DNA of 64,000 bases. It comes from an uncultured Candidatus Saccharibacteria bacterium. GTDB lineage: Bacteria > Patescibacteriota > Minisyncoccia > Phycocordibacterales > UBA2100. Below are positions 1 to 64,000 of the stretch, in pieces. Position 1 is the first letter of the stretch, and the number at the start of each line of letters is the position of its first letter. The stretch is taken from positions 28,603-92,602 of the forward strand of contig CAZELA010000002.1 of the NCBI GenBank assembly GCA_964512835.1, given 5' to 3'. The notes beneath the pieces were generated by a model. That model searched no databases, was not told where the DNA came from, and saw nothing but the letters and a program-made list of their open reading frames with translations. A program made the translations under genes and the position numbers.

Positions 1-1182
1 GTCTTTTCTCTTATCGTGCTCGCGGCGGTCGCAGTACCGTTTACACTGAATGTATTCAAAGGTGGACAGGATCAGACACTCGTCGATAAACAGGAGGTCG
101 CCGAGGACACAAAGTCGCTCAATGCGTACCGAGACGGCACCTCCGCAGAGGCGGCAAAGGCATACGTGGACGGCGTTGATGCGCGCATTCAGGCGGGCAA
201 CATCTCGGATGCAGCGCGGGACTTACTTTTGCTCCGCAAGGCCGGTGTTATGTCGACTGCGCGCGGTGATGCCGAAACCATAAAATCAAACGCAAAGGTT
301 GCAACACAGCTGTTCCGCGATTTCATCAATCGCTCCAACCCCAACACATCAGATCTCTACTTCCGCGATTTCTCGATCGTTGCGCTCACTCGCCTCAACA
401 TGCAGTGCTGCTCGGTCTCGTACGAGATCATGGACGGATCGATTCCGTTGTTCAACACATTTGAACGGTACACCTCGATGGGCTATTCCAAGTCGCTCGC
501 GGCGTTGCTTGCACTCGATGACGCAACGACACAACTCTCTGAAGCCCGAAAGCCGGACATTATGAACCGATTGAACTCGGTGGATATTGCGGCGAAGATC
601 CTGATCGGTTTCAAGGATGAACTGAATGCCGAGACAAAGTCACGCCTATTGCAGGAGCTGAGCGGTGCGATCAACGAGTTCTCGTCGTTGCGACCGCTCA
701 CATTCACTGAGCCGAACGTGATCATGTACGAAGGAGGCAACAAGATGGCGCTTGCATACGATCTCTACAAGTCGAATCAGCCTGATGGTACGTCAGCGTC
801 GGTGAATGCCGCGATTGACCGACAGTATGAGGATGCAGCGGATGCGATCCGCGCCCAGATGAAGGCAGCTGCCGACATCCACGGACTGAACGAGGTGCTG
901 TTCTACAATCAGATCAATTACCTCGAGTCGATCGATCGCCGCTACGGGGATGCAGTCAACATGAAAAAGCACAATGATGCGATCAATACGATCCTCGAGA
1001 TTCTTAAGACGGAACCGACGATCACGAATATCGGACTTCTGTACTTCCCGGGCGCAGCAGAATGGAAGAAGACCAATCCCGACGAAATGAAGAAGCTCAG
1101 CGCATACACGCATTTCATGGATCTCTCCAAAGAAAATGCGGACATCGCGGCATACCTGAAGTCAATAAACGTAACGTGGTAG
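1..1182 (+). CDS. Hypothetical membrane-anchored or extracytoplasmic protein; 5' partial, the frame is open from base 1
   Basis: The ORF 16..1182 stays open upstream to position 1 and encodes a hydrophobic N-terminal segment (VFSLIVLAAVAVPFTLNVF). The rest is hydrophilic and Ala/Asp/Lys-rich. No recognisable family motif. Confidence 0.4.
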   Translation, partial: VFSLIVLAAVAVPFTLNVFKGGQDQTLVDKQEVAEDTKSLNAYRDGTSAEAAKAYVDGVDARIQAGNISDAARDLLLLRKAGVMSTARGDAETIKSNAKVATQLFRDFINRSNPNTSDLYFRDFSIVALTRLNMQCCSVSYEIMDGSIPLFNTFERYTSMGYSKSLAALLALDDATTQLSEARKPDIMNRLNSVDIAAKILIGFKDELNAETKSRLLQELSGAINEFSSLRPLTFTEPNVIMYEGGNKMALAYDLYKSNQPDGTSASVNAAIDRQYEDAADAIRAQMKAAADIHGLNEVLFYNQINYLESIDRRYGDAVNMKKHNDAINTILEILKTEPTITNIGLLYFPGAAEWKKTNPDEMKKLSAYTHFMDLSKENADIAAYLKSINVTW

Positions 1183-1233
1183 TGAGCGGGTAGTATTCCG
1201 AAAAAACGGTCACACAGTGGCCGTTTTTTCATT

Positions 1234-2016
1234 GTGGGATACTATCGTGCAATGAGTCGCAAAGTACGAAAGATCAAGCCGGGACAGACGGTGCTTCTGA
1301 AACAGGGGACCGGCAAGCATAAGGAATTTTGGAACAAGGAATATCAGACGAGCGAGCACCTCGCACTCTCGATGAACGTCTCCGAGGATCTTGAGAAATT
1401 CGCGAACTGGCTGGAGCGGGAATACGGCCGTGCGTACCTGAATCCGGTCGCGCGTATCGTGGATATCGGTACCGGAAACGGTCGCAACATCATTTACATG
1501 TCGAATAACTACGGCATGCACGGTACGGGATACGATATTGCCGAAGTTGCGATCAAGGAGGCCGAGGTCAATAAGGAAGACCTGCCGCTCACGTTCGAGG
1601 TGCGCTCGATGACCGAGCCGCTGCCCGAAAAGGACGGCTCGGTGACACTCGTGCTCGATATGATGTCGTCGCACTTTTTGCGGAAGGCAGAGCGCGAGCG
1701 ATTGCTTGCTGAGATCGTCCGGGTGCTCAAGCCGGGCGGGTGGCTGTTCTTTAAATCGTTCCTCGCGGATGAGGATTTGCATACCAAGCGCCTTCTGAAG
1801 GAAAGCCCTGCAGACGAAGCGGGTGCATATATTCATCCGAAGATCGGGGTGTATGAGTACGCCTGGACCGAAGATGATGCGATTGAGTTTTTCTCGCCGT
1901 ACTTTGATATCAAAAAGATCCAGAAGTCACACAAGCACATAAACAGGGGCAAGATCGGAGAGGAGCGTGCCTGGAAGCGCCGCACCTTCTCGATGTATCT
2001 GCAGAAACTGTCCTGA
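1234..2016 (+). CDS. Class I SAM-dependent methyltransferase
   Basis: Has the glycine-rich SAM-binding motif (VDIGTGNGRN) followed by an acidic loop and LKPGGWLFF, which is typical of the Rossmann methyltransferase fold. Confidence 0.6.
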   Translation: MGYYRAMSRKVRKIKPGQTVLLKQGTGKHKEFWNKEYQTSEHLALSMNVSEDLEKFANWLEREYGRAYLNPVARIVDIGTGNGRNIIYMSNNYGMHGTGYDIAEVAIKEAEVNKEDLPLTFEVRSMTEPLPEKDGSVTLVLDMMSSHFLRKAERERLLAEIVRVLKPGGWLFFKSFLADEDLHTKRLLKESPADEAGAYIHPKIGVYEYAWTEDDAIEFFSPYFDIKKIQKSHKHINRGKIGEERAWKRRTFSMYLQKLS

Positions 2017-2018
2017 GT

Positions 2019-2546
2019 ATGGAGCTGGTTCGACCTGCGGCGGAATATCAGGGCACATTCATGGGCGCGCTCGCGGAATTCCTGAACGCAGAGTCCAACG
2101 ATCGGCGTACCCGCTACGAGCAGTCAGCGGCGGAGATCAATGAGCATGGTTTTGACGGCTATGTGCGCATCGAGTGTTCTCGTGCGCTCGGAGAGAATCT
2201 GCCGGACGGATTCGTCCCTGAAACGACACGGTGGCTCATAGATGATGGTGTGTACATCGGGCGCGTCAACATTCGGCATGAGTTGAACGATCATCTACTG
2301 AAGGAGGGGGGACACGTCGGTTACGATGTGCGGCCGAGTAAGCGTATGCAGGGGTACGGTAGTGCGATGCTTGAACTCGCAATCCCCAAAGTGCGCGAGC
2401 TTGGTATCGATCGCATATTGTTGACCTGCAACGCAAGCAATGTCGGCTCGCGCAAGATCATCGAAAAGAACGGAGGTGTCTTGGAGAATGAAGTAATCGA
2501 TACCGAAAAGGGGACACACAAGCTGCGTTTTTGGATAGAGAAATAA
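2019..2546 (+). CDS. GNAT family N-acetyltransferase
   Basis: Acetyl-CoA binding motif (MQGYGSAML...RKIIEKNGG). Sits 3 bp after the stop of the preceding gene. Confidence 0.55.
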   Translation: MELVRPAAEYQGTFMGALAEFLNAESNDRRTRYEQSAAEINEHGFDGYVRIECSRALGENLPDGFVPETTRWLIDDGVYIGRVNIRHELNDHLLKEGGHVGYDVRPSKRMQGYGSAMLELAIPKVRELGIDRILLTCNASNVGSRKIIEKNGGVLENEVIDTEKGTHKLRFWIEK

Positions 2547-2549
2547 AAA

Positions 2550-2577
2550 AGACGGCCGCAGGATATGCGGCCGTCGT
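2550..2577. terminator. Bidirectional intrinsic terminator hairpin
   Basis: The sequence gacggccgcaggatatgcggccgtc is flanked by A-rich and T-rich tracts and sits between convergent genes. Confidence 0.5.
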
Positions 2578-2599
2578 TCAAGGTTCTGTGCTGCATCGG

Positions 2600-3220
2600 C
2601 TATTGCAGGCGGGTCTTATGCGGCGCGTGATTGCCGTCCGTGACGCCGCCCATGATGACGATCTGTATACCGTCATCGGTCGATAGGAGGCCGCTCTTTG
2701 CCTGCTGCATACGGAGCTCCCGCATCGCGCGCGGGCTCAGGGCAACGACCTCCCAGTGCGACGACATCTGCAGCGAGCCGTACTTCGAGTGCTTCCGCGA
2801 TTCGGAGTACGCACGCATGACTTCGACTGCTATCAGATTGTTGAGCAGCGCCTGCATTTCGTGCAGCGGGTTCATCAGATCGTAGAGACGCGTGTTGTCT
2901 TCGTGGAGCAGTCGCATAGTCTCGTCCGCCTGGACTGCCGCGTAGATCTCGTCCATGGACCGTAGTCCCTCGGGCAGCATCGACTGGATGCGCTCTGCGA
3001 TGGCTTCGCTTTGCGCAAGCAGCGGCTTCAGTTCGGCACTGAGTCCGGACAGGACCACATACAGCCGTTTGATGTGATCCGGCGCCGTTCCGAGTACGGT
3101 GTCGTCGCTTTCCTTTTCGCGGCCGTCGCTGTACGTCTCCGTGATCACAGCACCCGCCATGCGGGACAGGAGGTCATCGAGGACGGTTGTCGGGGTCGGG
3201 GATGCGGTATCGGAGGTCAT
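2600..3220 (-). CDS. Hypothetical protein
   Basis: The ORF 2600..3379 was trimmed to the internal Met (MTSDTASP...). The upstream part of the track ORF has non-protein-like composition. No family recognised. Confidence 0.35.
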   Translation of the reverse strand: MTSDTASPTPTTVLDDLLSRMAGAVITETYSDGREKESDDTVLGTAPDHIKRLYVVLSGLSAELKPLLAQSEAIAERIQSMLPEGLRSMDEIYAAVQADETMRLLHEDNTRLYDLMNPLHEMQALLNNLIAVEVMRAYSESRKHSKYGSLQMSSHWEVVALSPRAMRELRMQQAKSGLLSTDDGIQIVIMGGVTDGNHAPHKTRLQ

Positions 3221-3504
3221 TGCAGGCTCCCTGTGTGTGGTCGATGTACTGGGTCGGATAATGCGACGGCAGAGCATTCGGCGCAAGTGCGGGTTTGACT
3301 TCGCCTCCTCGCTCACGTATATTGCGGAGGCCTCGCAGGAGGCCCTGATTGTTGAATGATTTTGGCTCAACAGAGCCAAAATATCGCAAGAATCCGGGGT
3401 CTAGCAGCGGAGTGTCCATAACCCTGATCGCGAGATCGGGTGCAGGCCTCCCAAAGCATCCTTTTAGGCACCATGACCTCATTAGAAGGAGGTCCTAAAG
3501 ACAC

Positions 3505-3690
3505 ATGGCAAAGACATCAATGATCGTAAAGGCAAACCGCACGCCGAAGTTCTCTTCGCGAACGGTACGCCGATGTTTCAAGTGCGGACGTCCGCGCGGT
3601 TTTATGCGGGACTTTAACCTCTGCCGAATCTGCTTCCGCGAGGAGGCGCTCGAGGGGAATATCCCGGGAGTTAAGAAGTCATCTTGGTAA
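3505..3690 (+). CDS. rpsN: 30S ribosomal protein S14, short zinc-ribbon type (type Z)
   Basis: 61 aa, starts MAKTS..., contains CxxC...CxxC (CFKCGRPRG...CRIC). An AGGAGG ribosome-binding site lies upstream. Confidence 0.9.
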
Positions 3691-3691
3691 T

Positions 3692-4087
3692 ATGGTCACC
3701 GATCCTGTAGCAGATTTCATCACACGCCTCACGAACGCAGGCGCTGTTAAGCACGCGTCGGTCTCCGTACCGTTCTCTTCGTTCAAGCTCGCTATCGCCG
3801 AGAAGCTCAAGGAGGCCGGATACGTGACCGCTATCGAAAAGAAGGGCAAGAAGGTCAAGAAGACCCTCGACGTAACGCTCAAATACAAGACCGACGGTAC
3901 GCACATCATTCAGGGTGTGAAGCGCATCTCGAAGCCGGGACGACGCATGTACAAGGGCGCCGGCGAGATCAACAGCGTGAAGTACGGACATGGTGCGCTT
4001 ATCCTCTCGACCCCGAAGGGTATCAAGACAGACAAAGAGGCCCGCAAAGAGAACATCGGCGGCGAGGCTCTCTTCGAGATCTGGTAA
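3692..4087 (+). CDS. rpsH: 30S ribosomal protein S8
   Basis: N-terminus [13 protein letters not shown] and C-terminus GGEALFEIW are S8-like. Placed in spc-operon order. Confidence 0.9.
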
Positions 4088-4100
4088 ATAACATACGCAT

Positions 4101-4637
4101 ATGTCACGAGTAGGAAAAAAAGAAATAATCATCCCGTCCGGCACCGAAGTCTCGGTGGTTTCGACGGAGCTCATTGTTAAGGGCAAGGGAGGCACGCTCA
4201 AGAAAATGGTGCACCCGGCAGTTACCGTACAGATCGACGGTCAGAACGTAACCGTTAACCCGGCGAACAACTCACGCCTCGCAAAGGCGCTCTGGGGTAC
4301 GTATGCGGCACACGTCCGCAATATGATCTCCGGCGTCAATACGCCGTTCATCAAAAAGCTTCAGATCGAAGGTATCGGTTACAAGGCTGAAATGCAGGGC
4401 CAGAACCTCAAGATGGCACTCGGCTTTTCGCACCCGGTCCTCGTTGCGATCCCGCAGGGCGTCACTGTTCTTGTTGAAAAGAACATTGTCACTGTTTCGG
4501 GAGCAGACAAAGAAGTTGTCGGACAGTTCGCGGCGTCAGTACGCGCGATCAAGAAGCCGGAACCGTACAAGGGTAAGGGCATCCGATACGAAGGCGAAGT
4601 CGTACGCCAGAAGCAGGGTAAGAAGGTAGCGGGATAA
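4101..4637 (+). CDS. rplF: 50S ribosomal protein L6
   Basis: Begins SRVGKKEIIIP... and is 178 aa long. Position between S8 and L18. Confidence 0.9.
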   Translation: MSRVGKKEIIIPSGTEVSVVSTELIVKGKGGTLKKMVHPAVTVQIDGQNVTVNPANNSRLAKALWGTYAAHVRNMISGVNTPFIKKLQIEGIGYKAEMQGQNLKMALGFSHPVLVAIPQGVTVLVEKNIVTVSGADKEVVGQFAASVRAIKKPEPYKGKGIRYEGEVVRQKQGKKVAG

Positions 4638-4646
4638 AACATCAAT

Positions 4647-4991
4647 ATGGCACTCACTAAACGAGAACAGCGAAACCGACGACACAATCGCGTACGCGCG
4701 CGTGTTTCCGGAACAGAACAGCGCCCGCGCCTTTCGATCTACAAGTCGAACACGCGACTCACGGCGCAGATCATCGATGACACCAAGGGCGTAACGCTCG
4801 CGGCGGTATCATCGGCGAACGAGAAGGGAAAGACTCCGAAGGAGCGCGCAGAACAGGCGGCGGCAACGCTCGCAAAGGCTGCGAGCGCAAAGGGAGTCAA
4901 GGCGGTCGTATTCGATCGCGGCGGCTTCCAGTACGTAGGCACTATCAAGGCATTTGCTGATGCGGCACGATCAGCGGGACTAGAATTTTAA
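4647..4991 (+). CDS. rplR: 50S ribosomal protein L18
   Basis: [18 protein letters not shown]...[13 protein letters not shown] is typical of L18. Confidence 0.9.
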
Positions 4992-5001
4992 TCACAATCA
5001 T

Positions 5002-5586
5002 ATGGCAGACGAAACACAGCAGAATACGGACGGAGCACAGGCGGCAGTCGCAGAGCGACCGCAGCGCGGTGCACGAAACGACAATCGCGACCGACGTGGT
5101 GGTCCGGGGGCACGCGGTCCGCGCCGAGGCGGCAATCGCCCGGAGCGCGAACGCTCTGAGTTCGCACAGAAGATGATCGGTATCCGACGAGTAGCCCGAG
5201 TTATGGCAGGCGGACGACGATTCAACTTCTCGGTTGCGATCGTGATCGGGGACAAGAAGGGCCGAGTCGGTGTCGGTGTCGGTAAGGCGGCAGACACACA
5301 GCTCGCCATCGAAAAGGCGACTCGTGCGGCAAAGCGCCACATGATCAATCTGAACCTCACCAAGAACCGCTCGATCAAGCACAATGTCGAGGCAAAGTAC
5401 TGCGCATCGGTGGTCGAGATCCGACCGTCTCCGGGACGCGGACTCGTCGCAGGTTCATCGGTCCGTTCGGTCCTTGAAATGGCCGGTGTCTCGGACGTGA
5501 CGGCAAAATTGCTCTCACGATCGAAGAATCCGATCAACAATGCCCGTGCAGCCATCGCAGCACTCTCATCGGTCTCAATGAAATAA
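5002..5586 (+). CDS. rpsE: 30S ribosomal protein S5 with an Arg/Gly-rich N-terminal extension
   Basis: Core S5 region (IGIRRVARVMAGGRRFNFSVAIVIGDKKGRVGVGVGKA) preceded by an RGG-rich extension. Confidence 0.9.
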   Translation: MADETQQNTDGAQAAVAERPQRGARNDNRDRRGGPGARGPRRGGNRPERERSEFAQKMIGIRRVARVMAGGRRFNFSVAIVIGDKKGRVGVGVGKAADTQLAIEKATRAAKRHMINLNLTKNRSIKHNVEAKYCASVVEIRPSPGRGLVAGSSVRSVLEMAGVSDVTAKLLSRSKNPINNARAAIAALSSVSMK

Positions 5587-5588
5587 GT

Positions 5589-6023
5589 ATGTCTACTCTC
5601 AACCAACTCAAGCGAACAGGAAAGCGACCGTATCGACGCGTCGGACGAGGCCAGGGTTCTACCCGCGGCAAGCAGTCCGGACGCGGAGGTAAGGGGCAGA
5701 CCGCGCGCGCGGGCCACAAGGTGCGCCCGGAGATGCGCGACATCATCAAGAAGCTCCCGAAGCGCCGCGGCTACGGCAAGAACCGAGGCCGAACCGTTAT
5801 CCCGACCCCGCGCGCACGCGCAATCTCGCTCACGAAGATCGATTCGCTCTTCGCGGCAGGGGATGTGACCAAGCAGATGATCGTCGACATGAAACTGGCC
5901 CGAAAGAGCCAGCCGGTAACGATCGTATCCGGAGAAACGTCTAAGAAGTACTCATTCAAGGGTGTCCGTGTGACCGGCTCCGCGAAGGCGGCAGTCGAGA
6001 AGGCGGGAGGCACCATTGCATAG
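5589..6023 (+). CDS. rplO: 50S ribosomal protein L15. It directly follows rpsE, and no L30 gene lies between them.
   Basis: MSTLNQLKRTGKRPYRRVGRGQGS... is an L15 N-terminus. Its start is 3 bp after the rpsE stop. Confidence 0.9.
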   Translation: MSTLNQLKRTGKRPYRRVGRGQGSTRGKQSGRGGKGQTARAGHKVRPEMRDIIKKLPKRRGYGKNRGRTVIPTPRARAISLTKIDSLFAAGDVTKQMIVDMKLARKSQPVTIVSGETSKKYSFKGVRVTGSAKAAVEKAGGTIA

Positions 6024-7302
6024 GCCTATGTTTGAAAACTTTGTACGAAAGGTAAAGCTCGTCTTCGAAGACGAGGGGCTGCGCAGCCGCATCCTCTTCG
6101 TACTCGGTGCGCTCGTGGTGTTCCGTCTGTTGGCGGCCATTCCGGTCCCGGGCATCGATGCGATACAGCTCGAAGCATTCCTCGCGAACAATCAGTTCTT
6201 CGGACTCCTCAACATCTTTTCCGGCGGCGGCTTCTCGAATCTCTCGATCGTGATGCTCGGCGTCGGTCCGTACATCACTGCGTCCATCGTGATGCAGCTG
6301 ATGACGATCCTCGTTCCGCGCTTGAAAGAGATGTATCAGGAAGAGGGAGATGCGGGCCGACAGCGGTTCTCGCAGTACTCGCGTTACCTCGCGGTACCGC
6401 TCTCATTCCTCCAGGCGTTCGCGTTCCTCCTGCTCCTCCAGCAGAACGGCATCGTCCCGACGCTCTCGATCCTCGGTCTCGTCACCAATGTGACCGTCAT
6501 TGCAGCCGGTTCGATTCTCTTGATGTGGCTCGGCGAGTTGATCTCTGAATTTGGTGTCGGTAACGGCGTATCGCTCATTATCTTTGCGGGTATCGTCTCG
6601 CGAATCCCGAGTGACATCTCGCAGACGCTCTTCGCGTTCGATCCGTCGCAGGCTCCGGCCTACCTCGGCTTCCTCGCTGCGGGCGTCGCCATCATGGCGG
6701 GCGTTGTGTACATCACCGAAGCAGAGCGACCGATCCCAGTTACCTATGCGCGCCGTGTTCGCGGTTCCAAGGTGCTCGGCGGAGTGTCCACGTACCTTCC
6801 GCTTCGCGTGAACCAGGCGGGCGTTATTCCGATCATCTTCGCCTTGTCATTCTTGTTGTTCCCGCAGATGATCGCCACGTTCCTCTCACGAGTATCCATT
6901 ACCTGGCTTGCCAACGGCGCGCATGCCGTGGTGACCGGTCTTGCGAACCAGTGGATTTACGGCGGACTCTACTTCTTCTTTGTGGTCGTATTCACGTACT
7001 TCTACACTGCAATTACGTTCGAGCCGCACCAGATCGCGAAGAATCTTCAGAAGAACGGTGCGTTCATTCCGGGCGTCCGTCCCGGTACGACGACCGCGGA
7101 TTACTTGGGCAACATCATCACGCGCATTACGCTCGTAGGGGCATTGTTCCTCGGCTTACTTGCAGTGTTCCCGATCATTCTCCAGGGTCTGACGGGCATC
7201 ACCGCGGTCACGATCGGCGGTACGGCACTCTTGATCGCCGTCTCGGTCATTCTTGACCTCGTCAAAAAGATCGACGCACAGACCTCAATCCGCGAATACT
7301 AG
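6016..7302 (+). CDS. secY: Preprotein translocase subunit SecY
   Basis: 428 aa, about 10 transmembrane helices, conserved SecY segments (GIDA, LNIFSGGGFSNLSIVMLGVGPYITASI). Confidence 0.95.
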   Translation: MHRPMFENFVRKVKLVFEDEGLRSRILFVLGALVVFRLLAAIPVPGIDAIQLEAFLANNQFFGLLNIFSGGGFSNLSIVMLGVGPYITASIVMQLMTILVPRLKEMYQEEGDAGRQRFSQYSRYLAVPLSFLQAFAFLLLLQQNGIVPTLSILGLVTNVTVIAAGSILLMWLGELISEFGVGNGVSLIIFAGIVSRIPSDISQTLFAFDPSQAPAYLGFLAAGVAIMAGVVYITEAERPIPVTYARRVRGSKVLGGVSTYLPLRVNQAGVIPIIFALSFLLFPQMIATFLSRVSITWLANGAHAVVTGLANQWIYGGLYFFFVVVFTYFYTAITFEPHQIAKNLQKNGAFIPGVRPGTTTADYLGNIITRITLVGALFLGLLAVFPIILQGLTGITAVTIGGTALLIAVSVILDLVKKIDAQTSIREY

Positions 7303-7504
7303 GCAGCATCGCGCAGGCATAACCCGCCTACTTCGTTACGGGTACCAAGCCGCACTCTCGCCGTACTTCTTGTACGGGTCGAGATGCGGCTTTTCCCGTG
7401 CCTCGTATTCGGGTCATTCTGCGCTCGCTGCGACGTTAGTCGGGTAATACAAACGCGCGGCAACTCCAGCGGGTTTTTTGTTTGTTTTATGGTACTGTCT
7501 CGTC

Positions 7505-8083
7505 ATGAAGTTGGAGAATGTCGTCATTATTTCCGGCCCCTCGGGAGCAGGAGAGGATTCCATCATCGGAGGCTTGAGCGCCTTCACCACCATCAACCGT
7601 GTAATCACCACCACAACCCGCGACATGCGTCCGGGCGAGAGCAACGGTGCGCCGTACTATTTCATTTCGAACGAGGATTTTCAGAAGAAGATCGACAGTA
7701 ACGAAATGATCGAATGGGCGCAGCAGTACAACGGCAACTACTACGGCGTGACTAAAGAGGAGCTCGAACGCGTGAACGCGCTGCCGGGTATCGGTACGTG
7801 GAAGATCGAATACCAGGGAGTTATGACGGCACAAAAACTCTTTCCCGAGATACTCTCGATATTTATTATGGCGGACTCGCTTGAGATCCTCGCGGAGCGC
7901 ATTCGCTCACGAGGGAATGTATCGGAGGAATTCATTCAGGAGCGAATGGAATATACGAAAGAGTGGCTCAAGCACACCGACATGTACGACTACACCGTCA
8001 TCAATCACCAGGGGAAGCTCGACGAAGCCATCCGCGAGATTGCCGGTATCCTCAAAAAAGAGGGCTACGCGGTGAATATATGA
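7505..8083 (+). CDS. Guanylate kinase-like protein with a degenerate P-loop (GPSGAGEDS; Glu at the invariant Lys position)
   Basis: Guanylate-kinase fold signatures (TTTTRDMRPGESNGAPYYF, NGNYYGV), but the Walker A lysine is replaced. Start trimmed to the Met after the secY terminator. The stop overlaps the next gene in ATGA. Confidence 0.65.
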   Translation: MKLENVVIISGPSGAGEDSIIGGLSAFTTINRVITTTTRDMRPGESNGAPYYFISNEDFQKKIDSNEMIEWAQQYNGNYYGVTKEELERVNALPGIGTWKIEYQGVMTAQKLFPEILSIFIMADSLEILAERIRSRGNVSEEFIQERMEYTKEWLKHTDMYDYTVINHQGKLDEAIREIAGILKKEGYAVNI

Positions 8084-8664
8084 TCGAGAAAAAGGTGGTT
8101 GTGATCGCGGGCCCGTCCGGCAGCGGAAAGAATACCCTCATTCGCGAGATCAAAGCTCGCCACCCGCATACCGCAACGCTCACCACCGTCACCACGCGTC
8201 CGCCGCGAGCCCATGAGGTCAACGGTGAAGACTACTATTTTTATTCGATCGATGAGTTCGATCGAGAGGTTCAGAAGGGCAACATCAAGGGTGAGCGTTA
8301 CGTACCGCTCTTCGGCGGCGTCCACTACGGCATCTATCTGCCTGATCTCCAAAAGAAATTGCAGACCGCGACTGTCGTGTTCGCGCCGGTGGATATAACC
8401 GGTGCCGAATGGCTCAAGAAGAACTACGACGCGCTTACCATTTTCATTACACCCGAGTCCTTCGAGCAGTATCGAGTTCGTATTCATAACCGCTCGCGCG
8501 ATATGAGCCCCCGTGAGTTCGACATGCGCATGAAAATCGCGCGCGAGGAGCTTGGAGTTCATGCGCAGAAGTACGATTACCGTGTGGTGTCCTTCGACGG
8601 GGGGCTCTCGGAGCTGACCGACCAGGTATTGGAAATAATCACAAAAGAAGGCTACACTCTCTAG
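8080..8664 (+). CDS. gmk: Guanylate kinase
   Basis: Intact P-loop GPSGSGKNT, TTRPPRAHEVNGEDYYF, YGI. It is a paralog of the upstream gene. Confidence 0.75.
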   Translation: MIEKKVVVIAGPSGSGKNTLIREIKARHPHTATLTTVTTRPPRAHEVNGEDYYFYSIDEFDREVQKGNIKGERYVPLFGGVHYGIYLPDLQKKLQTATVVFAPVDITGAEWLKKNYDALTIFITPESFEQYRVRIHNRSRDMSPREFDMRMKIAREELGVHAQKYDYRVVSFDGGLSELTDQVLEIITKEGYTL

Positions 8665-8675
8665 GAAATTCATCT

Positions 8676-9266
8676 ATGGATCCCATTACAGTACTGTTTT
8701 TCGGCTCCCAGGGCGCCGGCAAGGGCACGCAAGTGCAGATGCTCATGGATCACCTGAGCAAGCGTGCAGATCGCGGCATTATCCGCATCGACATGGGCCA
8801 GGAGCTCCGCAATCTCCGCGATACGGGCACGCACACCGGAAAGCTTACGGGAAACATTATCGACAACGGTATCCGCATTTTTGATTTCATGGCTATCTAT
8901 CTGCAGACCAAAAAGGTCGCAGACAGTTTCACCGGGGAAGAACACATCATCGCTGACGGTCTTGCGCGCGGCGCGGATCAGACCCGCGGTTTTGACGACA
9001 TGATGCAGTTCTACGGTCGCGAAAAGCATTTTCAGATCATCAATCTTGTTATTAATGACGACACCGCGGTCACACGACTGCTCGCACGCGGTCGCAACGA
9101 CGATACCGAAGAGGCTATCCGACGACGCCTTGCATGGACGAAGACTGATGTTATGCCGCAGATCGACCTGTTGCGAAGCCGCGGACGCGTCGTGCACGAA
9201 ATTGACGGCGAGCCGGACGTGGATACCATCCACAAGAACATTCTTGCCGCGCTCAAGCTCGCATAA
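8676..9266 (+). CDS. adk: Adenylate kinase (short form, no zinc lid)
   Basis: LFFGSQGAGKGTQVQML P-loop, 196 aa, in the canonical position near secY. Confidence 0.85.
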   Translation: MDPITVLFFGSQGAGKGTQVQMLMDHLSKRADRGIIRIDMGQELRNLRDTGTHTGKLTGNIIDNGIRIFDFMAIYLQTKKVADSFTGEEHIIADGLARGADQTRGFDDMMQFYGREKHFQIINLVINDDTAVTRLLARGRNDDTEEAIRRRLAWTKTDVMPQIDLLRSRGRVVHEIDGEPDVDTIHKNILAALKLA

Positions 9267-9272
9267 AATCCT

Positions 9273-10043
9273 ATGATCGCAACCACCGCAGAACAGATCG
9301 AAATATTGCGCGAAGGTGGTCGCCGACTGGCCCGCCACGTCCGCATCATTTCCGAGATGGTGAAGCCGGGTGTTACGTCGGCTGAACTCGAAGCCAAAGC
9401 GCGCGAAATGGTAGAGAAGGACGGCGATGTGCCGGCATTCTTGGGCTACAAGGGTAAGCGCGACGAACAGCCGTACCCGTCGGCGCTCTGCGTCTCCGTG
9501 AACGACGTGATCGTGCACTCGCCGGCCGCAACGAACAATATGCTTATCGAAGAGGGCGATGTCGTATGTATCGACTTCGGCATTCGACACCGCGGATTGT
9601 TCACCGATCATGCACACACGGTCATCGCGGGAGCAACCCATGATCCGGAAGACTTGCGTCTCGTGCGGGGCACACACGAAGCCATGCTCCTCGGTATCGC
9701 AGAAGCGCGTGTCGGCAACACGACCGGCGACATCGGCTACGCAGTGGAACGCTTCGCGAAGAAAAACAAATTCGGATACCCTAAGAATCTTTCGGGACAC
9801 GGCGTGGGGGAGAAAGTCCACGAGGAACCGTATGTGCCGAACTTCGGGGCACCCGGCTCGGGTGATCCGCTTGTCGAAGGTCTGGTGATCGCCATTGAGC
9901 CGATGTTCACCCTGGGTTCCGGCGACTTGTTTGTGGATAAGGACGGGCATTCATACCGCACCAAAGACGGCTCACACGCCGCACACTCCGAACACACGGT
10001 GATCGTTACCGCAGACGGACCGGAGATCCTCACCAAGGAGTAA
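9273..10043 (+). CDS. map: Type I methionine aminopeptidase
   Basis: Pita-bread metalloprotease residues in order (D..D..H..E..E context: CIDFG, HGVGEKVHEEP, IEPM). Confidence 0.9.
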   Translation: MIATTAEQIEILREGGRRLARHVRIISEMVKPGVTSAELEAKAREMVEKDGDVPAFLGYKGKRDEQPYPSALCVSVNDVIVHSPAATNNMLIEEGDVVCIDFGIRHRGLFTDHAHTVIAGATHDPEDLRLVRGTHEAMLLGIAEARVGNTTGDIGYAVERFAKKNKFGYPKNLSGHGVGEKVHEEPYVPNFGAPGSGDPLVEGLVIAIEPMFTLGSGDLFVDKDGHSYRTKDGSHAAHSEHTVIVTADGPEILTKE

Positions 10044-10066
10044 GTATTCAGGGGTATAATCCGCGA

Positions 10067-11353
10067 GTGGCAGACGGAAAGACCGATATTTTGATACTGG
10101 GGAGCGGGGCGCGAGAGCACGCGCTCGCATGGAAGCTCGCACAGTCTCCCCGCGTGGGGACTATCTACGCTGCACCCGGCAATGCCGGCACAGGTTCATT
10201 TTGTAAGAATGTCGACATTCCGGCGACGGACATCCCGCGCCTTGCGGATTTTGCACATCAGCATTCTATCGGTCTGACCGTCGTCGGGCCGGATGAACCG
10301 CTTGCCCTCGGCATAGTCGATCAGTTCAAACGCACCGGATTGCGTATCTTCGGTCCGACGAAAGCGGCCGCGCAGATCGAAAGCTCAAAGGCGTTCGCGA
10401 AGAAGCTGATGCATGAGGCGAAGATACCGACCGCGGCGTACAGCGTATTCACCGATGCGGTACAGGCACAAGGGTACGTGCAGGCCGGGCCGCTCCCGGT
10501 CGTAATCAAGGCAAGCGGTCTTGCGGCCGGCAAAGGCGTTGTCATTGCGCAGACGCATGAAGAGGCGCGTGCGGCGATTGACGACATCATGGTCAAACGC
10601 ATCTTCGGCGATGCCGGCACGTCGGTCGTCGTCGAGGAATTTCTGGAGGGAAATGAGATATCCGTCCATGTCATGACAGACGGCGTTAATTACGCGATAT
10701 TCCCGAGCTCTCAGGACCACAAGCGCATCGGCGAAGGGGACACCGGCAAGAATACCGGCGGCATGGGGGTCATTGCACCCGTGCCCTGGGTGAATTCAGA
10801 TATGATGCTTGCGATCGAGAAGACAATCATCCAACCGCTCATACGGGCCCTCGGTGATCGAGGCATACCGTACCAGGGGGTGCTGTTCCCCGGCATCATG
10901 ATGACGCCCGCAGGTCCGAAGGTTATAGAACTCAATGCGAGGTTCGGTGACCCGGAGTGCCAGACGTACATGCGTATGCTTAACAGCGACCTTATGGATC
11001 TGATCGACGAATGTGTCGACGGCGGCATCGGGACGCATATACCGCGCTGGGATACTGCGGGAACGGTCGGCGTCGTTCTTGCATCGCAGGGCTATCCGGA
11101 TGATTTCCAGACGGGGTTCAAGATAAGCGGCCTCAAGGAGGCGGGTATGAGCGAGAACGTCGTCGTATTCCATGCCGGAACCGTCGCAAACGACGGATTC
11201 TATACCGCCGGCGGTCGGGTACTCACCGTGACCGCGACGGGGTCACCGATCGCAAAAGCACAGGAGCTCGCCTATCGGGCCGTTGAAAAGATAACGTTCG
11301 AGAATAAGTACTACCGTCGCGATATCGGCCAGAAGTCGATTACCGCATCCTAG
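10067..11353 (+). CDS. purD: Phosphoribosylamine--glycine ligase
   Basis: ILILGSGAREHALAWKL N-terminus and an ATP-grasp core. 428 aa. Confidence 0.9.
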   Translation: MADGKTDILILGSGAREHALAWKLAQSPRVGTIYAAPGNAGTGSFCKNVDIPATDIPRLADFAHQHSIGLTVVGPDEPLALGIVDQFKRTGLRIFGPTKAAAQIESSKAFAKKLMHEAKIPTAAYSVFTDAVQAQGYVQAGPLPVVIKASGLAAGKGVVIAQTHEEARAAIDDIMVKRIFGDAGTSVVVEEFLEGNEISVHVMTDGVNYAIFPSSQDHKRIGEGDTGKNTGGMGVIAPVPWVNSDMMLAIEKTIIQPLIRALGDRGIPYQGVLFPGIMMTPAGPKVIELNARFGDPECQTYMRMLNSDLMDLIDECVDGGIGTHIPRWDTAGTVGVVLASQGYPDDFQTGFKISGLKEAGMSENVVVFHAGTVANDGFYTAGGRVLTVTATGSPIAKAQELAYRAVEKITFENKYYRRDIGQKSITAS

Positions 11354-11433
11354 TGTGCGCGGGATGTGCGTCCGATACACACTCGCACGATTACGAACAA
11401 GAGGGACCTGTCACCGCAAGGTATACTTTTTGT

Positions 11434-14241
11434 ATGGAACCGCGGATTCTCAGCGAGCGTATTACGCCGCGCAACAACACCGAGAAATTCAAATCTGCCG
11501 AAGAAGAGCTTGCATACCTGCGCGAGCAGGTGGCACAAAAAGAACGCGAGCTTTCTGTCCAGCCGGGATCGTTCGAAAAGGACCGTATTGCGAAGCGTGA
11601 GATCGCACAGTACGCCGATATTCCGTCTGCGAAGATCCTGCACGAGACCGTCGTCATGCCCGAGCACGAGACCATGCGACAGATCCTGAAGCTCGAGCCC
11701 GAGGCGCATGACAAGCAGCTCGACGGGCTTATTTCTATCGTAGAGACGCAGGGCGTAAAGAACGCGCTCTCGGTCGCCTCGAGGCTCAAGAATCCGCATC
11801 TGGAAGACGATTTTCATCGCCTCCTGGTGCGGTATGTCGCCGAAGGGTTGCCGGATAGCGGCACGGCAGTCGCAGAAAAAGTGAAGCGTGCACTCCACAT
11901 GGTGCTCTTCGAGGTTCGACCTCAGGCTCATGGCGAGAGCGGGGCAAAGGAATCAGGGCAGCAAAGGCTCGAGCACTTGCTCGCGCCGTCGGAGCAACTC
12001 TACGCAGGACTCCTCACGTTTATAGACGGTACGGAGGGATTTTCGCTCGAGATCGCCGTTCCGCAGGGATCCGAGAGCGCAACGCTCTACCTTGCGGTGC
12101 CGCGCGAAAAACGTACGCTCGCAGAACGGCTCATCACGTCGGTCTTTCCGAACGCGACAATTTCAGAGAGTCGCGGCGACTACAACATATTTGATTACGA
12201 GGGATCGCATGCCGCCTCGTATGCCGTGCTCGCGAAGCACCACGCGTTTCCCGTTAAGACTCCGGATATGTTTGAGCACGATCCCATGAACCTCGTGCTG
12301 GCGGCATTTGCCAAGATTGCGAAGCACGGGGAAGGTGCCGCCATCCAGTTGATCGTGGGATCCGAAGGGGATCGTTACAATCACTACTACAAGAAGGTTG
12401 TCCGCGAGCTCGAGAACGGCAAAGAGATCAACGAAGCGCTCAAGGTGCCGGAGACGGAGATTGGTGAGGCGCTGCGCGATGTGGCAAAACACATCTTCTC
12501 GTCATCGCACGAGACACATCAGTCTGCTCATGCGGTTGATAAGGTGGCAATGGACGAAATATCGCGAAAAATGCAGACCCGTGTTGCGCCTGTCGTGGTG
12601 CGTATCGTCGCATCAGCAAAAGTCCCCGCACGCGCGGATGAAATGCTCGCGAATCTCGAATCGGCGCTGAGCCAATTTGATAATCCGAAGGGAAACCATT
12701 TTGAGTTTGAGCGCGTCTCAAGCTGGGGGTTGAATTCGTTTTTGCATGACTACACTTTCCGCTCGTTCAATGCATCGATCGCGCAGCCGCTCTCGCTCGC
12801 CGAACTCAGTGCCATGTTCCATTTCACCGCTGAACGTGTGACGACGTCGCGCGAGCTGAAAAAGTCGCACGGTAAGCAGGCGCCGGCACCAGTCGATATG
12901 GGTACAGAAGGTATTGTGCTCGGAAAGAACCGCTATGGCGCGGATGAGAGCGAGATTCACTTTGCACCCGCAGATCGCCTGCGTCACTGCTACATAATCG
13001 GTCAGACCGGTACCGGTAAGACAGGCTTCATTACGAACATGATCCTGCAGGATATCCGGAACGGGGAAGGGGTCGCGTTCATTGACCCGCACGGGAGTGA
13101 TATTGAGAACATTCTGTCCGCCATACCGGAGGAACGAAAAAAGGACGTCATTTACTTTGACCCGGCGTATTCTGCGATGCCCATGGGGCTCAATATGCTT
13201 GAGTACGACACTTCGAAGCCCGAGATGAAGTCGTTTGTGATCGACGAGGTGTATGGCGTATTTCGCCAGCTTTACTCCGATGTGCCGGAGGCGTTCGGGC
13301 CGATGTTCGAACAGTACTACCGAAACGCGGTACAGCTCGTCGTCGAGGACCCGGCGACCGGCAGCACATTCGTAGAGATTCCCCGTGTATTCGCCGACAA
13401 AGCGTTCCGGGACCTCAAGATCTCCCGCTGCAACAATCCGATCGTCGTGCAATTTTGGCGGAAGATCGCAGAGGCGGCCGAGGGGGATGCGGGGCTCGAG
13501 AGTATTGCGCCATACATCACGAGTAAATTCGACGCCTTTCTTTCCCACGACATCATGCGACCGATCGTTGCGCAGGAGAAGTCCGCGTTTAACTTCCGCG
13601 AGATCATGGATGGAAAAAAGATATTCCTCGCAAACCTGTCGAAGGGGCGTCTTGGTGATAAGAATGCGGCCCTCCTGGGGCTCGTAATCGTGTCGAAGTT
13701 TTTGCAGGCCGCGTTCTCGCGTGCGGACACCCGCGAGGTGCTTCCGCCGCACTACCTGTACATCGATGAGTTCCAGAATTTCGTCACGCCGTCGATTTCG
13801 ACCATTCTCTCTGAGGCCCGAAAATACAAACTTTCACTTACGGTAGCGCACCAGTTCATGGCGCAGCTCGAAGACGAGATCCGTGATGCGGTCATCGGTA
13901 ACGTCGGTACAAAGATCGCGATGCGTGTCGGAACGACCGATGCGGAATTCCTCGAAAAGCAGTTTTTGCCCGAGTTCACCGCCAAAGATCTCGAGCAGCT
14001 CCCGAACCGTACCGGTGTTGCCGCGATGCTTGTGAACGGGGTGCCGGCAAAGCCATTTACGGTGGAGACCCTGCAATTGCCCGAATTCGATCACTCACAT
14101 CTCGAGGAGATTAAACAACAGTCATACGAGCGGTACGGTGTGCCGCGCGAAGCGGTCGAGGCCGAAATACGTCGCAAGTTCGGGTTCGGCACTCAGTCTG
14201 ACGCCCCGGTGCGGAGCCCTATTTCATCCCTCATGAATTAG
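11434..14241 (+). CDS. P-loop ATPase of the TraG/TraD/VirD4 (type IV coupling protein, FtsK-HerA superfamily) type with a roughly 500-aa uncharacterised N-terminal region
   Basis: Walker A YIIGQTGTGKTGF, Walker B LYIDEFQNF and a downstream AHQ motif lie in the C-terminal half. The N-terminal half has no recognisable motif. Start trimmed to Met28 (MEPRIL), which is preceded by a TATACT -10-like box. Confidence 0.55.
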   Translation: MEPRILSERITPRNNTEKFKSAEEELAYLREQVAQKERELSVQPGSFEKDRIAKREIAQYADIPSAKILHETVVMPEHETMRQILKLEPEAHDKQLDGLISIVETQGVKNALSVASRLKNPHLEDDFHRLLVRYVAEGLPDSGTAVAEKVKRALHMVLFEVRPQAHGESGAKESGQQRLEHLLAPSEQLYAGLLTFIDGTEGFSLEIAVPQGSESATLYLAVPREKRTLAERLITSVFPNATISESRGDYNIFDYEGSHAASYAVLAKHHAFPVKTPDMFEHDPMNLVLAAFAKIAKHGEGAAIQLIVGSEGDRYNHYYKKVVRELENGKEINEALKVPETEIGEALRDVAKHIFSSSHETHQSAHAVDKVAMDEISRKMQTRVAPVVVRIVASAKVPARADEMLANLESALSQFDNPKGNHFEFERVSSWGLNSFLHDYTFRSFNASIAQPLSLAELSAMFHFTAERVTTSRELKKSHGKQAPAPVDMGTEGIVLGKNRYGADESEIHFAPADRLRHCYIIGQTGTGKTGFITNMILQDIRNGEGVAFIDPHGSDIENILSAIPEERKKDVIYFDPAYSAMPMGLNMLEYDTSKPEMKSFVIDEVYGVFRQLYSDVPEAFGPMFEQYYRNAVQLVVEDPATGSTFVEIPRVFADKAFRDLKISRCNNPIVVQFWRKIAEAAEGDAGLESIAPYITSKFDAFLSHDIMRPIVAQEKSAFNFREIMDGKKIFLANLSKGRLGDKNAALLGLVIVSKFLQAAFSRADTREVLPPHYLYIDEFQNFVTPSISTILSEARKYKLSLTVAHQFMAQLEDEIRDAVIGNVGTKIAMRVGTTDAEFLEKQFLPEFTAKDLEQLPNRTGVAAMLVNGVPAKPFTVETLQLPEFDHSHLEEIKQQSYERYGVPREAVEAEIRRKFGFGTQSDAPVRSPISSLMN

Positions 14242-14279
14242 GGACTTTCGCTCGGCGGTGTCGCGGGTATACTGGGCCC

Positions 14280-14666
14280 ATGAAGAAATCCTTGCTCGCA
14301 ATCGTGATCGTGCTCGGTGTACTGGTGCCATCATTCGCATCCGCGGATTCATACGGCGTCGAACCGACGCTCGGCCAGCTACTCACACGCATTGCAGCCT
14401 TACAGGCGTTGATTTCCCATGAAGAGATCAATTGTGCCGTGACGGCGACAAAAAGTGCCGTAAAGGTAGGTGAGGTGTTCACGATCGCGTGGGGTTCCTA
14501 TGGAGCAGATGCGAAGTATTCCAACGATCCGCAGAATGCGTATCCGCAAAACGGTGAACAAACGATGCGCATTACTACGCCCGAGGTCAGAACATATCAT
14601 TTTACGTTCTATGGCCCGAATGGTTTGAAGAAGACCTGCGACCAGACGATATCAGTGTCAGCCTAG
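14280..14666 (+). CDS. Small secreted protein (signal peptide, conserved LLxxIxxLQAL motif)
   Basis: Signal peptide MKKSLLAIVIVLGVLVPSFASA, then TLGQLLTRIAALQALI, which resembles the N-terminal module of the two large surface proteins at 40736 and 41957. Confidence 0.5.
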   Translation: MKKSLLAIVIVLGVLVPSFASADSYGVEPTLGQLLTRIAALQALISHEEINCAVTATKSAVKVGEVFTIAWGSYGADAKYSNDPQNAYPQNGEQTMRITTPEVRTYHFTFYGPNGLKKTCDQTISVSA

Positions 14667-14699
14667 AAAACGGCGCTCGCGCGTGCTATATTGCCGCGC

Positions 14700-15308
14700 A
14701 TGAATAACACACATCCGAAGAAGGAACGAACCTTCGTCATGATCAAGCCGGACGGCGTGCAGCGCGCGCTTGTCGGCGAAATTATCAAGCGCTACGAGCG
14801 AACGGGCCTCAAGCTTGTCGGTCTCAAGATCTGCCTCGCGGACGAAAAGAAGCTCTGGGAACACTACGGCAAGGACGACGCGTGGTTCCTCAAAAAGGGT
14901 ACGAAGATCGCGGAGGACAAGAAGGCCAACGGCCTTCCGGTCACGAAGGAGCCGATTGAATACGGAAAAGACATTATCGGTCAGCTCGTGAAGTTTATGA
15001 CGAGCGGCCCGGTTATTCAGATGGTCTGGGAAGGGAATCAGGCAGCAGCCGTCGTCGTAAAGCTCACTGGTACAACGGAACCGGCCACGTCGGATGTGGG
15101 CACGATCCGAGGAGACCTCACCATCGATTCCTACGAAATCGCAGCGGTCGACGATCGCGCAGTCCGAAATCTTATCCACTGCTCGGAGAGCGCAGCAGAA
15201 GCGCAGCGTGAGCTCGGTATCTGGTTCACCGAATCAGAGATCATCAGCTACCGGCAGTTGGCCGAGGAGACGCTCTACGACATCAATCTCGACGGCATCC
15301 TCGAGTAA
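14700..15308 (+). CDS. ndk: Nucleoside diphosphate kinase, long form with an insertion
   Basis: TFVMIKPDGVQRALVGEIIKRYERTGLKLVGLK, and a catalytic His in the NLIHCSES context. About 60 aa longer than the canonical enzyme. Confidence 0.85.
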   Translation: MNNTHPKKERTFVMIKPDGVQRALVGEIIKRYERTGLKLVGLKICLADEKKLWEHYGKDDAWFLKKGTKIAEDKKANGLPVTKEPIEYGKDIIGQLVKFMTSGPVIQMVWEGNQAAAVVVKLTGTTEPATSDVGTIRGDLTIDSYEIAAVDDRAVRNLIHCSESAAEAQRELGIWFTESEIISYRQLAEETLYDINLDGILE

Positions 15309-15375
15309 TAGAAACGAACAGCGAGAAAACCAACGGGCCACTAGCCCGTTGTTTTCATAGAGGTACAATATCGCC

Positions 15376-15669
15376 ATGGCAATGGAATACCTGCATCAAT
15401 CGACGTACGGGCATGTCGGCGGCTTTCATACCGCAAAGCCCATCATGGCTATGGATCGAGATCGGGGACACATTTACGACATCAAGAACGGTGTTGTAGA
15501 TACTTCGAAACCGATATTTGCAATGAAGGGTGATAAGGCGTACGCGACAGACCATCACCCGAATGGACCATCGACCCGAGCAATGTTCCATGTGAAGGGG
15601 GACAAGCTCCACACGACCGTCGACCACCCGTTCCACAGCTCGATCTACGAACTCAAAAAACATCTGTAG
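15376..15669 (+). CDS. Hypothetical small His-rich protein with three internal repeats
   Basis: Repeats of the form KPI(M/F)AM(D/K)..., RAMFHVKGDK...HTT. No family recognised. Confidence 0.3.
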   Translation: MAMEYLHQSTYGHVGGFHTAKPIMAMDRDRGHIYDIKNGVVDTSKPIFAMKGDKAYATDHHPNGPSTRAMFHVKGDKLHTTVDHPFHSSIYELKKHL

Positions 15670-15689
15670 CGTGTTGTAATCGCTTCCCG

Positions 15690-15905
15690 AAAAACGGGAT
15701 TTGCTATACTCACCATCGCGGCAGGTACTAAAACCTGCTTAGTAAAGATAAGGGCGGCCCTCTATACGCGGTCTTCCACTGAGAGTCCCGGTCCTTTGAT
15801 AGGGAATTTCAAACGAAACCGGTGCGGGCTCCCACCTGGACTTCAGAGCCGGGCTTTACTGTATCTGCCGCATCAGAAAACGCCTCCGCACGGAGGCGTT
15901 TTTTG
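15690..15905 (+). ncRNA. Candidate structured leader RNA or small RNA ending in a strong intrinsic terminator
   Basis: About 215 nt non-coding stretch with a -10-like TATACT, several hairpins (gcaggtactaaaacctgc) and a terminal terminator aaaacgcctccgcacggaggcgtttttt directly in front of a membrane-protein gene. Confidence 0.3.
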
Positions 15906-15906
15906 A

Positions 15907-16323
15907 ATGTTAGAATCTAGACTCATGCTCGTTTCCGCATTGACCCGTCGGTACGTGTACGCGGCGACGATTTCGCTTGCGCTCGTTGTCCTCGCCTTTT
16001 CTGTTTGTGATATGCGGTACGAACTTTCGTATCGCATTTGGTGGTGGGATTCACTTGAACATGCCCTCGGGGGCGTATGCATCGGCTTCTTTGCTCTCAC
16101 CGGAATCGAGATCTTGAAGATCCGTCGGCATCGTCTCGCATGGGTCCTCTGTGGGGTACTGGTCGCCGGACTTGCATGGGAGTTGATGGAATACCTGACC
16201 GGACTGACGGATTCTCCGTTTATGAGCTATCCCATGGATTCGCTCAAGGATGTGATACTCGACCTCATGGGCGGATACCTTGCGGCACGTATCGGTCACG
16301 CAATGCACATGATGTACCTATGA
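15907..16323 (+). CDS. Small integral membrane protein (four predicted transmembrane segments, possibly VanZ-like)
   Basis: Hydrophobic segments and a WWWDSLEHALGG motif. The real start may be the internal Met at 15925. Confidence 0.35.
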   Translation: MLESRLMLVSALTRRYVYAATISLALVVLAFSVCDMRYELSYRIWWWDSLEHALGGVCIGFFALTGIEILKIRRHRLAWVLCGVLVAGLAWELMEYLTGLTDSPFMSYPMDSLKDVILDLMGGYLAARIGHAMHMMYL

Positions 16324-17678
16324 CATCGAAGATAACGTTCTACGGGGGCGCGGGTTCCGTGACGGGGGCTAATTTCTTGCTCGACACCGGGACGGCAAAG
16401 ATCCTTGTGGACTGCGGCACGGTCGCGGTAGACCCGTCGCCGCAGGACGCGAACCACGAACCGTTCGGATACGATGTTCGGGCAGTTACGGCACTGATTG
16501 TGACGCACGCGCATGCGGATCATATCGGGCGCATACCGAAACTCGTGCGCGACGGTTTTCATGGTGTGATCTACTCGACCGGTGCCACGCGCGACATCGC
16601 CGAGATCATGTTCGACGATGCGCTCCATATCATGCGCGAAGAAGAGGAAACGACCGGCACTCCGGCACTCTACGATGCCGACGATATCGAGCGCACGATG
16701 GCGCTCTGGAAAACTCATCGATACCACGAACCGTTCCGTATCGGTGATGTCTCGGTTGAGTACGCTGACGCAGGGCATATCCTCGGTTCGGCGCTCATAC
16801 GCATCTCGCGAGGCGGGCGAACCGTCATGTTCACCGGTGACCTCGGTAATACACCCGAGCCGCTCCTGCGCGATACGGAATCTCCGGAGGGGGCGAATTA
16901 CCTGGTCATGGAAAGCGTATACGGTGACCGTTTGCACGAGGAGCGCGATGACCGAAAAGAGGTGCTCCGGAGTGCGATCGAAGATATCCGTGTACGGAAG
17001 GGGACGCTCCTTATACCGTCGTTCTCCGTTGAGCGAACGCAGGTGCTGTTATACGAAATCCACGCGATGCTATCCGACGGTTCCATGGCGCCGATACCGA
17101 TCTATCTGGATTCTCCGCTTGCTGCACGCGTGACGCCGATATTCAGGTCATATGCCGAAGATCTGAATGCGGACGCGCAGGCAATGATGTCGTCCGAAGG
17201 CGACCTGTTCACCTTTGAGGGGCTGACGATCACGAAGAATAAGAACGAATCGAATGCGATCCACAAGGAGCCTGCCCCGAAGGTAATCATAGCGGGGGCG
17301 GGGATGTCTGCGGGCGGCCGCATTCGTGCACACGAGGCGCAGTATCTCGGTGACAAAAATGCGACAGTGCTCTTCGTCGGCTATCAGGCTCCCGGAACGC
17401 TCGGACGACGGCTTCAGGACGGTGCGAACAAGGTGCATATCGACGGCGAATATATTCGGGTGCACGCCTCAATCGCGAGTCTTTCGGGGTATTCCGGTCA
17501 CGCAGACCGTGATCAGCTCATGCAGTTCGTCGAAAATACCGGGGACTCGCTCGAGAAAGTGTTCGTTACGATGGGGGAGACGAAGGCATCGCTCTTTCTC
17601 GCACAGCGCATCACTGATTTTCTCGGTGTAAGTGCATATGTTCCGAAAAAAGCGGAGACACAGACCATCGACTTATAA
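16320..17678 (+). CDS. Metallo-beta-lactamase fold / beta-CASP family RNA-processing hydrolase
   Basis: Start trimmed to MTSKITFYGGAGSVTG. Has the HAHADH zinc motif and a later beta-CASP-like region. 452 aa. Confidence 0.7.
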   Translation: MTSKITFYGGAGSVTGANFLLDTGTAKILVDCGTVAVDPSPQDANHEPFGYDVRAVTALIVTHAHADHIGRIPKLVRDGFHGVIYSTGATRDIAEIMFDDALHIMREEEETTGTPALYDADDIERTMALWKTHRYHEPFRIGDVSVEYADAGHILGSALIRISRGGRTVMFTGDLGNTPEPLLRDTESPEGANYLVMESVYGDRLHEERDDRKEVLRSAIEDIRVRKGTLLIPSFSVERTQVLLYEIHAMLSDGSMAPIPIYLDSPLAARVTPIFRSYAEDLNADAQAMMSSEGDLFTFEGLTITKNKNESNAIHKEPAPKVIIAGAGMSAGGRIRAHEAQYLGDKNATVLFVGYQAPGTLGRRLQDGANKVHIDGEYIRVHASIASLSGYSGHADRDQLMQFVENTGDSLEKVFVTMGETKASLFLAQRITDFLGVSAYVPKKAETQTIDL

Positions 17679-17701
17679 ACTGGTGGTATACTGACTCAAC
17701 A

Positions 17702-18388
17702 ATGATTAAGAAGCGTTTAATGCACCCGAATCACACCGCGGTGCCGCAGAACTTCTGCAGGCTTCCCGATGGGTACGGTGTCGTGAAGATCGGCGTCTCC
17801 GGCGCCGCAGACACGACCTACGCCGGACTCGACGCATTTGAAAAGGCAAAAGAGATCGGCCGCGAAATCGCGCGTCACGGCGCCATCATTACAACCGGTG
17901 CAACAACCGGCTTTCCGCTGTATGCAGCCATGGGAGCAAAAGACGAATGCGGTTTTTCTATAGGATTTTCTCCTGCTGCTACCGAGCGTGAACACGTAGA
18001 GACCTACCAGCTGCCGCTCGATTTCATGGATGTGGTTATGTACACCGGATTCGGGTATTCGGGCCGCGACCTCCTCTTTGTGAGGTCTTCTGACGCAATG
18101 GTCATCGGTCCGGGCCGAATCGGCACTATCAATGAGTTTGCCGTAGCGTTCGAAGATCACCGCCCGATCGGGGTACTTCGCAGCCAGTCCGATACGGATG
18201 AGTTGCTCGAGCTCATCATTGATGCTGCACATCGACCCAATACGAACATAGTATTTGAAACCGACCCGAAAGCGCTCGTTGAGCAGCTCATCGAAAAGGT
18301 CATGAAGATGAAAGAGGGGACCAACCTGGTATTCAACAACCACGACGGATGGTCTGCGACCGGCAAGAACGCCGACGTGATCCTGTAG
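17702..18388 (+). CDS. LOG/TIGR00725-like Rossmann-fold nucleotide-binding protein
   Basis: PGRIGTINEF motif (compare the LOG PGGxGTxxE motif) and a Rossmann-like glycine-rich N-terminus. Confidence 0.5.
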   Translation: MIKKRLMHPNHTAVPQNFCRLPDGYGVVKIGVSGAADTTYAGLDAFEKAKEIGREIARHGAIITTGATTGFPLYAAMGAKDECGFSIGFSPAATEREHVETYQLPLDFMDVVMYTGFGYSGRDLLFVRSSDAMVIGPGRIGTINEFAVAFEDHRPIGVLRSQSDTDELLELIIDAAHRPNTNIVFETDPKALVEQLIEKVMKMKEGTNLVFNNHDGWSATGKNADVIL

Positions 18389-18397
18389 CAGGACAGA

Positions 18398-18429
18398 TCG
18401 AAAAACGACTCCTTTCGGAGTCGTTTTTT
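18398..18429. terminator. Bidirectional intrinsic terminator
   Basis: aaaaacgactcctttcggagtcgtttttt between convergent genes. Confidence 0.6.
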
Positions 18430-18430
18430 G

Positions 18431-18781
18431 TTAGTCTTTCTTGAGGGTGGCTGCGAAGCGGGTGAATGCTTCCGGGTGATCCTTTGCAAGTCCTGCGAGG
18501 GCCTTGCGGTCGATCGTAATGCCGGCGGCTTTTATGGCACCGATGAACTTCGAGTACGACCATCCTGCCTCGCGGGCAGCCGCATTGATGCGGAGGGTGA
18601 ACAGATTGCGGTAGAGGCGCTTCTTGGTGCGTCGATCGCGGAATGCGTGGGTTCCTGCATGAAAGATCGCATCCTTTGCCATGCGCTCCTTGGTTGAGCG
18701 ACCGAAGCGGTAGCCCTTTACCATCTTGAGCGTATTCTTGCGGCGCTTATTTGCTGTGACTCCTCGTTTTACTCGTGCCAT
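18431..18781 (-). CDS. rplT: 50S ribosomal protein L20
   Basis: MARVKRGVTANKRRKNTLKMVKGYRF... Confidence 0.9.
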   Translation of the reverse strand: MARVKRGVTANKRRKNTLKMVKGYRFGRSTKERMAKDAIFHAGTHAFRDRRTKKRLYRNLFTLRINAAAREAGWSYSKFIGAIKAAGITIDRKALAGLAKDHPEAFTRFAATLKKD

Positions 18782-18787
18782 ATATGA

Positions 18788-19000
18788 TTATTCAGTTGAT
18801 TCCTTCTGGGTGTTCGGTGTGCCTGCAAGGAAGCGGGATCGGAGGACGTTCGACATCTTCATGTCGACCGGTCGACCCTTTCGGAGGCGTACGGTAGAAG
18901 AGCGCTTCGCGTTGAAGTGGTTATTACCCGGTGCTCGGGCAACGATCTTACCCTTGCGGGTCACGCGCAGGCGCTTTGTGAATGACTTGTTGGTTTTCAT
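18788..19000 (-). CDS. rpmI: 50S ribosomal protein L35
   Basis: MKTNKSFTKRLRVTRKGKIVARAPGNNHFNAKRS... Confidence 0.85.
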   Translation of the reverse strand: MKTNKSFTKRLRVTRKGKIVARAPGNNHFNAKRSSTVRLRKGRPVDMKMSNVLRSRFLAGTPNTQKESTE

Positions 19001-19006
19001 ACAAAT

Positions 19007-19621
19007 TTAGGCTTCCGCCTCGTCCGGATCCTGATTTACCTCGGTTTTAAGCGCCTTTTGGGAAGGCGCCTTCTTAGAGGCATCTCGTTCCAGCACGACC
19101 GAGAGGCCTTTGGGGCTCTTCTTGATCTCGTCAGCGATTTTATACGATTCGGGGATAATTGCAAGAAACCGCTCTAAACGGTCCTTTAGGAAGTCGAATT
19201 CCATGTATTTGTAGCGACCCCAGAGGAACAGGTCTACCTTGACGCGGTGACCTTCGCGTAGCCAAACCCCGATTTTCGAGGCCTTGATATTCATGTCGTT
19301 GGTGGAGGTTCCGATCTTTACCTGGGCCTCCTTGGTCTCGGTCGGCTTGGTTGCCTTGGACTTAATCTCCTTGTCCTTCTTTTTCTGCTCGTATTTGAAC
19401 TTGCCGTAGTCGGTGATCTTACAGACCGGAGGGTTCGCGTTGGGGGAGATCTCGATAAGGTCGAGGTTGAACTCCTTTGCTTTTGCCATTGCATCGGCAA
19501 ACGAAAGGATGCCGAAGTTTTCTCCTTCGGGGCCGAGTACGCGAACCTCTTTAGCGCGGATGCCTTCGTTCATTCGAACGCGTTCCTTCTCCGCCTGTGA
19601 TGTGTATTTCGTAAAACCCAT
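19007..19621 (-). CDS. infC: Translation initiation factor IF-3 with a Lys-rich C-terminal extension
   Basis: NEGIRAKEVRVLGPEGENFGIL...LDLIEISPNANPPVCKITDYGKFKY. In the usual infC-rpmI-rplT operon order. Confidence 0.85.
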   Translation of the reverse strand: MGFTKYTSQAEKERVRMNEGIRAKEVRVLGPEGENFGILSFADAMAKAKEFNLDLIEISPNANPPVCKITDYGKFKYEQKKKDKEIKSKATKPTETKEAQVKIGTSTNDMNIKASKIGVWLREGHRVKVDLFLWGRYKYMEFDFLKDRLERFLAIIPESYKIADEIKKSPKGLSVVLERDASKKAPSQKALKTEVNQDPDEAEA

Positions 19622-19664
19622 TTGTCGGGGGACTATACCACAGAATTGCGGTGCGCGGCAACGC

Positions 19665-21134
19665 TTAGCGGAGTGCTTTTGTTGTTGTCGCGGTAGAGGT
19701 TGCCGTCTGAACGGTCGCCTTTGATCCGCCGAAAACTCGAATACTGAGCTTTTGCACGAGGGTGAGCAATGTATCGCGCAGCTTTGTCATCAATGTAATA
19801 AGCGTCTTCTGCATCGTTGCGAGGACGGACGATGATGTCGATGACGAGACGGTTGCTTTAGCCTGGTTCTGCTCTCCGAACGTCGCGGTCACATGGATGG
19901 GATCTATCTCGACCGACGTCGATGCGATGGGGCGCTCCTCGTCGTAGATGGTCTCTTTTACGTTCGATCCTTTTGTCGGGTCGTCCGGTGTTTCCGGTTC
20001 GGTGGATTGCGTTTGAGTCGGCGTCGAGGTCGATGTTTGGGTCGATGTTGTGTACCACTCAAATTCTTTTGTCATTAACTGGATCTGTTGCAGGTCAGAA
20101 ATTTGTTTCGTCGCCGTTGCGCTCGTGCTCGACGGTAGGTTGTACGTGTACGGTGCGGGGACTTCAAACGTCGTCGTCGCGGTCGGCCATGTGTAGACGG
20201 GGATATCCGGATAGGTTGGAGTCGTGGGATACGTAGGAGTCGTCGGGGTATTCGATTGGTTGAGCAGCGCAGCAGCCAAGGGAGAGAATTGGGCCGCTGT
20301 CGACATCATCGATGGATTCCACGTGCTCGGAGCAAACGCGCCGGTATTTGAATACGGGATACTCGACTGGTCGCCGGTCCATCCGGTTTGCGGCAAGGGC
20401 TGTTGTTTACCGTTTACCGCGCCTGCCGGTTCGATATGCCACGGCTCGTACTCCATCGGATAGCGTAGGTTGAACTGCGCAAAATTTGTATGGGCCCAGT
20501 TACATGCCGGGATAGTGGACATGCATGACGCTGTGTTCGTCGGGCCGCGCTGCCCGCTAAAGCTCAGGTCGACTGCAAGACCGAAATTATGCTTAGAGCT
20601 GCCCGGTGGTGCGACCGGCGCGCCGCACTTACCGCACGCGATGTATTTATCGTACAGCTGTTTTTGTAGCTCAACGGAACGATAGCCGGAGGCGATCGTG
20701 ATATTTTGTCCGGCCGCATCTGCTGCCTTCAAAAATTTAGAGAGACGGCATGCAAAGTCAGAATTCAATCCGCTGACGGTATCGGGCCTTCCGGTCTTAT
20801 CTTTCGTCTGCAGATACGGGTAGGGATTCGTTTCGCAGCCGCCGTACAGCAGTGCCTTGTCCTTGTCGCAAAACATACCGCTCGACGGAATCAGAGCGCC
20901 CATAGCGAGAAGTCCGGTACGCTCCTCGGGGGTGATCTCGTGGCATCCGGCGAAGATCGCGCTCGCAGTCGGTTCGGCGCTCGCGACTCCGTGAATGCAC
21001 AGGATTCCTACGGCAAACATCGCGATGAGGAGTTTCGCACCTTTGTGCACATGCATGCGGGAAGTATACCGAGTGATTTGCATTCGCGCTTCGCCCGGTG
21101 GGGAGATTAGCGGTCGCTGTGACAGGCTCCCCAC
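19665..21134 (-). CDS. Secreted peptidase M15 (VanY / D-Ala-D-Ala carboxypeptidase-like) with a Thr/Pro-rich low-complexity linker
   Basis: Signal peptide, zinc-binding SSKHNFGLAVDL and EPWHIEP motifs. Low-complexity TPTTPTYPTTPTYP and STQTSTSTPTQTQST stretches. Confidence 0.65.
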   Translation of the reverse strand: MGSLSQRPLISPPGEARMQITRYTSRMHVHKGAKLLIAMFAVGILCIHGVASAEPTASAIFAGCHEITPEERTGLLAMGALIPSSGMFCDKDKALLYGGCETNPYPYLQTKDKTGRPDTVSGLNSDFACRLSKFLKAADAAGQNITIASGYRSVELQKQLYDKYIACGKCGAPVAPPGSSKHNFGLAVDLSFSGQRGPTNTASCMSTIPACNWAHTNFAQFNLRYPMEYEPWHIEPAGAVNGKQQPLPQTGWTGDQSSIPYSNTGAFAPSTWNPSMMSTAAQFSPLAAALLNQSNTPTTPTYPTTPTYPDIPVYTWPTATTTFEVPAPYTYNLPSSTSATATKQISDLQQIQLMTKEFEWYTTSTQTSTSTPTQTQSTEPETPDDPTKGSNVKETIYDEERPIASTSVEIDPIHVTATFGEQNQAKATVSSSTSSSVLATMQKTLITLMTKLRDTLLTLVQKLSIRVFGGSKATVQTATSTATTTKALR

Positions 21135-21676
21135 ATGCCGCGTCCGTTCTGTCGGGCGTCTGCTTCGGATGCCTTAAATTCACCCGCATGGATGTACGGA
21201 TCTTTGTACGTATATTCGCGCGCAAATCCTTCCTGTACCAAATATTGATTGGCGAGCACTCCGCCCGGTGAGGCGTCGGTCGGTACGTATACATATGCGA
21301 GCAGTCGGTCGTACACGTCGTACATGTTTTGCGAGGGGTCAGTCTGAAGCCTGACCATCTTGCCGTCGAGTAATCGGTGTGCGGCAGCGGATGCTTCGGA
21401 GCCGTAACATTCCGCGTGGGTGTAGCGGGTCTCGACCTCGGGGGAGTCGATCCCGATCAGGCGTACCGATACTCGTTTGCCGTTGAGCAGTACGACAATG
21501 GTATCGCCGTCATGTACCTGCATGACTTTATAGAAGCCGTCGAGTTCCGGGATTTGCGGCCGATCGGGAATTCGTACTTCGGCGAGATACGCGGCGATCA
21601 CAACCAGGATAAGCGCAAGGAGCAGTCGCAATCGCGTATGCATGGCTTCAGTATGCCCCGAAACGGGGATGTCCAC
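21107..21676 (-). CDS. Membrane-anchored thermonuclease (SNase-like, micrococcal nuclease family)
   Basis: N-terminal transmembrane helix. SNase region IRLIGIDSPEVETRY...YDRLLAYVYV. Overlaps the downstream M15 peptidase gene by 28 bp. Confidence 0.7.
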   Translation of the reverse strand: MDIPVSGHTEAMHTRLRLLLALILVVIAAYLAEVRIPDRPQIPELDGFYKVMQVHDGDTIVVLLNGKRVSVRLIGIDSPEVETRYTHAECYGSEASAAAHRLLDGKMVRLQTDPSQNMYDVYDRLLAYVYVPTDASPGGVLANQYLVQEGFAREYTYKDPYIHAGEFKASEADARQNGRGMWGACHSDR

Positions 21677-21693
21677 ACCTTCATGGTTGCATC

Positions 21694-21707
21694 AGAACGT
21701 TCGTTCT
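21694..21707. promoter_or_regulatory. Cheo-type LexA box (GAAC-N4-GTTC) in the divergent lexA / nuclease-peptidase intergenic region
   Basis: The sequence aGAACgttcGTTCt lies 15 bp upstream of the lexA start and is followed by a TAATAT -10-like element. Confidence 0.6.
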
Positions 21708-21721
21708 AATATACTTCTGTT

Positions 21722-22300
21722 ATGGAAGACTTCTCACAGTACCGGGATGAAATGGCAAAGTTCTACCGTGCCAACAAGCGGATGCCGTCATTCTCTGAAC
21801 TGATGAAGCTCTGGGACTACAAGACCAAGAGCGCGGTCAACTACAAGCTCGAACAGATGATCGATGCGGGGCTCGTGCGCAAGGACAAGAGCGGCCGCCT
21901 CATTCCGCACAAAATGGAAGACGATGCAGGACTTCCGCTCCTTGGCCTCGTCGAAGCGGGATTTCCGTCGCCGGCCGAAGAAGAGCTGCTCGATGTGCTT
22001 TCGTTCGACGAATATCTCACACCGAACAAAGAATCGAGCTACATCCTGAAGGTAAAAGGGGATTCCATGATTGATGCCGGTATCCGCGAAGGCGACATGG
22101 TCATTGTGGAGCGTCGCTCGTCGTACAAGGTGGGGCAGATTGTCATCGCATCGGTCGACGGCGAGTACACCATGAAGTATCTGCGCAAGAGCGGCGACAA
22201 ACATTATCTGGAGCCGGCGAACGAACGATACAAACCCATCTATCCGAAAGAATCCTTTCGGATCGAGGCGGTCGTTACAGCAGTCGTGCGGAAATATTAA
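21722..22300 (+). CDS. lexA: LexA repressor (S24 peptidase)
   Basis: N-terminal winged-helix region. C-terminal GDSM...KYLRK Ser/Lys dyad context. Confidence 0.85.
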   Translation: MEDFSQYRDEMAKFYRANKRMPSFSELMKLWDYKTKSAVNYKLEQMIDAGLVRKDKSGRLIPHKMEDDAGLPLLGLVEAGFPSPAEEELLDVLSFDEYLTPNKESSYILKVKGDSMIDAGIREGDMVIVERRSSYKVGQIVIASVDGEYTMKYLRKSGDKHYLEPANERYKPIYPKESFRIEAVVTAVVRKY

Positions 22301-22607
22301 TTCACTTCAAACCACAGCACCGTATGAAAAAAATAGATAACTGGCTCTCCATTCAGCGATACGTCGCGCAGGCCTCGCAGATCGTATCCGTTCCCACCAT
22401 GACCAACGTCGAGGTGTGGGGCAAAGTCCGCTCGAAACACGAAACCAGAAAGAACAGACGCTTCCTCGTTCCTCGCATTACAACCATTTAAAAGTTACCA
22501 CCATAAAAACATCCTATGAGAATCTCAATCACACTTACTCCGAAGTTCGCAACGTTTATCCGTCGCCTCTTCCGCGCACATCTCTACGTTCCGACGCGCT
22601 ACGAGGT

Positions 22608-23237
22608 ATGGAACGTGTAGCGAGCCTGAGCAGTAGGGCATTCGCTATCGTCGATGTTGAAACTACGGGTACCGGCCTCAATGATCGCGTCATCGAGATC
22701 GGAATCCTTCGCATCGAGAACGGTGTCTGTGTCGAAACGTTCAAAACTTTTTTAGATCCCGAACAGCCGATTTCTTCGTGGATCACCCGCCTCACCGGCA
22801 TTACAGACTCCGATGTGGAGAGTGCGCCGAGTTTTCTCGATGTGGCAGACCGTGTGGCGCGTTTGCTGCGGGGCGCGATCTTTGTGGCACACAACGCGGC
22901 ATTCGATTACGCGTTCATTAGACAGGAGTTTGCGCGCATCGACCGATTTTTCGAGGCGCGGTGTCTGTGCACCGTGAAGCTCTCGCGCTTGCTCTCTCCG
23001 CGGGCAAAGCGCCACAACCTGTCTGCAGTGATACGTCGACACAAGCTTTCGTGCGAATCGCGTCATCGAGCGTTTGATGATGCGCACGCACTCTGGCAGT
23101 TCATACAGTGGGGTGAGCGGCGGAAGGCGAGAACGCTCGCACATGCTATTGAACGACTTTTACACACCGACCGTACGCAGGAGCGCGTGCACGCACGCCG
23201 ACCTGAGTACTCCGAAGGCGAACAGGTTATTCGATAA
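22608..23237 (+). CDS. DEDDh 3'-5' exonuclease (DnaQ/epsilon-like)
   Basis: Exo I FAIVDVETTG, Exo II AHNAAFDYAF, Exo III H..D. Start trimmed to the Met of MERVASL. Confidence 0.75.
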   Translation: MERVASLSSRAFAIVDVETTGTGLNDRVIEIGILRIENGVCVETFKTFLDPEQPISSWITRLTGITDSDVESAPSFLDVADRVARLLRGAIFVAHNAAFDYAFIRQEFARIDRFFEARCLCTVKLSRLLSPRAKRHNLSAVIRRHKLSCESRHRAFDDAHALWQFIQWGERRKARTLAHAIERLLHTDRTQERVHARRPEYSEGEQVIR

Positions 23238-23249
23238 CACTATGAATCT

Positions 23250-24575
23250 ATGGCATGGGGATCATCCGGTTCGTTTCCGCGCGCAATACTCCACATCGAC
23301 GGGGATTCATTTTTTGCGGCATGCGAAGTGGCGAAGAACCCCAGCCTCCGCGGTAAGCCGGTCATAACAGGCAAAGAGCGAGGCATCGTATCCGCCGCGA
23401 CCTACGAAGCCAAGGCGCGCGGCGTAAAGCGCGGTGTACCGCTGCACGAAGCACTCAAGGCATGCCCCGATGCGATCATCCTGCCGTCGGATTACGAGAC
23501 GTACAGCCTGTTCTCGAATCGCATGTACGAGATCGTGCGCAGGTACACACCAGCAGTCGAGGAATATTCGATCGACGAATGTTTTGCCGATCTGACCGGA
23601 CTGCGCCGTACACTCCGTATGCCGTATCCGAAGATCGCCTTGAAGCTGCAGGAAGAACTTGAGAGTGAGCTCGGGCTCTCGTTCTCGATCGGGGTTGCAC
23701 CCACGAAGGTGCTCGCCAAGGTGGGTTCCAAGTGGAAGAAGCCGCACGGACTCACCATGATTCCGCTCTACGATGTGCATACATTCCTCGCGAAGACGCC
23801 GACTATCGGTGTGTGGGGCATCGGTCCGAACACCGCTGCGTACCTGCAGAAGTTCGGTATCCGCACTGCACTGGATTTTGTGAACCGTGACGAAGCAGAA
23901 GTTCGCGACATGGTTACAAAACCCATCTACGAGATCTGGAGAGAGCTCAAGGGTGAAGTGGTATACGAACTCGACACCGAAGGCCGCGGGTCGTACCAGT
24001 CGATCAGCAAGACCAAAACATTCACGCCACCCTCGAGCGATCCGCGATTCGTTGCGGCGCAACTCTCAAAGAATGTCGAGAATGCGTGCATCAAGGCGCG
24101 CCGCTGGGGTCTCGCCACACCGGAGATATTCTTTTTCCTCAAAACACAGGAATTCAAATACCACGGATGCGAGATCAAGCTCTCGCATCCGACCTGTATC
24201 CCGAACGACATTCTTTCGGCGGTCCGCACCCAATTTCTTCGGGTGTTCAAGAGAGGGACGCAGTACCGCGCTACAGGGATCGTGCTTATGAAATTGCAGG
24301 ACGCGAACAAGACGCAACTCGACCTGTTCGGCTCCGTGCTCAAGACCGAGGCCGCAAAATCGGTATACGAAAGTCTGGATGAGATTGCTGCCAAGTACGG
24401 CAAGCACGCGATATTCCTCGGATCGAGCTTCCATGCAATGAAGCCGCAGATGAGCAAGGTAGCGAACCATTCGCCGATAGCCCGCGAAGAAAAGCCTGCG
24501 CGTCACCGCGAACTGTTCAAGGGAGAAACCGCACGCAGACGACTGGGCGTCGCGTCGCTCGGCGAGGTGAACTAA
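23250..24575 (+). CDS. dinB: DNA polymerase IV (Y-family translesion polymerase)
   Basis: ILHIDGDSFFAACE, SIDECFADLT and a little-finger domain. 441 aa. Confidence 0.9.
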   Translation: MAWGSSGSFPRAILHIDGDSFFAACEVAKNPSLRGKPVITGKERGIVSAATYEAKARGVKRGVPLHEALKACPDAIILPSDYETYSLFSNRMYEIVRRYTPAVEEYSIDECFADLTGLRRTLRMPYPKIALKLQEELESELGLSFSIGVAPTKVLAKVGSKWKKPHGLTMIPLYDVHTFLAKTPTIGVWGIGPNTAAYLQKFGIRTALDFVNRDEAEVRDMVTKPIYEIWRELKGEVVYELDTEGRGSYQSISKTKTFTPPSSDPRFVAAQLSKNVENACIKARRWGLATPEIFFFLKTQEFKYHGCEIKLSHPTCIPNDILSAVRTQFLRVFKRGTQYRATGIVLMKLQDANKTQLDLFGSVLKTEAAKSVYESLDEIAAKYGKHAIFLGSSFHAMKPQMSKVANHSPIAREEKPARHRELFKGETARRRLGVASLGEVN

Positions 24576-24668
24576 ATAACGCACCGATTCATCCACGCTT
24601 CACTGCGTGCCCTCTAAGATTCGACGCGTGTCATTCGACACTCGCTTACCACTAACCACACAACGCAT

Positions 24669-24878
24669 ATGGCAGATACAGTTATTAACTCACCAGCGCG
24701 CAATGAGGATTCGAGTGCGCTCGGCTGGGTCGTCTCACTCATCGTGGTCCTCGCGGTCATTGTGGCCGGGTTCGTATGGGTCCGTAGCGACGCGGGAGTT
24801 CCGAATACAGGCTCGGGTACGAACATAAACATCGAGACACCCTCGATGGATACGGGTGCAGGAACGCCCGCTCAATAG
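24669..24878 (+). CDS. Small single-pass membrane protein. Paralog of the gene at 28887..29108.
   Basis: MADTVINSPARNEDSSALGWVVSLIVVLAVIVAGFVWV...TNINIETP, compared with MADTIVNTPAPSNDSGAAGWMVAIIILLAVLAGGFYVY...TNINVTVP. Confidence 0.5.
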   Translation: MADTVINSPARNEDSSALGWVVSLIVVLAVIVAGFVWVRSDAGVPNTGSGTNINIETPSMDTGAGTPAQ

Positions 24879-24885
24879 AAAAAAC

Positions 24886-24913
24886 AGCAAAAAGCCGGCT
24901 CCTTGTGAGCCGG
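24886..24913 (+). terminator. Intrinsic terminator
   Basis: aaaagccggctccttgtgagccggctttt. Confidence 0.6.
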
Positions 24914-24938
24914 CTTTTGCGTGTAATACTGTCGGCAT

Positions 24939-25637
24939 ATGCAGAGGATCTTCGTCGTGCTCGTGTTTTTGGCCGCCCTTTCGGGTGTCCTCTGGTTCGC
25001 GCTCACGCAGGATACGGGGTCTATAACGATCCCGGGCGGGGTACCGGAGACGGTCGGATCCACCACCGAGCCATCCGCGACCCCGAGCAATATGAATGTG
25101 AGCGAGGAGACGGCGGCGTACAAGATCGATATCGATTATCGGCTGTTCGGTATTCCCGCTGTGGATTCGCACGTCGAAGCGGAAATTCAAAAAGCCGTTG
25201 CCGCATTCAAGAAAGATGCCGCCAATTTTGACCCGGCCGTAGAATCGAGGCCGTACACGTTCAGCGGTGAGGTTGCCGACGTGTACTCGGGCGGCGATAT
25301 CGTGAGCGAGCGCATCAACTTGTACCAGGACACCGGCGGGGCGCACGGCATGCCCATCGTGCTCACGCTGAACTATGATGCCAAGACCGGCGAGACCATC
25401 ACGCTTGATAGGGCCCTCGCGCTCACCGGACACTCGCTGAGCGATGTAGCTGCGCAGGCGCTCGCGCAACTCAAGCAGGAATTCGGCGACTCGGTATTCA
25501 CCGAGGGAGCGGCACCGAAACCCGAGAACTACGCGACGTTCCTCGTAACGCCGTACAATGTGACGTTCATATTCCAGGCGTATCAGGTGGTCGCCTACGC
25601 TGCGGGCATGCCCGAGGTAAAATTCTCGCGCCAGTAA
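24939..25637 (+). CDS. Secreted or membrane-anchored hypothetical protein (DUF3298/DUF4163-like)
   Basis: N-terminal hydrophobic anchor. No catalytic motif recognised. Confidence 0.35.
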   Translation: MQRIFVVLVFLAALSGVLWFALTQDTGSITIPGGVPETVGSTTEPSATPSNMNVSEETAAYKIDIDYRLFGIPAVDSHVEAEIQKAVAAFKKDAANFDPAVESRPYTFSGEVADVYSGGDIVSERINLYQDTGGAHGMPIVLTLNYDAKTGETITLDRALALTGHSLSDVAAQALAQLKQEFGDSVFTEGAAPKPENYATFLVTPYNVTFIFQAYQVVAYAAGMPEVKFSRQ

Positions 25638-25638
25638 T

Positions 25639-26466
25639 ATGAAATTTTTTGAAACGATCCGAGCTTCGTTCATGGATCCGCAGTTCTACGCGGGTATGCG
25701 CGAGCGCTCATGGAGCGACGCGGCAAAGTACTACCTCGTGATCGCGTTCATTGTGATCTTTGCCTATGCCGCGCCGGTGTGGGGGCTGCTTCTTACGGTG
25801 AAGCCGGAACTCGTCGACACCATCGTTGCGGTGTACCCCGAGAACCTCGAGGTTACCCTGGCGGATGGCGCGATGAGTATCAATCAACCGCTCCCGTTCA
25901 GCATCAAGAACACGTGGACCAAGGAATTGCCGGAGAATCTTGTTGTATTCGACACGGGAAACGACGAGTACACGCCTCGTTCGCTCGATGAGGCAAAGGC
26001 GGTCGTGCTCTTCAAGCGCACGTTCGCCGTAGTGCAGGGGGACTCAAGCGGTGCGCGTGAACAGCGTGTGTTCGACTACGGGACCTCGACGGGGACCTCG
26101 ACGCTGCATAAGTCCGACATCACGGGAGTTGCCGAAAAAATCAAACCATACGTTCGTCCGGTGGCACTCATCGGTGGAGCGTTCCTGTTCACGCTCATCG
26201 TTGTGCTCGGCGGCGTCGTGATGCTCGTGTATCACCTGATCTATACGCTGCTCGTGGCACTGCTCGTGTTCGTGTACTTCAAATTGAGCAAACGAGATGA
26301 AACATATGCGACCTCGTACACAACCGCATTGTTCGCCAGTTTGCCGGTCGCGATCATCGCAGGATTCATCGGCCCGTTCGGGGGACTGCCGTCGTTCATC
26401 TACACAGCGCTCGTGCTGCTGATCGTTATCGTGAACACATCGCGCAGCACCCGCACGACGCCGTAA
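25639..26466 (+). CDS. Hypothetical polytopic membrane protein
   Basis: Several hydrophobic segments. Its start abuts the stop of the preceding gene. Confidence 0.35.
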   Translation: MKFFETIRASFMDPQFYAGMRERSWSDAAKYYLVIAFIVIFAYAAPVWGLLLTVKPELVDTIVAVYPENLEVTLADGAMSINQPLPFSIKNTWTKELPENLVVFDTGNDEYTPRSLDEAKAVVLFKRTFAVVQGDSSGAREQRVFDYGTSTGTSTLHKSDITGVAEKIKPYVRPVALIGGAFLFTLIVVLGGVVMLVYHLIYTLLVALLVFVYFKLSKRDETYATSYTTALFASLPVAIIAGFIGPFGGLPSFIYTALVLLIVIVNTSRSTRTTP

Positions 26467-26484
26467 AACAGATCAGGTCGGAGC

Positions 26485-26865
26485 TCACACTCCGACCTGC
26501 ATTCGTTTGGCCCAATCGATGTAGAGCCACGCCACCCGGATGTCTTTGGCCGCTTTCCGTACGAAGCGTCGGTCCAACCGATCGTGCTCCCGCACGCGAG
26601 CGTTCCATAATCGATCGAAGTCGCCCGCGATGACGAGTGCATAAAAATGGTACGCCTCCATGTTGCCGCGTGTGTGATTGCACTTTTCACACGCAGCCAC
26701 AAGATTGTCCCACGTCGTTTCTCCGCCGAAGACCCGCGGTATCACATGATCGCGCGTGACGGATGTATCGCAGTGAATATCGAACGTCATGTGCACGGAG
26801 CAGTAGCAACAGCGATGGTTTTGCGCCTCGGAGAGGCGCATGAGCACGGCATCGACCTTGCGCAT
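26485..26865 (-). CDS. HNH endonuclease
   Basis: CCYC...H...DHVIPRVFGG...NLVAACEKCNHTRGN, a zinc-finger HNH motif. Confidence 0.7.
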   Translation of the reverse strand: MRKVDAVLMRLSEAQNHRCCYCSVHMTFDIHCDTSVTRDHVIPRVFGGETTWDNLVAACEKCNHTRGNMEAYHFYALVIAGDFDRLWNARVREHDRLDRRFVRKAAKDIRVAWLYIDWAKRMQVGV

Positions 26866-26962
26866 GGAGCCTCCACAGGGGGTGTCTGTGATTTTTATAG
26901 CAAACTGGCGTCGATTGAAAAGTGGATAGCAAAAGCGGCGCCGAAGGCGCCGCTACGGGGAC

Positions 26963-27313
26963 CTAGTCCCATTTGTACATCTCGTCCCGGATCTTCTTGA
27001 GTTCTGCGATGATCGCAGGGTCGGTAATGCGCACGAATCGCGGCACCGGTTTACCGTCGACGATCGCGGGTTCGTAGAACATCTGCAACGGGCGCACATC
27101 GATCATGCCGTGTTGATACACGAAGGCGGGGTAGAGCGGTCGGTAGACCTGCATGAACTGATCTTCCGGTCGGCAATCGTCTTCGGTGTGGCAACCGACG
27201 GCGTCGATGAAATACGCGTAGTTGTTGATCGGGCCGTTCGGGTCGTGTTTGTAGTGGTAGTAGTAGCCGCGTTCGGGCATCCGGGTCGGCGGTTGTAGAT
27301 CGCGTCCTGCCAT
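26963..27313 (-). CDS. Hypothetical protein
   Basis: 116 aa, Tyr/His-rich N-terminus. No family recognised. Confidence 0.3.
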   Translation of the reverse strand: MAGRDLQPPTRMPERGYYYHYKHDPNGPINNYAYFIDAVGCHTEDDCRPEDQFMQVYRPLYPAFVYQHGMIDVRPLQMFYEPAIVDGKPVPRFVRITDPAIIAELKKIRDEMYKWD

Positions 27314-27414
27314 ATCGTTGACTCCTGTTTGTCGGTCCTCAGAATAGCACTCAGGTCGGCGCTCCAGGGTGGATAAGTCCCATCGGCGTATAAATAATCA
27401 TCCATACTCTGTAT

Positions 27415-28635
27415 ATGATCCTTCTCTCGCTTATTTCCTACGTCCTCGTACAGACGCTGGGGTTATTCATCGCATTCGCGGCAGCTGCGGTGCTTTTGTA
27501 TATGATTCTGCGGCGGTTTCATTCTCGAGCTATCACACTTACGTTGTGTGCGGTGTTCATCGGTATATCAATATTCTTTTACGTACCGAACGGTTTACCC
27601 AGCGGCTTTGAGTACGCCGCGTATCGCGCTACGTACGGACCCGCCGGAAAACCGTCCCTCCCATTCTGGAATGTCATCGCTTTCTTCCGGCACTTCAATG
27701 CATTTGAGCGTGTAGCTGATATCGCACACGACCCGAATCAGGTCGGAGAGCCGATCGCGCGGACCGCGACCAGCACCGTGCATGTCGACATTGTGGCAAA
27801 AGAAGTCATCTCTGAACTCGCGCCGGGTGTGTATCAGAATTTTTGGACCTACAACGGCACGGTGCCCGGCCCGATGGTGCGTGTGCGCGTAGGTGACACC
27901 GTCGTTGTAACGCTGAAGAACGATGAGTCGAGCCTCCACCCGCACACCATAGATTTCCACGCGGTCATCGGACCCGGAGGGGGAGCGGCGGTGCTGCTTG
28001 CGAATCCGGGCGAGACGAAAACGCTCACGTTCACCGCACTGCATCCGGGGCTGTTCGTATACCACTGCGCAGCGCAGAATCCTGCGGTGCACATGGCGCA
28101 TGGCCAGTACGGATTGATCCTTGTCGAACCGGAGACACCGTTGCCGCCGGTCGATCACGAGTACTACGTGATGCAGGGTGAGTTCTACACCACCGGAACG
28201 CTCGGCCAAAAAGGACTGCAAATATTCGATTCAAAAGCGATGCTCGACGGTATTCCGAATTACGTTGTGTTCAACGGCAGAACCGGCGCACTCGCCAAGA
28301 GTCTCAATGCGAAGTCAGGCGAAACCGTGCGCTTCTACGTGGGTAACGGCGGAGTAAATCTGATCTCGTCGTTCCACATCATCGGGACCGTGTTCGATCG
28401 CGTGTGGCAGGAAGGCTCGATCACAAGTCCGCCCGTCACCAACGTGCAAACAACACTCGTTCCGGCAGGTGGTTCAACAGTGGTTGACCTGACGCTGCGG
28501 GTACCGGGGAATTTTGTCCTCGTTGATCACGCGCTCGCGCGCGTAGACAAAGGTGCGTGGGGCGTGCTGCACGTCACCGGCGATCCTGAGCCCGGAGTAT
28601 TCCAGGGCCAAGCGCAGGAGATGAAAGGACACTAG
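27415..28635 (+). CDS. nirK: Copper-containing nitrite reductase (NirK, two-domain multicopper oxidase) with an N-terminal membrane anchor
   Basis: Two N-terminal transmembrane helices. Type 1 and type 2 copper-ligand motifs HTIDFHAV...GGG, LHPGLFVYHCA, HMAHGQYGLILVEP. Confidence 0.8.
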   Translation: MILLSLISYVLVQTLGLFIAFAAAAVLLYMILRRFHSRAITLTLCAVFIGISIFFYVPNGLPSGFEYAAYRATYGPAGKPSLPFWNVIAFFRHFNAFERVADIAHDPNQVGEPIARTATSTVHVDIVAKEVISELAPGVYQNFWTYNGTVPGPMVRVRVGDTVVVTLKNDESSLHPHTIDFHAVIGPGGGAAVLLANPGETKTLTFTALHPGLFVYHCAAQNPAVHMAHGQYGLILVEPETPLPPVDHEYYVMQGEFYTTGTLGQKGLQIFDSKAMLDGIPNYVVFNGRTGALAKSLNAKSGETVRFYVGNGGVNLISSFHIIGTVFDRVWQEGSITSPPVTNVQTTLVPAGGSTVVDLTLRVPGNFVLVDHALARVDKGAWGVLHVTGDPEPGVFQGQAQEMKGH

Positions 28636-28859
28636 CGGCTCTTGAAACGTTCTGCGATTTTTTTCTCGCGGGCACGCTGCTCGGCTGCCAGTTTTTTCTC
28701 GCGTCGGTGTTGCGAGAGCTTTGCGGCGGCATTCGTCGCACCGATGCCGGTAAGCATCGCGAGTCCGTATATAAGGAGTCGTACGAGCAGCCAGACGAAG
28801 GGCATACGACCATTGTAGCCCACCGTCTTCATGGGCTGTTCATTACGCAAGCGCCACAA
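28632..28859 (-). CDS. Small membrane protein
   Basis: One transmembrane helix (FVWLLVRLLIYGLAMLTGIG) and a basic C-terminus. Confidence 0.3.
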   Translation of the reverse strand: MWRLRNEQPMKTVGYNGRMPFVWLLVRLLIYGLAMLTGIGATNAAAKLSQHRREKKLAAEQRAREKKIAERFKSR

Positions 28860-28886
28860 TGGCGGATTATCGATAACATCAGATCT

Positions 28887-29108
28887 ATGGCAGACACAAT
28901 CGTAAATACACCGGCACCAAGCAATGACAGCGGCGCAGCAGGATGGATGGTAGCGATCATTATCCTCCTCGCGGTTCTCGCAGGCGGATTTTATGTCTAT
29001 CGCTATGGCATTGGCCGCGCACCTGCACCTGACACAACGAACATTAATGTAACCGTCCCAAATCCGCTCGGCGGAGGGGGAGCTCCCGAAGGAGGCGCAG
29101 CGCAGTAA
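28887..29108 (+). CDS. Small single-pass membrane protein. Paralog of the gene at 24669..24878.
   Basis: See the paralog comparison above. Followed by a terminator. Confidence 0.5.
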   Translation: MADTIVNTPAPSNDSGAAGWMVAIIILLAVLAGGFYVYRYGIGRAPAPDTTNINVTVPNPLGGGGAPEGGAAQ

Positions 29109-29157
29109 CGTGTACTACGTGGCGCGCCTCACATTCCCGTCATTCGAATAACAGAAC

Positions 29158-29197
29158 AGCCCCGAAGCGATAGCTTCGGGGCTGACTATTTTTTGTG
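29158..29197. terminator. Bidirectional terminator shared by the small membrane gene and ssrA
   Basis: gccccgaagcgatagcttcggggc followed by tgactatttttt. Confidence 0.6.
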
Positions 29198-29585
29198 GAG
29201 GTGCGGGGAATTGAACCCCGGTCCAGAAAATGATTCACAGTCGTATCTACACGGCGTAGGGCATTCGATGTGTTTGAGTGCCGCGCGTTAAGAATGCACA
29301 AGATCGCGCAACACCGGACTCTCTTTCTTTAGGTCTGTGGTCGGAGTGAACCAAAGACCGGATCTGATGTTTATGACGTTCGGTAGCGCGCTATCAGATA
29401 CGCAACGCGCGAACGGTCGCCTGGCTTACGCGAGGACGAAGCCGAGATCCTTCATCTGAATCGGTGAAAGAGTCCCCCCTGCAGTTTTGTTTGCAGTTAG
29501 AATTTGGAACTTTTTAGGAAGTGTCCCACTTCCGCCATGCACAAAAGTAAACTGAATTTCCTGTCGAAGCCGATCACCCCCCACC
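29194..29585 (-). ncRNA. ssrA: tmRNA (SsrA)
   Basis: The reverse complement begins GGGGGGTGATCGGCTTCGACAGG and ends GGACCGGGGTTCAATTCCCCGCACCTCCACA, a tRNA-like 3' end with no encoded CCA. The internal tag reading frame ends ...QMKDLGFVLA-TAA. Adjacent to smpB. Confidence 0.8.
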
Positions 29586-29700
29586 CACGAGCATCTTGCG
29601 ATGCTCACGGGTGGGGACCGGTCGGAAACAGTGTTTGAGTATCGGAACGTGGCGCCGAGTCCCACACAGAGTGGGGGACTCGGCGATTCACTTGAATGAT

Positions 29701-30000
29701 CTATTTGCGCAGGTCGACGTACGGTCCGCGAAAGCGGTCGATTTCCATGTTCCTGCCGTTGGTCTTGTCGGCAACGGCAACAATGTCGTCGAACGACACC
29801 TCGTTGGTGAAGCTCTGATGACCGAAGCCGAAACACACGAGCGTCGAGCGCAATTTCTCGCACACACCGACGACCGATCCTTCATGGACGCGTCCGGTCA
29901 GCGGCTCGATGCCGTGTGACGTGTCGACATTGAACAGTACGTGCTTGCCGTTGAGGTACGCGGTGTTGAGCGCATTCTCGCGGGTAATCCTCTCGGACAT
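29701..30000 (-). CDS. Hypothetical protein
   Basis: 99 aa, no motif recognised. Confidence 0.3.
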   Translation of the reverse strand: MSERITRENALNTAYLNGKHVLFNVDTSHGIEPLTGRVHEGSVVGVCEKLRSTLVCFGFGHQSFTNEVSFDDIVAVADKTNGRNMEIDRFRGPYVDLRK

Positions 30001-30046
30001 GTGGAATGCTCCTTTGATTGTTCCACGTTCCGATACTCAATCGTAT

Positions 30047-30493
30047 TTATGATTCTTTTTTCAAAGAGCGGCGCATCCTGATGTCTTCCTCGCGCTTTTG
30101 AATCGTCTGCCGTTTATCTCCGTGCTTCTTGCCACGGGCGATCGCGATGGAGAGCTTCAAGTTACGTCCTTTATTATACACTGAAAGTGGTACCACTGTC
30201 AAACCTTTTTCGGATTCAGCGCCGCGAATATGGTCGATTTCTTTGCTGTTCAAGAGCAATCGGCGTGATCGCTCGGCGTCATACGTCTTCGGAGCGTTAG
30301 CCGGCTGCCACGCAGGGATGGTCGCGCCCACCAAGTACGCTTCGCCGCCGCGCGCCACAACGCGCGAACCCTTGAGCGAGCCCAAACCCGCGCGCAGCGA
30401 GCGGACTTCGTATCCGAACAATTCCAAGCCGGCCTCGATAGTTTCGAGGATCTGGTAGTCGAATCCGACGCGTTTATTCTCTATCAGCGACAT
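30047..30493 (-). CDS. smpB: SsrA-binding protein SmpB
   Basis: Start trimmed to MSLIENKRVGFDYQILE. GYEVRSLRAG...LVGATI, and a basic C-terminal tail. Confidence 0.85.
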   Translation of the reverse strand: MSLIENKRVGFDYQILETIEAGLELFGYEVRSLRAGLGSLKGSRVVARGGEAYLVGATIPAWQPANAPKTYDAERSRRLLLNSKEIDHIRGAESEKGLTVVPLSVYNKGRNLKLSIAIARGKKHGDKRQTIQKREEDIRMRRSLKKES

Positions 30494-30597
30494 CCGCATA
30501 CTATATAGTACGGAGGTCCAAAAAGACCACTTGGGGGCGTGTGAGCCCGAGGTCATATTTCTTTCATAAAGGGCTCGTTACTGTATACTCTCCCGAT

Positions 30598-32511
30598 ATG
30601 GCAAACCCCGAAAAGAATAAAAAACAGAAAGAAAAAGCCCCCGAAGGGCCGAATCTGTTCACGCAACTCGCGGTCGCGTTCGCGGTATTTCTTGTTATCA
30701 CGATCGGCTATTCATTCGCGCGTCAGTACGTGCTGAAGCCCGATGTAAACGTGCCGCTTTCACAGATCGCGGCTGACATCACGAACGGTTCCGTAAAGTC
30801 GCTTGTGGTGCAGGGCGACAAGATCATAGCGACCTACGGCGACGAATCCGTAAAGAACTCGCGCAAAGAGGCCGAAGCATCGCTCGTAGAAACCCTTGCC
30901 GCATACAGCATTCCGGCGGAGGCGCTCGCTGCGGTAAAGATCGATATTCAGGATGAGAGCGGTTTCCGTTTCTGGTTCCTCACGCTCGCGCCGATTCTTG
31001 TACCCGCACTGCTCTTGTTCGGTGTCATTTGGTATCTCTCGAGACAGCTGAAGGGGGGAGGTATGCAGGCGTTCTCGTTCGGACGCTCGATGGCGCGACT
31101 CATGCGTCCGGAAGACGCGCAGAAGGTCACGTTCGCCGATGTCGCGGGCGCCAAGGAAGCAAAAGTAGAACTGACCGAGATCGTCGACTTTTTGAAAAAT
31201 CCTAAGAAATTTATCCAGATCGGCGCACGCATCCCGAAGGGAGTACTGCTTATGGGTTCTCCGGGTACGGGCAAAACATTACTCGCGCGCGCAGTTGCGG
31301 GTGAAGCAGGCGTGCCGTTCTTCTCGATATCCGGTTCTGAATTTGTGGAAATGTTCGTGGGTGTGGGAGCCTCACGTGTGCGCGATCTGTTCCAGACTGC
31401 AAAGAAATCCGCACCGGCGATTATTTTCATGGACGAGATCGACGCGGTTGGCCGCGTTCGCGGGTCCGGTGTCGGCGGGGGAAACGACGAGCGCGAACAG
31501 ACACTCAACCAGATCCTCGTGGAAATGGACGGCTTCGAGCCGAATGAGTCGGTGATCGTAATGGCAGCCACCAACCGACCCGATGTACTCGACCCCGCGC
31601 TCTTGCGACCGGGACGATTCGATCGTCGTGTCACGATCGATCCGCCGGATCGCAAAGACCGCGAAGACATTCTTACAATCCACGCACGCAAGAAGCCGCT
31701 CGGACCGGATGTAAAGATCGCCGTGATCGCGGAGCGCACGCCCGGTTTCTCGGGTGCGGACCTCGCAAATCTCATGAACGAAGCAGCGATCCTCGCCGCA
31801 CGCGAAGATCGCAAAGAGATTACGCAGTACGACCTCATTCGTTCGATCGAAAAAGTCATGCTCGGTCCCGAACGACGCTCGCATGTGCTCAATAAAATGG
31901 AGAAGGAAATTACCGCGTACCACGAAGCGGGACACGCGCTCGTCGCTTCCGTTTTGCCGTATGCGGATCCGGTGCACAAGATCTCGATCATCAGTCGCGG
32001 TCGCGCTGCCGGCTACACGCTCAAGCTCCCGCTTGAAGAGCGCAAAATGCAGTCACGAAAAGAGTTCCTCGACGATATCGCGGTCAGCCTCGGCGGCTTC
32101 GTTGCCGAGAAGCTCGTATACGACGACGTGACGACCGGCGCATCGAACGACCTGCAGGTACTCACGAATCTTGCGCGCAACATGGTCGCTCGGTGGGGTA
32201 TGTCGGAAAAGATGGGCCCCATCGCATTTGCGGCTTCCGCACAGCGCGCACTGTTCGGTGAAGGGGTTGATAGCGAAGTCTCCGAAGAGGTTGCATCGCA
32301 CATCGACGAAGAAGTGAAAAAGATCATCACCGGTGCGCATCATGTCGCGACCGACGTAATCACCAAACACCGCAAGGTACTCGACGCAATCGCAAAGCGC
32401 CTCATGGAGGTCGAGACGATCGAACGCGAAGAATTCGAGCAGATGCTCGTGCTGCACGGCATTGCTCCGAAGAAAAAGGAAGACCTGGAGCTCGTAGGGC
32501 TCGCACAATAA
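30598..32511 (+). CDS. ftsH: ATP-dependent zinc metalloprotease FtsH
   Basis: N-terminal transmembrane pair, AAA Walker [12 protein letters not shown] region, HEAGH zinc motif. Confidence 0.95.
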
Positions 32512-32513
32512 AA

Positions 32514-32546
32514 GAAGATCACCGGCCGAAAGGTCGGTGATCTCGT
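32514..32546. terminator. Bidirectional terminator
   Basis: aagatcaccggccgaaaggtcggtgatct. Confidence 0.55.
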
Positions 32547-32559
32547 TGTGGGGCAGTCG

Positions 32560-32790
32560 TTAACCGCCGCCGCATCCGCCGGAAGGCGAGGGCATGCATT
32601 TGCCTTTGCGCAATCCGCGGATGTATTTGTGCGCCGGCATGCCCATAATGCGTGTCGTTTTCGACCGCACACTGATTGTGTGGCACGTCTGTGTGCCGTA
32701 CTGATCGGTCGAGCAAAACGTGCGCGTGACTGCAGAGGCATCCGCAGCTGCGATGAAACAGAAGACGATGGCGTATGTGATGCAACGCAT
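32560..32790 (-). CDS. Small secreted Cys/Gly-rich peptide (76 aa)
   Basis: AGGAG ribosome-binding site 6 nt upstream of the ATG. Signal peptide MRCITYAIVFCFIAAADASA. Four Cys in the mature part and a GGCGGG tail. Confidence 0.35.
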   Translation of the reverse strand: MRCITYAIVFCFIAAADASAVTRTFCSTDQYGTQTCHTISVRSKTTRIMGMPAHKYIRGLRKGKCMPSPSGGCGGG

Positions 32791-32897
32791 TCGATGCTCC
32801 TCGGGTATGTGACGATGGCCGAACCGTTCACATCCGACCACATATAGACACTTATCGCAAGTCGAACGGTGAGGTAGGCTCGCGGGAGCCAGTTCAC

Positions 32898-34322
32898 ATG
32901 GTTGGAGGTGATGCTATGCTTTTGCGCATGATGAAATACGTGACGATCTCAGGACTGATCGCGACCCATGATAAAAAGCCGTTCCACGGCACGATCCGGA
33001 TCGACAGAAAGACCGGTCTCATCACGAGAGTCACCAAGAAACTTGATCGGAAAGCCGATCACTTCTATACGGATGACTTTGTGATCTTTGCGGGATTCTC
33101 CGATATTCACATCCATGCTCGCGAAGATAAAACCGAAGCTCAGTGCTACAAGGAGGACTACTCGACCGCATCCGACGCGGCGCTCCACGGCGGTGTCGTG
33201 TGTGCGTGCGCAATGCCGAATACGCCGGAAACGGTCGTGACGTTGTCGCGGTTTACGTGGCATCGCAACCGTATCCGAGCGCTCAACAAGCCCGTCACGA
33301 TGCTGAATTATCTGGGTATCGACAAGAATACAAAGCCCATCGGTAAGCCCGGTGAGCATATGTACAAGTTGTACTTCGGAAAATCCGTCGGCGACCTGAC
33401 GGTCACGTACGGCGAAGAGCTCGAAGAAATTCTGGCTCGCTACAAAGGGCACTACATATCGTTCCATGTCGAGTACGAACCGATCGTGCAGGCGTCTCTC
33501 TCGGGCAAAACGCACAGCGATCGCCGGCCGGTCGCAGCGGTCAACGAAGGATTGCGCATCCTGCTCCCGCTCATCAAGAAGTACAAGATCAAGGCGAAAC
33601 TCTGCCATTGGTCGACCGGCGGCAAGAGTTTCGAGATGATCACCGAGTATAGAAAACAGGGATGCGACATCGTGCTCGAGGTCTCTCCGTTGCATCTGTT
33701 GTTCGACACATCCATGACCGACGAGGATCCGGAGTTGTGGACGAAGATACAAATGAACCCCGCGATCCAAGCCCCCGAGCATCGCAAAGCGCTCATACGG
33801 GGACTGAAAGACGGATTCATTCAATTCATCGCCACGGACCACGCGCCGCACACGGAAGAAGAAAAGTTCTCGGCCTTCAAAAAGTACATGTCCGAATACG
33901 GCGGTACGGATCCCATCGAGACTGCGGCGAATATCAAGCGCAAGGACACGGCGCTGTTCCGTAAGATCTGCGAAGAAAATAACCACTCAGGTGCACCGTG
34001 GCTCGATACCTACGGGCTCGTGTGTACGTGGCTGATGAAAGTGCACGCATTCACGCCGCAGGATATTGCCCGAGTGTCGGCATACCTGCCCGGTGCGTTC
34101 GTGAACCGATTCCTGAAAACGCAGTTTCCGAAACAGAACTTCGGCAAAGGGTTCGGCCAGATCAAACAGGGATTTGTGGGATCGCTTACGGTCCTGAATG
34201 TGAAAACCGAGACAACGGTACGACGCGAAGACCTGAAGACGAAAGTCAGGTGGTCCGCGCTCGAGGGCCGTGCTCTGCCTGGTGCAGTTGCGGCAGTGTT
34301 CGTGCGGGGAAGCAAGTACTAA
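32898..34322 (+). CDS. pyrC: Dihydroorotase-like cyclic amidohydrolase
   Basis: DIHIHARED, MPNTPE, ATDHAPH metal-ligand motifs. Start uncertain among Mets at 32898 to 32931. Confidence 0.65.
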   Translation: MVGGDAMLLRMMKYVTISGLIATHDKKPFHGTIRIDRKTGLITRVTKKLDRKADHFYTDDFVIFAGFSDIHIHAREDKTEAQCYKEDYSTASDAALHGGVVCACAMPNTPETVVTLSRFTWHRNRIRALNKPVTMLNYLGIDKNTKPIGKPGEHMYKLYFGKSVGDLTVTYGEELEEILARYKGHYISFHVEYEPIVQASLSGKTHSDRRPVAAVNEGLRILLPLIKKYKIKAKLCHWSTGGKSFEMITEYRKQGCDIVLEVSPLHLLFDTSMTDEDPELWTKIQMNPAIQAPEHRKALIRGLKDGFIQFIATDHAPHTEEEKFSAFKKYMSEYGGTDPIETAANIKRKDTALFRKICEENNHSGAPWLDTYGLVCTWLMKVHAFTPQDIARVSAYLPGAFVNRFLKTQFPKQNFGKGFGQIKQGFVGSLTVLNVKTETTVRREDLKTKVRWSALEGRALPGAVAAVFVRGSKY

Positions 34323-34387
34323 CGACGCTCATTGACGGGGAGCATGCCGAGGTGGCATGCTCCCCGCAGTCTTTGGAGGAAGAGGTA

Positions 34388-34984
34388 ATGCCTGACTATT
34401 ACTACTATGCCGCAACGGCCCTGACACTGGTCGCGGCGTTCGTGATTCGTAGCTTCTACGACCTTCGGTATCCGTTCCGGGGTAAGGAATGCACGATCGG
34501 CAAAGAACAGGTGTACGCGAACGTATTCGGTGCCTCGTCGTGTATCGGATTCTTGGCACTGTTTTGGTGGGTAGATGAGCTGCACATGGGGCTGCGACCC
34601 TTTGCGGATGCGCTTGTTCGGAGTGTCGGCGTCGCCGTTGCGGTCTGCTCGGCGATTATGATGACCTGGCCGCGTGTTCAGCGAGGACGAAGAGAATTCT
34701 GGGGAGGGCCGAAAGTCGAGCCTGAGTGGTTTGTGGCACATGTGCTGACGACAACAGGGGCGTATCGGATGATTCGTCACCCGTACTATCTGGGCGTCAT
34801 ACTCACCACGGTTGCGACGAGCCTCACCGCAGCGAGCTACGCGGTCTGTATCATTCCGCTCGTGAGTTACTTTGTGATGCGCAACAGCGCGATCGAAGAG
34901 GAGCGGCTGCTCACGCGCACCTACGGTGATTCGTATCGGGAGTACGCAAGCAGATCGTGGCGGCTTATTCCGCTGATCGACTGA
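34388..34984 (+). CDS. Isoprenylcysteine carboxyl methyltransferase (ICMT/PEMT) family membrane methyltransferase
   Basis: Start trimmed to MPDYYYYAA. C-terminal RHPYYLGVIL...EEERL signature. Confidence 0.6.
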   Translation: MPDYYYYAATALTLVAAFVIRSFYDLRYPFRGKECTIGKEQVYANVFGASSCIGFLALFWWVDELHMGLRPFADALVRSVGVAVAVCSAIMMTWPRVQRGRREFWGGPKVEPEWFVAHVLTTTGAYRMIRHPYYLGVILTTVATSLTAASYAVCIIPLVSYFVMRNSAIEEERLLTRTYGDSYREYASRSWRLIPLID

Positions 34985-35001
34985 TCATAGAGAGGGAACA
35001 G

Positions 35002-35412
35002 ATGGACGAGTACGTCGTCGAACTGTTCCGTTTTCTGGAACAGTACGAACCGATGCGATTTTTGGGAGCGAGCGGAGTATCGGGCGCGGTGTTTGCGAGC
35101 GTGTACTTTCCCCTGCAGTGGTTTACTCGCGTGCATTACCGCAAGAGTCTGTACATTGCGTTCGTGCCGTCGCTCATCGTGGGCTTCCTGCTGCACAAAT
35201 ATTTCACGTTCCGCGTTCACGGAGAACACTGGGTGTGGCTGCAGATGTCGCTCTACACGATCAAGCGCTTCGTGTTCATACGCATAAATGAGTATGTGCT
35301 GATACGGCTCGTCGAGCGGCACGGCTTCAACACGACGGTCGGGCAGATCGTGGTGGCAGTTGCCGGATTTGCCCTCAATTACCTCGTCACGAAACTGATC
35401 TTTAGTATCTAA
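35002..35412 (+). CDS. GtrA-family membrane protein
   Basis: FLGASGVSGAVFASVYFPL and four transmembrane segments typical of GtrA. Confidence 0.55.
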   Translation: MDEYVVELFRFLEQYEPMRFLGASGVSGAVFASVYFPLQWFTRVHYRKSLYIAFVPSLIVGFLLHKYFTFRVHGEHWVWLQMSLYTIKRFVFIRINEYVLIRLVERHGFNTTVGQIVVAVAGFALNYLVTKLIFSI

Positions 35413-35440
35413 ACCCCGGCCGCGTGCCGGGGTTTTCGCT

Positions 35441-36616
35441 TTGGTATACTTCGCAGCCATGGCCACACCCAACAAGAACAAGCTTACTAAGCAGGCATTA
35501 GCACTCCACAAAAAGATCGGCGGCAAGATCCGCATTGTCCCCGCTGTGCCCGTTCGTAATCGCGCCGACCTTTCGCTCGTGTATACGCCCGGCGTCGGTT
35601 ACGTATCAAGTCACGTGGCAAAGAATCCGAAAAGTGCCCGCGAGCTCACGATGAAGGGTCGCATGATCGCGGTCGTCTCCGACGGATCTGCAGTACTTGG
35701 CTTAGGAAATATCGGCGCACTTGGTGCGCTCCCGGTCATGGAGGGCAAGGCGGCACTCTTTAAGACATTCGCTGATGTTGATGCGGTGCCGATCGTGCTC
35801 GATACGCAAGATGCCGATGAGATCGTGGAGACGGTCATCCGCATTGCTCCGGGGTTTGGTGGTATCAATCTCGAAGACATCGCGGCGCCGAAATGTTTCG
35901 AGATCGAACAGCGACTCATCGAGGCGCTTGATATCCCGGTCATGCACGACGATCAGCACGGTACGGCGATTGTGGTACTTGCCGGCCTTATTAATGCGAT
36001 GAAGGTCGTCAAAAAAGATATTCAGAAATCACGCATCGTCGTTGCGGGTGTAGGGGCCGCCGGCGTGGCGACCATGCGACTCATCAAAAAATACGCGCCC
36101 AAGGCCGTGATATTCGCGGTGGATAGCCAGGGAATTGTGGGGCACAGTCGCATCGATCTCAATGCGACGAAGGCGGCACTTCTTTCCGACGGCATCATCG
36201 ACGGCTCGCTCGAAGGGTCTCTCGGGGTTGCGCTCACGGGGAGCGATGCGTTTCTTGGTGTTTCGCAGCCCGGCGTTATTACCGCCGAGATGATCAAGAC
36301 TATGCGCAAAGACGCAATCGTATTTGCTATGGCGAATCCGACTCCGGAGATCATGCCCGACGAAGCCAAGAAGGGCGGGGCGGCGGTCATTGCGACCGGG
36401 CGCTCGGATTTCCCGAATCAGATCAACAACTCGCTCGCATTCCCGGGAGTCTTTCGCGGGGCGCTCGACAACAAGGTGCGCAAAATAACCGACGACATGA
36501 AAATAAAGGCGGCCAAAGCAATCGCGGCATTCGTAAAGAAACCGACGGCAACCAAGATTGTTCCCGACATGTTCGACAAGGCCGTACCGAAGGCGGTGGC
36601 GAAATCCATCAAATAA
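35441..36616 (+). CDS. NAD(P)-dependent malic enzyme (short form)
   Basis: LSLVYTPGVGYVS, AVVSDGSAVLGLGNIG, GINLEDI, VVAGVGAAG. Confidence 0.85.
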   Translation: MVYFAAMATPNKNKLTKQALALHKKIGGKIRIVPAVPVRNRADLSLVYTPGVGYVSSHVAKNPKSARELTMKGRMIAVVSDGSAVLGLGNIGALGALPVMEGKAALFKTFADVDAVPIVLDTQDADEIVETVIRIAPGFGGINLEDIAAPKCFEIEQRLIEALDIPVMHDDQHGTAIVVLAGLINAMKVVKKDIQKSRIVVAGVGAAGVATMRLIKKYAPKAVIFAVDSQGIVGHSRIDLNATKAALLSDGIIDGSLEGSLGVALTGSDAFLGVSQPGVITAEMIKTMRKDAIVFAMANPTPEIMPDEAKKGGAAVIATGRSDFPNQINNSLAFPGVFRGALDNKVRKITDDMKIKAAKAIAAFVKKPTATKIVPDMFDKAVPKAVAKSIK

Positions 36617-36634
36617 GGCGTGTACAATTGAGCC

Positions 36635-36856
36635 ATGGACGTAAAACAACTCGAACAGAAGCTCCGACTGGAAAGTGATCTGCTGGCAAAGAACGAGCAG
36701 GAGCTTTTAATGCTCATGCGCAAGGTCAACGATCTGAAGCGCAAGATCCCGGAAGGGAAGCGCAAAGTGGAGGGTCTCAAGCGTGACATGCTTGCGCAGG
36801 CTGCTCTCACGCGTCGTCGGCAGACGGCGGCAGAGCAGGGCAAGAACACTACCTGA
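36635..36856 (+). CDS. Small coiled-coil protein
   Basis: Lys/Glu/Leu heptad-like composition. 73 aa. Confidence 0.3.
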   Translation: MDVKQLEQKLRLESDLLAKNEQELLMLMRKVNDLKRKIPEGKRKVEGLKRDMLAQAALTRRRQTAAEQGKNTT

Positions 36857-36864
36857 GTTCCTCT

Positions 36865-38301
36865 ATGAAGCCGGCAGATGCTCCGCACGAGTCACACCTC
36901 TGGAAACGGTTGTGTCTGGTTCTTCCCGTCGTGGCACTCGTCGTGTTGTTATACGGTCTCGGATCAAGACCGTTCCTTGATTACGACGAAGCGATCTATG
37001 CGCGCGTCATGGACGATACTGCCCGGTCCGGACAGTCGGTGACGCTGATCTCTGATGGGGCTGCTTTTTACGATAAGCCGCCGCTTTATTTTTGGCTCGG
37101 CATGGCGGCTCGCGGGATGTTCGGATCCGCGGAGTTTGCGTATAGGCTTCCGTCTGCGCTTGCAGGCGTAGTATGTGTCGTGCTCGTTATGCTCATCGCG
37201 TTTGAGATTAATAGGCGCTACCGCACCGCGTGGATCGCAGGGGTCGTTCTTTTGACAACGCCGCTTATTTTCGATGCCGCGCGTCAGGTGCGTATCGACG
37301 TGTTGTTGACTGCGGGTATATTGTTTTCGTTCTACGCTTTTTTGAAGGGTTTGAAAAAGCCCGCATGGTTCTTAGGAGTAGGAGTCGGCATGGCAGTCGG
37401 ACTTTTGACAAAAAATGTGGTCGGACTCTTTTCAGTATTTCCGATCCTTGTGTGGGCTTTTGTGCACCGTCAGTACGCCTGGTTGCGCGCACCGTATTTT
37501 TGGATGTCGATGGCATTGTTTCTTGTCCTTGCCGCGCCGTGGCATGTCGTCGAGACATATCTGTACGGCAGGACATTTTGGGACAATTATCTCGTGTTCC
37601 ATGTTCTTGAGCGCTTCGCCTCGAACGTGAACGGGGGATCGGCTCGCGGTCCGGGGTATTACGTGCATTTTTTGGCGACCTTCGCGTTTCCCTGGATATG
37701 GATCAGTGCCATATGCGCTGCGGCACTGTACCGGATACGCCGCGATGCACGGTCGTATGTACAACCGGTACTGGCAATCGGCGGTTCAGTGTGCGCATTA
37801 GCCGGTATTTTTTTCGTGGCAGAGTCGAAACTGCTGCACTACATGATCCCTGCGCTCGCGTTCCTTGCGGTATTTATTGCGCTTTCGTATGAGTCACTCT
37901 ACGCCGCATTGCCCCGACGAAGAGATCTGCTGAATATGCTACTTATCGGTGCCGTGCTTCTGGGGATCGCGGGTACGGCATATGTAGGCTCCCGGTCTGT
38001 GCGCGACCTGTGGATCGAGGACACGCTCGCGGAGAATGAATATCAGATCGGCACCATGATACGAAACAGTTCCGATGATTTGCCTGTGTTCACGTTCCAA
38101 TATCCGTATCTGGATACGATCCGGTATTACAGCGGCAAGACGTTGCAACAAATGTCTGACGGTGCCGAGCTCGGTGATCCTTTTTTCCTGGTTATTCGCA
38201 CTGAGTTGTATGTCAGGGATCCGTTTCCGGCCGAGCTTGCCTCACATTTGACCGTGCTGTATCAGGGTCAGGCGACAACGCTCCTGAAGTTCACCCCATA
38301 A
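36865..38301 (+). CDS. GT39/ArnT-like glycosyltransferase (dolichyl-phosphate-mannose-protein mannosyltransferase fold)
   Basis: DYDEAIYARV...DKPPLYFWL and about 12 transmembrane helices. Confidence 0.6.
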   Translation: MKPADAPHESHLWKRLCLVLPVVALVVLLYGLGSRPFLDYDEAIYARVMDDTARSGQSVTLISDGAAFYDKPPLYFWLGMAARGMFGSAEFAYRLPSALAGVVCVVLVMLIAFEINRRYRTAWIAGVVLLTTPLIFDAARQVRIDVLLTAGILFSFYAFLKGLKKPAWFLGVGVGMAVGLLTKNVVGLFSVFPILVWAFVHRQYAWLRAPYFWMSMALFLVLAAPWHVVETYLYGRTFWDNYLVFHVLERFASNVNGGSARGPGYYVHFLATFAFPWIWISAICAAALYRIRRDARSYVQPVLAIGGSVCALAGIFFVAESKLLHYMIPALAFLAVFIALSYESLYAALPRRRDLLNMLLIGAVLLGIAGTAYVGSRSVRDLWIEDTLAENEYQIGTMIRNSSDDLPVFTFQYPYLDTIRYYSGKTLQQMSDGAELGDPFFLVIRTELYVRDPFPAELASHLTVLYQGQATTLLKFTP

Positions 38302-38306
38302 AACAG

Positions 38307-38334
38307 AACGGCCGTCGCAAGACGGCCGTTGTTT
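38307..38334. terminator. Bidirectional terminator
   Basis: aacggccgtcgcaagacggccgttgttt. Confidence 0.55.
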
Positions 38335-38917
38335 ACATTGTGCGCACTGCTTCAAACAGCGTGCGGAGCGCATCGCTCGTGATGAAAGGATCGCTCGATA
38401 CAAAGAACTCGCTCATGTCGCCGCCGACCTGTCGTGAGTAGATTGCCGCCTGCATGACCATCTCGAGCTTATCGAGTTCCTTGACGAGACGGGCCTCCGG
38501 CGTGTCTCCGCGTTCGTATTCCTCCCACAGTTCGAGATAGATCGAATCGGGGAAGTCAGATAGGAGTTCGGTGATCGCTTCACGTTCCGCGATCTTTCGC
38601 GCTTTTCGTTCCTCAGGATCTGTGACGTATTTGTCGCCATCCTTGATCTCGCCGAGCTCGTGGATGAGCGTCATGGTGACGACCTTGTTCCTGTCGAGTT
38701 CGGGGAAGTGCGTGTCGCACACAAATAGTGCGAGTATCGCCATGCCGAAGATGTGCTCGGCAACGCTCTCGCACTGCTCGGGAGGGATATCGCGCCCCTT
38801 TTTCAGCCATCCCTGCCGGTACAACTGCTTCAGATGATTTACCTGAAAGTAGAGTCGGATTAGGGGGTCGACCCCTTCGGGTAGAAACCACGACGGATTC
38901 GTATTCTTTTTCCGCAT
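38333..38917 (-). CDS. HD-domain phosphohydrolase (YfbR-like)
   Basis: SVAEHIFGMAILAL, HELGEIKDGD. Start trimmed to MRKKNT, which is preceded by a GGAGG ribosome-binding site. Confidence 0.65.
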   Translation of the reverse strand: MRKKNTNPSWFLPEGVDPLIRLYFQVNHLKQLYRQGWLKKGRDIPPEQCESVAEHIFGMAILALFVCDTHFPELDRNKVVTMTLIHELGEIKDGDKYVTDPEERKARKIAEREAITELLSDFPDSIYLELWEEYERGDTPEARLVKELDKLEMVMQAAIYSRQVGGDMSEFFVSSDPFITSDALRTLFEAVRTM

Positions 38918-38957
38918 CGGAATGCCTCCGTGAACTGGCCGCATAGTACACGACTGT

Positions 38958-38985
38958 TTGTCGGAACCAAACAACGGCCTATAAT
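38958..38985 (+). promoter_or_regulatory. Putative sigma70-type promoter of tRNA-Ile
   Basis: TTGTCG, then a 16-bp spacer, then TATAAT about 9 bp before the tRNA 5' end. Confidence 0.4.
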
Positions 38986-38994
38986 GCGCCCACA

Positions 38995-39068
38995 CCGCCC
39001 TTAGCTCAGTTGGTTAGAGCATCGAGCTTATACCTCGAGGGTCCTTGGTTCGAGTCCAAGAGGGCGGA
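38995..39068 (+). tRNA. tRNA-Ile with anticodon UAU, no encoded CCA
   Basis: Cloverleaf by eye. Acceptor CCGCCCT/AGGGCGG, D-arm GCTCAGTTGGTTAGAGC, anticodon loop CTTATAC, T-arm CTTGGTTCGAGTCCAAG. Confidence 0.65.
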
Positions 39069-39106
39069 CATAAAATTGTTCCAATTTTCTGTCCGCCCTC
39101 TTGGAC
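39054..39106. repeat. Perfect 17-bp inverted repeat (extended hairpin) that includes the tRNA-Ile T-stem and acceptor 3' strand
   Basis: gtccaagagggcggaca ... tgtccgccctcttggac separated by a 19-nt loop that is itself palindromic (aaaattg..caatttt). Confidence 0.7.
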
Positions 39107-39131
39107 GGGAAAGGGGTCGGGAAAACACCTG

Positions 39132-39173
39132 TTTTCCCGTGGAGGAAGGTTGGGAAAACCGTGGGTTTCCCAG
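39132..39173. repeat. 42-bp direct repeat, copy 1
   Basis: ttttcccgtggaggaaggttgggaaaaccgtgggtttcccag. Confidence 0.7.
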
Positions 39174-39195
39174 GAGACCTAGTGGGCGGACCTGA

Positions 39196-39225
39196 TTCAA
39201 AAACGGCACCTGCGTGCCGTTTTTG
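39196..39225. terminator. Bidirectional intrinsic terminator inside a longer 22-bp imperfect palindrome
   Basis: aaaaacggcacctgcgtgccgttttt. Confidence 0.6.
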
Positions 39226-39329
39226 ATTACAGGTCCGAGCCGGAGCGATGTCGCCAAAGCTTTGGCGACCGCGAGGCGGGGGCTGCGACCGAGGTGAGCG
39301 GCGGCGAGCCGAGAGTTGTTGCCGACAAA

Positions 39330-39371
39330 TTTTCCCGTGGAGGAGGGTTGGGAAAATCGTGGGTTTCCCAG
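39330..39371. repeat. 42-bp direct repeat, copy 2 (two mismatches)
   Basis: ttttcccgtggaggagggttgggaaaatcgtgggtttcccag. Confidence 0.7.
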
Positions 39372-39482
39372 TACTCCTCGTAAGCCGACAAATCTCGCGC
39401 AGACATTCTGGATTGACGCAGCCCCATCGCTCTTGTATTAAAGCAATGGTTACCTGCAATAGTCGCTCAAAGGAGAAGGACA

Positions 39483-40121
39483 ATGAAGGGCTTTTTCGAC
39501 CGCTTCAGTCGCACTGCACCACCGCCTGCACCGCCGCCGATTCCGGCCGCGACACCGGCCGAGAACGACTTCGCCGCCGCGTGGCAGCGGTTCCTCGGTT
39601 TCGGCGTCGACCGCGATGACCTGTTGCAGGTCCTCGAGGAGTCGCCGTTTGAGCCTCGGCTGCGCGAATATGCGGCGCGCACGCTGATCGACCGCTATCG
39701 CGATGATCTCACGATCGCAGAGCTCAATACGATCATCGTGTACACGTCGTACGCCTCGGTGAGTGTCGAAGCCGGCAATCTTGTCATGGAGCGTGCGACA
39801 AGCAAGGACGACCTCGGTCAGGTGATGCTCAGCGTGAAGTCCCTGCGGGTGCGGGCCGCGCACATTGTGCTCGCATCGAACCCCGGGACGCATGAGCTCG
39901 TGCGGTGTCTCGATATTCCCGAAGTCGCCGACGAAGCGCTGGAGCGCTTGCTCTCGCCGAAAACGCCTCGTTCAACACTCTTGCATCTGATCCGGTTTCA
40001 GAGACGCTTTGCGCCGGCGATCCGAGAGTATCTCGAGGCGAACGGCCGGCGCGCGGACTTTACGCCGCATATGGCCGGGGCACTGAAACTGCTCGCCGAA
40101 TCGCCGCACACGGACTACTAG
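39483..40121 (+). CDS. Hypothetical protein with a Pro/Ala-rich N-terminus
   Basis: A GGAGAAGGA ribosome-binding site upstream. No family recognised. Confidence 0.35.
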   Translation: MKGFFDRFSRTAPPPAPPPIPAATPAENDFAAAWQRFLGFGVDRDDLLQVLEESPFEPRLREYAARTLIDRYRDDLTIAELNTIIVYTSYASVSVEAGNLVMERATSKDDLGQVMLSVKSLRVRAAHIVLASNPGTHELVRCLDIPEVADEALERLLSPKTPRSTLLHLIRFQRRFAPAIREYLEANGRRADFTPHMAGALKLLAESPHTDY

Positions 40122-40208
40122 CGGTCCGTACATGTTGTCGAAAACCCCGGTTCGCCCGGGGTTTTTGTTTTTTTACGACATGTGTTGCGGCCATGCTATC
40201 TTCTCTCC

Positions 40209-40688
40209 ATGGCCCACATCCACGACAAGATCGATTTCTGCGTCGAGGTGTTCATTGTGAACAACGGGCGTGTTTTGTTGCGCATGCACGACAAGCACAA
40301 GATCTGGCTCTCCGTCGGCGGTCACGTTGAGCTCGACGAAGACTTCAATCAGGCGGCTATCCGGGAGGTCAAAGAAGAAGTGGGTCTCGATATTACGCTC
40401 TGGGACTCCCGTAAATGGCCAGAGAATTCCGACGAACACTACAAAGAACTGATCCCGCCGCTCTCAATGGGCAGGCATCCGTCGGCAACTGCCGAGAAAC
40501 CCGCACACGAACACGTCGTGGCTGTCTATGTAGGGATTGCAGAGAGTGATGCGGTCACCATTCAGTACGAAGGGGACCGAAGCGACGAGTGGCGGTGGTT
40601 CACACGCGAAGAGCTCGACTCTGTCGATCTACGCACGAACGTCCGGAATTACGCGATCTTCGCGCTCGAGACGCTCGGGCACGCCTAG
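40209..40688 (+). CDS. NUDIX hydrolase
   Basis: Nudix box GGHVELDEDFNQAAIREVKEEVGL. Confidence 0.8.
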   Translation: MAHIHDKIDFCVEVFIVNNGRVLLRMHDKHKIWLSVGGHVELDEDFNQAAIREVKEEVGLDITLWDSRKWPENSDEHYKELIPPLSMGRHPSATAEKPAHEHVVAVYVGIAESDAVTIQYEGDRSDEWRWFTREELDSVDLRTNVRNYAIFALETLGHA

Positions 40689-40735
40689 TGTGGATTCCCG
40701 GATTTCCTTCGCGTGGGCCGTGCGACAATGAGTCC

Positions 40736-41848
40736 ATGAAATTCGGCGTCCGCGTCATTATCGCGTCGATACTCCTTGCGCCGGTGTTCGCGAGTGCGCA
40801 GTCGACGAGCGACCTCACGTCTCAGGCAGAAACGCTTTTGAAACAGATACAACAGCTCCAGGCGCAGCTTGGCGGCGGTAGTGCAACGGGCGGAGTGGCC
40901 GGTGCGTGTTATAGCGGCGGTCCGCTCAAGCCGGGTGCAAGCGGTGCGTCCGTATCCGCATTGCAACAATTTCTCGCAGCAGATCCCTCGGTGTATCCCG
41001 AGGCAAAAGTGACCGGCTACTATGGCGCACTCACACAAAAGGCCGTGCAGCGCTTTCAGGTAAAGAACGACATCGTTACATCCGGAACTCCGTCAACCAC
41101 CGGCTACGGGTCTGTCGGGCCGCGTACCGTTGCGGTCATGGCGGCAGCCTGCGGGGGAGCGTCCGACTCATCGGGGGATCCCGTCGTCGGCGGATTCATT
41201 AAAGTGTCACCCGTCGAAGGAAGCGCCCCGCTTACGGTGAATGTGGAGGTGACGATCAATACCGTCAAATCATGCCTGCCCGCTACGTACTCGCTCTCGT
41301 GGGGAGATAATTCACTCCCGTTCACCATCTCGGTACCGGCCGGCAAGTGCGATGTTGTCGCACAAACGTACACGCATCTCTACACGCTCGGAGGTGAATA
41401 CAACGTCACGCTCTCCTCGGGTCAGCATCAAACGACTTCAAAGGTTACCGTTTCGGGTAACGGATCGATCATGACCTCGGGCACGATGGACACGAATTTT
41501 GCGGGCGGTAGTGCGTCCACAGGGGGATCGACGACAGGAGGATCGTCTACGGGCGGTTCGTCCACCGGCGGACAGGTTGTCTCGGGCGCACTCGCTATTT
41601 CAATGAGCAGTAACTCTTTCTCGCCCGGCAACATAACGGTTACGAGCGGTACGCGGGTTACCTGGACTAATACCGACTCGATGCCGCACACCGTGACCGC
41701 AGACAACGGCAGCTATAACAGCGGGGCAATGTCTCCGGGACAGACGTATGCCCTCACGTTCACGGCAAAGGGCGAATACACCTATTATTGTGCGATCCAC
41801 GGTGCAAAAGGCGGTATCGGCATGTCCGGCAAAATTACCGTTCAGTAA
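40736..41848 (+). CDS. Secreted protein with an N-terminal peptidoglycan-binding (PG_binding_1-like) domain and a C-terminal type-1 copper cupredoxin (plastocyanin/azurin-like) domain
   Basis: Signal peptide MKFGVRVIIASILLAPVFASA. PG-binding region LKPGASGASVSALQQFLAAD...GYYGALTQKAVQRFQ. C-terminal copper ligands MPHTV ... YYCAIHGAKGGIGM. Confidence 0.65.
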   Translation: MKFGVRVIIASILLAPVFASAQSTSDLTSQAETLLKQIQQLQAQLGGGSATGGVAGACYSGGPLKPGASGASVSALQQFLAADPSVYPEAKVTGYYGALTQKAVQRFQVKNDIVTSGTPSTTGYGSVGPRTVAVMAAACGGASDSSGDPVVGGFIKVSPVEGSAPLTVNVEVTINTVKSCLPATYSLSWGDNSLPFTISVPAGKCDVVAQTYTHLYTLGGEYNVTLSSGQHQTTSKVTVSGNGSIMTSGTMDTNFAGGSASTGGSTTGGSSTGGSSTGGQVVSGALAISMSSNSFSPGNITVTSGTRVTWTNTDSMPHTVTADNGSYNSGAMSPGQTYALTFTAKGEYTYYCAIHGAKGGIGMSGKITVQ

Positions 41849-41956
41849 AACGTCTTCGTGAAGGGCGCTGTGCTATCCCCATCGACGAAATGGGTGTTTC
41901 AAGTCGCCCGTGCGACGATGAACGTATATTTATTCGAATCAGGAAGCTTTTTATCT

Positions 41957-44900
41957 ATGCGAAATCTCTATAAGACCATTGCAGTAATCGCGCTGCTCCT
42001 CTCTCCGACTGTTGTAACCGCACAAACGGTCGACGTGAGCGCACTACTTGCGCAGATCAAAGCATTGCAGGCGCAGATCGCGACGGCCGCCGGCGGGAGC
42101 ACGAACGCACCTGCAACCACGCCGTCGCAGGGAAGCGGCGGAAATTGCGTCCAGCTTGATACGAATCTCCAAAAGGGTGATTCGGGTGACGACGTGAAAG
42201 ATCTGCAGAACTTCCTCATTGCAGAAGGTCTTCTTGATTCGAACGCGACCGGGTTCTTCGGTACGCTCTCCGAAACAGCCGTCAAAGAATGGCAAGGCTC
42301 GCACGGCATCACGCCGCTCGGCATCGTTGGTCCCGCGACCCGTGCTGCGATGGCAAACTGCGGCGGCATATCGAACTCATCCTCAGGGCCGACCATCGTC
42401 TCGAATCAGTGCCCGGTCATTCAAAAGCCTGCTAACTGCGAAAACGCAGTATCGGTCCAGCTCAACGGGTGTACCGTCGGCTGGCAGTGTTCCGTCGCCC
42501 AGCTTCCTGTCGAAACATTCTCCGCAACACCGACAACCGGTCCTGTTCCGCTTGTGGTCCGCTTTTCCGGCGTCGTGACCAGTGCGGATGCCGGCTTCTG
42601 CAAGGGCAACTTCTGCGCTGCGACGCTCGTGTTCGGAGACGGTACGACCGGCGCGGTGCCGCTGCCGAATACCGAGGGCGCGAGTGTGACCTACCAGGTC
42701 AATCACACCTATCAGACAGGCGGAAACTACGTTGCTAACTTGTATCAGGGTGCCGCAGGCAGCGGTGCGCCTCTTGTCGGTAACGGCATTACGATCACGC
42801 CGATCGCGAAACCGGTCGTCGTGCCCACAGGGCCTGCGATCTCGGTCACACCGAATTTCGGCAATGCGCCGCTTCCGGTCACAATCAATGTCACAGGCGT
42901 CACGTCTGCACTTAATTTGTCCGTCGAATTCGGAGACGGCACATTCTCGAGTGTTCAACCGATGGGAAGTAGCTTCGGTGTGACGCACACGTACACCGGC
43001 TCGGGATCGTTCACTGCAAAACTCCGCCGCACGAACGGAACGGGTGATACCTGCGTAAGTGCGCAGTGCCCGATTCTCTCGTCGGCTGCGGTCTCGGTGA
43101 CCGGCGGTCAGGCTGCGTCGGCATCGCTCGTCGCAAATCCGGCCATCGGTCTTGCGCCGCTTCCGGTCACGTTCTTCCTCAACGGCGCGAGCGCATCGTA
43201 TCCCGGGGGTGTCATTCTTGATTTTGGAGACGGCACGACCGAGATGGTCTGCTTGGCGAATGCGTTGTGCGCACAAAAAACGACGACGCACACCTATGCG
43301 ACGGCAGGCACGTTTAACGTGCAGCTTGTTGCGCAAAGCGCAGGCGGTACAACCATCCTGAAAACGGCAACAGTTACGGCGAGCTCGCAGCAGGCGACAG
43401 CGCTTACGGTGTCACCTGCGTCCGGCCCTGCGCCGCTCGATGTAACCTTCACGGCGCATGGCGGTAACCAGCTCTACGTGAACGGCGTCATTCTCAAATA
43501 TGGTGACGGCACGAGCGAAACATTCTGTAACCCGAATGAGCTGTGCGGACAAAAGACAAAGACACACAAGTACACGGACGGCTCTCAGTTCAGTGCGCAG
43601 CTCATCGGCCTGAACGCCGGCTCCGCAAGTACGACGATCGGCACCGCGTCGGTAAACGTGACAGGCGGTCCGTCGAAGATCAAGGTAACCGGCCCGACGG
43701 GTGTCATTCGCAAAGGGGAGTCCGCTTCGATTTCGTGGCAGATCCTGGGTACGAAGCCGAACTCCGGCACGATCTCATTCGATCTCTACACACAGGCGGG
43801 TACCCGCGTCGGAACGATTCTCGCAATCACCAACTACTCGAGCGGTAGCGCAACATGGAAAGTCCCGAGTTCGGCAGACAAGAACTGCTCCGCAACACAG
43901 CCGAACGGTCTGTGCGGTGTGCTCTTGCAGCCGGGCATGTATCGCATCACTGCGAGTGCGTCGAATATGTCGACGAATCCCGAGATCTCCTCTGAGGCGA
44001 CCTTCGAGATCAAGGACGAGATCGTGCAGCCGGGCGGATTCACCATCTCGATCACGCCGTCTTCCGGTGAGCCAGGTAAGCCGATGTCGATTAAGTACCG
44101 CGTCGCGAACCCGCCGGCGAATTCCGGTGTAGCGCTCTGGATGGTACGACCCGACGGAAGCAACGCAGCGCTCATTTCGGGCCGACTCGAGGCGGATAAA
44201 GAACAGAGCACATTCCCATGGGAAGCGGGCGCAACCCAAAACTGCGTCGCCGCGCTCTTCAATCCGAATATCGTGTGCAATCAGTCGCTTGCGCCGATCG
44301 CCACGGGCACCTTCCACATCCTGGGTAAGGTGTATGCACCGTTTGACGGAAAGTACATCGATGACTCTGCGGTGACCATTCACGCGGTCGCAACAAGTAC
44401 TGCGTTCACGATCAAAACCCCCGGAACCGGTTCATCCTGTGTCGTTCTGACATCCAACCTTGGCCCGGGCGACACCGATGCAACGACCGGAGGCGATGTG
44501 AGCGTTCTGCAGAAGTTCCTTGCCGAAGACAGCGAGATCTATCCGGAGGGCATCGTGAATGGTGTATACGGTAATGCGACGCGCCGCGCGGTTGAAAGAC
44601 TCCAGGCATCGAAGGGTATCGTGTCGTCGGGTTCCCCCGAGACGAACGGATACGGTGCGGTCGGTCCGTCCACGCGCGCTGCGATTGCTGCAAGCTGCAC
44701 ATCGAATGCGTCGTATCTTTTTACGGCAACGCCGCTCACCGGCCGTCAGCCGCTTCAGGTAACATTCAGCGCCAAGATACCGACAACTGCAGATACGTAC
44801 TACAACGTCGACTTCGGTGACGGCACGAGCGGTCCGCTTGATCAGACGGTCGGATCCAACAAGACCGCGAAACACACGTACACAACGACCGGCACCTACA

Positions 44901-46315
44901 TCGCGCGCCTCTTGGTGCAGCGTGTCGTGTGCAGCTCCGAGACGAACTGTGTTTCGGATCCGGCGATCAACGGCGGAACAGTGACGGTGAAGGTAACGAA
45001 CATCAATACGCCTCCTCCGCAGTCATGTGCAGATATTACACATACGCTCGGCAGCGAAGATAAGGACGCGACTACCGGCGGTGATGTATCGCGACTGCAG
45101 CAGTTCCTGGCCGCGAACCCCGCGTTCTATCCTGAGGGATTGGTGACGGGCTTCTTCGGCACAGCGACATCAAAAGCGGTCGGACGATACCAGGCAGCCA
45201 ACGGCATTAGCCAGACAGGCACTGTCGGTCCGGTCACGCTTGCCGCAATGCAGTGTAAGAAGACACCTACGAACGACGGTCCGCTTGTTGCCACGCCGTC
45301 AGACGGTACGGCACCACTCTCCGTCCGCTTCACCACCAATAAGGCCGTAGCTACCGGAAGCTACCGCATCAACTTCGGCGACGGTCAGTCACAGTGGCTT
45401 ACCGCATCATCCGTAACGCATATCTATCCGGCAGCCGGTTCGTACACTGCAGAATTGGTGCAGTCGATCGGTAACTGCTTCGGTCTGCCGCAGGATGCGC
45501 TCGAAATCTGCGAGATCGGGTATGCGACGGTGATCGCAACAAAGACCATTACCGTGGCGCAGCAGGCAACACTGTCCGTCTATGTGGCACCCGCAAGCCT
45601 GGCCAACGGTGCAAATCTGGCAGTCACATGGTCTACGACGAATGCGCCGGCAAATTCCAAAGTCCGTCTCGAGGTGTACCGTGATGGTGCGACCGAGGCG
45701 ACAAGCAATAACGACCAGGGTATCGCGGCAGACGCATCCGCGCTCGGCGTGAACGGTACGTACAACTGGACGACACCGTCTGCAACCCGACCGATCGTTG
45801 CCGACGCGGGTCACGGAGGATTTGCGCTCTCACCGGGTACCTACCACATTACTGCGCGTCTCTACACGGGAGACACATGCTGGGGCTACTGTGCGACGGT
45901 GCCGACACGCACGGTCAATGCGATTGCAAAATCGACGAGCTTCACGGTCACTCAGGGAACCGGAGGCACCGGGAGTACCGGTGGCGGAGCGGTCGCGGGA
46001 CAGGTGAAGTGTGACAACAATACCGAGGCGTGGGACGAAAAGATTGTGCTTACATTCCAGAATGCTGCAACTGCGGAGTACAAGTTCCCGATCGGGAATC
46101 CGCACCAGACCATCCAGGCAGACTTCCCGGCGGCCCCGATTTCGGGAACAACCTACCACGGCGTCGCGAACTTCCTCGACTGGCAGCCGAACACGCAGCG
46201 CATCGCAGGTCAGACATCGAAAAGTCTGACCATCCAGTCGCAAAATACTGCGACCGGATTGATGGCAGGGTATCTCCAGTACAACGACTTCACGTGTGTT
46301 GTGACCTGGAACTAA
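41957..46315 (+). CDS. Giant (1453 aa) secreted cell-surface protein with three peptidoglycan-binding domains and at least six PKD-like repeats
   Basis: Signal peptide MRNLYKTIAVIALLLSPTVVTAQT. Its N-terminal module is homologous to the preceding gene. PKD signature (V/L/I)xFGDGT occurs six times. Three PG-binding-like segments (LQNFLIAEGLL, LQKFLAEDSEIYPEG, LQQFLAANPAFYPEG). Confidence 0.65.
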   Translation: MRNLYKTIAVIALLLSPTVVTAQTVDVSALLAQIKALQAQIATAAGGSTNAPATTPSQGSGGNCVQLDTNLQKGDSGDDVKDLQNFLIAEGLLDSNATGFFGTLSETAVKEWQGSHGITPLGIVGPATRAAMANCGGISNSSSGPTIVSNQCPVIQKPANCENAVSVQLNGCTVGWQCSVAQLPVETFSATPTTGPVPLVVRFSGVVTSADAGFCKGNFCAATLVFGDGTTGAVPLPNTEGASVTYQVNHTYQTGGNYVANLYQGAAGSGAPLVGNGITITPIAKPVVVPTGPAISVTPNFGNAPLPVTINVTGVTSALNLSVEFGDGTFSSVQPMGSSFGVTHTYTGSGSFTAKLRRTNGTGDTCVSAQCPILSSAAVSVTGGQAASASLVANPAIGLAPLPVTFFLNGASASYPGGVILDFGDGTTEMVCLANALCAQKTTTHTYATAGTFNVQLVAQSAGGTTILKTATVTASSQQATALTVSPASGPAPLDVTFTAHGGNQLYVNGVILKYGDGTSETFCNPNELCGQKTKTHKYTDGSQFSAQLIGLNAGSASTTIGTASVNVTGGPSKIKVTGPTGVIRKGESASISWQILGTKPNSGTISFDLYTQAGTRVGTILAITNYSSGSATWKVPSSADKNCSATQPNGLCGVLLQPGMYRITASASNMSTNPEISSEATFEIKDEIVQPGGFTISITPSSGEPGKPMSIKYRVANPPANSGVALWMVRPDGSNAALISGRLEADKEQSTFPWEAGATQNCVAALFNPNIVCNQSLAPIATGTFHILGKVYAPFDGKYIDDSAVTIHAVATSTAFTIKTPGTGSSCVVLTSNLGPGDTDATTGGDVSVLQKFLAEDSEIYPEGIVNGVYGNATRRAVERLQASKGIVSSGSPETNGYGAVGPSTRAAIAASCTSNASYLFTATPLTGRQPLQVTFSAKIPTTADTYYNVDFGDGTSGPLDQTVGSNKTAKHTYTTTGTYIARLLVQRVVCSSETNCVSDPAINGGTVTVKVTNINTPPPQSCADITHTLGSEDKDATTGGDVSRLQQFLAANPAFYPEGLVTGFFGTATSKAVGRYQAANGISQTGTVGPVTLAAMQCKKTPTNDGPLVATPSDGTAPLSVRFTTNKAVATGSYRINFGDGQSQWLTASSVTHIYPAAGSYTAELVQSIGNCFGLPQDALEICEIGYATVIATKTITVAQQATLSVYVAPASLANGANLAVTWSTTNAPANSKVRLEVYRDGATEATSNNDQGIAADASALGVNGTYNWTTPSATRPIVADAGHGGFALSPGTYHITARLYTGDTCWGYCATVPTRTVNAIAKSTSFTVTQGTGGTGSTGGGAVAGQVKCDNNTEAWDEKIVLTFQNAATAEYKFPIGNPHQTIQADFPAAPISGTTYHGVANFLDWQPNTQRIAGQTSKSLTIQSQNTATGLMAGYLQYNDFTCVVTWN

Positions 46316-46327
46316 ACTGCTGACACA

Positions 46328-48490
46328 TCACTCTGAATGATGGAGTGCAGAAGCGCTCGCCACACGATCGGCGAGCGCTTTGTGTTTGGAGAGTGTCGGG
46401 TCGCCCGCAACGATCGCGACCGCCTCTTCGCGGGCGGCCTGAATAAGCTTCACGTTCTTCAGCGCCTCCATACCGAGATCCGACACACCCCATTGTTTGC
46501 GACCGAAGAGGTCTCCCGCGCCGCGAGTTGCCAAGTCGCTTTCTGCTAGTTTGAAACCGTCGGACGACTGTTCGAGTGCTTTGAGGCGCTTGATCGATGC
46601 TTCGCTCTTGCTCTCCGGCAGAAGAAAGCAGAACGGGGGATGGGACGAGCGCATCACGCGACCCCGGAGCTGATGCAATTGCGCGAGACCGAACCGCTCC
46701 GCTCCTTCGATGAGGATAACGGTCGCATTCGGCACATTTACGCCCACCTCGACGACCGATGTCGCAACGAGAATATCGATGTCTCCGTCGGTGAATTCCT
46801 TCATCACCGCGTCTTTCTCGGCGGGCTTCATTGCGCCATGCAACAGACCGACTGTGTATTCGGGAAAAATATCGCTCTGCAAACGCTTCGCCTCGGCTTT
46901 TGCAGATTTGGCCATGAGCGCGTTCTCTTTTTCAGGATCCGGCTCATCGATACGCGGGCAGATCACGTACGCTTGGCGACCCTTGGCGAGTTCTTCGTCG
47001 ATCGACTTGTACGCGATATTTCGTTCCGTGTTCTTCAGGAGCTTCGTGGTGATCTTGGCACGGCCGGGCGGGAGCTCGTCGAGAACGGAGAGATCAAGGT
47101 CGCCGTACATGGTAAGAGCGAGCGTGCGGGGGATAGGAGTGGCGGTCATTGAAAGGAAGTGCGGTGCCGCGTCACCCTTGTGGGCAAGCGCGCGGCGCTG
47201 AGCCGTCCCGAACCGGTGCTGTTCGTCGACGATCGCGAGTGCGAGGTGTTGAAACTTTACTGATTTTTGAATAAGTGCGTGAGTGCCCACCACCATAGCG
47301 ATTTCACCGCTCGCGACCCATTTCAAAAGCTGCGCTCGGGATATATCCGTCGGCTGTCCGCGTTTCACTTTTGAAGGAAATTTCTTGCAGCCGGAACCGG
47401 TGATGAGTCCGATGTTGATCGGAAGATCCTTGAAGTACTCGACGAAGGTTTGAAAGTGTTGCTGTGCCAAGATTTCCGTCGGTGCCATATAGGCGACCTG
47501 CAAGGTACCCGAAAGGCGGTTCGGCGGGCGCGAAGTGACAACGGTATATGCTGCGACGGCTGCAACCATGGTCTTGCCGGCGCCGACATCTCCCTCGAGC
47601 AATCGTGCCATCGGGTGCGAGCCGTCGAAATCATTGAGAATCTCTTTGATCGCCCGCGCCTGAGCACCGGTAGGCGGGTACGGCGCCCCCGCAAGAAATC
47701 GTGCGGACAATGCGGCGCTGTCCTTGATGGGAAACGAGGATTGCGCATCATTTACAGCACGTTCCTGTGCGCGGACAATCTGCAGTGCAAATATTTCTTC
47801 GAAGGCAAAGCGTTTACGGGCGGCTTCGGCGTGCGGTTCCTTCTCGGGAGAGTGGATCCACACAAGGGCGGTCTGGATATCCGGCAGGTTATAGCGCTTT
47901 CGAACGAAATCGGGAATCGGGTCAACGAGCGCATCGAGGACGCCGTGGGACAGCGCACGTTCGATTGCGTGGCGAAACCAGAGCGACGTGATGCCGCGAC
48001 TCTCCGGATACACTGCGAAGATTGCGGGAGCAGACACAGTGTTGTCGTCCTCGGCTTGGAACAAGCCCTCGGGCATCGCACCGGGCGGCAGGATCTCGAC
48101 CTCGGGATTTGCTATGTACGGCTTGCCTGAAGCACCGGTGACGGTGCCGGAGAGTTTAACCATGCTTCCCTCGGGAATGTACGATTTTATATACGGTTGG
48201 TTGAACCACATGAGGGATACTTTGCCGGACGCGTCCTCGAACGTGCCGACTGTCGCGTTTCGACGGCTCTTCCACAGCTTTTTTGCCTTGAGTCCGGTCA
48301 CGGTGCCGAAGAGCGTAACTTTTGTCCCCGCGATGACGTCTCGGGCGCGTGCTGAGGTTCCCGCGTGCTCATATCGGGCGGGGAAGTGACGCAGGAGCTG
48401 TTCGACGGTTCGGATTCCGAGTCGTTTGAGGGCGGAGAGTTGAACCGGCGTGAGTCGGAAGTGCGATGTGATCGCGTCGGTCGGATTCAT
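46328..48490 (-). CDS. recG: ATP-dependent DNA helicase RecG
   Basis: N-terminal wedge domain, helicase motifs GDVGAGKT, DEQHRFG, QLHQLRGRVMRS. 720 aa. Confidence 0.9.
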   Translation of the reverse strand: MNPTDAITSHFRLTPVQLSALKRLGIRTVEQLLRHFPARYEHAGTSARARDVIAGTKVTLFGTVTGLKAKKLWKSRRNATVGTFEDASGKVSLMWFNQPYIKSYIPEGSMVKLSGTVTGASGKPYIANPEVEILPPGAMPEGLFQAEDDNTVSAPAIFAVYPESRGITSLWFRHAIERALSHGVLDALVDPIPDFVRKRYNLPDIQTALVWIHSPEKEPHAEAARKRFAFEEIFALQIVRAQERAVNDAQSSFPIKDSAALSARFLAGAPYPPTGAQARAIKEILNDFDGSHPMARLLEGDVGAGKTMVAAVAAYTVVTSRPPNRLSGTLQVAYMAPTEILAQQHFQTFVEYFKDLPINIGLITGSGCKKFPSKVKRGQPTDISRAQLLKWVASGEIAMVVGTHALIQKSVKFQHLALAIVDEQHRFGTAQRRALAHKGDAAPHFLSMTATPIPRTLALTMYGDLDLSVLDELPPGRAKITTKLLKNTERNIAYKSIDEELAKGRQAYVICPRIDEPDPEKENALMAKSAKAEAKRLQSDIFPEYTVGLLHGAMKPAEKDAVMKEFTDGDIDILVATSVVEVGVNVPNATVILIEGAERFGLAQLHQLRGRVMRSSHPPFCFLLPESKSEASIKRLKALEQSSDGFKLAESDLATRGAGDLFGRKQWGVSDLGMEALKNVKLIQAAREEAVAIVAGDPTLSKHKALADRVASASALHHSE

Positions 48491-48602
48491 AGCCAGATGA
48501 TACTAGGCTTTCGGTTATACACACGTATCGCGCCCCGAGCTTGAAAACGGAAAAAGCGCAGGTAAGATGGGGCTGTTTATAAGTCACATTTGTACATTTG
48601 GA

Positions 48603-48764
48603 TATGGACGAGGAGCGTGAAGAAGATAAGGACACCGATGCCGACGTGAGTGACGAAAGCCTCGACGGGATCCTCGACGAAGAGCTCGATGAAGACGAAG
48701 AGAGCGACGAAGAGATGACCGACGAATTCGGCAACCCCAAGGACGACGAAAAGACCTGGGAATA
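48603..48764 (+). CDS. Possible small highly acidic protein (53 aa)
   Basis: ATG-initiated frame MDEEREEDKDTDADVSDESLDGILDEELDEDEESDEEMTDEFGNP... It is not in the ORF track because it is under 60 aa. Confidence 0.2.
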
Positions 48765-48834
48765 GTCCCGGATCGAACAAGTGAGCCGCGGCACCGCGGC
48801 TTTTTTGTTGCGCCGTGTGTGGCATACTTTAGGT

Positions 48835-49170
48835 ATGCATATGATTCTGCGTTTTCTCGGAACTGCTGCCGCCGTCTACCTGACGGTCAATATTGTGCAG
48901 GGCGTCACGATCTCGGGCGGCTGGGTAACAACGCTTTTGGTGGCGCTCGTGTGGAGTGTTATCACGATGGTTATCCGACCGGTGCTGCAGCTGCTTACGC
49001 TGCCGATTACGATCGTAACGCTCGGGCTGTTCTCGTTCATTCTCAACGCAGTGTTGTTCTGGGCGATGACACTCATTGTCCCGCAGTTTGAGGTTGCCGG
49101 ATTTTTCCCGGCACTCCTCGGAGCGATCGTATTGTCGATCCTCACGTGGCTCATCCAAAAAGTGTTTTAG
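48835..49170 (+). CDS. DUF360 / phage-holin-4-like small membrane protein
   Basis: Start trimmed to MHMILRFLGTAAAVYLTVNIVQGV. Four transmembrane segments. Confidence 0.5.
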   Translation: MHMILRFLGTAAAVYLTVNIVQGVTISGGWVTTLLVALVWSVITMVIRPVLQLLTLPITIVTLGLFSFILNAVLFWAMTLIVPQFEVAGFFPALLGAIVLSILTWLIQKVF

Positions 49171-49173
49171 CAC

Positions 49174-49560
49174 TTACGAAAGAATGCGTTCGACCTCGGC
49201 AACGAGCTGCGAGGGAAGGTGATCCGATTTGAGCAGGTACGCATCCGCCCCGAGTTCGGCAACGCGTGTAATGACCCCGTCGGCACCTGCATTCGTGAGC
49301 GCGATCATTCGTGCGCCCGGGGCAAGGTGTTCCTGTTTGATGGTCTCGAGGAACTCGAAGCCGCTCTTGCCGTCGGGCATGGTTATGTCAAACAGGATCG
49401 CGTCGGGTCTGATACCGCTTCGAAGTGCCGTAAGCGCGGTGTCGGCATCGCGGCATGTCACAACAACAAAGCCTGCCTGTTCGAAGGCGAGGCGGTACAT
49501 ATCGAGCAGGAACCGTTCGTCGTCGAGCATGAGAACCGTCTTTTTGGTCGGGGAATCCAT
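49174..49560 (-). CDS. Single-domain response regulator (CheY-like receiver)
   Basis: LMLDDE...D(phospho-acceptor)...T...K spacing. Paralog of the genes at 50065 and 62574. Confidence 0.75.
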   Translation of the reverse strand: MDSPTKKTVLMLDDERFLLDMYRLAFEQAGFVVVTCRDADTALTALRSGIRPDAILFDITMPDGKSGFEFLETIKQEHLAPGARMIALTNAGADGVITRVAELGADAYLLKSDHLPSQLVAEVERILS

Positions 49561-49648
49561 ATAGAAACGATACCCTGCAAATGAGGGCCTGGGGAGTATG
49601 ACGTGATTCCGCACGGTGGACATGGTAAGGTAGAGCGCGTACCAAAAC

Positions 49649-49735
49649 GGAGAGGTGCCAGAGCGGTCGAATGGAGCACACTGCTAATGTGTTGAGCGGG
49701 AAACCGTTCCGAGGGTTCGAATCCCTCCCTCTCCG
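49649..49735 (+). tRNA. tRNA-Ser (anticodon GCU), long variable arm, no encoded CCA
   Basis: GGAGAGG acceptor, 3-bp D-stem, anticodon loop CTGCTAA, variable arm TGAGCGGGAAACCGTTCC, T-arm GAGGGTTCGAATCCCTC. Confidence 0.8.
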
Positions 49736-49747
49736 CAATTACAAAAA

Positions 49748-49774
49748 CGCGCCCGCTAGGGCGCTTTTTTGTTT
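49748..49774 (+). terminator. Intrinsic terminator after tRNA-Ser
   Basis: gcgcccgctagggcgctttttt. Confidence 0.6.
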
Positions 49775-49775
49775 G

Positions 49776-50070
49776 CGGAGAGGAGGAGAGTGCGGGGCAC
49801 TCTCCGTGAGGGATTCGAAAGGTTTTGCGCGGGGCCCGTTAGTAAACGGGCTCGCAAAACCAGGCCCGAGAAACTTCTTGAGCGGCGGCGAAAGAAGTGT
49901 TCTTGGGCGCATCCCTCCCTCTGATTCGCAGGCGAGCGTTCCCGTGACCACGCGGGGATGGGCGAGCGTGGTCAGGAGGAGAAAAAGTGTGGCGACACTT
50001 TTTTGAGCGCTTGACCGAATCCCTCCCTCCGTACGGCGAAAGAAATGTTCTTGGGCGAATCCCTCTATTT
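49776..50070. repeat. Cluster of degenerate partial copies of the tRNA-Ser 5' and 3' ends, plus a 39-bp direct repeat. Interpreted as putative att-site or integration scars.
   Basis: ggagagg...gagggattcgaaagg (49780..49825). catccctccctctgattcg (49917..49935). cgaatccctccctccgtacgg (50008..50028). ggcgaaagaa(g/a)tgttcttgggcg(c/a)atccctc occurs twice (49887..49925 and 50033..50068). Confidence 0.6.
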
Positions 50071-50457
50071 CTTCCCCTCAATCAGACCTTTCACCGCTTC
50101 CACAAGGTCGGTGGGCGAGAGCTGCGACTTCACGAAGTGGCCGGTGGCTCCCAGATCCATTACTCGCCGGGTGTCTTCCTCTTTTGATTCGTTGGTGAGT
50201 GCCACCATGATCGACCTCGGAGCAAGCGCTTCTCTTTTTACGGTCTCGATGAACTCGAACCCGCTTATGTCGCCCATGTTTATATCAAACAATATGATGT
50301 CGGGCGTCGCGCCGCCTTTCAATGCTGCAATCGCGCTCGTCGGAGACGTAAATGACTGCGTTTGATATCCGGCATCTTGTAATCCTTTCTCGTACAGGTC
50401 GAGCAGTAGCCGCTCGTCATCGAGCAGCATTACGGAAACAGGTTTGAGATCGTTCAT
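50065..50457 (-). CDS. Single-domain response regulator (CheY-like)
   Basis: MNDLKPVSVMLLDDE..., paralog of the gene at 49174..49560. Confidence 0.75.
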   Translation of the reverse strand: MNDLKPVSVMLLDDERLLLDLYEKGLQDAGYQTQSFTSPTSAIAALKGGATPDIILFDINMGDISGFEFIETVKREALAPRSIMVALTNESKEEDTRRVMDLGATGHFVKSQLSPTDLVEAVKGLIEGKK

Positions 50458-50486
50458 ACGTTATGATGATGTCATAGTACGCCGAA

Positions 50487-51407
50487 ATGTGGCAATTGCG
50501 AGTGATAAACTTGAACAAAATGAAACCGGCCCCATTCGTTGCTTCAGTAGTGCTCCTCGTTGCCGGGGTCGTCATGTACCTACTCACGCGCGGCGCCGAT
50601 ATCCCTGTCTTACATCCGTCGGGTCCGATAGCCCTCGCGGAGTATCGCGTGATCCTTGTTACATTCCTCCTTTCCGCGCTCATCATCGTGCCCGTTTTCT
50701 TTTTGCTGTTCTTTTTTTCGTGGCGATATCGGGCCCAAGGTCCGGATACACAGAAACATCATCATCCGACCTGGGATCATGAGAACGCAGCCGTCGAATT
50801 TCTCTGGTGGCTTATACCGGCAGGGATCATCGGCGTCCTGTCGGTCGTCGCATGGCAGAGTTCGCATGCGCTTGATCCATATGTGCGTATACCGGGGGAA
50901 CGCACAGTCGAGGTGCAGGTCGTGGCTCTGCAGTGGAAGTGGTTGTTCATATATCCCGAACTCGGTCTCGCATCGGTCAATGAGCTTGTTATTCCGGTAG
51001 GAACGCCGGTTCATTTTTCGCTCACCGGGGATGCGCCGATCAATTCTTTTTGGATACCCAGTCTCGGCGGACAGATCATGGTCATGCAGGGTATGCAGAC
51101 GCAGCTGAACCTGCTTGCTTCAGAGGCGGGCACGTTCGAGGGGTGGTCGGGTAATCTCTCCGGCAGGGGATTTTCAAAGATGATGTTCAAGGTGCGAGCG
51201 CTTCCGACGGATCAATACGAATCCTGGGTTGAGCGGGCGCAGCACGACACGACCACTCCGCTGAACGCGGAAAACTACGTGTCGCTTTCCGCGCCGACTG
51301 AGGGACATTCCGTTACGTATTATTATCCGGTGGATCCTGACTTGTATACTTCGATCCATACCAAATACATGAGCGCGCCGGTCGCTGAGCATAGTCATTC
51401 GATATGA
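50487..51407 (+). CDS. cyoA: Quinol oxidase subunit II (CyoA-like; the CuA ligand Cys residues are absent)
   Basis: Signal or transmembrane N-terminus. The region ELVIPVGTPVHFSLTGDAPINSFWIPSLGGQIMVMQGMQTQLNL resembles the E. coli CyoA core. No CxExC CuA motif. Start may be the Met at 50520. Confidence 0.75.
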   Translation: MWQLRVINLNKMKPAPFVASVVLLVAGVVMYLLTRGADIPVLHPSGPIALAEYRVILVTFLLSALIIVPVFFLLFFFSWRYRAQGPDTQKHHHPTWDHENAAVEFLWWLIPAGIIGVLSVVAWQSSHALDPYVRIPGERTVEVQVVALQWKWLFIYPELGLASVNELVIPVGTPVHFSLTGDAPINSFWIPSLGGQIMVMQGMQTQLNLLASEAGTFEGWSGNLSGRGFSKMMFKVRALPTDQYESWVERAQHDTTTPLNAENYVSLSAPTEGHSVTYYYPVDPDLYTSIHTKYMSAPVAEHSHSI

Positions 51408-53371
51408 GCCTGCAGTCCATTCTCTTCGGAAAGCTTTCTCTCGACGTGTTCCCGCACGATATTGTCGCGATCGGCGGGGTCGTATTCATGCTCACGTGTT
51501 CGCTCATCGTTCTCGCGCTGATATCCCGTGGTCACCTGTGGGCATATCTCTGGAAGGAATGGCTCACATCGCTCGATGCAAAGAAGATCGGCATGATGTA
51601 CATCGCAGTGTCCCTTGTCATGTTGGTGCGAGGGCTTGCCGACGTACTGCTTATGCGTACGCAGCAGGCGCTCTCCGTCGGCGCGTCCAACGGCATACTC
51701 GACCCGTCGCATTTCCAGCAGGTATTCACGGCGCACGGCACGATCATGATCTTCTTCGTGGCGATGGGTGTGATGTTCGGTCTCATAAACCTCATCGTGC
51801 CGCTCCAGATCGGCGCCCGTGACGTCGCGTTTCCGTTCCTGAACTCCGTCAGCTTCTGGCTATTCGCGTTCGGGGCACTCCTGGTGAATGTGTCGCTTGT
51901 CCTCGGCGATTTTTCCACCGCGGGCTGGCTTGCATATCCGCCGCTGTCCGGGATTGAGTTTAGTCCGAACTCCGGCGTCGACTACTGGATATGGAGCCTT
52001 CAGATAAGCGGATTGGGTAGTCTGCTCTCAGGTGTCAATTTCATCACAACAATCGTCACAAAGCGCGCGACCGGTATGACGTACATGCGGCTGCCTATGT
52101 TTGTATGGACGGTCTTGGGCTCAATGGTTCTTGTTGTGGTCGTGTTTCCGATTCTCACGGTCACGCTTTCGCTCCTGAGTCTCGATCGCACACTGGGAAT
52201 GCACTTTTTCACTGCGGAGCTTGGCGGCAACATGATGATGTATGTGAATCTGATATGGGCGTGGGGACATCCCGAGGTGTACATTTTGATCCTGCCTGCG
52301 TTCGGAATCTTCTCGGAAATCGTGCCGGTGTTCTCCGGCAAAAAACTCGCCGGATACCGTTCGATGGTGTTTTCTGTGATCGCGATCGGATTTTTGTCGT
52401 TCCTCGTCTGGCTACATCACTTTTTCACCATGGGTGCGGGTGCGAACGTTAATGCATTCTTCGGGATCATGACTGCGGTTATTGCAGTGCCGACCGGGGT
52501 AAAAATATTCAACTGGATCTTCACGATGTATCGCGGCCGCATTCGGCTTGTGAATGCGATGCAATGGTTCATGGGATTCACGGTGCTTTTCACGATCGGG
52601 GGAGTGACGGGTGTTGTGCTGTCACAGCCGCCTGCTGATTTTCAGTTGCACAACACGCTGTTCCTCGTCGCACACTTTCACAACATGATCGTCAGTGGTG
52701 TGTTGTTCGGATACTTTGCGGGGATCACGTTCTGGTTCCCGAAATTCTTCGGTTTCAGACTCAACGAGCGTATCGGCTCGTGGGCCATCTGGTCGTGGAT
52801 CGTTGGGTTCGTGCTTGCGTTCATGCCGCTCTACATTCTCGGGTTCATGGGCGCGACACGTCGCCTCGACCATTACGATGCCTCGCTCGGTTGGCAGGGA
52901 TTGTTCATTGTGGCGGGTGTGGGTGCGCTCATTATTGCGCTCGGATTCGTATTGCAGCTCGTGCAGCTGTGGGTGAGCGTGCGTGACCGCCGCACGACGC
53001 GTGATACAACAGGTGATCCGTGGGATGGCCGGTCGCTCGAGTGGAGCACTGTCTCTCCGCCGCCCGTGTACAACTTTGCGGTGCTGCCGGTTGTTCATGC
53101 GCGTGATCAGTTTTGGGTAACCAAAGAAGGGGGTGTGCGGCAGGAGCAGCACTACACCGATATCATCATGCCCAAGAACTCCGCACTCGGTATCGGGATC
53201 GCTGCCTGTGCGTTCCTGTTCGGTTTCGGCGTGGTCTGGCACATCGTGTGGATGATCTCGCTCGGCGTCCTCGCCGGTATCGCACTGTTTACGCATCGCA
53301 TGTACCTCGAAGAGAGCGATACGGAATATGTCATCCCCGCAGAAACAGTGCGTCGCATGGAAACACTATGA
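51404..53371 (+). CDS. cyoB: Heme-copper quinol oxidase subunit I
   Basis: WAWGHPEVYILILPAFGIFSEIV and conserved His ligands. 655 aa, overlaps cyoA by 4 bp. Confidence 0.9.
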   Translation: MSLQSILFGKLSLDVFPHDIVAIGGVVFMLTCSLIVLALISRGHLWAYLWKEWLTSLDAKKIGMMYIAVSLVMLVRGLADVLLMRTQQALSVGASNGILDPSHFQQVFTAHGTIMIFFVAMGVMFGLINLIVPLQIGARDVAFPFLNSVSFWLFAFGALLVNVSLVLGDFSTAGWLAYPPLSGIEFSPNSGVDYWIWSLQISGLGSLLSGVNFITTIVTKRATGMTYMRLPMFVWTVLGSMVLVVVVFPILTVTLSLLSLDRTLGMHFFTAELGGNMMMYVNLIWAWGHPEVYILILPAFGIFSEIVPVFSGKKLAGYRSMVFSVIAIGFLSFLVWLHHFFTMGAGANVNAFFGIMTAVIAVPTGVKIFNWIFTMYRGRIRLVNAMQWFMGFTVLFTIGGVTGVVLSQPPADFQLHNTLFLVAHFHNMIVSGVLFGYFAGITFWFPKFFGFRLNERIGSWAIWSWIVGFVLAFMPLYILGFMGATRRLDHYDASLGWQGLFIVAGVGALIIALGFVLQLVQLWVSVRDRRTTRDTTGDPWDGRSLEWSTVSPPPVYNFAVLPVVHARDQFWVTKEGGVRQEQHYTDIIMPKNSALGIGIAACAFLFGFGVVWHIVWMISLGVLAGIALFTHRMYLEESDTEYVIPAETVRRMETL

Positions 53372-53952
53372 GTACGACACCGGTGCACACGGACGGACAC
53401 GAGGATCGTACGAGTTTGTACGGATTCTGGATATACCTGATGACGGATTTCATGCTGTTTGCAGCACTATTTTCCGTATTCATTGTGCTGCGGGGCAACA
53501 TTTTTGCATCCGGTCCTGGTGTGTTCTTTGATCTGCGGTCAGTGCTAGCTGAAACGCTCATACTCCTCACGAGTTCGTTCACATGCGGTCTGTTCTTATT
53601 GAGTGCTCGGGCAGGGCACGACCGTGCGGTCCTTACATGGATGTACATCACGGTTCTTCTCGGCGCGGCGTTCTTGTGTATCGAGATCGCCGAGTTCCGC
53701 GACCTCATCAATGCGGGCATGGGTCCGCAGTCGAGCGGGTTTTTCTCCGCGTTCTTTACGTTGGTCGGGACCCACGGTCTGCATATTCTCGCCGGTCTCA
53801 TTTGGATGGTGTCGCTCGCGGCAGCGATCGTACAGCGCGGACTCACGCCATCGAACATGCGTAAGCTTGTTCTGTTGAGTATGTTCTGGCACTTCCTTGA
53901 TATCGTCTGGATATTCATTTTCACTATCGTGTATCTCATCGCGATCGTATGA
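53368..53952 (+). CDS. cyoC: Quinol oxidase subunit III
   Basis: Start MSTTPVHTDGHEDRTSLYGFWIYLMTDFMLFAALF. Five transmembrane helices. ATGA overlap with cyoB. Confidence 0.8.
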   Translation: MSTTPVHTDGHEDRTSLYGFWIYLMTDFMLFAALFSVFIVLRGNIFASGPGVFFDLRSVLAETLILLTSSFTCGLFLLSARAGHDRAVLTWMYITVLLGAAFLCIEIAEFRDLINAGMGPQSSGFFSAFFTLVGTHGLHILAGLIWMVSLAAAIVQRGLTPSNMRKLVLLSMFWHFLDIVWIFIFTIVYLIAIV

Positions 53953-54341
53953 CAAACCACAAAGACTATTTCGGAGAGGTGGGAGTATGGCACAAGGGTG
54001 CGCGGCATCTTGAGCGTACCTATGTGCTCGGATTTCTGTTTTCGCTGATCCTTACGCTTACCGCGTACACCGTCAGCGTGTACCACATCGTCCCGAAGAC
54101 CGTACTCATTCCGATGCTGCTTGTTCTCGCCTGTCTGCAGTTCATGACCCAAGTGCTCGGGTTTCTCCATGTGAGCGGCGCTCCGGCATCACGGGATCGG
54201 TTGATAGCGCTTCTATACTGCACGGTGCTCGCGCTCGTTCTCGTTGTGGGCTCCATGTGGATCATGATGAATCTGCAGTCACGCATGATGACCGACGCCG
54301 GCACGCAGGAACGCTACATGATGAAAGAGCGGGGTATATAA
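53949..54341 (+). CDS. cyoD: Quinol oxidase subunit IV
   Basis: 130 aa, three transmembrane segments. Position in the operon. Confidence 0.65.
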   Translation: MTNHKDYFGEVGVWHKGARHLERTYVLGFLFSLILTLTAYTVSVYHIVPKTVLIPMLLVLACLQFMTQVLGFLHVSGAPASRDRLIALLYCTVLALVLVVGSMWIMMNLQSRMMTDAGTQERYMMKERGI

Positions 54342-54343
54342 CT

Positions 54344-55192
54344 ATGCTCCGCGACTACTACCGGCTCGCGAAACCGGGGATTGTATACGGGAACCTTCTG
54401 ACCGTTGTTGCAGGATTTCTCTTTGCGTCGCACGCTGCACCGCACCCGATTCTGCTTTCTGCGCTCGTGGTCGGCATGGCCCTCGTCATCGGAGGTTCGT
54501 GTGTACTCAATAATGTTTTTGACCGCGACATCGATGCGCACATGAGCCGGACGAAACTGCGTGCAACCGTGACCGGCACGATTACTGTCACGAGATCTCT
54601 CGCGTACGGCATCGTGCTCATGGTTCTCGGTCTCGTGATCCTCGTGCTGTATACGAATATGCTTACAACCGCTGTTGCGGCCGCCGGTGTGCTTGCGTAT
54701 GTCGGTGTCTATACGCCGCTTAAACGTGTGACCCGAATACATACTCTGATAGGAAGTATTGCAGGGGCGGTTCCGATACTTGCGGGCTACGCCGCATGCG
54801 CGAACGAAATAGGTGCGACCGGCATGCTGCTGTTTCTCATCATGATGCTCTGGCAGATGCCGCATTTTTACGCGATCGCGATATACCGCGCCTCCGACTA
54901 CGCGGCCGCCGGTGTGCCGACGCTGCTCTCAGAGGCAGGAATCAGCGCAACAAAGACCGCAGTACTCGTCTACATTGCGTCGTTCGGTCTGGCACAGGCG
55001 TCCCTATTCGTGATCGGCGCGACCGGGTATGTGTACTTTGTCGTAACCTCGGCGTTTGCCATATCGTGGTTTGTTCGGGCACTTCGCGCATCCGCTGACG
55101 ACGTGCAGTGGGCGAGGGGACTGTTCGGATTTTCGCTCCGCGTATTGATCGCGCTCTCTGCGGCGCTCGCGTTCTCGTCGCTTCTTCCGTGA
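54344..55192 (+). CDS. cyoE: Protoheme IX farnesyltransferase (heme O synthase)
   Basis: MLRDYYRLAKPGIVYGNLLTVVAGFLFAS... UbiA-family motif NNVFDRDIDAHMSRTKLR. Confidence 0.85.
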   Translation: MLRDYYRLAKPGIVYGNLLTVVAGFLFASHAAPHPILLSALVVGMALVIGGSCVLNNVFDRDIDAHMSRTKLRATVTGTITVTRSLAYGIVLMVLGLVILVLYTNMLTTAVAAAGVLAYVGVYTPLKRVTRIHTLIGSIAGAVPILAGYAACANEIGATGMLLFLIMMLWQMPHFYAIAIYRASDYAAAGVPTLLSEAGISATKTAVLVYIASFGLAQASLFVIGATGYVYFVVTSAFAISWFVRALRASADDVQWARGLFGFSLRVLIALSAALAFSSLLP

Positions 55193-55262
55193 CCGATGAA
55201 AGGGTTGCATACCGGTTTTTCATGTGTACTATGTTCGTATATACGAACAAATATGGGACTGT

Positions 55263-55670
55263 ATGGCACTTACCGCGACTAAAGAAGACTATTTACGTGC
55301 GATCTACCGACTCCAGGAAGACGGCGCGCCCCAGGTGCGTGCGATTGACCTTGCTGCAAAACTGAACCTGAGTCGCTCGACCGTATCGGAGCGGCTCCAA
55401 GAGCTCTCGCGCCAGCGCCTGGTGAATTCGCCGAAATACGGCGCGGTATCGCTCACCAAAAAGGGTAATGAAATAGCAGCAAATCTCACCCGCAAGCACC
55501 GGCTTGTAGAGGTGTTCCTGATAAAGATTCTGGGCATGAAACCGTCCGAGGTGCATGAAGAGGCGCACGCTCTTGAACACGCACTCAGCGATACGGTGGC
55601 GGCACGGCTCGAGAAACTGCTCGGATCACCCACGACAGATCCGCACGGCAGGCACATTCCGAAACAGTGA
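55263..55670 (+). CDS. mntR: DtxR/MntR-family metal-dependent transcriptional regulator
   Basis: EDYLRAIYRLQEDG...VSERLQEL helix-turn-helix and a metal-binding His/Glu cluster (HEEAHALEH). Confidence 0.75.
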   Translation: MALTATKEDYLRAIYRLQEDGAPQVRAIDLAAKLNLSRSTVSERLQELSRQRLVNSPKYGAVSLTKKGNEIAANLTRKHRLVEVFLIKILGMKPSEVHEEAHALEHALSDTVAARLEKLLGSPTTDPHGRHIPKQ

Positions 55671-55671
55671 T

Positions 55672-56973
55672 ATGAATACACCTACCAAATCGCTCTCTGA
55701 AGTTCATCGAACCGTTGATGTTCCGAAGACGGCGTCCTTCATTAAAAAACTCATCGCTTTTTCCGGTCCCGGATATTTGGTCGCAGTCGGGTACATGGAT
55801 CCGGGGAACTGGGCGACCGATCTTGCCGGCGGATCGCAGTTCGGTTACGCGCTCCTGTTTGTGATTGCGTGTTCGAGTGTGATCGCGATGATCCTGCAGC
55901 ATCTCGCCGCAAAGGTGGGTATCGTGACGGGGCGCGATCTCGCGCAGTTGTGCCGCGAGTCCTACTCACGACCGGTCAGTCTGCTTCTGTGGATCTCTGC
56001 AGAGCTCATGATCATTGCCTGCGATCTTGCGGAGGTGATCGGGTCGGCGATCGCACTCAATCTACTCTTTGGTATCCCGCTTGCCCTTGGCATCATCATC
56101 ACGGCGGCGGACGTATTACTGCTTCTTCTGCTACAGAACAAAGGCTTCCGCTATCTTGAGGCGCTCATCATGGTTCTGATTGCGACCATCGTCGCATGCT
56201 TCAGTTACGAACTCGCACTCTCTCACCCCATGATCGGACCCATGCTTGCCGGGTTCATACCGACTACGCAGCTGTTTACGAACACCGAAATGCTGTTCAT
56301 TGCACTCGGCATCATCGGTGCCACGGTTATGCCGCATAATCTCTTCATTCACTCATCCGTCGTGCAGACACGACGGTACGAAGAGGACGAGGAGGGGAAG
56401 CGGGAGGCGGTCAAATTCGCGACGATCGATTCTATGATTGCGCTTACAATCGCGTTCTTTGTGAATGCGGCGATTCTGATCGTTGCGGCGGCGGCTTTCT
56501 ACGCAACGGGAAATACGGATGTGACGGAGATACAGGATGCATACCATCTCCTCGCACCCGTACTCGGTGTGTCATTTGCGGGGATATTGTTCGGCGTGGC
56601 GCTCCTCGCGGCAGGGCAGAACTCGACCATCACAGGGACGCTCGCCGGGCAGATCATCATGGAGGGATTCTTGAACTGGCGCATCGCACCGTGGCTACGC
56701 CGCATCATCACGCGGCTTATCGCCATCGTCCCTGCACTCGCGGTGATTCTGTTTTTCCAGGACTACGGCTTGGGCAAATTGCTTGTACTGAGTCAGGTAA
56801 TACTCAGTCTCCAGCTGCCATTCATTGTTATCCCGTTGGTCAGGTTTTCGGGCGATTGGGGACTGATGGGACCGTTCACAAACGGTCGCATGCTCGCGTC
56901 GGTCTCCTGCGGGATCGCCGCGATCCTGGTGGTTCTCAACGGGTGGCTCATCTATTCGGCAATCGTTCTCTAG
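55672..56973 (+). CDS. mntH: NRAMP-family divalent metal (Mn2+/Fe2+) transporter
   Basis: GPGYLVAVGYMDPGNWATDLAGGSQFGY signature. 11 to 12 transmembrane helices. Confidence 0.85.
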   Translation: MNTPTKSLSEVHRTVDVPKTASFIKKLIAFSGPGYLVAVGYMDPGNWATDLAGGSQFGYALLFVIACSSVIAMILQHLAAKVGIVTGRDLAQLCRESYSRPVSLLLWISAELMIIACDLAEVIGSAIALNLLFGIPLALGIIITAADVLLLLLLQNKGFRYLEALIMVLIATIVACFSYELALSHPMIGPMLAGFIPTTQLFTNTEMLFIALGIIGATVMPHNLFIHSSVVQTRRYEEDEEGKREAVKFATIDSMIALTIAFFVNAAILIVAAAAFYATGNTDVTEIQDAYHLLAPVLGVSFAGILFGVALLAAGQNSTITGTLAGQIIMEGFLNWRIAPWLRRIITRLIAIVPALAVILFFQDYGLGKLLVLSQVILSLQLPFIVIPLVRFSGDWGLMGPFTNGRMLASVSCGIAAILVVLNGWLIYSAIVL

Positions 56974-57629
56974 GCTCGCGCAAGCGCAAGCAACGTAACA
57001 TGTGCACCCGCCTCTCGAAGCGGTGCGCCTGCATGCACAAGTGTGGCACCGGTCGTCGCAACGTCGTCTATTACGTACACATACGCATCTCGTACAAGAT
57101 CGGGATCGGACACTGCAAATGCGCCGGCGACATTCGACAGGCGTGCGGCTCGAACCAGTTTCGTCTGCTGTCGGGTCGGGCGCGAACGTTCGAGTACGGG
57201 AGAGGCTATGCGCGAGAGCGTGCCGTTCTTGAATTCATCGGGCAGCGCGTCAGTAACGAGGCCGATCTGGTTGTAGCCGCGGTCGCGGCGGCGTTTGGCG
57301 TCGAGCGGTACCGGTATAAGCAGTACCGGTTTCTGCGAGAACAGTTTTTTTGATGCGATGTCTTCCCGCAGAAACTCTGCGAGTGCGACCGAGAGCAGGT
57401 GTGCGCTTCGAGTCGAGCGGTCATACTTGAGCGACTGGATAGGGTCCTTCAGGTTGTTGTACGTGCCGAGCGTCGTGACTTCCTGTCCGAGCATGGTGTG
57501 CGTCTCAGCGGCCAGGACGAGGTCCTCGGGCTTGAGGTCCTCTGCGCGTATGCGGCGCTCGCTTCGGGGGAGGATCAGGTCGAGGACGGAGCTCAGTATC
57601 TTTGTCGTGCGGTACAGCAAGGCGTCCAT
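56970..57629 (-). CDS. comFC: ComF family protein (ComFC, phosphoribosyltransferase fold)
   Basis: C-terminal PRTase motif VYVIDDVATTGATL. 219 aa. Confidence 0.7.
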   Translation of the reverse strand: MDALLYRTTKILSSVLDLILPRSERRIRAEDLKPEDLVLAAETHTMLGQEVTTLGTYNNLKDPIQSLKYDRSTRSAHLLSVALAEFLREDIASKKLFSQKPVLLIPVPLDAKRRRDRGYNQIGLVTDALPDEFKNGTLSRIASPVLERSRPTRQQTKLVRAARLSNVAGAFAVSDPDLVRDAYVYVIDDVATTGATLVHAGAPLREAGAHVTLLALARA

Positions 57630-57664
57630 CAGGGCATCATACCCGTGTGATACAGTTTTTCTAC

Positions 57665-57994
57665 ATGAACGATCTCACGCAAAAACACTGTGTGCCGTGC
57701 GAAGGGGGAGCATTACCGCTTATGCGCGATGAATCCGCGAGACTGCTCGAACAAACACCTGACTGGACCATCGCTCCTGATGGACTGAGTCTGTCCAGAA
57801 CCTTCACGTTCAAAAATTTCGTCGATGCAATGGCGTTCGCGAACCAGATCACTCCGATCGCGGAAGCAGAAGGTCATCATCCCGACCTGTCGATCGGGTG
57901 GGGGAAGGTGTCGGTCGTGCTTATGACGCACGCAATCGGCGGTTTGTCGGAGAATGACTTTATTCTTGCTGCAAAGATAAACGAAATCCCGTAA
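57665..57994 (+). CDS. 4a-hydroxytetrahydrobiopterin dehydratase (PCD/DCoH)
   Basis: EGHHPD motif. 109 aa. Confidence 0.75.
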   Translation: MNDLTQKHCVPCEGGALPLMRDESARLLEQTPDWTIAPDGLSLSRTFTFKNFVDAMAFANQITPIAEAEGHHPDLSIGWGKVSVVLMTHAIGGLSENDFILAAKINEIP

Positions 57995-58046
57995 ATATTC
58001 TTTTGTTGAGCCGTCATGAGGGATGACGATGCTATAATTAAGCGTC

Positions 58047-59189
58047 ATGGCCTTTTCTTTAGGCGGTTTTCTCAAGAACCTTACTCCGAGCGCGGGTGAA
58101 GGAAGCGTGCTGGGTATCGATATCGGTGCCTCGTCGGCAAAAGTGGTGCAACTCCGCATATCGCGCGGCATGGCGGTGCTGGAAACATACGGTGAAATTG
58201 CGCTCGGTCCCTATGCGCAGCAGCCGATCGGCAAAGTGGTGCGGCTTCCTCCTGAAAAGATCGCTGAAGCGTTGACCGACCTCATGAAGGAGGCGAATGT
58301 GACCGCAAAAACCGCCGGCCTCTCGGTACCGTTCTCGTCGAGTCTTGTTTCAGTTATCGATCTGCCGAAAGTCGATGCCGAATCTCTGAAGCGCATCATT
58401 CCGATCGAGGCGCGTAAGTACATCCCGGTACCGGTCTCCGAAGTTTCGCTCGATTGGTTCGTGCTGCCACCTGACCCCGGACAGGACAGTGCGTTCGATC
58501 AGCTACAGGAAAAGTCCGGTCTGCGAAAGCAGGGACAGGAGGTTTTGCTCGTAGCGATCACGAATTCGATTTTGAACGATTCGCGCGTGGTCATGGAGAC
58601 GGCAGGCGTGAATGCGTCATTCTATGAGATCGAGATATTCAGTTCGATCCGCAGCTCGTCAGGCCACGGTATCGCGCCGATACTCGTGGTAGACCTCGGT
58701 GCTGCAACAACAAAGATGTATATCGTCGAGCGCGGGGTTGTGCGCATGACACACTCGCTCTCGCTCGGCGGTCAGCATATGACCGAGCAGCTCGGGCGAA
58801 CGCTGGGGTGGGAATTTGAAAAATCAGAGCGTATCAAACGCGAACGCGGCCTCATCGATTCGAGTGTGTACTCGATGAGTGAGAACGACCGCATCAAGGA
58901 AGCGTTGTTATCAACACTGTCCCGCGTCTTTTCCGAAGTTAATCGGGTACTATTAAGTTACGGGCAGCGCTACAACAAGAATGTGGCGAGCGTCATTTTA
59001 ACCGGTGGCGGCGCTTCGCTTCCCGGAATTTCCGATATTGCAAAGTCTTCACTGAATGCGCAGGTGAGTATTGCCGACCCGTTCGCGCGCACGGAGGCAC
59101 CGGCCTTCCTCTCCAAGGTGTTGAAGGAGATCGGTCCCGGTTTTTCGGTCTCTGTCGGACTCGCGCTCCGCACGCTCAAGGGCTCATAA
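58047..59189 (+). CDS. pilM: Type IV pilus assembly protein PilM (actin-like ATPase fold)
   Basis: LGIDIGASSAKVVQL N-terminus. 380 aa. A TATAAT -10 box lies 7 bp upstream. Confidence 0.8.
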   Translation: MAFSLGGFLKNLTPSAGEGSVLGIDIGASSAKVVQLRISRGMAVLETYGEIALGPYAQQPIGKVVRLPPEKIAEALTDLMKEANVTAKTAGLSVPFSSSLVSVIDLPKVDAESLKRIIPIEARKYIPVPVSEVSLDWFVLPPDPGQDSAFDQLQEKSGLRKQGQEVLLVAITNSILNDSRVVMETAGVNASFYEIEIFSSIRSSSGHGIAPILVVDLGAATTKMYIVERGVVRMTHSLSLGGQHMTEQLGRTLGWEFEKSERIKRERGLIDSSVYSMSENDRIKEALLSTLSRVFSEVNRVLLSYGQRYNKNVASVILTGGGASLPGISDIAKSSLNAQVSIADPFARTEAPAFLSKVLKEIGPGFSVSVGLALRTLKGS

Positions 59190-59192
59190 CGT

Positions 59193-59909
59193 ATGGATTC
59201 ACCTAATCAATCATCGTTCATTCCTCAGGACGCGGCGTCGTTGTCCGGCTCATCTTCACGCGTGCGTCAGCAGGGCGGTTTGTCGGATCTTATTCTATTG
59301 CTGACGATCGTGATGTTCGTAGCTTCGATAGCGCTCGCAGGGTCCGTGTTTTTGTATGAAGAATACCTGCGCACAAGCGCCGCGAACAAGGTGGATCAGC
59401 TTCAGCGCGCAAAGGATGCATTCGAGCCGTCGCTCATTCACACGCTGACGCGACTCGACGACCGTATGCATGTGGCAGACCAACTGCTTGCGGCACACGT
59501 CGCGCCGACGGCGTTCTTCCAGATCCTGCAACAGGCGTCGCTCCAGACGATCGAATTCAAATCACTCGATTTTGATGCGCAGGATCCGCAGCGCATCACC
59601 ATTAAAATGACCGGGCTCGCGCAGAGTGTGAATTCGATCGCGCTCCAGGCGGACTTGTTCTCGAAAAACGGCACGATAACCAACCCGATCTTCTCGGATA
59701 TCAACCGACAGTTCGACGGCGTGCACTTCAACCTGACAGCGCTCGTGAATCCGACCTCGCTCAACTTCGTGCGTCTCGTAAACGGGCTCAACGATGCTGA
59801 GCGTCCGCAAACTGACCCGTCCGCTGCGCAGCAGCAACAGGTGCCGCAGGAACCGGACCCGTTCGGAGCGGGCGCTCCGCCACAGGGACAGCCGGCACCG
59901 AACCAATAA
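59193..59909 (+). CDS. pilN: Type IV pilus assembly protein PilN-like
   Basis: Single N-terminal transmembrane segment, coiled region, Gln/Pro-rich tail. Operon position. Confidence 0.6.
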   Translation: MDSPNQSSFIPQDAASLSGSSSRVRQQGGLSDLILLLTIVMFVASIALAGSVFLYEEYLRTSAANKVDQLQRAKDAFEPSLIHTLTRLDDRMHVADQLLAAHVAPTAFFQILQQASLQTIEFKSLDFDAQDPQRITIKMTGLAQSVNSIALQADLFSKNGTITNPIFSDINRQFDGVHFNLTALVNPTSLNFVRLVNGLNDAERPQTDPSAAQQQQVPQEPDPFGAGAPPQGQPAPNQ

Positions 59910-59911
59910 AT

Positions 59912-60481
59912 ATGGCTAAAACGATCATTTCATTCGTAGGAATCATTGCCGCCTTCGGTATATTCTTCTTTTATACAAAGCCGACCTATGATTCCGCGCA
60001 GGGGGAGCGTGCAAAGATCGCCGAGTACGACGCCGCACTCGTGAAGGCAAACGAGCTCCAGGAACGCAAACAAGCACTCCTGAAAAAGTACAACGACTTC
60101 TCTCCGGAAGATAAAGACCGACTTCAGAAGTTGCTTCCGGATCACGTAGACAACGTGCGCCTCATTCTGGATCTCGACAATATCGCTTCGCGTCGCGGCA
60201 TGGCCATGCAGAACGTCGTCGTTTCGACGCCGGGCGCAGGTCAGACGGCGCAGACTGCGGTCGGTACCATCAGCTCTTCAAAGCAGAAGTACGACGTGCT
60301 TACGACGAAGTTCTCCACCACGGGCACCTATACACAGTTCCAGCAGCTGATAACCGATCTGGAAACCTCGCTTCGTATCGTCGATATTTCAACGCTCAAG
60401 GTCTCGAAGAACGATCTGTACTCGAACGGTGAACCGCTGTTCTCCTACGAGGTGAGCTTACGCACGTACTGGCTGAAATAA
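59912..60481 (+). CDS. pilO: Type IV pilus assembly protein PilO-like
   Basis: Single N-terminal transmembrane segment followed by a coiled-coil. Operon position. Confidence 0.55.
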   Translation: MAKTIISFVGIIAAFGIFFFYTKPTYDSAQGERAKIAEYDAALVKANELQERKQALLKKYNDFSPEDKDRLQKLLPDHVDNVRLILDLDNIASRRGMAMQNVVVSTPGAGQTAQTAVGTISSSKQKYDVLTTKFSTTGTYTQFQQLITDLETSLRIVDISTLKVSKNDLYSNGEPLFSYEVSLRTYWLK

Positions 60482-60483
60482 TT

Positions 60484-60867
60484 ATGCAGTGGATCAAAAA
60501 GAACATGCTATTGATAGGGATACTCGTCATCGTCATCGTCGGCGGTGTGTGGTACGGCATGTCGGGCGGTGGGGTACAGGAGGGGCCGTTGCTCACCACA
60601 GACGTTGTGAATGACAGCGGTTCACCGACTGAAGACACTGTCGATCGCGACCTGGTGGAAACGCTACTCACGCTCCGCGCAATCACGCTCTCGGGGACGA
60701 TATTCAACGACCCGGCATTCAAGGCACTGCAGGATTTTGGTACCACCATCGTCCCGGAGCCCGTCGGTCGCTCAAATCCGTTCGCTCCGGTCGGTAACGC
60801 TCAACAGGGAAGAGATAGCAACATCCAACAAACCCAACCTCAGACACAGGGCGGCCCCCGACGCTAA
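60484..60867 (+). CDS. Pilus-assembly-associated membrane protein (PilP-like?)
   Basis: N-terminal transmembrane helix, 127 aa. Position between pilO and pilB. Confidence 0.35.
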   Translation: MQWIKKNMLLIGILVIVIVGGVWYGMSGGGVQEGPLLTTDVVNDSGSPTEDTVDRDLVETLLTLRAITLSGTIFNDPAFKALQDFGTTIVPEPVGRSNPFAPVGNAQQGRDSNIQQTQPQTQGGPRR

Positions 60868-60872
60868 CGCGT

Positions 60873-62570
60873 ATGGCAAATCCTGCATTGACGGCGTCCG
60901 GTATCGAAGGGCGCACGCTCGGAGACGCGAAGGTCCCGTACGAAGTGTTGCGCGCAATCCCACAGGAGAGCGCCGAGCACTATCAAATCGCGCCGCTTTC
61001 GATTGTCGACGATGTGCTCGAGGTCGGTATGGTGAATCCCGACTCAATCGAAGCGATCGACGCGCTGAACTTTATTTCCCGAACGAGCGGACTGCCGTTC
61101 AAGGTGTTCAGCATTTCCCGCGAGGATTTCGACAAAGTGCTCACGATGTACCGCGGTCTCCGCGGGGAAGTTGAACAGGCGATAACAGACCTTGCGACGG
61201 AAGGGCCGACTCCGACCGAGGTCGCGTCGACGAAGACCAACGACGACGGTCTCGCCCCGCTCGATCTCGAAGATCCGAATCTTTCAAAGTCGCTCCTCAA
61301 TAAAGACCGGAACATTCAGGAAGATGCGCCTGCTATCAAGATCGTTTCGACGCTCCTGCGCTACGCAATCGACGGCAAGGCGTCCGACGTCCATATTGAA
61401 CCGTTGCCGAGCGGTGTTCGTGTCCGGTACCGAGTAGACGGCGAACTGCATACGAGCGTGGTGCTTCCGATTGCGACACACCGAGCGATTGTCGCACGCA
61501 TCAAAGTGCTTTCATCCATTCGACTCGACGAGCGACGTAAGCCGCAGGACGGACGATTTTCTGCGACGATCGACGGGCGTCAGATCGACTTTCGTGTCTC
61601 AACATTCCCGTCGTACAACGGCGAAAAGATCGTGATGCGTATTCTTGACCGCGAACAGGGCTTCATTCCGCTCGATCAGATCGGTCTGACACCCCGCAAT
61701 CTCGAGATCATGCGACGCGCGATAGCCCGACCGCATGGTCTGATCCTGATCTCAGGTCCGACCGGTTCCGGTAAGTCGACGACATTGTATTCAATGCTCT
61801 CGGAGCTGGATCGTGAACACAAAAATATTCTCTCGCTCGAAGATCCGATCGAGTACTTCGTCGAGGGCATCATTCAGTCCCAGGTGCACCCGGAAATCGG
61901 GTACACGTTTGCCTCCGGTCTCAGAACGACACTGCGTCAGGACCCCGACGTGATCATGGTGGGAGAAATCCGAGACGGCGAAACCGCGAAGCTTGCGATT
62001 CAGGCGGCGCTCACGGGTCACTTGGTACTCTCGACGATTCACACCAACGATGCAGTCGGTACCATTCCGCGTCTGATCGACATGGGTGTGGAGCCGTACC
62101 TGATCTCTCCGGTACTTGTCGCGTCGATCGCGCAGCGACTCGTGCGGCGTTTCTGCGACGGTGCGGCGCAGGAAACTCCGATAACCGAGAGTGCGAAATC
62201 ATTGATCCAGAGCGAAATGTCCTCGTTGCCCGAAAAATACCGATTCCCGGTAAAAGATACCGTGTACGAAGCGGTGCGAACGCCGACATGTCCGACCGGT
62301 ATGCACGGACGACTCGCCGTATTCGAAGTGCTTGAAATGTCGCCGAAGCTCGAGAACGTGGTCCTGAAGAACCCTGTCGAATCAAAACTGTGGGAGGTTG
62401 CGCGCGCAGAGGGTATGCTTACGATGCGCGAAGATGCGATCCAGAAGGTGTTCGAGAAAAAAGTCCCGTTCTCGGAGATCAACAACCTCTCATCTCTCAT
62501 GCTTGCGAACGACGCGGAGACCGAAAAGGAGCTTAAGACCGACGTCGGGGCGGAAGCCTCGGCAGCATAA
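60873..62570 (+). CDS. pilB: Type IV pilus assembly ATPase PilB (GspE family)
   Basis: Walker A ISGPTGSGKSTTLYS. Asp box, His box, and a tetracysteine-like region (CPTGMHG). Confidence 0.9.
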   Translation: MANPALTASGIEGRTLGDAKVPYEVLRAIPQESAEHYQIAPLSIVDDVLEVGMVNPDSIEAIDALNFISRTSGLPFKVFSISREDFDKVLTMYRGLRGEVEQAITDLATEGPTPTEVASTKTNDDGLAPLDLEDPNLSKSLLNKDRNIQEDAPAIKIVSTLLRYAIDGKASDVHIEPLPSGVRVRYRVDGELHTSVVLPIATHRAIVARIKVLSSIRLDERRKPQDGRFSATIDGRQIDFRVSTFPSYNGEKIVMRILDREQGFIPLDQIGLTPRNLEIMRRAIARPHGLILISGPTGSGKSTTLYSMLSELDREHKNILSLEDPIEYFVEGIIQSQVHPEIGYTFASGLRTTLRQDPDVIMVGEIRDGETAKLAIQAALTGHLVLSTIHTNDAVGTIPRLIDMGVEPYLISPVLVASIAQRLVRRFCDGAAQETPITESAKSLIQSEMSSLPEKYRFPVKDTVYEAVRTPTCPTGMHGRLAVFEVLEMSPKLENVVLKNPVESKLWEVARAEGMLTMREDAIQKVFEKKVPFSEINNLSSLMLANDAETEKELKTDVGAEASAA

Positions 62571-62573
62571 ACC

Positions 62574-62972
62574 ATGACGACTGCACCGCATCAGATTATT
62601 CTGCTCGTCGACGACGACGCTTTTTTGCTGCAGATGTACAGCATGAAGTTCAAAAGTGAGGGATTTGAAGTGCACACGAGCACATCTGCACTCGACGCTG
62701 TGGAGCAATTGCGCCACGGACTGTCGCCTGATGCGATTGCCTTTGATATCACCATGCCGGTACACGACGGGTTCTTTCTGCTAGAAACGATCCGGACCGA
62801 GAAGCTGGTGCCGCATGCCAAAAAGATCGCGCTCACGAATCAGCAGAGCGAACAGGAGAAGGCAAAGGCGATCGAACTTGGCGCGGACCAGTACATCATC
62901 AAAGCGACGATGATACCGTCGGAAGTTGTCAACACGGTACGCGCTGCTCTTTCAGGTGATATCACGTCATAA
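62574..62972 (+). CDS. Single-domain response regulator (PilH/CheY-like)
   Basis: ILLVDDDAFLL...D...T...K. A third paralog of the receivers at 49174 and 50065. Confidence 0.75.
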   Translation: MTTAPHQIILLVDDDAFLLQMYSMKFKSEGFEVHTSTSALDAVEQLRHGLSPDAIAFDITMPVHDGFFLLETIRTEKLVPHAKKIALTNQQSEQEKAKAIELGADQYIIKATMIPSEVVNTVRAALSGDITS

Positions 62973-62978
62973 TGTACC

Positions 62979-64000
62979 TATGGCAACCGACTACGCTGCG
63001 CAACTGAAAAAGTACATCAACGTCGTGATCCACGAAGGTGCATCCGACCTCCATTTCTCCACAGGTGCGCATCCGACTGTTCGTGTTGCGGGTTCGCTTG
63101 CACCGATGCTCAAAGAGGAAGTCCTGACAGCGGAAGACACGCGCGGGTTCGCCCATGTGCTGCTTTCTCCCGAACAGGAGAAACGGTTTCTCGTGTCGCA
63201 GGAAATGGACTTTGCATACGAAGCGGAAGACGGGATCCGTTTTCGCGGTAACTGCTTCGTGCAACGCGGGTCAATTTCGATCGCACTCCGTCTCATCCCA
63301 AAACAGATCCGGCCGCTCTCTGAGCTGAACGTGCCAGATATCATCGCATCGTTTGCGAGGCGTTCGCAGGGATTTTTCCTTGTGGTCGGTCCGGTGGGGC
63401 AGGGTAAGACCACCACGCTTGCGGCACTCATCGAGCTCATCAACACGGAGCGCATGGAACACATCGTTACGATCGAGGATCCGATCGAGTACATCTTTGA
63501 GCCCAAGCAGTCACTCATCGATCAGCGCGAGGTGCATATCGATACAAAAGACTTTACGACGGCGCTCACATCGGCATTCCGTCAGGACATCGACGTGCTG
63601 CTCGTCGGAGAAATGCGCGATGCAGATACTATGGCTGCTGCGGTCACTGCGGCAGAAACCGGCCACCTCGTGTTCTCGACGCTGCACACCAACAACGCGG
63701 CGCAGACGATCGACCGAATCATCGATATTTTTCCGCCAGGCCAGCAGGATCAGATCCGATTGCAGTTGGCGGCATCGCTTGCCGGCATTTTCTCGCAGCG
63801 CCTCGTGCCGCGAGTTTCCGGCGGGCTCATCCCTGCGTGCGAACTCCTCATAAATACAAAGGCTGTCTCCAATCTTATCCGCGAGAAGCGCACACACGAG
63901 ATCAATACCGTCATCGAGACGTCGTCGACCGAAGGCATGATCGACATGAACCGGTCGCTCGCAGAGCTCGTTGCCCGCGGCGAGATCACGACAGAGACGG
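62979..64000 (+). CDS. pilT: Twitching motility ATPase PilT (3' partial, runs off the window)
   Basis: VVGPVGQGKTTTLAALI Walker A, IEDPIEY, LVGEMRD. The frame is open to the window end. Confidence 0.85.

What the first reader, a model, noticed from the sequence alone, without database searches (positions are those of the whole stretch)
7505..8664. Tandem guanylate-kinase paralogs between secY and adk; the upstream copy has a dead P-loop
Two about 190-aa guanylate-kinase-fold genes overlap by ATGA. The second has a canonical Walker A (GPSGSGKNT). The first reads GPSGAGEDS, with Glu at the invariant Lys position, which is predicted to abolish ATP phosphate binding. GMP-binding residues (TTTTRD..R..E..Y) are retained. 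A pseudo-kinase guanylate-kinase domain fixed next to the active enzyme inside the ribosomal/secY/adk cluster suggests a regulatory or GMP-sensing role, analogous to eukaryotic MAGUK guanylate-kinase domains, rather than a decaying duplicate.
Basis: partly seen in the sequence, partly recalled or inferred. Interest (0 to 1): 0.6.

Follow-up and report, generated by a model that had tools for sequence, protein, structure and literature searches.

The report
Lysine-less guanylate kinase beside divergent paralog
The "dead-looking" guanylate kinase gene is really the conserved housekeeping version used across a large group of ultra-small bacteria, all of which replace a supposedly indispensable active-site lysine with glutamate, so it is either an unprecedented way of building this enzyme or a widespread bacterial pseudo-enzyme.

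Summary
Two guanylate-kinase-fold genes (7505-8083, 8080-8664) overlap by ATGA between secY and adk. Copy 1 reads GPSGAGEDS and copy 2 reads GPSGSGKNT.

The interpretation (dead regulatory pseudo-kinase beside the active enzyme) is only partly supported.
- **Copy 1 is not decaying.** All 120 best homologues carry G-E-D-S, and dN/dS is 0.025.
- **Copy 1 is the more Gmk-like gene.** It scores 158 against TIGR03263; copy 2 scores 119.
- **Copy 1 usually stands alone.** In 53 Parcubacteria genomes it sits in an S1-gmk-tilS-ftsH operon. Relatives with Lys or Gln at that residue sit in the same operon, so they are positional orthologues.
- **The rest of the active site is intact.** All other ATP-, GMP- and transition-state residues are conserved in nearly every homologue. 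The Asp that binds Mg2+/K+ in human GMPK is an invariant Lys, giving a permuted charge triad.
- **A second family did the same.** A separate CPR family (G-E-[ST]-T) shows Glu in 120 of 120 homologues.
- **Copy 2 is the odd one.** It is lineage-restricted and faster-evolving, has lost the guanine-binding Glu, and also occurs without copy 1.

My best reading is a rewired, probably still functional nucleotide phosphotransferase next to a paralog of uncertain specificity. Activity is untested, and a true pseudo-enzyme remains a serious rival.

The parts
7505..8083 (+). Copy 1 (family 1): a 192-aa guanylate-kinase-fold gene with the lysine-less P-loop G-E-D-S
   Evidence: ORF and sequence. PF00625 125.7 bits. 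TIGR03263 158.0 bits against a cut-off of 160.45. AF2 model pLDDT 94.7. Best Foldseek match is the P. aeruginosa Gmk GMP+ADP complex, TM 0.85 and rmsd 1.9 A.
7535..7561 (+). Copy 1 P-loop, G11-P-S-G-A-G-E17-D18-S19. E17 is at 7553-7555 and D18 is at 7556-7558.
   Evidence: Read directly. E and D are invariant in the 120 best homologues. Both synonymous codons are used across 80 genomes.
7799..7810 (+). Copy 1 W99-K100-I101-E102, at the C-terminal end of strand beta3. K100 (7802-7804) replaces the Asp that is human D101.
   Evidence: K is invariant in 120/120 and W in 120/120. It aligns to human D101. In human GMPK, D101 coordinates K+ directly and Mg2+ through water (PMC12297293). In the AF2 model, strand 96-99 ends just before K100.
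8080..8083 (+). ATGA overlap: the copy 2 start codon overlaps the copy 1 stop codon
   Evidence: In L001-L003 the two tblastn matches abut at the same position (copy 1 ends and copy 2 starts at 6576, 6576 and 5396).
8080..8664 (+). Copy 2 (family 2a): a 194-aa Gmk-fold paralog with P-loop G-K-N-T. The guanine-binding Glu is replaced by Gly, and there is an invariant Arg two residues later.
   Evidence: PF00625 77 bits. TIGR03263 118.6 bits. Conservation table. Subtype analysis. Alignment with human numbering.
8110..8136 (+). Copy 2 P-loop, G-P-S-G-S-G-K17-N18-T19. K17 is at 8128-8130.
   Evidence: K is present in 120/120 and N in 117/120.
6016..7302 (+). secY, the upstream neighbour
   Evidence: 428-aa ORF. 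Its translation recovers the SecY genes of related loci. Those genes match PF00344 in L087/L089.
8676..9266 (+). adk, the downstream neighbour, with a normal G-x-x-G-x-G-K-G-T P-loop
   Evidence: PF00406 64.4 bits. Sequence read.
7303..7504 (+). Structured 202-nt spacer between secY and copy 1. Context only, not shown to belong to the system.
   Evidence: MFE -85.9 kcal/mol, z = -5.65. No Rfam match. L001 instead has a 62-nt spacer with a simple hairpin and T-run.

Best explanation
**What the two genes are.** They are not a kinase plus its dead regulatory copy. They belong to two anciently separated guanylate-kinase-family lineages, co-located in a variable "NMP-kinase slot" between secY and adk.

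**Copy 1 (family 1).** This is the housekeeping Gmk orthologue of many Parcubacteria/Paceibacteria. Its charge cluster around the transferring phosphate has been permuted:
- human K17 / S18 / D101 becomes E17 / D18 / K100;
- every other residue that binds GMP, adenine and the transition state is kept.

My preferred mechanism is that copy 1 still binds GMP and an adenine nucleotide and still transfers phosphate (GMP + ATP <-> GDP + ADP). In that scheme:
- K100 projects from the end of strand beta3 into the site that D101, K+ and water occupy in canonical enzymes, and supplies the positive charge;
- E17 and D18 hold the Mg2+.

**Copy 2 (family 2a).** This is a younger, lineage-restricted paralog. 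It keeps the Walker lysine but has lost the guanine-specifying Glu, so it is most likely a nucleotide kinase with altered substrate recognition.

**Shown:**
- the conservation and the strength of selection;
- positional orthology of the K, Q and E forms;
- independent recurrence of Glu in a second family;
- retention of all other site residues;
- independence of copy 1 and copy 2 distributions.

**Inferred:**
- that copy 1 is catalytically competent;
- the geometric role of K100, E17 and D18;
- the altered specificity of copy 2.
For: **Conservation and selection.**
- G-E-D-S is in 120/120 best homologues, down to 61% identity.
- E17, D18, W99 and K100 are invariant.
- Synonymous codons vary at all three key residues in 80 genomes.
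- dN/dS is 0.025 for copy 1, 0.021 for copy 2 and 0.017 for adk.
- In 53 genomes, pairwise identity of family 1 is 63%. The figures are 69% for FtsH, 66% for S1 and 46% for TilS.

**Orthology.**
- About 50 of 80 loci have S1-Gmk(E)-TilS-FtsH.
- The same synteny holds for K-type P0249 and for Q-type P0242 and P0259.
- Family 1 nests among K/Q/E forms that share D18 and K/R100.

**Active-site retention.**
- S13, R39, R42, E70, R132, R136, R147 and N167 are invariant. Y51 and Y80 are nearly invariant, at 90% or more.
- They correspond to human S13, R41, R44, Y53, E72, Y81, R133, R137, R148 and N171.
- The roles of those human residues in GMP binding, adenine binding and transition-state binding were shown by structure and mutagenesis (PMC12297293).

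**Correlated change.**
- Among representatives clustered at 50% identity, 14 of 17 sequences with E/Q at position 17 have K/R at position 100. Among Lys-type sequences the figure is 28 of 99.

**Convergence.**
- Family 3 (G-E-[ST]-T) has Glu in 120/120, an invariant Asn at the D101 position and a new invariant Arg. It keeps E72 and the LID arginines.
- It forms a clade with Lys-type family 2 in 40/40 bootstraps, separate from family 1.

**Structure.**
- The confident AF2 model (pLDDT 94.7) best matches closed GMP+ADP Gmk complexes.

**Copy 2.**
- It scores lower against Gmk models.
- E72 is replaced by Gly. E72A in human GMPK has no detectable activity.
- dN between the window and L003 is 0.31 for copy 2 and 0.07 for copy 1.
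- It occurs beside a Cmk-like gene or another Gmk-like gene, without family 1.

**Field context.**
- Canonical gmk is reported as poorly represented in Parcubacteria (PMC4508563).
- That fits family 1 scoring just below the TIGR03263 cut-off.
Against: - No activity data exist.
- In human GMPK, K17A and S18A abolish detectable activity. A charge reversal at position 17 would therefore be expected to be at least as damaging unless it is compensated.
- No coordinates were available from the structure tool, so the geometry of the proposed compensation by K100 is untested.
- Family 3 has no Lys/Arg at the D101 position, so a single "relocated lysine" mechanism cannot cover both Glu families.
- A 2026 preprint reports a cultivated Minisyncoccus that lacks Gmk and obtains NDPs through PNPase. 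Gmk activity may therefore be dispensable in this phylum, and the argument "it must be active because it is essential" fails.
- I could not check whole genomes for a third, canonical Gmk.
- Copy 2's invariant Arg could still read guanine, so copy 2 might be a working Gmk after all.
Confidence: 0.5

Rival explanations
1. **Pseudo-enzyme.** Family 1 proteins are catalytically dead. They act as conserved GMP/nucleotide-binding sensors or regulators, in this genome possibly of copy 2 and elsewhere of other partners.
For: - The Walker-A Lys is indispensable in characterised enzymes. K17A in human GMPK gives no detectable activity (PMC12297293).
- Glu reverses the charge at the phosphate site.
- GMP-binding residues are intact.
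- Translational coupling (ATGA) with copy 2 in this genome.
- Gmk may be dispensable where PNPase supplies NDPs.
- gmk is reported as poorly represented in Parcubacteria.
Against: - Pseudo-enzymes such as MAGUK GK domains lose the whole ATP site. Here the glycine-rich loop, S13, the three LID arginines and the adenine-binding Asn are invariant.
- The substitution is specifically E or Q and is coupled to K/R at position 100, which is not random drift.
- Family 1 usually stands without copy 2.
- It has Lys-type positional orthologues.
- It is as conserved as FtsH and S1.
Confidence: 0.3
2. **New chemistry on the Gmk scaffold.** The E/D P-loop binds a second metal or a different phosphoryl donor or acceptor. 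Alternatively the Glu acts as a general base, which would make family 1 a nucleotide hydrolase, or an enzyme run mainly in reverse (GDP + ADP -> GMP + ATP) in RNA-scavenging cells.
For: - Two adjacent carboxylates sit in the P-loop and a Lys sits at the metal/K+ site.
- New invariant aromatic residues Y150 and W154 follow the LID, and W99 precedes K100.
- A fusion of a G-E-D-S domain to a NUDIX hydrolase exists (P0244).
- An NDP-based economy has been proposed for a cultivated relative.
Against: - Adenine-binding residues (R132, N167) and all GMP-site residues are unchanged, which points to the ordinary substrate pair.
- There is no direct evidence for any alternative donor.
Confidence: 0.13
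3. **Obligate heterodimer with split function.** Copy 1 contributes the guanine site and copy 2 contributes the Walker lysine.
For: - The defects are complementary in this genome. Copy 1 has E17 but keeps E70. Copy 2 has K17 but lacks the E72 equivalent.
- The ATGA overlap suggests co-translation.
Against: - Family 1 occurs without family 2 in 77 of 80 related loci.
- Family 2 occurs with a Cmk-like gene or another Gmk-like gene instead of family 1.
- In Kaiserbacteria-type loci both tandem genes are Glu-type.
- From established knowledge of NMP kinases, phosphoryl transfer happens within one monomer.
Confidence: 0.05
4. **Sequencing error or decaying pseudogene.**
For: None, beyond the oddity of the motif itself.
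Against: - The identical protein is on 8 contigs and is listed from three sources.
- 120/120 homologues share the motif.
- K-to-E plus S/T-to-D needs at least 3 base changes (read).
- dN/dS is 0.025 and there are no frameshifts or stops in 5 relatives.
Confidence: 0.01

Closest known systems
Canonical guanylate kinase (Gmk/GUK1; EC 2.7.4.8; PF00625, TIGR03263), e.g. human GMPK, yeast Guk1, E. coli and P. aeruginosa Gmk
   Same: - Same fold: AF2 model TM 0.85 and rmsd 1.9 A to 8egl.
- Same length.
- Same GMP-phosphate ligands (R41, R44, Y53, Y81), guanine-binding Glu E72, LID arginines (R137, R148) and adenine ligands (R133, N171) in copy 1.
- Housekeeping operon context.
   Different: - **Copy 1:** Walker Lys is Glu, the following Ser is Asp, D101 is Lys, T83 is Val and D103 is Glu. 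It scores 158.0, just under the TIGR03263 cut-off of 160.45.
- **Copy 2:** K is kept, but S18 is Asn, E72 is Gly with a new invariant Arg, T83 is Ile and N171 is Ser.
MAGUK guanylate-kinase-like (GK) domains (PSD-95/DLG, CASK, MPP)
   Same: - They descend from Gmk and have a non-canonical P-loop.
- The phosphate-binding Arg/Tyr pocket is retained.
- Weak sequence hits to copy 1, E-values 2.5e-8 to 1e-3.
   Different: - From established knowledge, MAGUK GK domains have lost the glycine-rich loop and the ATP/LID residues. They are embedded in PDZ-SH3-GK scaffolds and bind phosphopeptides.
- Copy 1 is a stand-alone 192-aa protein with an intact G-x-S-G-x-G loop, LID arginines and adenine contacts.
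WNK ("with no lysine") protein kinases (analogy of mechanism only, unrelated fold)
   Same: An invariant catalytic Lys is missing from its canonical position, while another invariant Lys sits on a neighbouring strand next to the active site. Here that is K100 at the end of beta3, adjacent to the P-loop strand.
   Different: - Different fold and superfamily.
- In WNK the relocated Lys is experimentally proven. Here it is an inference from sequence covariation only.
- It does not apply to family 3.
PhnN ribose 1,5-bisphosphokinase (Gmk-fold relative with a G-K-D-S P-loop; motif recalled from memory)
   Same: Gmk-like fold. Asp follows the P-loop Lys position, as in copy 1 and in its Lys-type relatives with G-K-D-[ST].
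   Different: TIGR02322 scores only 51.9 bits for copy 1 and 44.8 bits for copy 2, against a cut-off of 156. PhnN keeps the Lys.

Membership tests
Guanylate kinase (PF00625 / TIGR03263 equivalog) | Full-length match to the Gmk fold and profile | tested here: met
   - PF00625: 125.7 bits for copy 1 and 77 bits for copy 2; cut-off 25.2.
- Foldseek top hits for copy 1 are all Gmk.
Guanylate kinase (PF00625 / TIGR03263 equivalog) | Score at or above the curated equivalog cut-off (160.45 bits) | tested here: not met
   Copy 1 scores 158.0, a narrow miss. Copy 2 scores 118.6.
Guanylate kinase (PF00625 / TIGR03263 equivalog) | Walker-A lysine (human K17). K17A has no detectable activity. | tested here: not met
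   - Copy 1 has E17, as do 120/120 of its family.
- Copy 2 has K17, but with N18 in place of Ser/Thr.
- The mutant data come from PMC12297293.
Guanylate kinase (PF00625 / TIGR03263 equivalog) | GMP-phosphate ligands R41, R44, Y53, Y81 | tested here: met
   Present in both copies. In the 120-sequence sets, R41 and R44 are 120/120 in both families. Y53 is 117/120 in family 1 and 119/120 in family 2. Y81 is 119/120 in family 1 and 120/120 in family 2.
Guanylate kinase (PF00625 / TIGR03263 equivalog) | Guanine-specifying Glu (human E72). E72A is inactive. | tested here: inconclusive
   - **Copy 1: met.** E70 is invariant.
- **Copy 2: not met.** It has Gly at that column, with an invariant Arg two residues later. 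Subtype 2b of the same family keeps the Glu.
Guanylate kinase (PF00625 / TIGR03263 equivalog) | LID and adenine residues R133, R137, R148, N171 | tested here: met
   - Copy 1 has R132, R136, R147 and N167, all invariant.
- Copy 2 has all three arginines, but Ser at the N171 position.
Guanylate kinase (PF00625 / TIGR03263 equivalog) | ATP:GMP phosphotransferase activity | not testable with these tools
   Needs an enzyme assay or genetic complementation.
MAGUK-type GK pseudo-kinase domain | Loss of the glycine-rich P-loop and of the ATP/LID residues | tested here: not met
   G11, S13, G14, G16, R132, R136, R147 and N167 are invariant in family 1.
MAGUK-type GK pseudo-kinase domain | Embedded in a PDZ/SH3 scaffold and acting as a phosphopeptide-binding module | tested here: not met
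   Copy 1 is a stand-alone 192-aa protein with a single Pfam domain. The fusions seen in relatives are to NUDIX or S1 domains, not to scaffold domains. Peptide binding was not testable.
PhnN ribose 1,5-bisphosphokinase (TIGR02322) | Score at or above the cut-off of 156 bits | tested here: not met
   51.9 bits for copy 1 and 44.8 bits for copy 2.
Relocated-catalytic-lysine enzymes (WNK-like logic; "works like", not homology) | Canonical Lys absent, and an invariant Lys on a neighbouring element at the active site | tested here: inconclusive
   - At sequence level this is met. E17 and K100 are invariant. K100 aligns to the Mg2+/K+ ligand D101. 14 of 17 E/Q sequences have K/R there.
- The geometry is not testable because the structure tool returns no coordinates.
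- Family 3 lacks such a Lys.

The most novel reading that the evidence does not exclude
Family 1, and independently family 3, are catalytically active nucleoside-monophosphate kinases that work without the Walker-A lysine.
- The charge triad K17 / S18 / D101 is permuted to E17 / D18 / K100 in family 1, and to E / S-T / N plus a new Arg in family 3.
- The positive charge at the transferring phosphate then comes from strand beta3 or from a bound cation, and the P-loop carboxylates hold the metal.

These would be the first natural P-loop phosphotransferases without the Walker lysine. They would also be the housekeeping guanylate kinases of a large part of the Patescibacteria, which would explain why gmk looks "missing" from those genomes.
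Probability: 0.4. Interest if true: 0.85.

Novelty: new variant of a known kind. Interest (0 to 1): 0.62.

Why it matters
The Walker-A lysine is treated as universally indispensable in P-loop kinases and NTPases. It is routinely used to call proteins "dead".

Here the lysine has been replaced by Glu or Gln in two large, independently derived families of housekeeping-context Gmk homologues in ultra-small bacteria. Everything else in the active site is frozen.

- **If these proteins are active,** they show a new way to build a P-loop phosphotransfer site. They would also correct metabolic reconstructions that score gmk as absent in Parcubacteria.
- **If they are inactive,** they are a rare case of an ancient, strongly conserved bacterial pseudo-kinase. 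That would support the idea that these organisms bypass GMP phosphorylation altogether.

Either outcome can be tested directly with two small soluble proteins.

Tried and rejected
- **Sequencing error or pseudogene.** Rejected.
- **Riboswitch or known RNA in the 202-nt leader upstream of copy 1.** No Rfam hit, even at E <= 5. The close relative L001 lacks the insert, so it is not part of a conserved system.
- **Promoter and terminator scan of 7200-8800.** Nothing above the shuffle expectation.
- **Obligate copy 1 - copy 2 complex.** Rejected on distribution.
- **"E69 to R" in copy 2.** This came from my first alignment. I revised it after anchoring on the conserved V-P motif and on family 3: the Glu column is Gly, and the invariant Arg lies two residues later.
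- **Taxon names for the Lys/Gln-type relatives.** The listing of cluster members returned no taxon names.
- **Measuring the K100-to-P-loop distance.** Not possible. Structure prediction returns no coordinates and /data holds no model files.
- **Literature searches** for a lysine-less Gmk, a non-canonical Walker A in Gmk, or Gmk in CPR found no description of this motif.
- **Heterodimer structure prediction.** Not attempted.
Full report
**1. The observation**

An ATG at 7505 opens a 192-aa ORF that stops at 8081-8083. An ATG at 8080 opens a 194-aa ORF that stops at 8664. The two share ATGA. They lie between secY (6016-7302) and adk (8676-9266), with S5 and L15 upstream and map downstream.

Both match Pfam Guanylate_kin over their full length. 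They are only 31% identical to each other.

- Copy 1 reads GPSGAGEDS. The E17 codon is gag at 7553-7555.
- Copy 2 reads GPSGSGKNT.

The Glu is not an error.
- The identical protein is on 8 contigs and is listed from three sources.
- All 120 best homologues, down to 61% identity, have G-E-D-S.
- Across 80 genomes, both synonymous codons are used at E17, D18 and K100.

**2. Which copy is the odd one?**

- Copy 1 scores higher against every Gmk model. For TIGR03263 the scores are 158.0 and 118.6 against a cut-off of 160.45.
- Copy 1 has more homologues: 1211 against 352 at E <= 1e-5.
- Copy 1 evolves more slowly. Between the window and L003, dN is 0.07 for copy 1 and 0.31 for copy 2.
- Both are under strong purifying selection. 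Window versus L001 gives dN/dS of 0.025 for copy 1, 0.021 for copy 2, 0.017 for adk and 0.012 for secY.

**3. Residue-level anatomy**

I aligned both families with human GMPK. The roles of the human residues come from structures and mutants in that paper.

| Role in human GMPK | Human residue(s) | Copy 1 / family 1 | Copy 2 / family 2a |
|---|---|---|---|
| Contacts gamma-phosphate / AlF4- | S13 | S13, invariant | S, invariant |
| Walker-A Lys (K17A: no detectable activity) | K17 | E17, invariant | K, invariant |
| Direct Mg2+ ligand (S18A: no detectable activity) | S18 | D18, invariant | N (117/120) |
| GMP-phosphate binding | R41, R44, Y53, Y81 | all four kept (R 120/120; Y 117-119/120) | all four kept (R 120/120; Y 119-120/120) |
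| Guanine binding, essential (E72A: no detectable activity) | E72 | E70, invariant | Gly, with a new invariant Arg two residues later |
| Guanine binding (T83A: minimal effect) | T83 | V | I |
| Guanine binding (D103A: minimal effect) | D103 | E | D |
| K+ ligand; Mg2+ through water | D101 | K100, invariant, preceded by invariant W99 | P (P or Q in the family) |
| Adenine binding | R133, N171 | R132, N167, invariant | R kept; N171 is Ser |
| Transition-state binding | R137, R148 | R136, R147, invariant | kept |

Sources for the conservation figures are.

In short, the triad K17 / S18 / D101 is permuted to E17 / D18 / K100 in family 1, and the rest of the site is frozen. MAGUK GK domains, by contrast, have lost the whole ATP site (established knowledge). 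A subtype 2b of family 2 retains the Glu that copy 2 has lost.

**4. Distribution and synteny**

A scan of one genome per GTDB species found 221 family 1 loci, of which 80 were fetched. They come from Paceibacteria, Moranbacteria, Kaiserbacteria, Falkowbacteria and others.

| Arrangement | Loci |
|---|---|
| Family 1 - family 2 tandem between secY and adk | 3 closest relatives, L001-L003 |
| Family 1 alone between secY and adk | L004, L005, L011, L042 |
| A third paralog (family 3) directly upstream of family 1 | L006, L007, L009 |
| Family 1 elsewhere in the genome, in S1-protein -> Gmk -> TilS -> FtsH | about 50 of the 80 loci; 53 have all four genes |

In the S1-Gmk-TilS-FtsH genomes, family 1 is about as conserved as FtsH and S1 and far more conserved than TilS. 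Mean pairwise identities are 63%, 69%, 66% and 46%.

The same S1-Gmk-TilS(-FtsH) slot is occupied in other metagenomic contigs by a Lys-type relative (P0249: G-K-D-S with W-R) and by Gln-type relatives (P0242, P0259: G-Q-D-S). The K, Q and E forms are therefore positional orthologues of one housekeeping gene.

Family 2 also occurs without family 1.
- secY -> Cytidylate_kin2-like -> family 2 -> adk (L089, L090).
- secY -> a different Lys-type Gmk-like gene -> family 2 -> adk (L087, L088).

The secY-adk interval is thus a variable "NMP-kinase slot". The two genes in this window are not an obligate pair.

**5. Evolution of the lysine loss**

An exhaustive HMMER search of representatives clustered at 50% identity gave 18,696 hits at E <= 1e-3.

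Among the 116 aligned single-domain sequences:
- 17 have E or Q at position 17, and 14 of those have K/R at position 100.
- 99 have Lys at position 17, and 28 of those have K/R at position 100. Nearly all of these also have D18.

The D18 + K/R100 background therefore looks older than the loss of K17. These counts are not phylogenetically independent.

Family 3 is a separate case.
- All 120 best homologues read G-E-[ST]-T.
- Asn is invariant at the D101 position.
- There is a new invariant Arg in "NRDAYYG".
- E72 and the LID arginines are kept.

Family 3 is found in Kaiserbacteria and Magasanikbacteria. It often sits in RluD -> Gmk -> L19.

In NJ trees, family 3 is sister to Lys-type family 2 in 40/40 bootstraps, and the pair is separate from family 1. 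The Walker lysine therefore changed state at least twice. Each time it changed to Glu or Gln, and each time the Asp at position 101 was lost too. This pattern looks like a selected alternative state, not like decay.

**6. Structure**

The AF2 model of copy 1 is confident (pLDDT 94.7). E17 starts helix 1, and K100 directly follows strand 96-99, which is the Walker-B-like position.

Its best PDB matches are closed Gmk complexes with GMP + ADP (8egl, TM 0.85, rmsd 1.9 A). No coordinates were available, so side-chain geometry was not examined.

**7. Mechanism (inferred)**

In human GMPK:
- K17 contacts the gamma-phosphate / AlF4-;
- Mg2+ binds S18 directly and D101 through water;
- K+ binds the D101 carboxylate and the S37 hydroxyl, bridging the CORE and GMP-binding domains.

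My preferred reading for family 1:
- The ammonium group of K100 occupies the K+/water site next to T35 and the transferring phosphate.
- D18, with E17, ligates Mg2+ directly.
- Together these preserve a positive and a metal centre around the phosphoryl group in swapped positions. This resembles, in logic only, the relocated lysine of WNK kinases.

I put about 0.5 on copy 1 remaining a competent phosphotransferase.

The main rival, at about 0.3, is a conserved nucleotide-binding pseudo-enzyme. Two things keep it alive.
- K17A is dead in the human enzyme.
- A 2026 preprint reports a cultivated Minisyncoccus that lacks Gmk and gets NDPs from RNA through PNPase. Gmk activity may therefore be dispensable.

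An older survey noted that gmk, cmk and tmk are poorly represented in Parcubacteria (PMC4508563). That fits family 1 falling just under the curated Gmk threshold.

The substrate of copy 2 is open. Loss of E72 predicts loss of canonical GMP recognition, but its invariant Arg could still read a base.

**8. Comparison with what is known, and novelty**

Both genes belong to the guanylate-kinase fold family. Neither passes the equivalog threshold. Each fails one defining catalytic-residue test: copy 1 fails on the Walker Lys, and copy 2 fails on the guanine-binding Glu.

Copy 1 is not MAGUK-like in the features that define MAGUK GK domains.

Four literature searches found no description of a Glu/Gln-type Walker A in Gmk or of this CPR family. 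I rate it a new variant of a known kind.

**9. Verdict**

- "Not a decaying duplicate" is confirmed.
- "Dead regulatory copy beside the active enzyme" is not supported as stated.
- The more interesting finding is phylum-scale. Housekeeping Gmk orthologues of many Patescibacteria lack the Walker lysine. Whether they still catalyse phosphotransfer is a directly testable question.

Noticed in passing
window 7303-7504: The 202-nt spacer between secY and copy 1 folds very stably (-85.9 kcal/mol, z = -5.65 against shuffles) and matches no Rfam family. The 97%-identical relative L001 has only a 62-nt spacer with a plain hairpin and T-run terminator. The window therefore carries a structured insert of about 140 nt that is unique to it, with no second copy in the window or in the fetched loci.
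   Followed up: partly
L006 5406-5993, L007 5381-5992, L009 5343-5993 (and P0393-P0512): This is a second large CPR Gmk-like family (family 3) with Glu at the Walker-A Lys position (G-P-T-G/A-S-G-E-S/T-T). Glu is present in 120/120 homologues. Asn is invariant at the D101 position, and there is a new invariant Arg. It lies directly upstream of family 1 in Kaiserbacteria-type genomes, so both tandem Gmk genes there lack the lysine. Elsewhere it sits in RluD-Gmk-L19.
   Followed up: yes
L087 4415-5579; L089 4438-5585: The interval between secY and adk is a variable nucleotide-kinase slot in Paceibacteria. Besides the window's pair, it can hold a Lys-type G-K-D-S Gmk-like gene plus family 2, or a Cytidylate_kin2-like gene plus family 2.
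   Followed up: partly
P0244 (334 aa), P0251 (327 aa): Natural fusions exist. One joins a G-E-D-S Gmk domain to a C-terminal NUDIX hydrolase. The other joins an N-terminal S1 RNA-binding domain to a G-Q-D-S Gmk domain, mirroring the S1-gmk gene adjacency.
   Followed up: no
window 29193-29581 (-), 30047-30556 (-), 30541-32511 (+): tmRNA and smpB lie divergent from ftsH. In this genome ftsH has no tilS/gmk/S1 genes upstream. The S1-gmk-tilS-ftsH operon seen in 53 related genomes has been broken up here, and gmk sits next to secY instead.
   Followed up: partly
window 10067-11353, 11353-14241, 14691-15308: purD (GAR synthetase) follows map, which is an isolated purine-synthesis gene in a lineage said to lack de novo nucleotide synthesis. 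It is followed by a 962-aa TraG/VirD4-like coupling protein and by ndk.
   Followed up: no
record titles (e.g. L012, L013, L047, L069, L001): Several genome records that carry typical Parcubacteria family 1 loci are titled Bdellovibrionales, Gammaproteobacteria, Lysobacteraceae or Saccharibacteria. These are probably mislabelled metagenome bins.
   Followed up: no
window 8080-8661 against PDB: The best solved-structure sequence match for copy 2 is not a Gmk. It is a GK-like repeat of Chlamydomonas flagellar protein FAP42 (98.5 bits summed over several repeats). Canonical Gmks follow at 75 bits or less.
   Followed up: no

Follow-up and report, generated by a model that had tools for sequence, protein, structure and literature searches.

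The gene examined here raises the question of what a VirD4-like ATPase does on the chromosome of a member of the Patescibacteria, a group of ultra-small epibionts that accounts for a large part of the diversity of bacteria and for which the exchange of material with the hosts is an open question. The gene lies in the window, that is, the whole 64,000-nt stretch of DNA that was analysed. In Patescibacteria, VirD4-like genes are almost universal; they are scattered, with no explained role (PMC12102498, PMC10633639). There are 5,713 VirD4-like homologues in 2,918 of 3,035 genomes, 148 of them near virB4; VirB4 itself occurs in 2,417 of the 3,035 genomes and relaxases are nearly absent (109 across the same genomes), and the authors of these counts raised exaptation (PMC12102498). 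In Ca. Southlakia epibionticum the coupling-protein homologue is reported to be non-essential and the secretion system is essential (PMC12102498), and the essential type IV secretion cluster in the sole Patescibacteria species tested encodes no coupling protein (PMC12102498, PMC10633639).

The reading frame of the ATPase spans 11353-14241 on the plus strand, and the ATG at 11434, which matches the start position in the homologues, gives a product of 935 aa. Translation placed the Walker A, Walker B and AHQ motifs where the original prediction had put them (Table 1). The Walker A motif does not vary among 56 close homologues and hardly varies among 109 diverse ones, and D778 and E779 of Walker B, as well as A805, H806 and Q807 of the AHQ motif, are invariant in the close homologues. 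The predicted lack of N-terminal transmembrane helices agrees with a hydropathy scan of the whole protein, which revealed no transmembrane helix: the top 19-residue Kyte-Doolittle mean was 1.47, and this peak falls at aa 744, within the ATPase core and not in the N-terminal part. The GC content of the gene is 0.559, compared with 0.560 for the window. Taken together, the analyses demonstrate that the ATPase is built from three modules, a helical segment (aa 1-150), a DUF8128 domain (aa ~150-480) and a coupling-protein-type motor (aa ~485-935).

Table 1. Positions of the ATPase gene, its modules and motifs, and the adjoining features in the window.
Feature	Position	Strand	Basis
-10-like promoter motif GGTATACT, ends 6 nt before the ATPase ATG	11420..11427	+	motif count
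935-aa DUF8128 + VirD4-like ATPase gene, soluble fused form, stop included	11434..14241	+	ORF listing, translation
N-terminal helical extension, aa 1-150	11434..11883	+	homology to a separate small protein encoded upstream
DUF8128 (PF26449) alpha/beta domain, predicted fold like the VirB4 N-terminal domain, aa ~151-480	11884..12873	+	Pfam on homologues; AlphaFold and Foldseek
P-loop motor of the FtsK-HerA superfamily, VirD4/TraG (coupling protein) type, aa 481-935	12874..14238	+	Pfam, NCBIfam, hhalign
Walker A, GQTGTGKT, aa 523-530	13000..13023	+	translation
Walker B region, YLYIDEFQNF, aa 774-783	13753..13782	+	translation
AHQ sensor-like motif, aa 805-807	13846..13854	+	translation
Second GGTATACT motif, ends 6 nt before the ATG of the 128-aa ORF	14266..14273	+	motif count
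128-aa putative secreted protein, signal peptide, two conserved cysteines	14280..14666	+	signal-like segment, translation

The C-terminal half had been predicted to be an ATPase of the VirD4/TraG/TraD type, and profile searches support this assignment. The Pfam family TraG-D_C matched the motor with 31.8 bits (cut-off 22, E 1.5e-7) and TrwB_AAD_bind with 20.6 bits against a cut-off of 20.5, and hhalign aligned the motor with TrwB at 96.5% (E 9.5e-10) over 267 columns that span the Walker A-Walker B region. The alignment with the profile of the VirB4 C-terminal domain was weaker (90%, E 1.6e-6), and the best sequence matches among solved structures were TrwB and DotL. As judged from these comparisons, the motor is closest to the coupling protein TrwB, closer than to VirB4. 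The NCBIfam model SXT_TraD matched the motor with an E-value of 2.4e-14, yet with a score far under its cut-off; the coupling equivalogs (TraD, TrbC, CD1115) stayed under their cut-offs (52.7/366, 36/647, 30/800 and 37.3/250 bits), and the VirB4 model TIGR00929, whose cut-off is 643, scored 23.2 bits. A Pfam scan of the ATPase detected neither a DNA-binding domain nor an FtsK-type gamma domain. Helices are predicted between Walker A and Walker B (aa 596-715), the region that might hold the all-alpha insertion known from coupling proteins, but there the AlphaFold model has a pLDDT below 50; the full-length model is poor in the motor half, where much of aa 597-877 falls under this value.

The N-terminal 500 aa had been described as unrecognisable and novel; they consist instead of a fused partner module and the catalogued domain DUF8128. 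Aa 1-150, for which no Pfam match and no PDB sequence match was found, are homologous to a separate protein of 125-156 aa whose gene lies directly upstream of the genes for a membrane-anchored sister form of the ATPase; in most of the other Patescibacteria the module is such a separate, small cytoplasmic protein. BLASTP with aa 1-150 gave E-values of 1e-6 against the small ORF at 9564-9998 of locus L005 and 1e-7 against that at 9466-9867 of locus L004, and a profile-profile comparison with hhalign aligned aa 1-150 with the small upstream protein at 97.8% probability (E 7e-13) over 114 columns. Because aa 1-150 are homologous to a separately encoded upstream protein, we regard them as a fused partner module, and these alignments show that the partner protein has been fused onto the motor protein in this lineage.

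The sister DUF8128 ATPases (from Portnoy-, Moran-, Staskawicz-, Vogelbacteria and others) are ~780-840 aa long and have a single N-terminal membrane helix in place of the aa 1-150 module. The helix was present in 28 of the 30 complete sister genes, and basic residues follow it in the examples inspected. Both forms share DUF8128 (25-30% identity) and the motor (~50% identity), and both are chromosomal with no VirB4 linkage. They differ in that the helical partner of the sister form is a separate upstream gene, and in their neighbours, which for the sister form include the glycosylation genes PMT_2 and GtrA, RmuC and DUF5663; RecJ and DnaX, like RmuC, also lie near sister-form loci.

The assignment of DUF8128 (PF26449) to the window protein was made through the precomputed Pfam annotation of its homologues. 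PF26449 is annotated on P0001, which is 99% identical to the window protein, on most of the best 120 of more than 800 homologues and on distant membrane-anchored relatives, and DUF8128 precedes the VirD4-like motor in every near and distant relative examined. Searches with the N-terminal half itself gave no match at E up to 1 in a Pfam copy that apparently lacks the PF26449 model and none in NCBIfam, and a PDB sequence search with the whole ATPase returned nothing over this half. An AlphaFold model of aa 85-495 had a pLDDT of 84.5 and a pTM of 0.77. When this model was compared with the PDB by Foldseek, the top 14 matches were all R388 TrwK/VirB4 (E 2e-6 to 5e-4, probability 1.00, TM 0.36-0.41, RMSD ~8 Å), and all the remaining matches had E-values above 1e-2. 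The full-length ATPase model aligned with full-length TrwK over 700-770 columns (Foldseek E 7e-9), whereas its matches to chains with only the ATPase domain were much weaker (4ag6, E 1e-2; DotL, E 1.5e-4). The link to VirB4 was tested at the sequence level with R388 TrwK, ten diverse plasmid VirB4 proteins and TrsD, TrsE and TrsK of pGO1. In hhalign the DUF8128 profile gave 0.1% against the profiles of both the N-terminal and the C-terminal domain of VirB4 and 0.2% against TrsD, and an HMM of the VirB4 N-terminal domain found nothing in the DUF8128 region. The models suggest that the fold of DUF8128 resembles the N-terminal domain of VirB4, with TrwK as the only significant structural match. 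A literature search returned no paper mentioning DUF8128 and none describing this architecture.

A word-index search revealed more than 800 homologues of the ATPase, of which the best 120 are all full length and 67-99% identical, including proteins from Kaiserbacteria and Paceibacterota. The N-terminal half alone falls into 745 clusters at 50% identity. These numbers place the ATPase far beyond chance. The best 80 genome loci with the ATPase are all from metagenome-assembled genomes of Patescibacteria, and among the loci sampled the family is confined to this group and appears to be vertically inherited. The gene lies in a conserved housekeeping array, secY-adk-map-X-ndk-beta-CASP, and its neighbours in the window are adk, map, purD and ndk. 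The original prediction had named conservation of the gene neighbourhood as a point to check, and the same housekeeping flanks recur across ~50 fused-type loci. It had also noted that no VirB4 gene was nearby, in agreement with our scan, in which every ORF in the window and in 85 related loci was searched for VirB4, TrsE and TrsK with HMMs and phmmer. No VirB4 was found among the window ORFs of at least 100 aa or within 6-10 kb in the 85 loci, and the scan returned just weak matches to the DUF8128 ATPases themselves. VirB3, VirB6 and VirB8 genes did not adjoin the ATPase gene in the neighbourhoods examined. Since no VirB4 was found near any of the 85 loci, any link to a secretion apparatus is by family resemblance only. 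Type IV pilus genes are present in the same window.

Known systems resemble the ATPase in different parts. The coupling proteins VirD4, TrwB and TraD (TrwB of R388, PDB 1e9r; DotL, 6sz9) share its P-loop motor family; the ATPase differs from them in having no N-terminal membrane domain, in carrying ~330 aa of DUF8128 and the 150-aa module before the motor, and in being encoded on the chromosome in a housekeeping context with no VirB4 linkage found. VirB4 (TrwK of R388, PDB 7o43/8rtd) has, like the ATPase, a large alpha/beta N-terminal domain followed by a RecA-like motor, and neither VirB4 nor the fused form has a membrane helix of its own. The sister form, with its membrane helix, N-domain and motor, mirrors the natural VirB3-VirB4 fusions. 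Unlike VirB4, however, the ATPase has an N-domain with no sequence-level similarity to that family and a motor nearer to TrwB. HerA and FtsK, the archaeal CedB and CedD, and mad8 of the MADS system belong to the same superfamily and gave weak matches at the P-loop and Walker B regions, with scores far under the cut-offs; the ATPase lacks the HAS-barrel, the FtsK alpha/gamma domain and the multi-helix membrane domain of these proteins.

As we read these comparisons, the ATPase is most likely a translocase that forms a hexamer close to the membrane, probably moves DNA and has no part in conjugation. More specifically, we propose, with a probability of about 0.45, that it is a Patescibacteria-specific ATPase of the VirD4/TraG branch that acts as a ring translocase, with a VirB4-like docking domain, for a non-conjugative type IV apparatus. 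The protein would form a hexameric ring like its relatives, and ATP hydrolysis would drive the threading of a polymer on the cytoplasmic side of the membrane, most probably DNA or nucleoprotein and less probably unfolded protein. DUF8128 would take the role of the VirB4 N-terminal domain, by which the ring would dock with its partners in the membrane. The single N-terminal membrane helix of the sister form may be a tether; in this lineage the helix would have been lost and the partner protein fused on, so that the fused-form protein would be peripheral and would have to be recruited as VirB4 is. The channel served would most likely belong to a non-conjugative type IV secretion apparatus that the lineage itself encodes elsewhere on its chromosome, and a channel unrelated to such an apparatus would be nearly as likely. 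The reported dispensability of the coupling-protein homologue in Ca. Southlakia epibionticum (PMC12102498) would speak against this proposal if that homologue is of the DUF8128 kind.

If no type IV apparatus were involved, the ATPase might be an independent DNA pump, as the original prediction had allowed, either an import motor working with ComEC and the type IV pilus or an FtsK-like segregation translocase, which we consider possible but on the unlikely side. As an import machine, it would be a cytoplasmic motor that pulls DNA in and feeds nucleotide salvage and transformation. Within the housekeeping array the ATPase gene has nucleotide-kinase genes (gmk, adk, ndk) and nuclease genes (beta-CASP, SNase) as neighbours, as would suit a DNA pump, although the kinase synteny may merely reflect the conserved gene order after the ribosomal operon. 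The RmuC, RecJ and DnaX genes near the sister-form loci, the pilus genes in the window, the absence of VirB4 near all 85 loci scanned, the very high sequence conservation of the ATPase and the weak NCBIfam matches to CedD and CedB, ATPases of archaeal DNA import, are all consistent with this possibility. The sister form, with an anchor, a linker domain and a motor, resembles FtsK in its layout, but the Pfam scan of the ATPase detected no gamma domain of the FtsK type and no domain for DNA binding. Coupling-protein homologues are found in more genomes than VirB4 (2,918 versus 2,417 of 3,035; PMC12102498), an excess that could come from incomplete assemblies together with about two copies per genome. 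Against a DNA pump speaks the finding that deletion of comEC in Ca. Southlakia epibionticum ends competence but not viability (review PMC12857230). A rather improbable extension is that the DUF8128 ATPases are a third ancient branch of the VirB4/VirD4 lineage, an evolutionary intermediate that would have retained a VirB4-type N-terminal domain on a coupling-protein-type motor. They would then operate as an apparatus-free housekeeping machine with an obligate small helical partner, for example as a nucleic-acid import motor for the nucleotide-auxotrophic cells of Patescibacteria.

Two further explanations have very little to recommend them. A defence role, possibly together with the secreted protein, was an option in the original prediction; an anti-phage ATPase similar to mad8 of MADS or to HerA is highly unlikely in our view. 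PADLOC did match mad8 (E 5.4e-17) over aa 493-861, with weak HerA and DndH matches, but these matches are confined to the generic ATPase domain, and the locus has no other mad genes (mad1 to mad7) and no methyltransferase or nuclease partner. Moreover, the gene is conserved vertically at a fixed position of the housekeeping array across ~50 loci with 67-99% identity, unlike mobile and patchy defence islands, and the 128-aa secreted ORF is not conserved beside it. Scarcely credible is a coupling protein, remnant or working, of an integrated conjugative element, despite the coupling-protein-type motor and the names given by the sources ('TraM recognition domain-containing protein', 'type IV secretory system conjugative DNA transfer family protein'). 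Housekeeping genes make up the identified neighbours, and nothing there points to an integrated element; the same flanks are found in dozens of genomes, and the GC content of the gene does not depart from that of the window. In addition, only 109 relaxases are known across the 3,035 Patescibacteria genomes (PMC12102498), and the NCBIfam TraD, TrbC and VirB4 models score about 10- to 20-fold under their cut-offs.

Whether the ATPase is a translocase for a non-conjugative type IV apparatus, as we propose, or an independent DNA pump could be told from the co-occurrence of VirB4. What is new for one major group of VirD4-like genes is the fixed three-part design of a partner, a VirB4-like domain and a VirD4-like motor, together with the division into membrane-anchored and fused soluble forms and the place in housekeeping operons. 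The design predicts that the small helical protein binds the ATPase and that DUF8128 is a docking domain. If the similarity in fold reflects common descent, it bears on the divergence of VirB4 and coupling proteins.

The original prediction had paired the ATPase with the secreted protein encoded downstream. This 128-aa ORF, which begins with a signal-peptide-like segment (MKKSLLAIVIVLGVLVPSFASA), belongs to no Pfam, NCBIfam or PADLOC family, and its homologues (63% and 35% identity) are found only in the three closest loci, L001/L002 and L003; the remaining 49 fused-type loci have none. The ATPase gene is followed by ndk in 22 other loci of the fused type, at a median distance of ~49 nt and in several cases within 20-70 nt. 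Because only the closest relatives have the ORF, a promoter-like motif of its own precedes it and ndk follows elsewhere, we rejected it as a partner of the ATPase; from its distribution, it appears to be a lineage-specific, chance neighbour. The window contains 5 copies of the -10-like motif GGTATACT, where 0.58 would be expected, and the relaxed pattern TATACT-N(4-9)-ATG is seen 7 times against 0.81 expected, each time with the ATG at or near the start of an ORF. The copy before the ATPase gene suggests a leaderless or near-leaderless transcript, and the second copy points to a separate transcription start for the 128-aa ORF.

The ORF listing gave a 962-codon open frame at 11353-14241 (+), and a start at ATG 11434, equivalent in position to the start in homologues, yields the 935-aa protein. 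Its translation contained the coupling-protein-like Walker A, Walker B and AHQ motifs named in the original prediction, and all three were invariant in 56 close homologues. Because the 19-residue hydropathy maximum was just 1.47 and lay inside the ATPase core, the protein has no transmembrane helix, which agrees with the expected lack of N-terminal membrane helices. The GC content was 0.559 for the gene and 0.560 for the window. The small secreted protein expected downstream was also present.

Over 800 homologues came from a search across 5.8 billion proteins, and each of the best 120 of these was about 930 aa long and matched over the full length with 67-99% identity. Named sources among the 120 were Candidatus Kaiserbacteria, Paceibacterota and Parcubacteria, with the named proteins labelled 'TraM recognition domain-containing protein'. 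These matches place the window in a Patescibacteria (Candidate Phyla Radiation) genome; the window protein is itself already a public 'hypothetical protein' entry. By record, the best 80 genome loci were all (80/80) from Patescibacteria metagenome-assembled genomes, a few with odd submitter labels (for example Bdellovibrionales or Bacillota). In two related loci the fused-type gene is split into two ORFs (L057, 5770-6702 and 6777-8645; L007, 5767-7587 and 7823-8557), which may reflect a frameshift, pseudogenization or an assembly error.

Pfam matched TraG-D_C at aa 774-841 above the cut-off and TrwB_AAD_bind at aa 512-556 marginally, and the NCBIfam models of conjugative TraD, TrbC, VirB4, CedD and HerA matched weakly, 10- to 20-fold under their cut-offs. 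The N-terminal half had no match in the local Pfam and NCBIfam libraries. Precomputed annotation of the homologues lists PF26449 (DUF8128), and therefore this half, proposed to be novel, is a catalogued domain of unknown function; a literature search found no mention of DUF8128.

When aa 1-480 were searched alone against 1.84 billion cluster representatives, 745 clusters matched at E up to 1e-3, and in every full-length member examined the N-terminal domain was joined to the same VirD4/HerA-like ATPase. In distant members the match was limited to aa ~150-470 of the query, and these proteins start with one hydrophobic helix, followed by basic residues in the examples inspected. The use of one such member, P0261, as a query retrieved a very large sister family (~780-840 aa). 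Its source genomes are Portnoy-, Moran- and Paceibacterota, and its members bear the label 'type IV secretory system conjugative DNA transfer family protein' or 'DUF87 domain-containing protein'. Almost all sister-family members carried PF26449, and their identity to the window protein was 25-30% in DUF8128 and ~50% in the motor. Another protein from the representative search, P0164 (690 aa), has Peptidase_M16_C at aa 208-362 and then a DUF8128 match at aa 380-689, and represents either another kind of fusion or a gene call that is truncated or chimeric.

Sequence comparisons assign the motor, which is intact and strongly conserved, to the coupling-protein type. The family profile matched TrwB first among PDB sequences (3.7e-8), DotL second and then HerA, with VirB4 not among the matches. 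In hhalign, the motor profile matched the single TrwB sequence at 96.5% (E 9.5e-10, 267 columns) and a VirB4 C-terminal-domain profile at 90% (E 1.6e-6). The front of the protein is VirB4-like in its predicted fold. The AlphaFold model of the full protein had a mediocre overall pLDDT of 62 but was good at aa 150-470, and its top 13 Foldseek matches were all full-length TrwK chains (VirB4 of plasmid R388; E 7e-9 to 1.6e-6, roughly 490-770 aligned columns). Structures of the ATPase domain only matched far more weakly (DotL, 1.5e-4; HerA and Cag-beta, ~3e-3; 4ag6, the C-terminal domain of VirB4, 1e-2). We also modelled aa 85-495 alone from a 109-sequence alignment covering both subfamilies (pLDDT 84.5, pTM 0.77). 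The top 14 matches of this model were all TrwK (E 2e-6 to 5e-4, probability 1.00, ~400 aligned columns, modest TM-scores of 0.36-0.41), all later matches had E >1e-2, and no RecA-like ATPase was among them; the predicted DUF8128 structure therefore resembles the VirB4 N-terminal domain and not a second ATPase domain. A VirB4 N-terminal-domain HMM found no match, and hhalign of the DUF8128 profile gave 0.1% against an 11-sequence VirB4 N-terminal-domain profile and 0.2% against pGO1 TrsD. Because the TM-scores are modest and no sequence-level support was found, common descent of the two domains is plausible but unproven.

Two sister-family loci have, immediately before the ATPase gene, a gene for a soluble helical protein of 133 or 144 aa whose C-terminal part (…QLxILVxxAxxxGIxxAV…PYLxDEFHDxL…) aligns to aa ~23-143 of the window protein (BLASTP, E 1e-6 and 1e-7). 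In a scan of GTDB species-representative genomes, such a small ORF lay immediately 5' of 22 membrane-anchored genes, and 28 of 30 complete membrane-anchored genes encoded the N-terminal helix. All 52 fused genes carried the module in-frame and lacked that helix. Profile-profile comparison of the 52 extensions with the 22 small proteins gave a probability of 97.8% (hhalign, E 7e-13), and the first 150 residues are thus a fused partner protein. The conserved partner is either separate or fused, and of the two forms only one has a membrane helix. Separation in some loci and fusion in others is a classic fusion signal of a joint function for the small protein and the ATPase. No Pfam family or solved structure matched the module. 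DUF5663 proteins (~103 aa) occur just upstream of the small-partner and ATPase pair in a cluster of 9 loci, six membrane-anchored and three fused (for example at 8444-8755 and 9033-9347 of L004), and may be further components.

The gene order in close relatives is S8-L6-L18-S5-L15-secY-gmk-adk-map-purD-X-small ORF-ndk-…-beta-CASP nuclease, where X is the ATPase gene; in the window, adenylate kinase, methionine aminopeptidase and purD likewise lie upstream and ndk downstream. ndk recurs in 22 of the 52 fused-type loci, at a median of 49 nt downstream, and adk, map, secY and the beta-CASP nuclease are also recurrent. Around the membrane-anchored genes the neighbourhood differs, with PMT_2 and GtrA glycosylation genes, RmuC, ribosomal protein L21 and DUF5663 proteins. 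The large window ORFs scanned encode housekeeping or envelope proteins, and no mobile-element genes were among the neighbours identified. As anticipated, the window contained no detectable VirB4, and neither did any of the 85 loci scanned. Inheritance is vertical and of a housekeeping type, with no VirB4 linkage. Between secY and adk, the window also has a pair of adjacent guanylate-kinase-like ORFs, a duplication shared with related locus L001.

Homologues of the secreted ORF were found in the three closest loci only (63% and 35% identity, two invariant cysteines), and in the remaining fused-type loci the ATPase gene is directly followed by ndk or another gene. The motif GGTATACT ends 6 nt before the ATG of both the secreted ORF and the ATPase gene. 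From its restricted homologues, the genes that follow the ATPase elsewhere and its own motif, we concluded that the secreted ORF is a lineage-specific insertion, and we rejected the proposal that it forms one system with the ATPase. TATACT-N(4-9)-ATG had seven occurrences in the window, compared with 0.81 expected, and every ATG was at or near an ORF start. (GG)TATACT looks like a -10 box positioned for leaderless or near-leaderless mRNAs, and implies start codons at ~21056 (-), 30598 and 35459 that differ from the longest ORFs.

Features of the window, with motif positions in the 935-aa protein
Feature	Position	Detail
Walker A GQTGTGKT	aa 523-530	translation
Walker B YLYIDEFQNF	aa 774-783	translation
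AHQ	aa 805-807	translation
Guanylate-kinase-like ORFs	7478-8083, 7963-8664	
Secreted ORF	14280-14666 (+)	128 aa, typical N-terminal signal segment
(GG)TATACT sites	11422-11436, 14268-14282, 17687-17704, 21054-21068 (-), 21710-21724, 30584-30600, 35445-35461	
SOS-like trio	21722-24575	
RNase_T-family exonuclease	22416-23237	in trio
DinB/IMS translesion polymerase	23250-24575	in trio
Copper-protein ORFs	51404-53371, 27415-28635, 40589-41848	
tRNA-Ile gene	38995-39069	anticodon TAT
1485-aa protein	41858-46315	three peptidoglycan-binding and four PKD domains
PilM	58047-59189	E 1.6e-34
PilB-type T2SSE ATPase with MshEN domain	60873-62570	E 8e-117

By analogy with TrwB/VirD4 and VirB4, the protein would assemble as a hexameric ring on the cytoplasmic side of the membrane and spend ATP to move a polymer, with DUF8128 as a docking platform. 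The VirB4 N-terminal domain is such a platform, for VirB3 and VirB8. Like VirB4, the fused form would be peripheral and need recruitment.

VirB4 is present in 2,417 of 3,035 Patescibacteria genomes, and 148 of 5,713 VirD4-like homologues across 2,918 genomes lie near virB4 (PMC12102498). The Southlakia VirD4-like homologue is non-essential, and the authors of that study raised exaptation (PMC12102498). The secretion cluster of Southlakia has no recognisable coupling protein (PMC10633639). Service to a chromosomal, non-conjugative secretion apparatus is, on this analysis, slightly the most likely role. Close behind is a DNA pump independent of secretion, for uptake or segregation. Sister-family annotations refer to conjugative transfer, relaxases are nearly absent from Patescibacteria (PMC12102498), and a remnant of a conjugative element is very unlikely. 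The ATPase of a defence system, as originally suggested, is also rated very unlikely beside these housekeeping neighbours. In L036, a Nomurabacteria locus, the fused-type gene is preceded, 3.7 kb upstream, by a second coupling-protein-like ATPase (582-2072, 496 aa) that lacks DUF8128 and shares 32% identity with the motor. This agrees with the literature figure of roughly two VirD4-like genes for each Patescibacteria genome.

Already on public record are the sequences, the Pfam entry for the domain of unknown function and the existence in Patescibacteria of scattered VirD4-like genes. We found no published description of the three-module architecture, of the VirB4-like fold of DUF8128, of split and fused partner forms, or of a fused form fixed just downstream of the ribosomal-protein/secY array. 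Interest would be higher should DUF8128 ATPases turn out to be a core machine independent of secretion, or to link VirB4 and coupling proteins in evolution.

Other features of the window were observed. Type IV pilus genes lie 44 kb from the ATPase gene. The 1485-aa protein is probably a large surface or adhesion protein. In the SOS-like trio, the S24/LexA-like gene was assigned by synteny with L001. The TAT anticodon is unusual for this domain; in most bacteria, AUA is read by a CAT tRNA modified with lysidine. Patescibacteria are generally described as lacking a respiratory chain, and the respiratory-type copper proteins were thus unexpected: subunit I of a heme-copper oxidase (COX1, E 3e-142), a multicopper oxidase, and a cupredoxin protein that also carries a peptidoglycan-binding domain.

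Follow-up and report, generated by a model that had tools for sequence, protein, structure and literature searches.

The window, meaning the whole 64-kb stretch of DNA that was analysed, contains a lexA gene followed on the same strand by two small open reading frames (ORFs), a DEDDh exonuclease gene and a gene for a Y-family polymerase, while genes for a nuclease and a cell-wall peptidase are read in the opposite direction (Table 1).

Table 1. Genes and predicted regulatory elements around lexA (window positions)
Feature	Position	Strand	Remarks
VanY/M15-type D-Ala-D-Ala carboxypeptidase, signal peptide	19665..21056	-	Pfam VanY E 1.5e-18; neighbour outside the SOS unit
Peptidase predicted -10 TATACT, putative leaderless promoter	21063..21068	-	6 nt before ATG 21056; from pattern scan
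Membrane-anchored staphylococcal-nuclease-family gene, 178 aa	21107..21643	-	Pfam SNase E 3.6e-19; neighbour; predicted start ATG 21643
Nuclease predicted -10 CATACT, own putative leaderless promoter	21650..21655	-	6 nt before ATG 21643
DnaA-box-like element ATGTCCACA	21669..21677	+	7/9 match to TTATCCACA; 9 nt 5ʹ of the -35
-35 hexamer TTGCAT, lexA promoter	21687..21692	+	69-promoter column profile is TTGAC(A) here
Predicted LexA operator AGAAC-GTTC-GTTCT	21694..21707		Core GAAC-N4-GTTC 21695-21706; in 17-nt promoter spacer
-10 hexamer TATACT, lexA promoter	21710..21715	+	6 nt, then ATG; predicts leaderless lexA mRNA
lexA, 192 aa	21722..22300	+	Winged-helix N-domain, Ala79-Gly80 cleavage site, Ser115/Lys152 dyad
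orf55, basic small protein	22324..22491	+	MKKIDxWLxIQRYV...RRFLVPRITTI; conserved; gene-called in all strain contigs
orf34, basic small protein	22516..22620	+	...PTRYEVWNV; conserved; 3ʹ end overlaps exonuclease start by 13 nt
DEDDh (DnaQ/PolC-type) 3ʹ-5ʹ exonuclease, 209 aa	22608..23237	+	Pfam RNase_T E 1.1e-32
Y-family polymerase (DinB-like), polY/dinB, 441 aa	23250..24575	+	IMS, IMS_C, IMS_HHH domains

Genes of the lexA cluster

The lexA product scores 117.7 bits on TIGR00498 (cutoff 110.95) and contains a Peptidase_S24 domain. Its Ala-Gly site and Ser/Lys dyad are invariant across 20 LexA homologs, and solved E. coli LexA structures can be aligned with residues 16-188 of the protein, N-domain included. 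At the other end of the cluster, the polymerase sequence shows the catalytic motifs HIDGDSFF and SIDEC, together with a clamp-type motif, QLDLF, and an extension at the C-terminus; it scores under the cutoffs of the Pol IV models and matches DUF4113 weakly (E 0.11).

Between lexA and the exonuclease gene lie 307 nt, which an earlier note on this DNA had described as a 300-nt gap; two conserved small ORFs, orf55 and orf34, fill this stretch. Substitutions by codon position number 12/15/67 in orf55 and 23/21/71 in orf34, a third-position bias that is a coding signature in both. Neither ORF detectably resembles ImuB-C or any other Pfam family, and none of the 11 close homologs of orf55 carries a name. 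Members of the orf55 family, read by eye, directly follow lexA in 16 species. The 13-nt overlap of orf34 with the exonuclease gene is kept in all seven exonuclease-bearing species checked; in L013 and L019, orf34 directly precedes the polymerase gene without an exonuclease, which is likewise missing from L059 and L060.

As the earlier note had it, a DEDD exonuclease gene lies 3ʹ of lexA and is followed by the polymerase gene, although the two are separated by 12 nt rather than 13 bp. The best model match of the exonuclease is PRK07883, and among solved structures it comes closest to the PolC exonuclease domain, the DinG exonuclease and epsilon. In three species, L008, L010 and L056, this exonuclease forms one protein with a GIY-YIG/excinuclease Cho module; the long form of L008 matches excinuclease Cho with an E of 1.8e-54. 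By sequence comparison, the window protein is the exonuclease-only form of this exonuclease-Cho fusion family.

The earlier note had paired the exonuclease with dinB, as an editing partner of the error-prone polymerase; it is lexA followed by polY, however, that is common to 78 of the 80 related species, and an exonuclease occupies the slot between them in only about 10. It is unlikely that the stand-alone exonuclease serves the downstream polymerase as a dedicated proofreading subunit, produced in fixed proportion with it. Its DEDDh motifs are intact, and among its nearest solved relatives are the PolC and epsilon proofreading domains, but most polY genes of the clade work without an exonuclease and the Cho fusions place the enzyme in an excision-repair context. 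While polY lies just 12 nt from the exonuclease gene, the conserved translational overlap of the latter is with upstream orf34, not with polY, and in L010 another gene separates exonuclease and polymerase. The C-terminal tail GExVI(R/Q), conserved in short and long forms, could be a docking peptide. Given its patchy distribution and its fusion to Cho in three species, the exonuclease looks more like SOS/repair nuclease cargo within the operon than like a dedicated proofreader.

The lexA promoter and the divergent genes

Upstream of lexA lies a putative sigma-70-type promoter whose 17-nt spacer is filled by the extended palindrome AGAACGTTCGTTCT (21694-21707). The core of this palindrome, GAACGTTCGTTC at 21695-21706, is the perfect GAAC-N4-GTTC box that had been reported between lexA and the nuclease gene. 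In a motif scan of the window, it was the sole intergenic perfect match, and with an operator position weight matrix (PWM) score of 16.8 bits it is also the top-scoring site. Window-wide, the motif is not enriched: 1.38 perfect matches are expected and three occur, while for one-mismatch sites 33.6 are expected and 31 occur; about 0.002 matches are expected per 78-nt stretch. Of 80 related species, 69 have a perfect box at the orthologous locus, within 200 nt 5ʹ of lexA and in the equivalent place in the promoter; 6 more have a one-mismatch box. In 912 kb of scanned sequence there are 81 perfect boxes, compared with about 16 in Markov-1 simulations, and 69 of the 81 are at lexA.

The boxed lexA promoters always share one layout. 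Aligned, the 69 read TTGACa-N3-GAACN4GTTC-N3-TATACT-N6-ATG, with the box in the spacer and the ATG about 6 nt beyond the -10; consensus TATACT (columns 15-20) and ATG (columns 27-29) are found in about 60-70% of species. The -35/box/-10 layout also appears in 120 metagenome loci, among them Firmicutes-type SOS promoters driving YneA-like TM+LysM proteins. The -35 of the window (TTGCAT) and its box flanks (AGAAC...GTTCT, not CGAAC...GTTCG) deviate from the textbook consensus. In comparative terms, the box is a genuine site and not a chance match. Since box and promoter layout recur across 69 of 80 species, autoregulation of lexA through the box in its own promoter, presumably by LexA binding, is strongly supported, in agreement with the earlier proposal that a Cheo-type LexA box controls this gene. 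The lexA mRNA is predicted to be leaderless, with a start that coincides with or adjoins the lexA ATG. In a pattern scan, many promoters of the source genome seemed to have little beyond a -10, and a -10 alone may be enough in this organism.

An unexpected feature of Patescibacteria lexA promoters is a conserved DnaA-box-like TTATCCACA element 9-10 nt 5ʹ of the -35, a candidate protein-binding site. With at most one mismatch, it occupies the same position in 35 of the 80 species and in 27 of 30 lexA-operon promoters from more distant Patescibacteria.

On the opposite strand, the nuclease gene probably starts at ATG 21643, which makes the intergenic region 78 nt rather than the 45 bp given previously, because the alternative GTG at 21676 lies inside a conserved upstream element and would add 11 residues that are absent from relatives. 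An equivalent of its -10-N6-ATG arrangement is found upstream of the nuclease gene in a dozen species, with lexA nearby or not. The peptidase gene, assigned a 463-464-aa ATG start by gene callers, lies 50 nt away and has a -10-like element of its own, with TATACT-N6-8-ATG also in L009, L011 and L029; this spacing and separate element make the proposed nuclease-peptidase operon doubtful. Each of the two genes is apparently transcribed from a promoter of its own, and SOS control of either is unlikely.

The earlier note had the single box act as a shared operator, an arrangement in which nuclease and peptidase would be SOS-induced along with lexA and extracellular DNA degradation and peptidoglycan hydrolysis would become part of the damage response. 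Bacillus subtilis has a divergent lexA/yneA pair with common boxes, and in the closest relatives (L007, L009, L010, L011, L013 and L022) the nuclease gene is likewise divergent and within 220 nt of lexA, yet over 100 nt separate the box from the nuclease promoter in L022. In the window, the box spans -52 to -63 relative to the predicted ATG of the nuclease gene and falls outside its core promoter. A minus-strand promoter-like match (GTGAGA-18-TATATT, 21737-21708) would place a transcription start inside the box; however, such matches occur at chance level in the region (5 against 4.0 expected), its -10 merely complements the AT-rich -10 of lexA, and its -35, which falls within lexA codons, is conserved in neither L009 nor L010. 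Moreover, in 15 of 21 species the nuclease gene lies over 220 bp away from lexA, and none of these 15 shows a LexA-like site upstream of it (best PWM score 3.7 bits, compared with at least 10.9 for real sites); nuclease and peptidase each retain a conserved leaderless TAnAnT-N6-ATG signature whether or not lexA is adjacent. A shared operator is therefore improbable; the two genes would instead be separate leaderless transcription units adjoining the lexA promoter.

Proposed operon structure and SOS response

The genes lexA, orf55, orf34, exo and polY appear to form a tightly packed, co-transcribed operon under a single operator, with junctions of +23, +24, -13 (overlap) and +12 nt. No terminator-like hairpin was detected at 22300-22620 or at 23237-23250 on the + strand, and a pattern scan found no TAnAnT-N6-ATG promoter signature before orf55, orf34, exo or polY; the downstream genes have no clear Shine-Dalgarno sequence. 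In the 78 species with lexA followed by polY, the two are at most 54 nt apart in 37 and 0-19 nt apart in 36. Among the 43 species whose gap reaches 100 nt or more, none has a LexA-like site between lexA and polY (best score -0.7 bits). That LexA controls lexA only, with orf55 to polY transcribed independently of damage from unrecognised internal promoters, is very doubtful: weak promoters, such as one before exo or polY, are easily missed where many seem little more than a -10, and gaps of 23-24 nt precede orf55 and orf34, but the 0-19-nt spacing leaves no room for such a promoter, neither terminator nor -10-N6-ATG signature is found, and the lexA-polY operon of Geobacter sulfurreducens is one damage-induced transcript (as cited in PMC6511836).

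The region is thus quite likely the SOS operon of a Paceibacteria/Kaiserbacteria-type (Patescibacteria/CPR) bacterium, with its neighbours as separate leaderless units. A LexA dimer on the AGAACGTTCGTTCT palindrome would block RNA polymerase. Upon DNA damage, RecA-stimulated self-cleavage of LexA at Ala79-Gly80 would free the promoter and allow transcription through lexA, orf55, orf34, the exonuclease gene and polY. The inducing, RecA-dependent half of this circuit is assumed, as recA was not found in the 64-kb window. The clade-shared arrangement is lexA then polY, with the small ORFs and the exonuclease as cargo in the slot between.

Comparison with known SOS systems

The operator has the same GAAC-N4-GTTC core, inside the lexA promoter, as the Gram-positive LexA (DinR)/Cheo box CGAAC-N4-GTTCG of B. 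subtilis, related forms of which occur in Actinobacteria, and the same -35/box/-10 layout as the Firmicutes-type metagenome promoters. Its flanks differ, being A...T in the window and GGTGAAC...GTTCACC in sister lineages instead of C...G. Unlike in the DinR system, the lexA mRNA is predicted to be leaderless, and the regulon within the sequence scanned (the window and 912 kb) comprises the lexA operon only. A Gram-positive-like motif and a small regulon have reportedly been found in Patescibacteria. The window shares superphylum and regulator with the LexA network described there by comparative genomics (Sanchez-Osuna, Barbe & Erill, Environ Microbiol 2017; 19:3465, as cited in PMC8565304).

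In G. sulfurreducens, lexA-imuB-C-polY is one damage-induced unit (Jara et al. 2003, via Timinskas & Venclovas 2019, PMC6511836). As in the window, lexA precedes a small accessory gene and a Y-family polymerase, the latter described as active in Geobacter. However, orf55 and orf34 lack detectable similarity to ImuB-C, the window operon has an extra exonuclease, and the Geobacter operator, GGTT-N10-AACC, is unlike that of the window (PMC8565304).

The exonuclease itself is related to the Cho/DEDD-exonuclease-GIY-YIG fusions (NCBIfam NF007833, NF005906/PRK07883), to which it is tied by its best-scoring model and by its Cho-bearing orthologs. Compared with these proteins of 482-515 aa, the 209-aa window protein has lost the entire Cho/GIY-YIG portion, retaining just the exonuclease domain plus roughly the final eight residues. 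In E. coli, cho is a LexA-regulated gene.

The order of an S24-fold protein followed by a Y-family polymerase is also that of umuDC. The C-domain of the window LexA reaches 107.9 bits on the UmuD model, just under the cutoff of 110, and the C-terminal extension of the polymerase, with its weak DUF4113 match, is of the UmuC style. Unlike UmuD, however, the S24 protein of the window carries a DNA-binding domain and exceeds the cutoff of the LexA model, and Pol IV models give the polymerase a higher score than UmuC does.

Architecture of the lexA promoter

A perfect GAAC-N4-GTTC core, GAACGTTCGTTC, occupies positions 21695-21706 of the window. The motif is not enriched across the window as a whole, where three perfect copies (the other two intragenic) compare with 1.38 expected and 31 one-mismatch copies with 33.6 expected. 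The box is judged real because of its position and conservation rather than window-wide enrichment. Conservation was assessed at the lexA loci of 80 species whose LexA proteins are 60-100% identical to that of the window, with 7 kb fetched on each side of lexA per genome (912 kb in total). The motif is kept at the orthologous locus of these relatives: 69 of the 80 species have a perfect box in the 200 nt upstream of lexA, and six more carry a one-mismatch copy, a degree of conservation that rules out a chance match. The 912 kb contain 81 perfect boxes versus about 16 in Markov-1 simulations; 69 are those upstream of lexA, and the remaining 12 do not exceed chance expectation.

When aligned on the box, the 69 promoters read TTGACa, 3 nt, GAAC-N4-GTTC, 3 nt, TATACT, about 6 nt and ATG. 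The window promoter follows this layout with TTGCAT (21687-21692), CA, the box, TAA, TATACT (21710-21715), TCTGTT and the lexA ATG (21722). Since the box sits between the -35 and -10 hexamers, the operator fills the spacer, a classical repressing position, and the location of the lexA ATG at the expected transcription start predicts a leaderless lexA mRNA. Autoregulation of lexA through its own promoter box, as the earlier note proposed, is strongly supported by this conserved arrangement. The operator is of the Gram-positive, or Cheo, type with other flanks: it shares the GAAC-N4-GTTC core with the Cheo box, but the C/G flanks of the latter (CGAAC...GTTCG) are not present in the window. The flanks there are tAGAAC...GTTCTa, whereas sister lineages have GGTGAAC...GTTCACC, forming two clade subtypes.

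The whole LexA protein scores over the curated cutoff of its family model (see table) and matches Peptidase_S24 (Pfam, E 3e-28). The Ala-Gly self-cleavage site (A79, G80) and the Ser/Lys dyad (S115, K152) are unchanged across 20 homologs. Pfam LexA_DNA_bind is not matched by the window protein, which gives only weak winged helix-turn-helix (wHTH) matches (E 0.004-0.16); a LexA family profile nevertheless aligns over residues 16-188 with residues 20-197 of solved E. coli LexA structures, wHTH included. The metagenome-assembled contig CAZWFX010000013.1 encodes an identical LexA, named homologs bear the labels Paceibacteria, Kaiserbacteria or Parcubacteria, and the window is assigned to a Patescibacteria (CPR) bacterium of the Paceibacteria/Kaiserbacteria type. 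No recA gene was found in the 64-kb window.

The TAnAnT-N6-ATG signature of the lexA promoter also precedes many other genes of the window, in 36 cases versus about 14 in shuffled sequence, which suggests that leaderless mRNAs are common in this genome. The hexamer is found 6 nt before the starts at, for example, 10067, 11434, 14280, 21056, 21643, 21722, 27415 and 48835; GG often lies directly upstream of it, and a clear -35 is missing. For a 962-aa ORF at 11353, the signature points to the later start at 11434, which gives a 935-aa protein with a TraG/TraD C-terminal coupling-protein motif. Together with the type IV pilus genes of the window, this protein may represent DNA-uptake or conjugation-like machinery. 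The window also encodes a heme-copper oxidase subunit I (COX1, E 2.8e-142) and a multicopper oxidase-like protein; Patescibacteria are usually described as being without respiratory chains. Rfam identified a tmRNA gene together with two tRNA genes, and smpB adjoins the tmRNA gene in the strain contigs.

Features of the window and of comparison loci carrying fused exonuclease orthologs
Feature	Coordinates	Strand	Basis or remark
TraG/TraD-motif protein	11434-14241		935 aa
VanY/M15 peptidase	19665-21056	-	Pfam VanY; start as set by gene callers
Staphylococcal-nuclease-family protein	21107-21643	-	Pfam SNase
lexA	21722-22300	+	TIGR00498 117.7 bits, cutoff 110.95
orf55	22324-22491		Small basic ORF, 55 aa
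orf34	22516-22620		Small basic ORF, 34 aa
DEDDh exonuclease	22608-23237	+	Pfam RNase_T
Y-family polymerase	23250-24575	+	Pfam IMS, IMS_C
Multicopper oxidase-like protein	27415-28635
tmRNA gene	29193-29581	-	Rfam
tRNA gene	38995-39068		Rfam
tRNA gene	49649-49735		Rfam
Heme-copper oxidase subunit I	51404-53371		COX1
Type IV pilus genes	59912-62570
Fused exonuclease ortholog	L008 2391-3839
Fused exonuclease ortholog	L010 7792-9339
Fused exonuclease ortholog	L056 7828-9276

Divergent genes and the extent of the regulon

The earlier note placed the divergent nuclease and M15 peptidase genes under repression by the same box. On the minus strand, CATACT-gaagcc-ATG is found at the nuclease start (21643) and TATACT-tcccgc-ATG at the peptidase start (21056). 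A comparable -10-N6-ATG arrangement is found before the nuclease gene in a dozen species and before the peptidase gene in three (L009, L011 and L029), regardless of proximity to lexA. Counted from the predicted leaderless start of the nuclease gene, the LexA box spans -52 to -63, outside the predicted core promoter, and the peptidase has its own predicted -10. A minus-strand promoter-like match that would start inside the box scores no better than chance; its -10 is the complement of the -10 of lexA, and its -35 is not conserved. Moreover, the nuclease adjoins lexA in the closest relatives only. In 15 of 21 species the two genes are more than 220 bp apart, and the best LexA-like score upstream of the nuclease there is at most 3.7 bits, versus 10.9-27.3 bits for real sites. 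The separate predicted -10s, the position of the box and the ortholog scan therefore leave SOS control of both genes unsupported, and such control seems improbable from these sequences. An attractive proposal, that the SOS response governs the scavenging of extracellular DNA or attacks on a host, has accordingly been dropped as unsupported.

A weight matrix built from 68 operator sites finds two sites of at least 8 bits in the window, that of lexA (16.8 bits) and GGTGAACCGCTGTTCTCC at 60428-60445 (15.1 bits). The latter falls within a pilO-like gene, near its 3ʹ end, and a PilB-type ATPase gene lies downstream of the site; it has no -35 or -10 around it, the null maximum is 14.4 bits, and it is probably a chance match. 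The recG gene in the window has no LexA site. Among the 12 boxes in the 912 kb that are not at lexA, only one, in the related-species locus L071, shows promoter architecture. Alone among the 80 loci, L071 has, in the region 8867-9151, a second complete SOS promoter, which drives a 66-aa coiled-coil ORF. A metagenome scan for the promoter-plus-operator pattern returned at least 120 loci. In distant Patescibacteria (LexA 47-55% identical to that of the window), the ORF family of L071, 64-75 aa long, lies between the promoter and lexA. Its members, present in many of the metagenome loci L090-L206, follow the pattern MSQxQYLKxxEREIxxxNxxIDxKI...EARxHKxLL with a hydrophobic tail and are candidate SOS effectors, for example division inhibitors.

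Genes between lexA and the polymerase

The stretch between lexA and the exonuclease gene, described previously as a 300-nt gap, is 307 nt long and holds two conserved small genes, orf55 and orf34, both of which are coding. In the orf55 product both termini are conserved (MKKIDxWLxIQRYV at the N-terminus, RRFLVPRITTI at the C-terminus), and the variable middle has indels that are multiples of three. The orf34 product ends in PTRYEVWNV, and its gene always overlaps the exonuclease ATG by 13 nt. Interspecies substitutions at the first, second and third codon positions number 12, 15 and 67 for orf55 and 23, 21 and 71 for orf34. An RNA element in the stretch can be set aside: there is no Rfam match at gathering thresholds, and the multiples-of-three indels and third-position bias are those of coding sequence. 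Among the six strain contigs, gene callers reported orf55 in every one and orf34 in a single contig; by eye, the orf55 family could be recognized after lexA in 16 species, and 13 species have the orf34 family there. In L013 and L019, orf34 directly precedes the polymerase gene and the exonuclease is absent, as it also is from L059 and L060. No Pfam family was matched by either product, and the 11 close homologs of orf55 are all unnamed. The two small proteins might serve the polymerase as new accessory factors.

The Y-family polymerase gene (polY) follows lexA in 78 of the 80 species, so that this order is the one common to the clade; the gap is at most 54 nt in 37 of these 78 species and 0-19 nt in 36. 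In the window, the successive junctions from lexA through orf55, orf34 and the exonuclease gene to polY measure +23, +24, -13 and +12 nt. In none of the 43 species where at least 100 nt separate lexA from polY does the interval hold a LexA-like site, and a second operator before the exonuclease gene or polY is absent from the window at up to one mismatch or at 8 or more matrix bits. The window junctions have no terminator-like hairpin, and the starts downstream of lexA there have no leaderless promoter signature. We infer that a single LexA-controlled transcript would span all five genes.

The earlier note, which called polY dinB, viewed the exonuclease as an editing partner of the polymerase. 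The exonuclease matches RNase_T (PF00929, E 1.1e-32) and TIGR00573 (94.6 bits, over the cutoff of 71.5), and its Exo I, II and III motifs, read from the translation, are DVE, NAAFD and HRAFDDA; as judged by these features, it is a bona fide DEDDh enzyme. The nearest solved structures are the PolC exonuclease domain, the DinG exonuclease and epsilon. Only about 10 of the 80 species carry it between lexA and polY. The best NCBIfam match is PRK07883, an exonuclease-GIY-YIG family; the window protein (209 aa) has no GIY-YIG/Cho nuclease module C-terminal to the exonuclease. Orthologs of 482-515 aa in three related species are fused to this module. That of L008 matches GIY-YIG (Pfam, E 7.6e-07) and excinuclease Cho (E 1.8e-54), and those of L010 and L056 have the same GIY-YIG domain by sequence inspection. 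Because the C-terminal tail GExVI(R/Q) is common to the short and long forms, the short exonuclease is suggested to derive from the long one through loss of the Cho module; the shared tail also hints at a docking peptide. An SOS repair nuclease carried as cargo fits these observations better than a dedicated proofreader; the editing-partner reading is not supported and seems the less likely one.

In other species (L033-L039, L051, L066 and L080), the same slot holds 89-aa GIY-YIG nucleases, PemK/MazF-type toxins lacking an evident antitoxin, a MazG-like pyrophosphohydrolase and small "SFERVLRR" ORFs. The lexA-polymerase slot is one that gathers cargo, from small ORFs and the exonuclease with or without Cho to nucleases, MazF-type toxins and MazG.

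A DnaA-box-like element and comparison with known systems

Many lexA promoters carry TTATCCACA, the DnaA-box consensus 9-mer, 9-10 nt upstream of the -35 and, in the related-species loci L007-L086, about 26-29 nt upstream of the LexA box. A copy with at most one mismatch is found at this promoter position in 35 of the 80 species. The window copy, ATGTCCACA (21669-21677), matches at 7 of 9 positions (two mismatches) and keeps the 9-nt gap to the -35. Among the metagenome matches listed, 27 of the 30 promoters of distant Patescibacteria that drive the small ORF and lexA have the element with at most one mismatch, usually with the same 9-nt gap, whereas 74 of the 89 other promoters have three or more mismatches to it. 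Related repeats in opposite orientation occur upstream of lexA on metagenome contigs whose LexA is distant (25-29% identity to that of the window): TGTGGATAA in L127, TGGGGATAA in L154 and TTGGGA(T/A)AA in L105 and L088. These repeats hint that the DnaA-like feature may be older than Patescibacteria.

The window copy coincides with the -35 position of the predicted divergent nuclease promoter. The element is not in general the -35 of a divergent promoter, because the gene upstream varies by species while the element stays with lexA. Nor does it belong to promoters at large: the 912 kb contain 18 perfect copies, of which 11 are at LexA-box promoters, where the excess is concentrated, and it is missing from the other leaderless promoters of the window. 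A limited literature search found no paper linking DnaA boxes with lexA promoters. We tentatively consider that Patescibacteria lexA promoters might be composite, with a LexA operator and a DnaA-box-like 9-mer as a putative second input through DnaA, a reading that is possible but on balance doubtful. If DnaA does bind the element, the SOS operon of these very small genomes would answer both to DNA damage, through LexA, and to the status of the replication initiator, and the nuclease gene of the window could be coupled to the DnaA input as well.

The earlier observation was largely correct; its reading of lexA autoregulation is strongly supported, and its readings of a shared operator and an editing partner are not supported. 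The core finding is ordinary: a lexA gene under its own control through an operator of the Gram-positive type, with an error-prone polymerase gene after it. To our knowledge, almost no regulation has been studied by experiment in uncultured Patescibacteria, and the locus provides a clean, conserved case of promoter and operator layout with predicted leaderless transcription in these organisms. The SOS network of Patescibacteria was reportedly the subject of comparative work by Sanchez-Osuna et al. in 2017. Possibly novel here are the small ORFs, the putatively Cho-derived exonuclease and the DnaA-like element; new insight could come from the element and from the two small ORFs.

The polymerase itself matches IMS (E 2.5e-46) and IMS_C (E 1.6e-13) in Pfam, with the catalytic motifs HIDGDSFF and SIDEC read from the translation. 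All ten Pol IV models score it under their cutoffs (best 247.5 bits versus 371, NF002751). It belongs to an uncurated Y-family subgroup with a C-terminal extension. Its sequence includes a clamp-type motif, QLDLF, and DUF4113 is matched weakly (E 0.11) in the extension. These features recall the extended Y-family groups of PMC6511836. The same paper reports that in Geobacter sulfurreducens an operon of lexA, an accessory gene and polY forms a single damage-induced transcript (PMC6511836).
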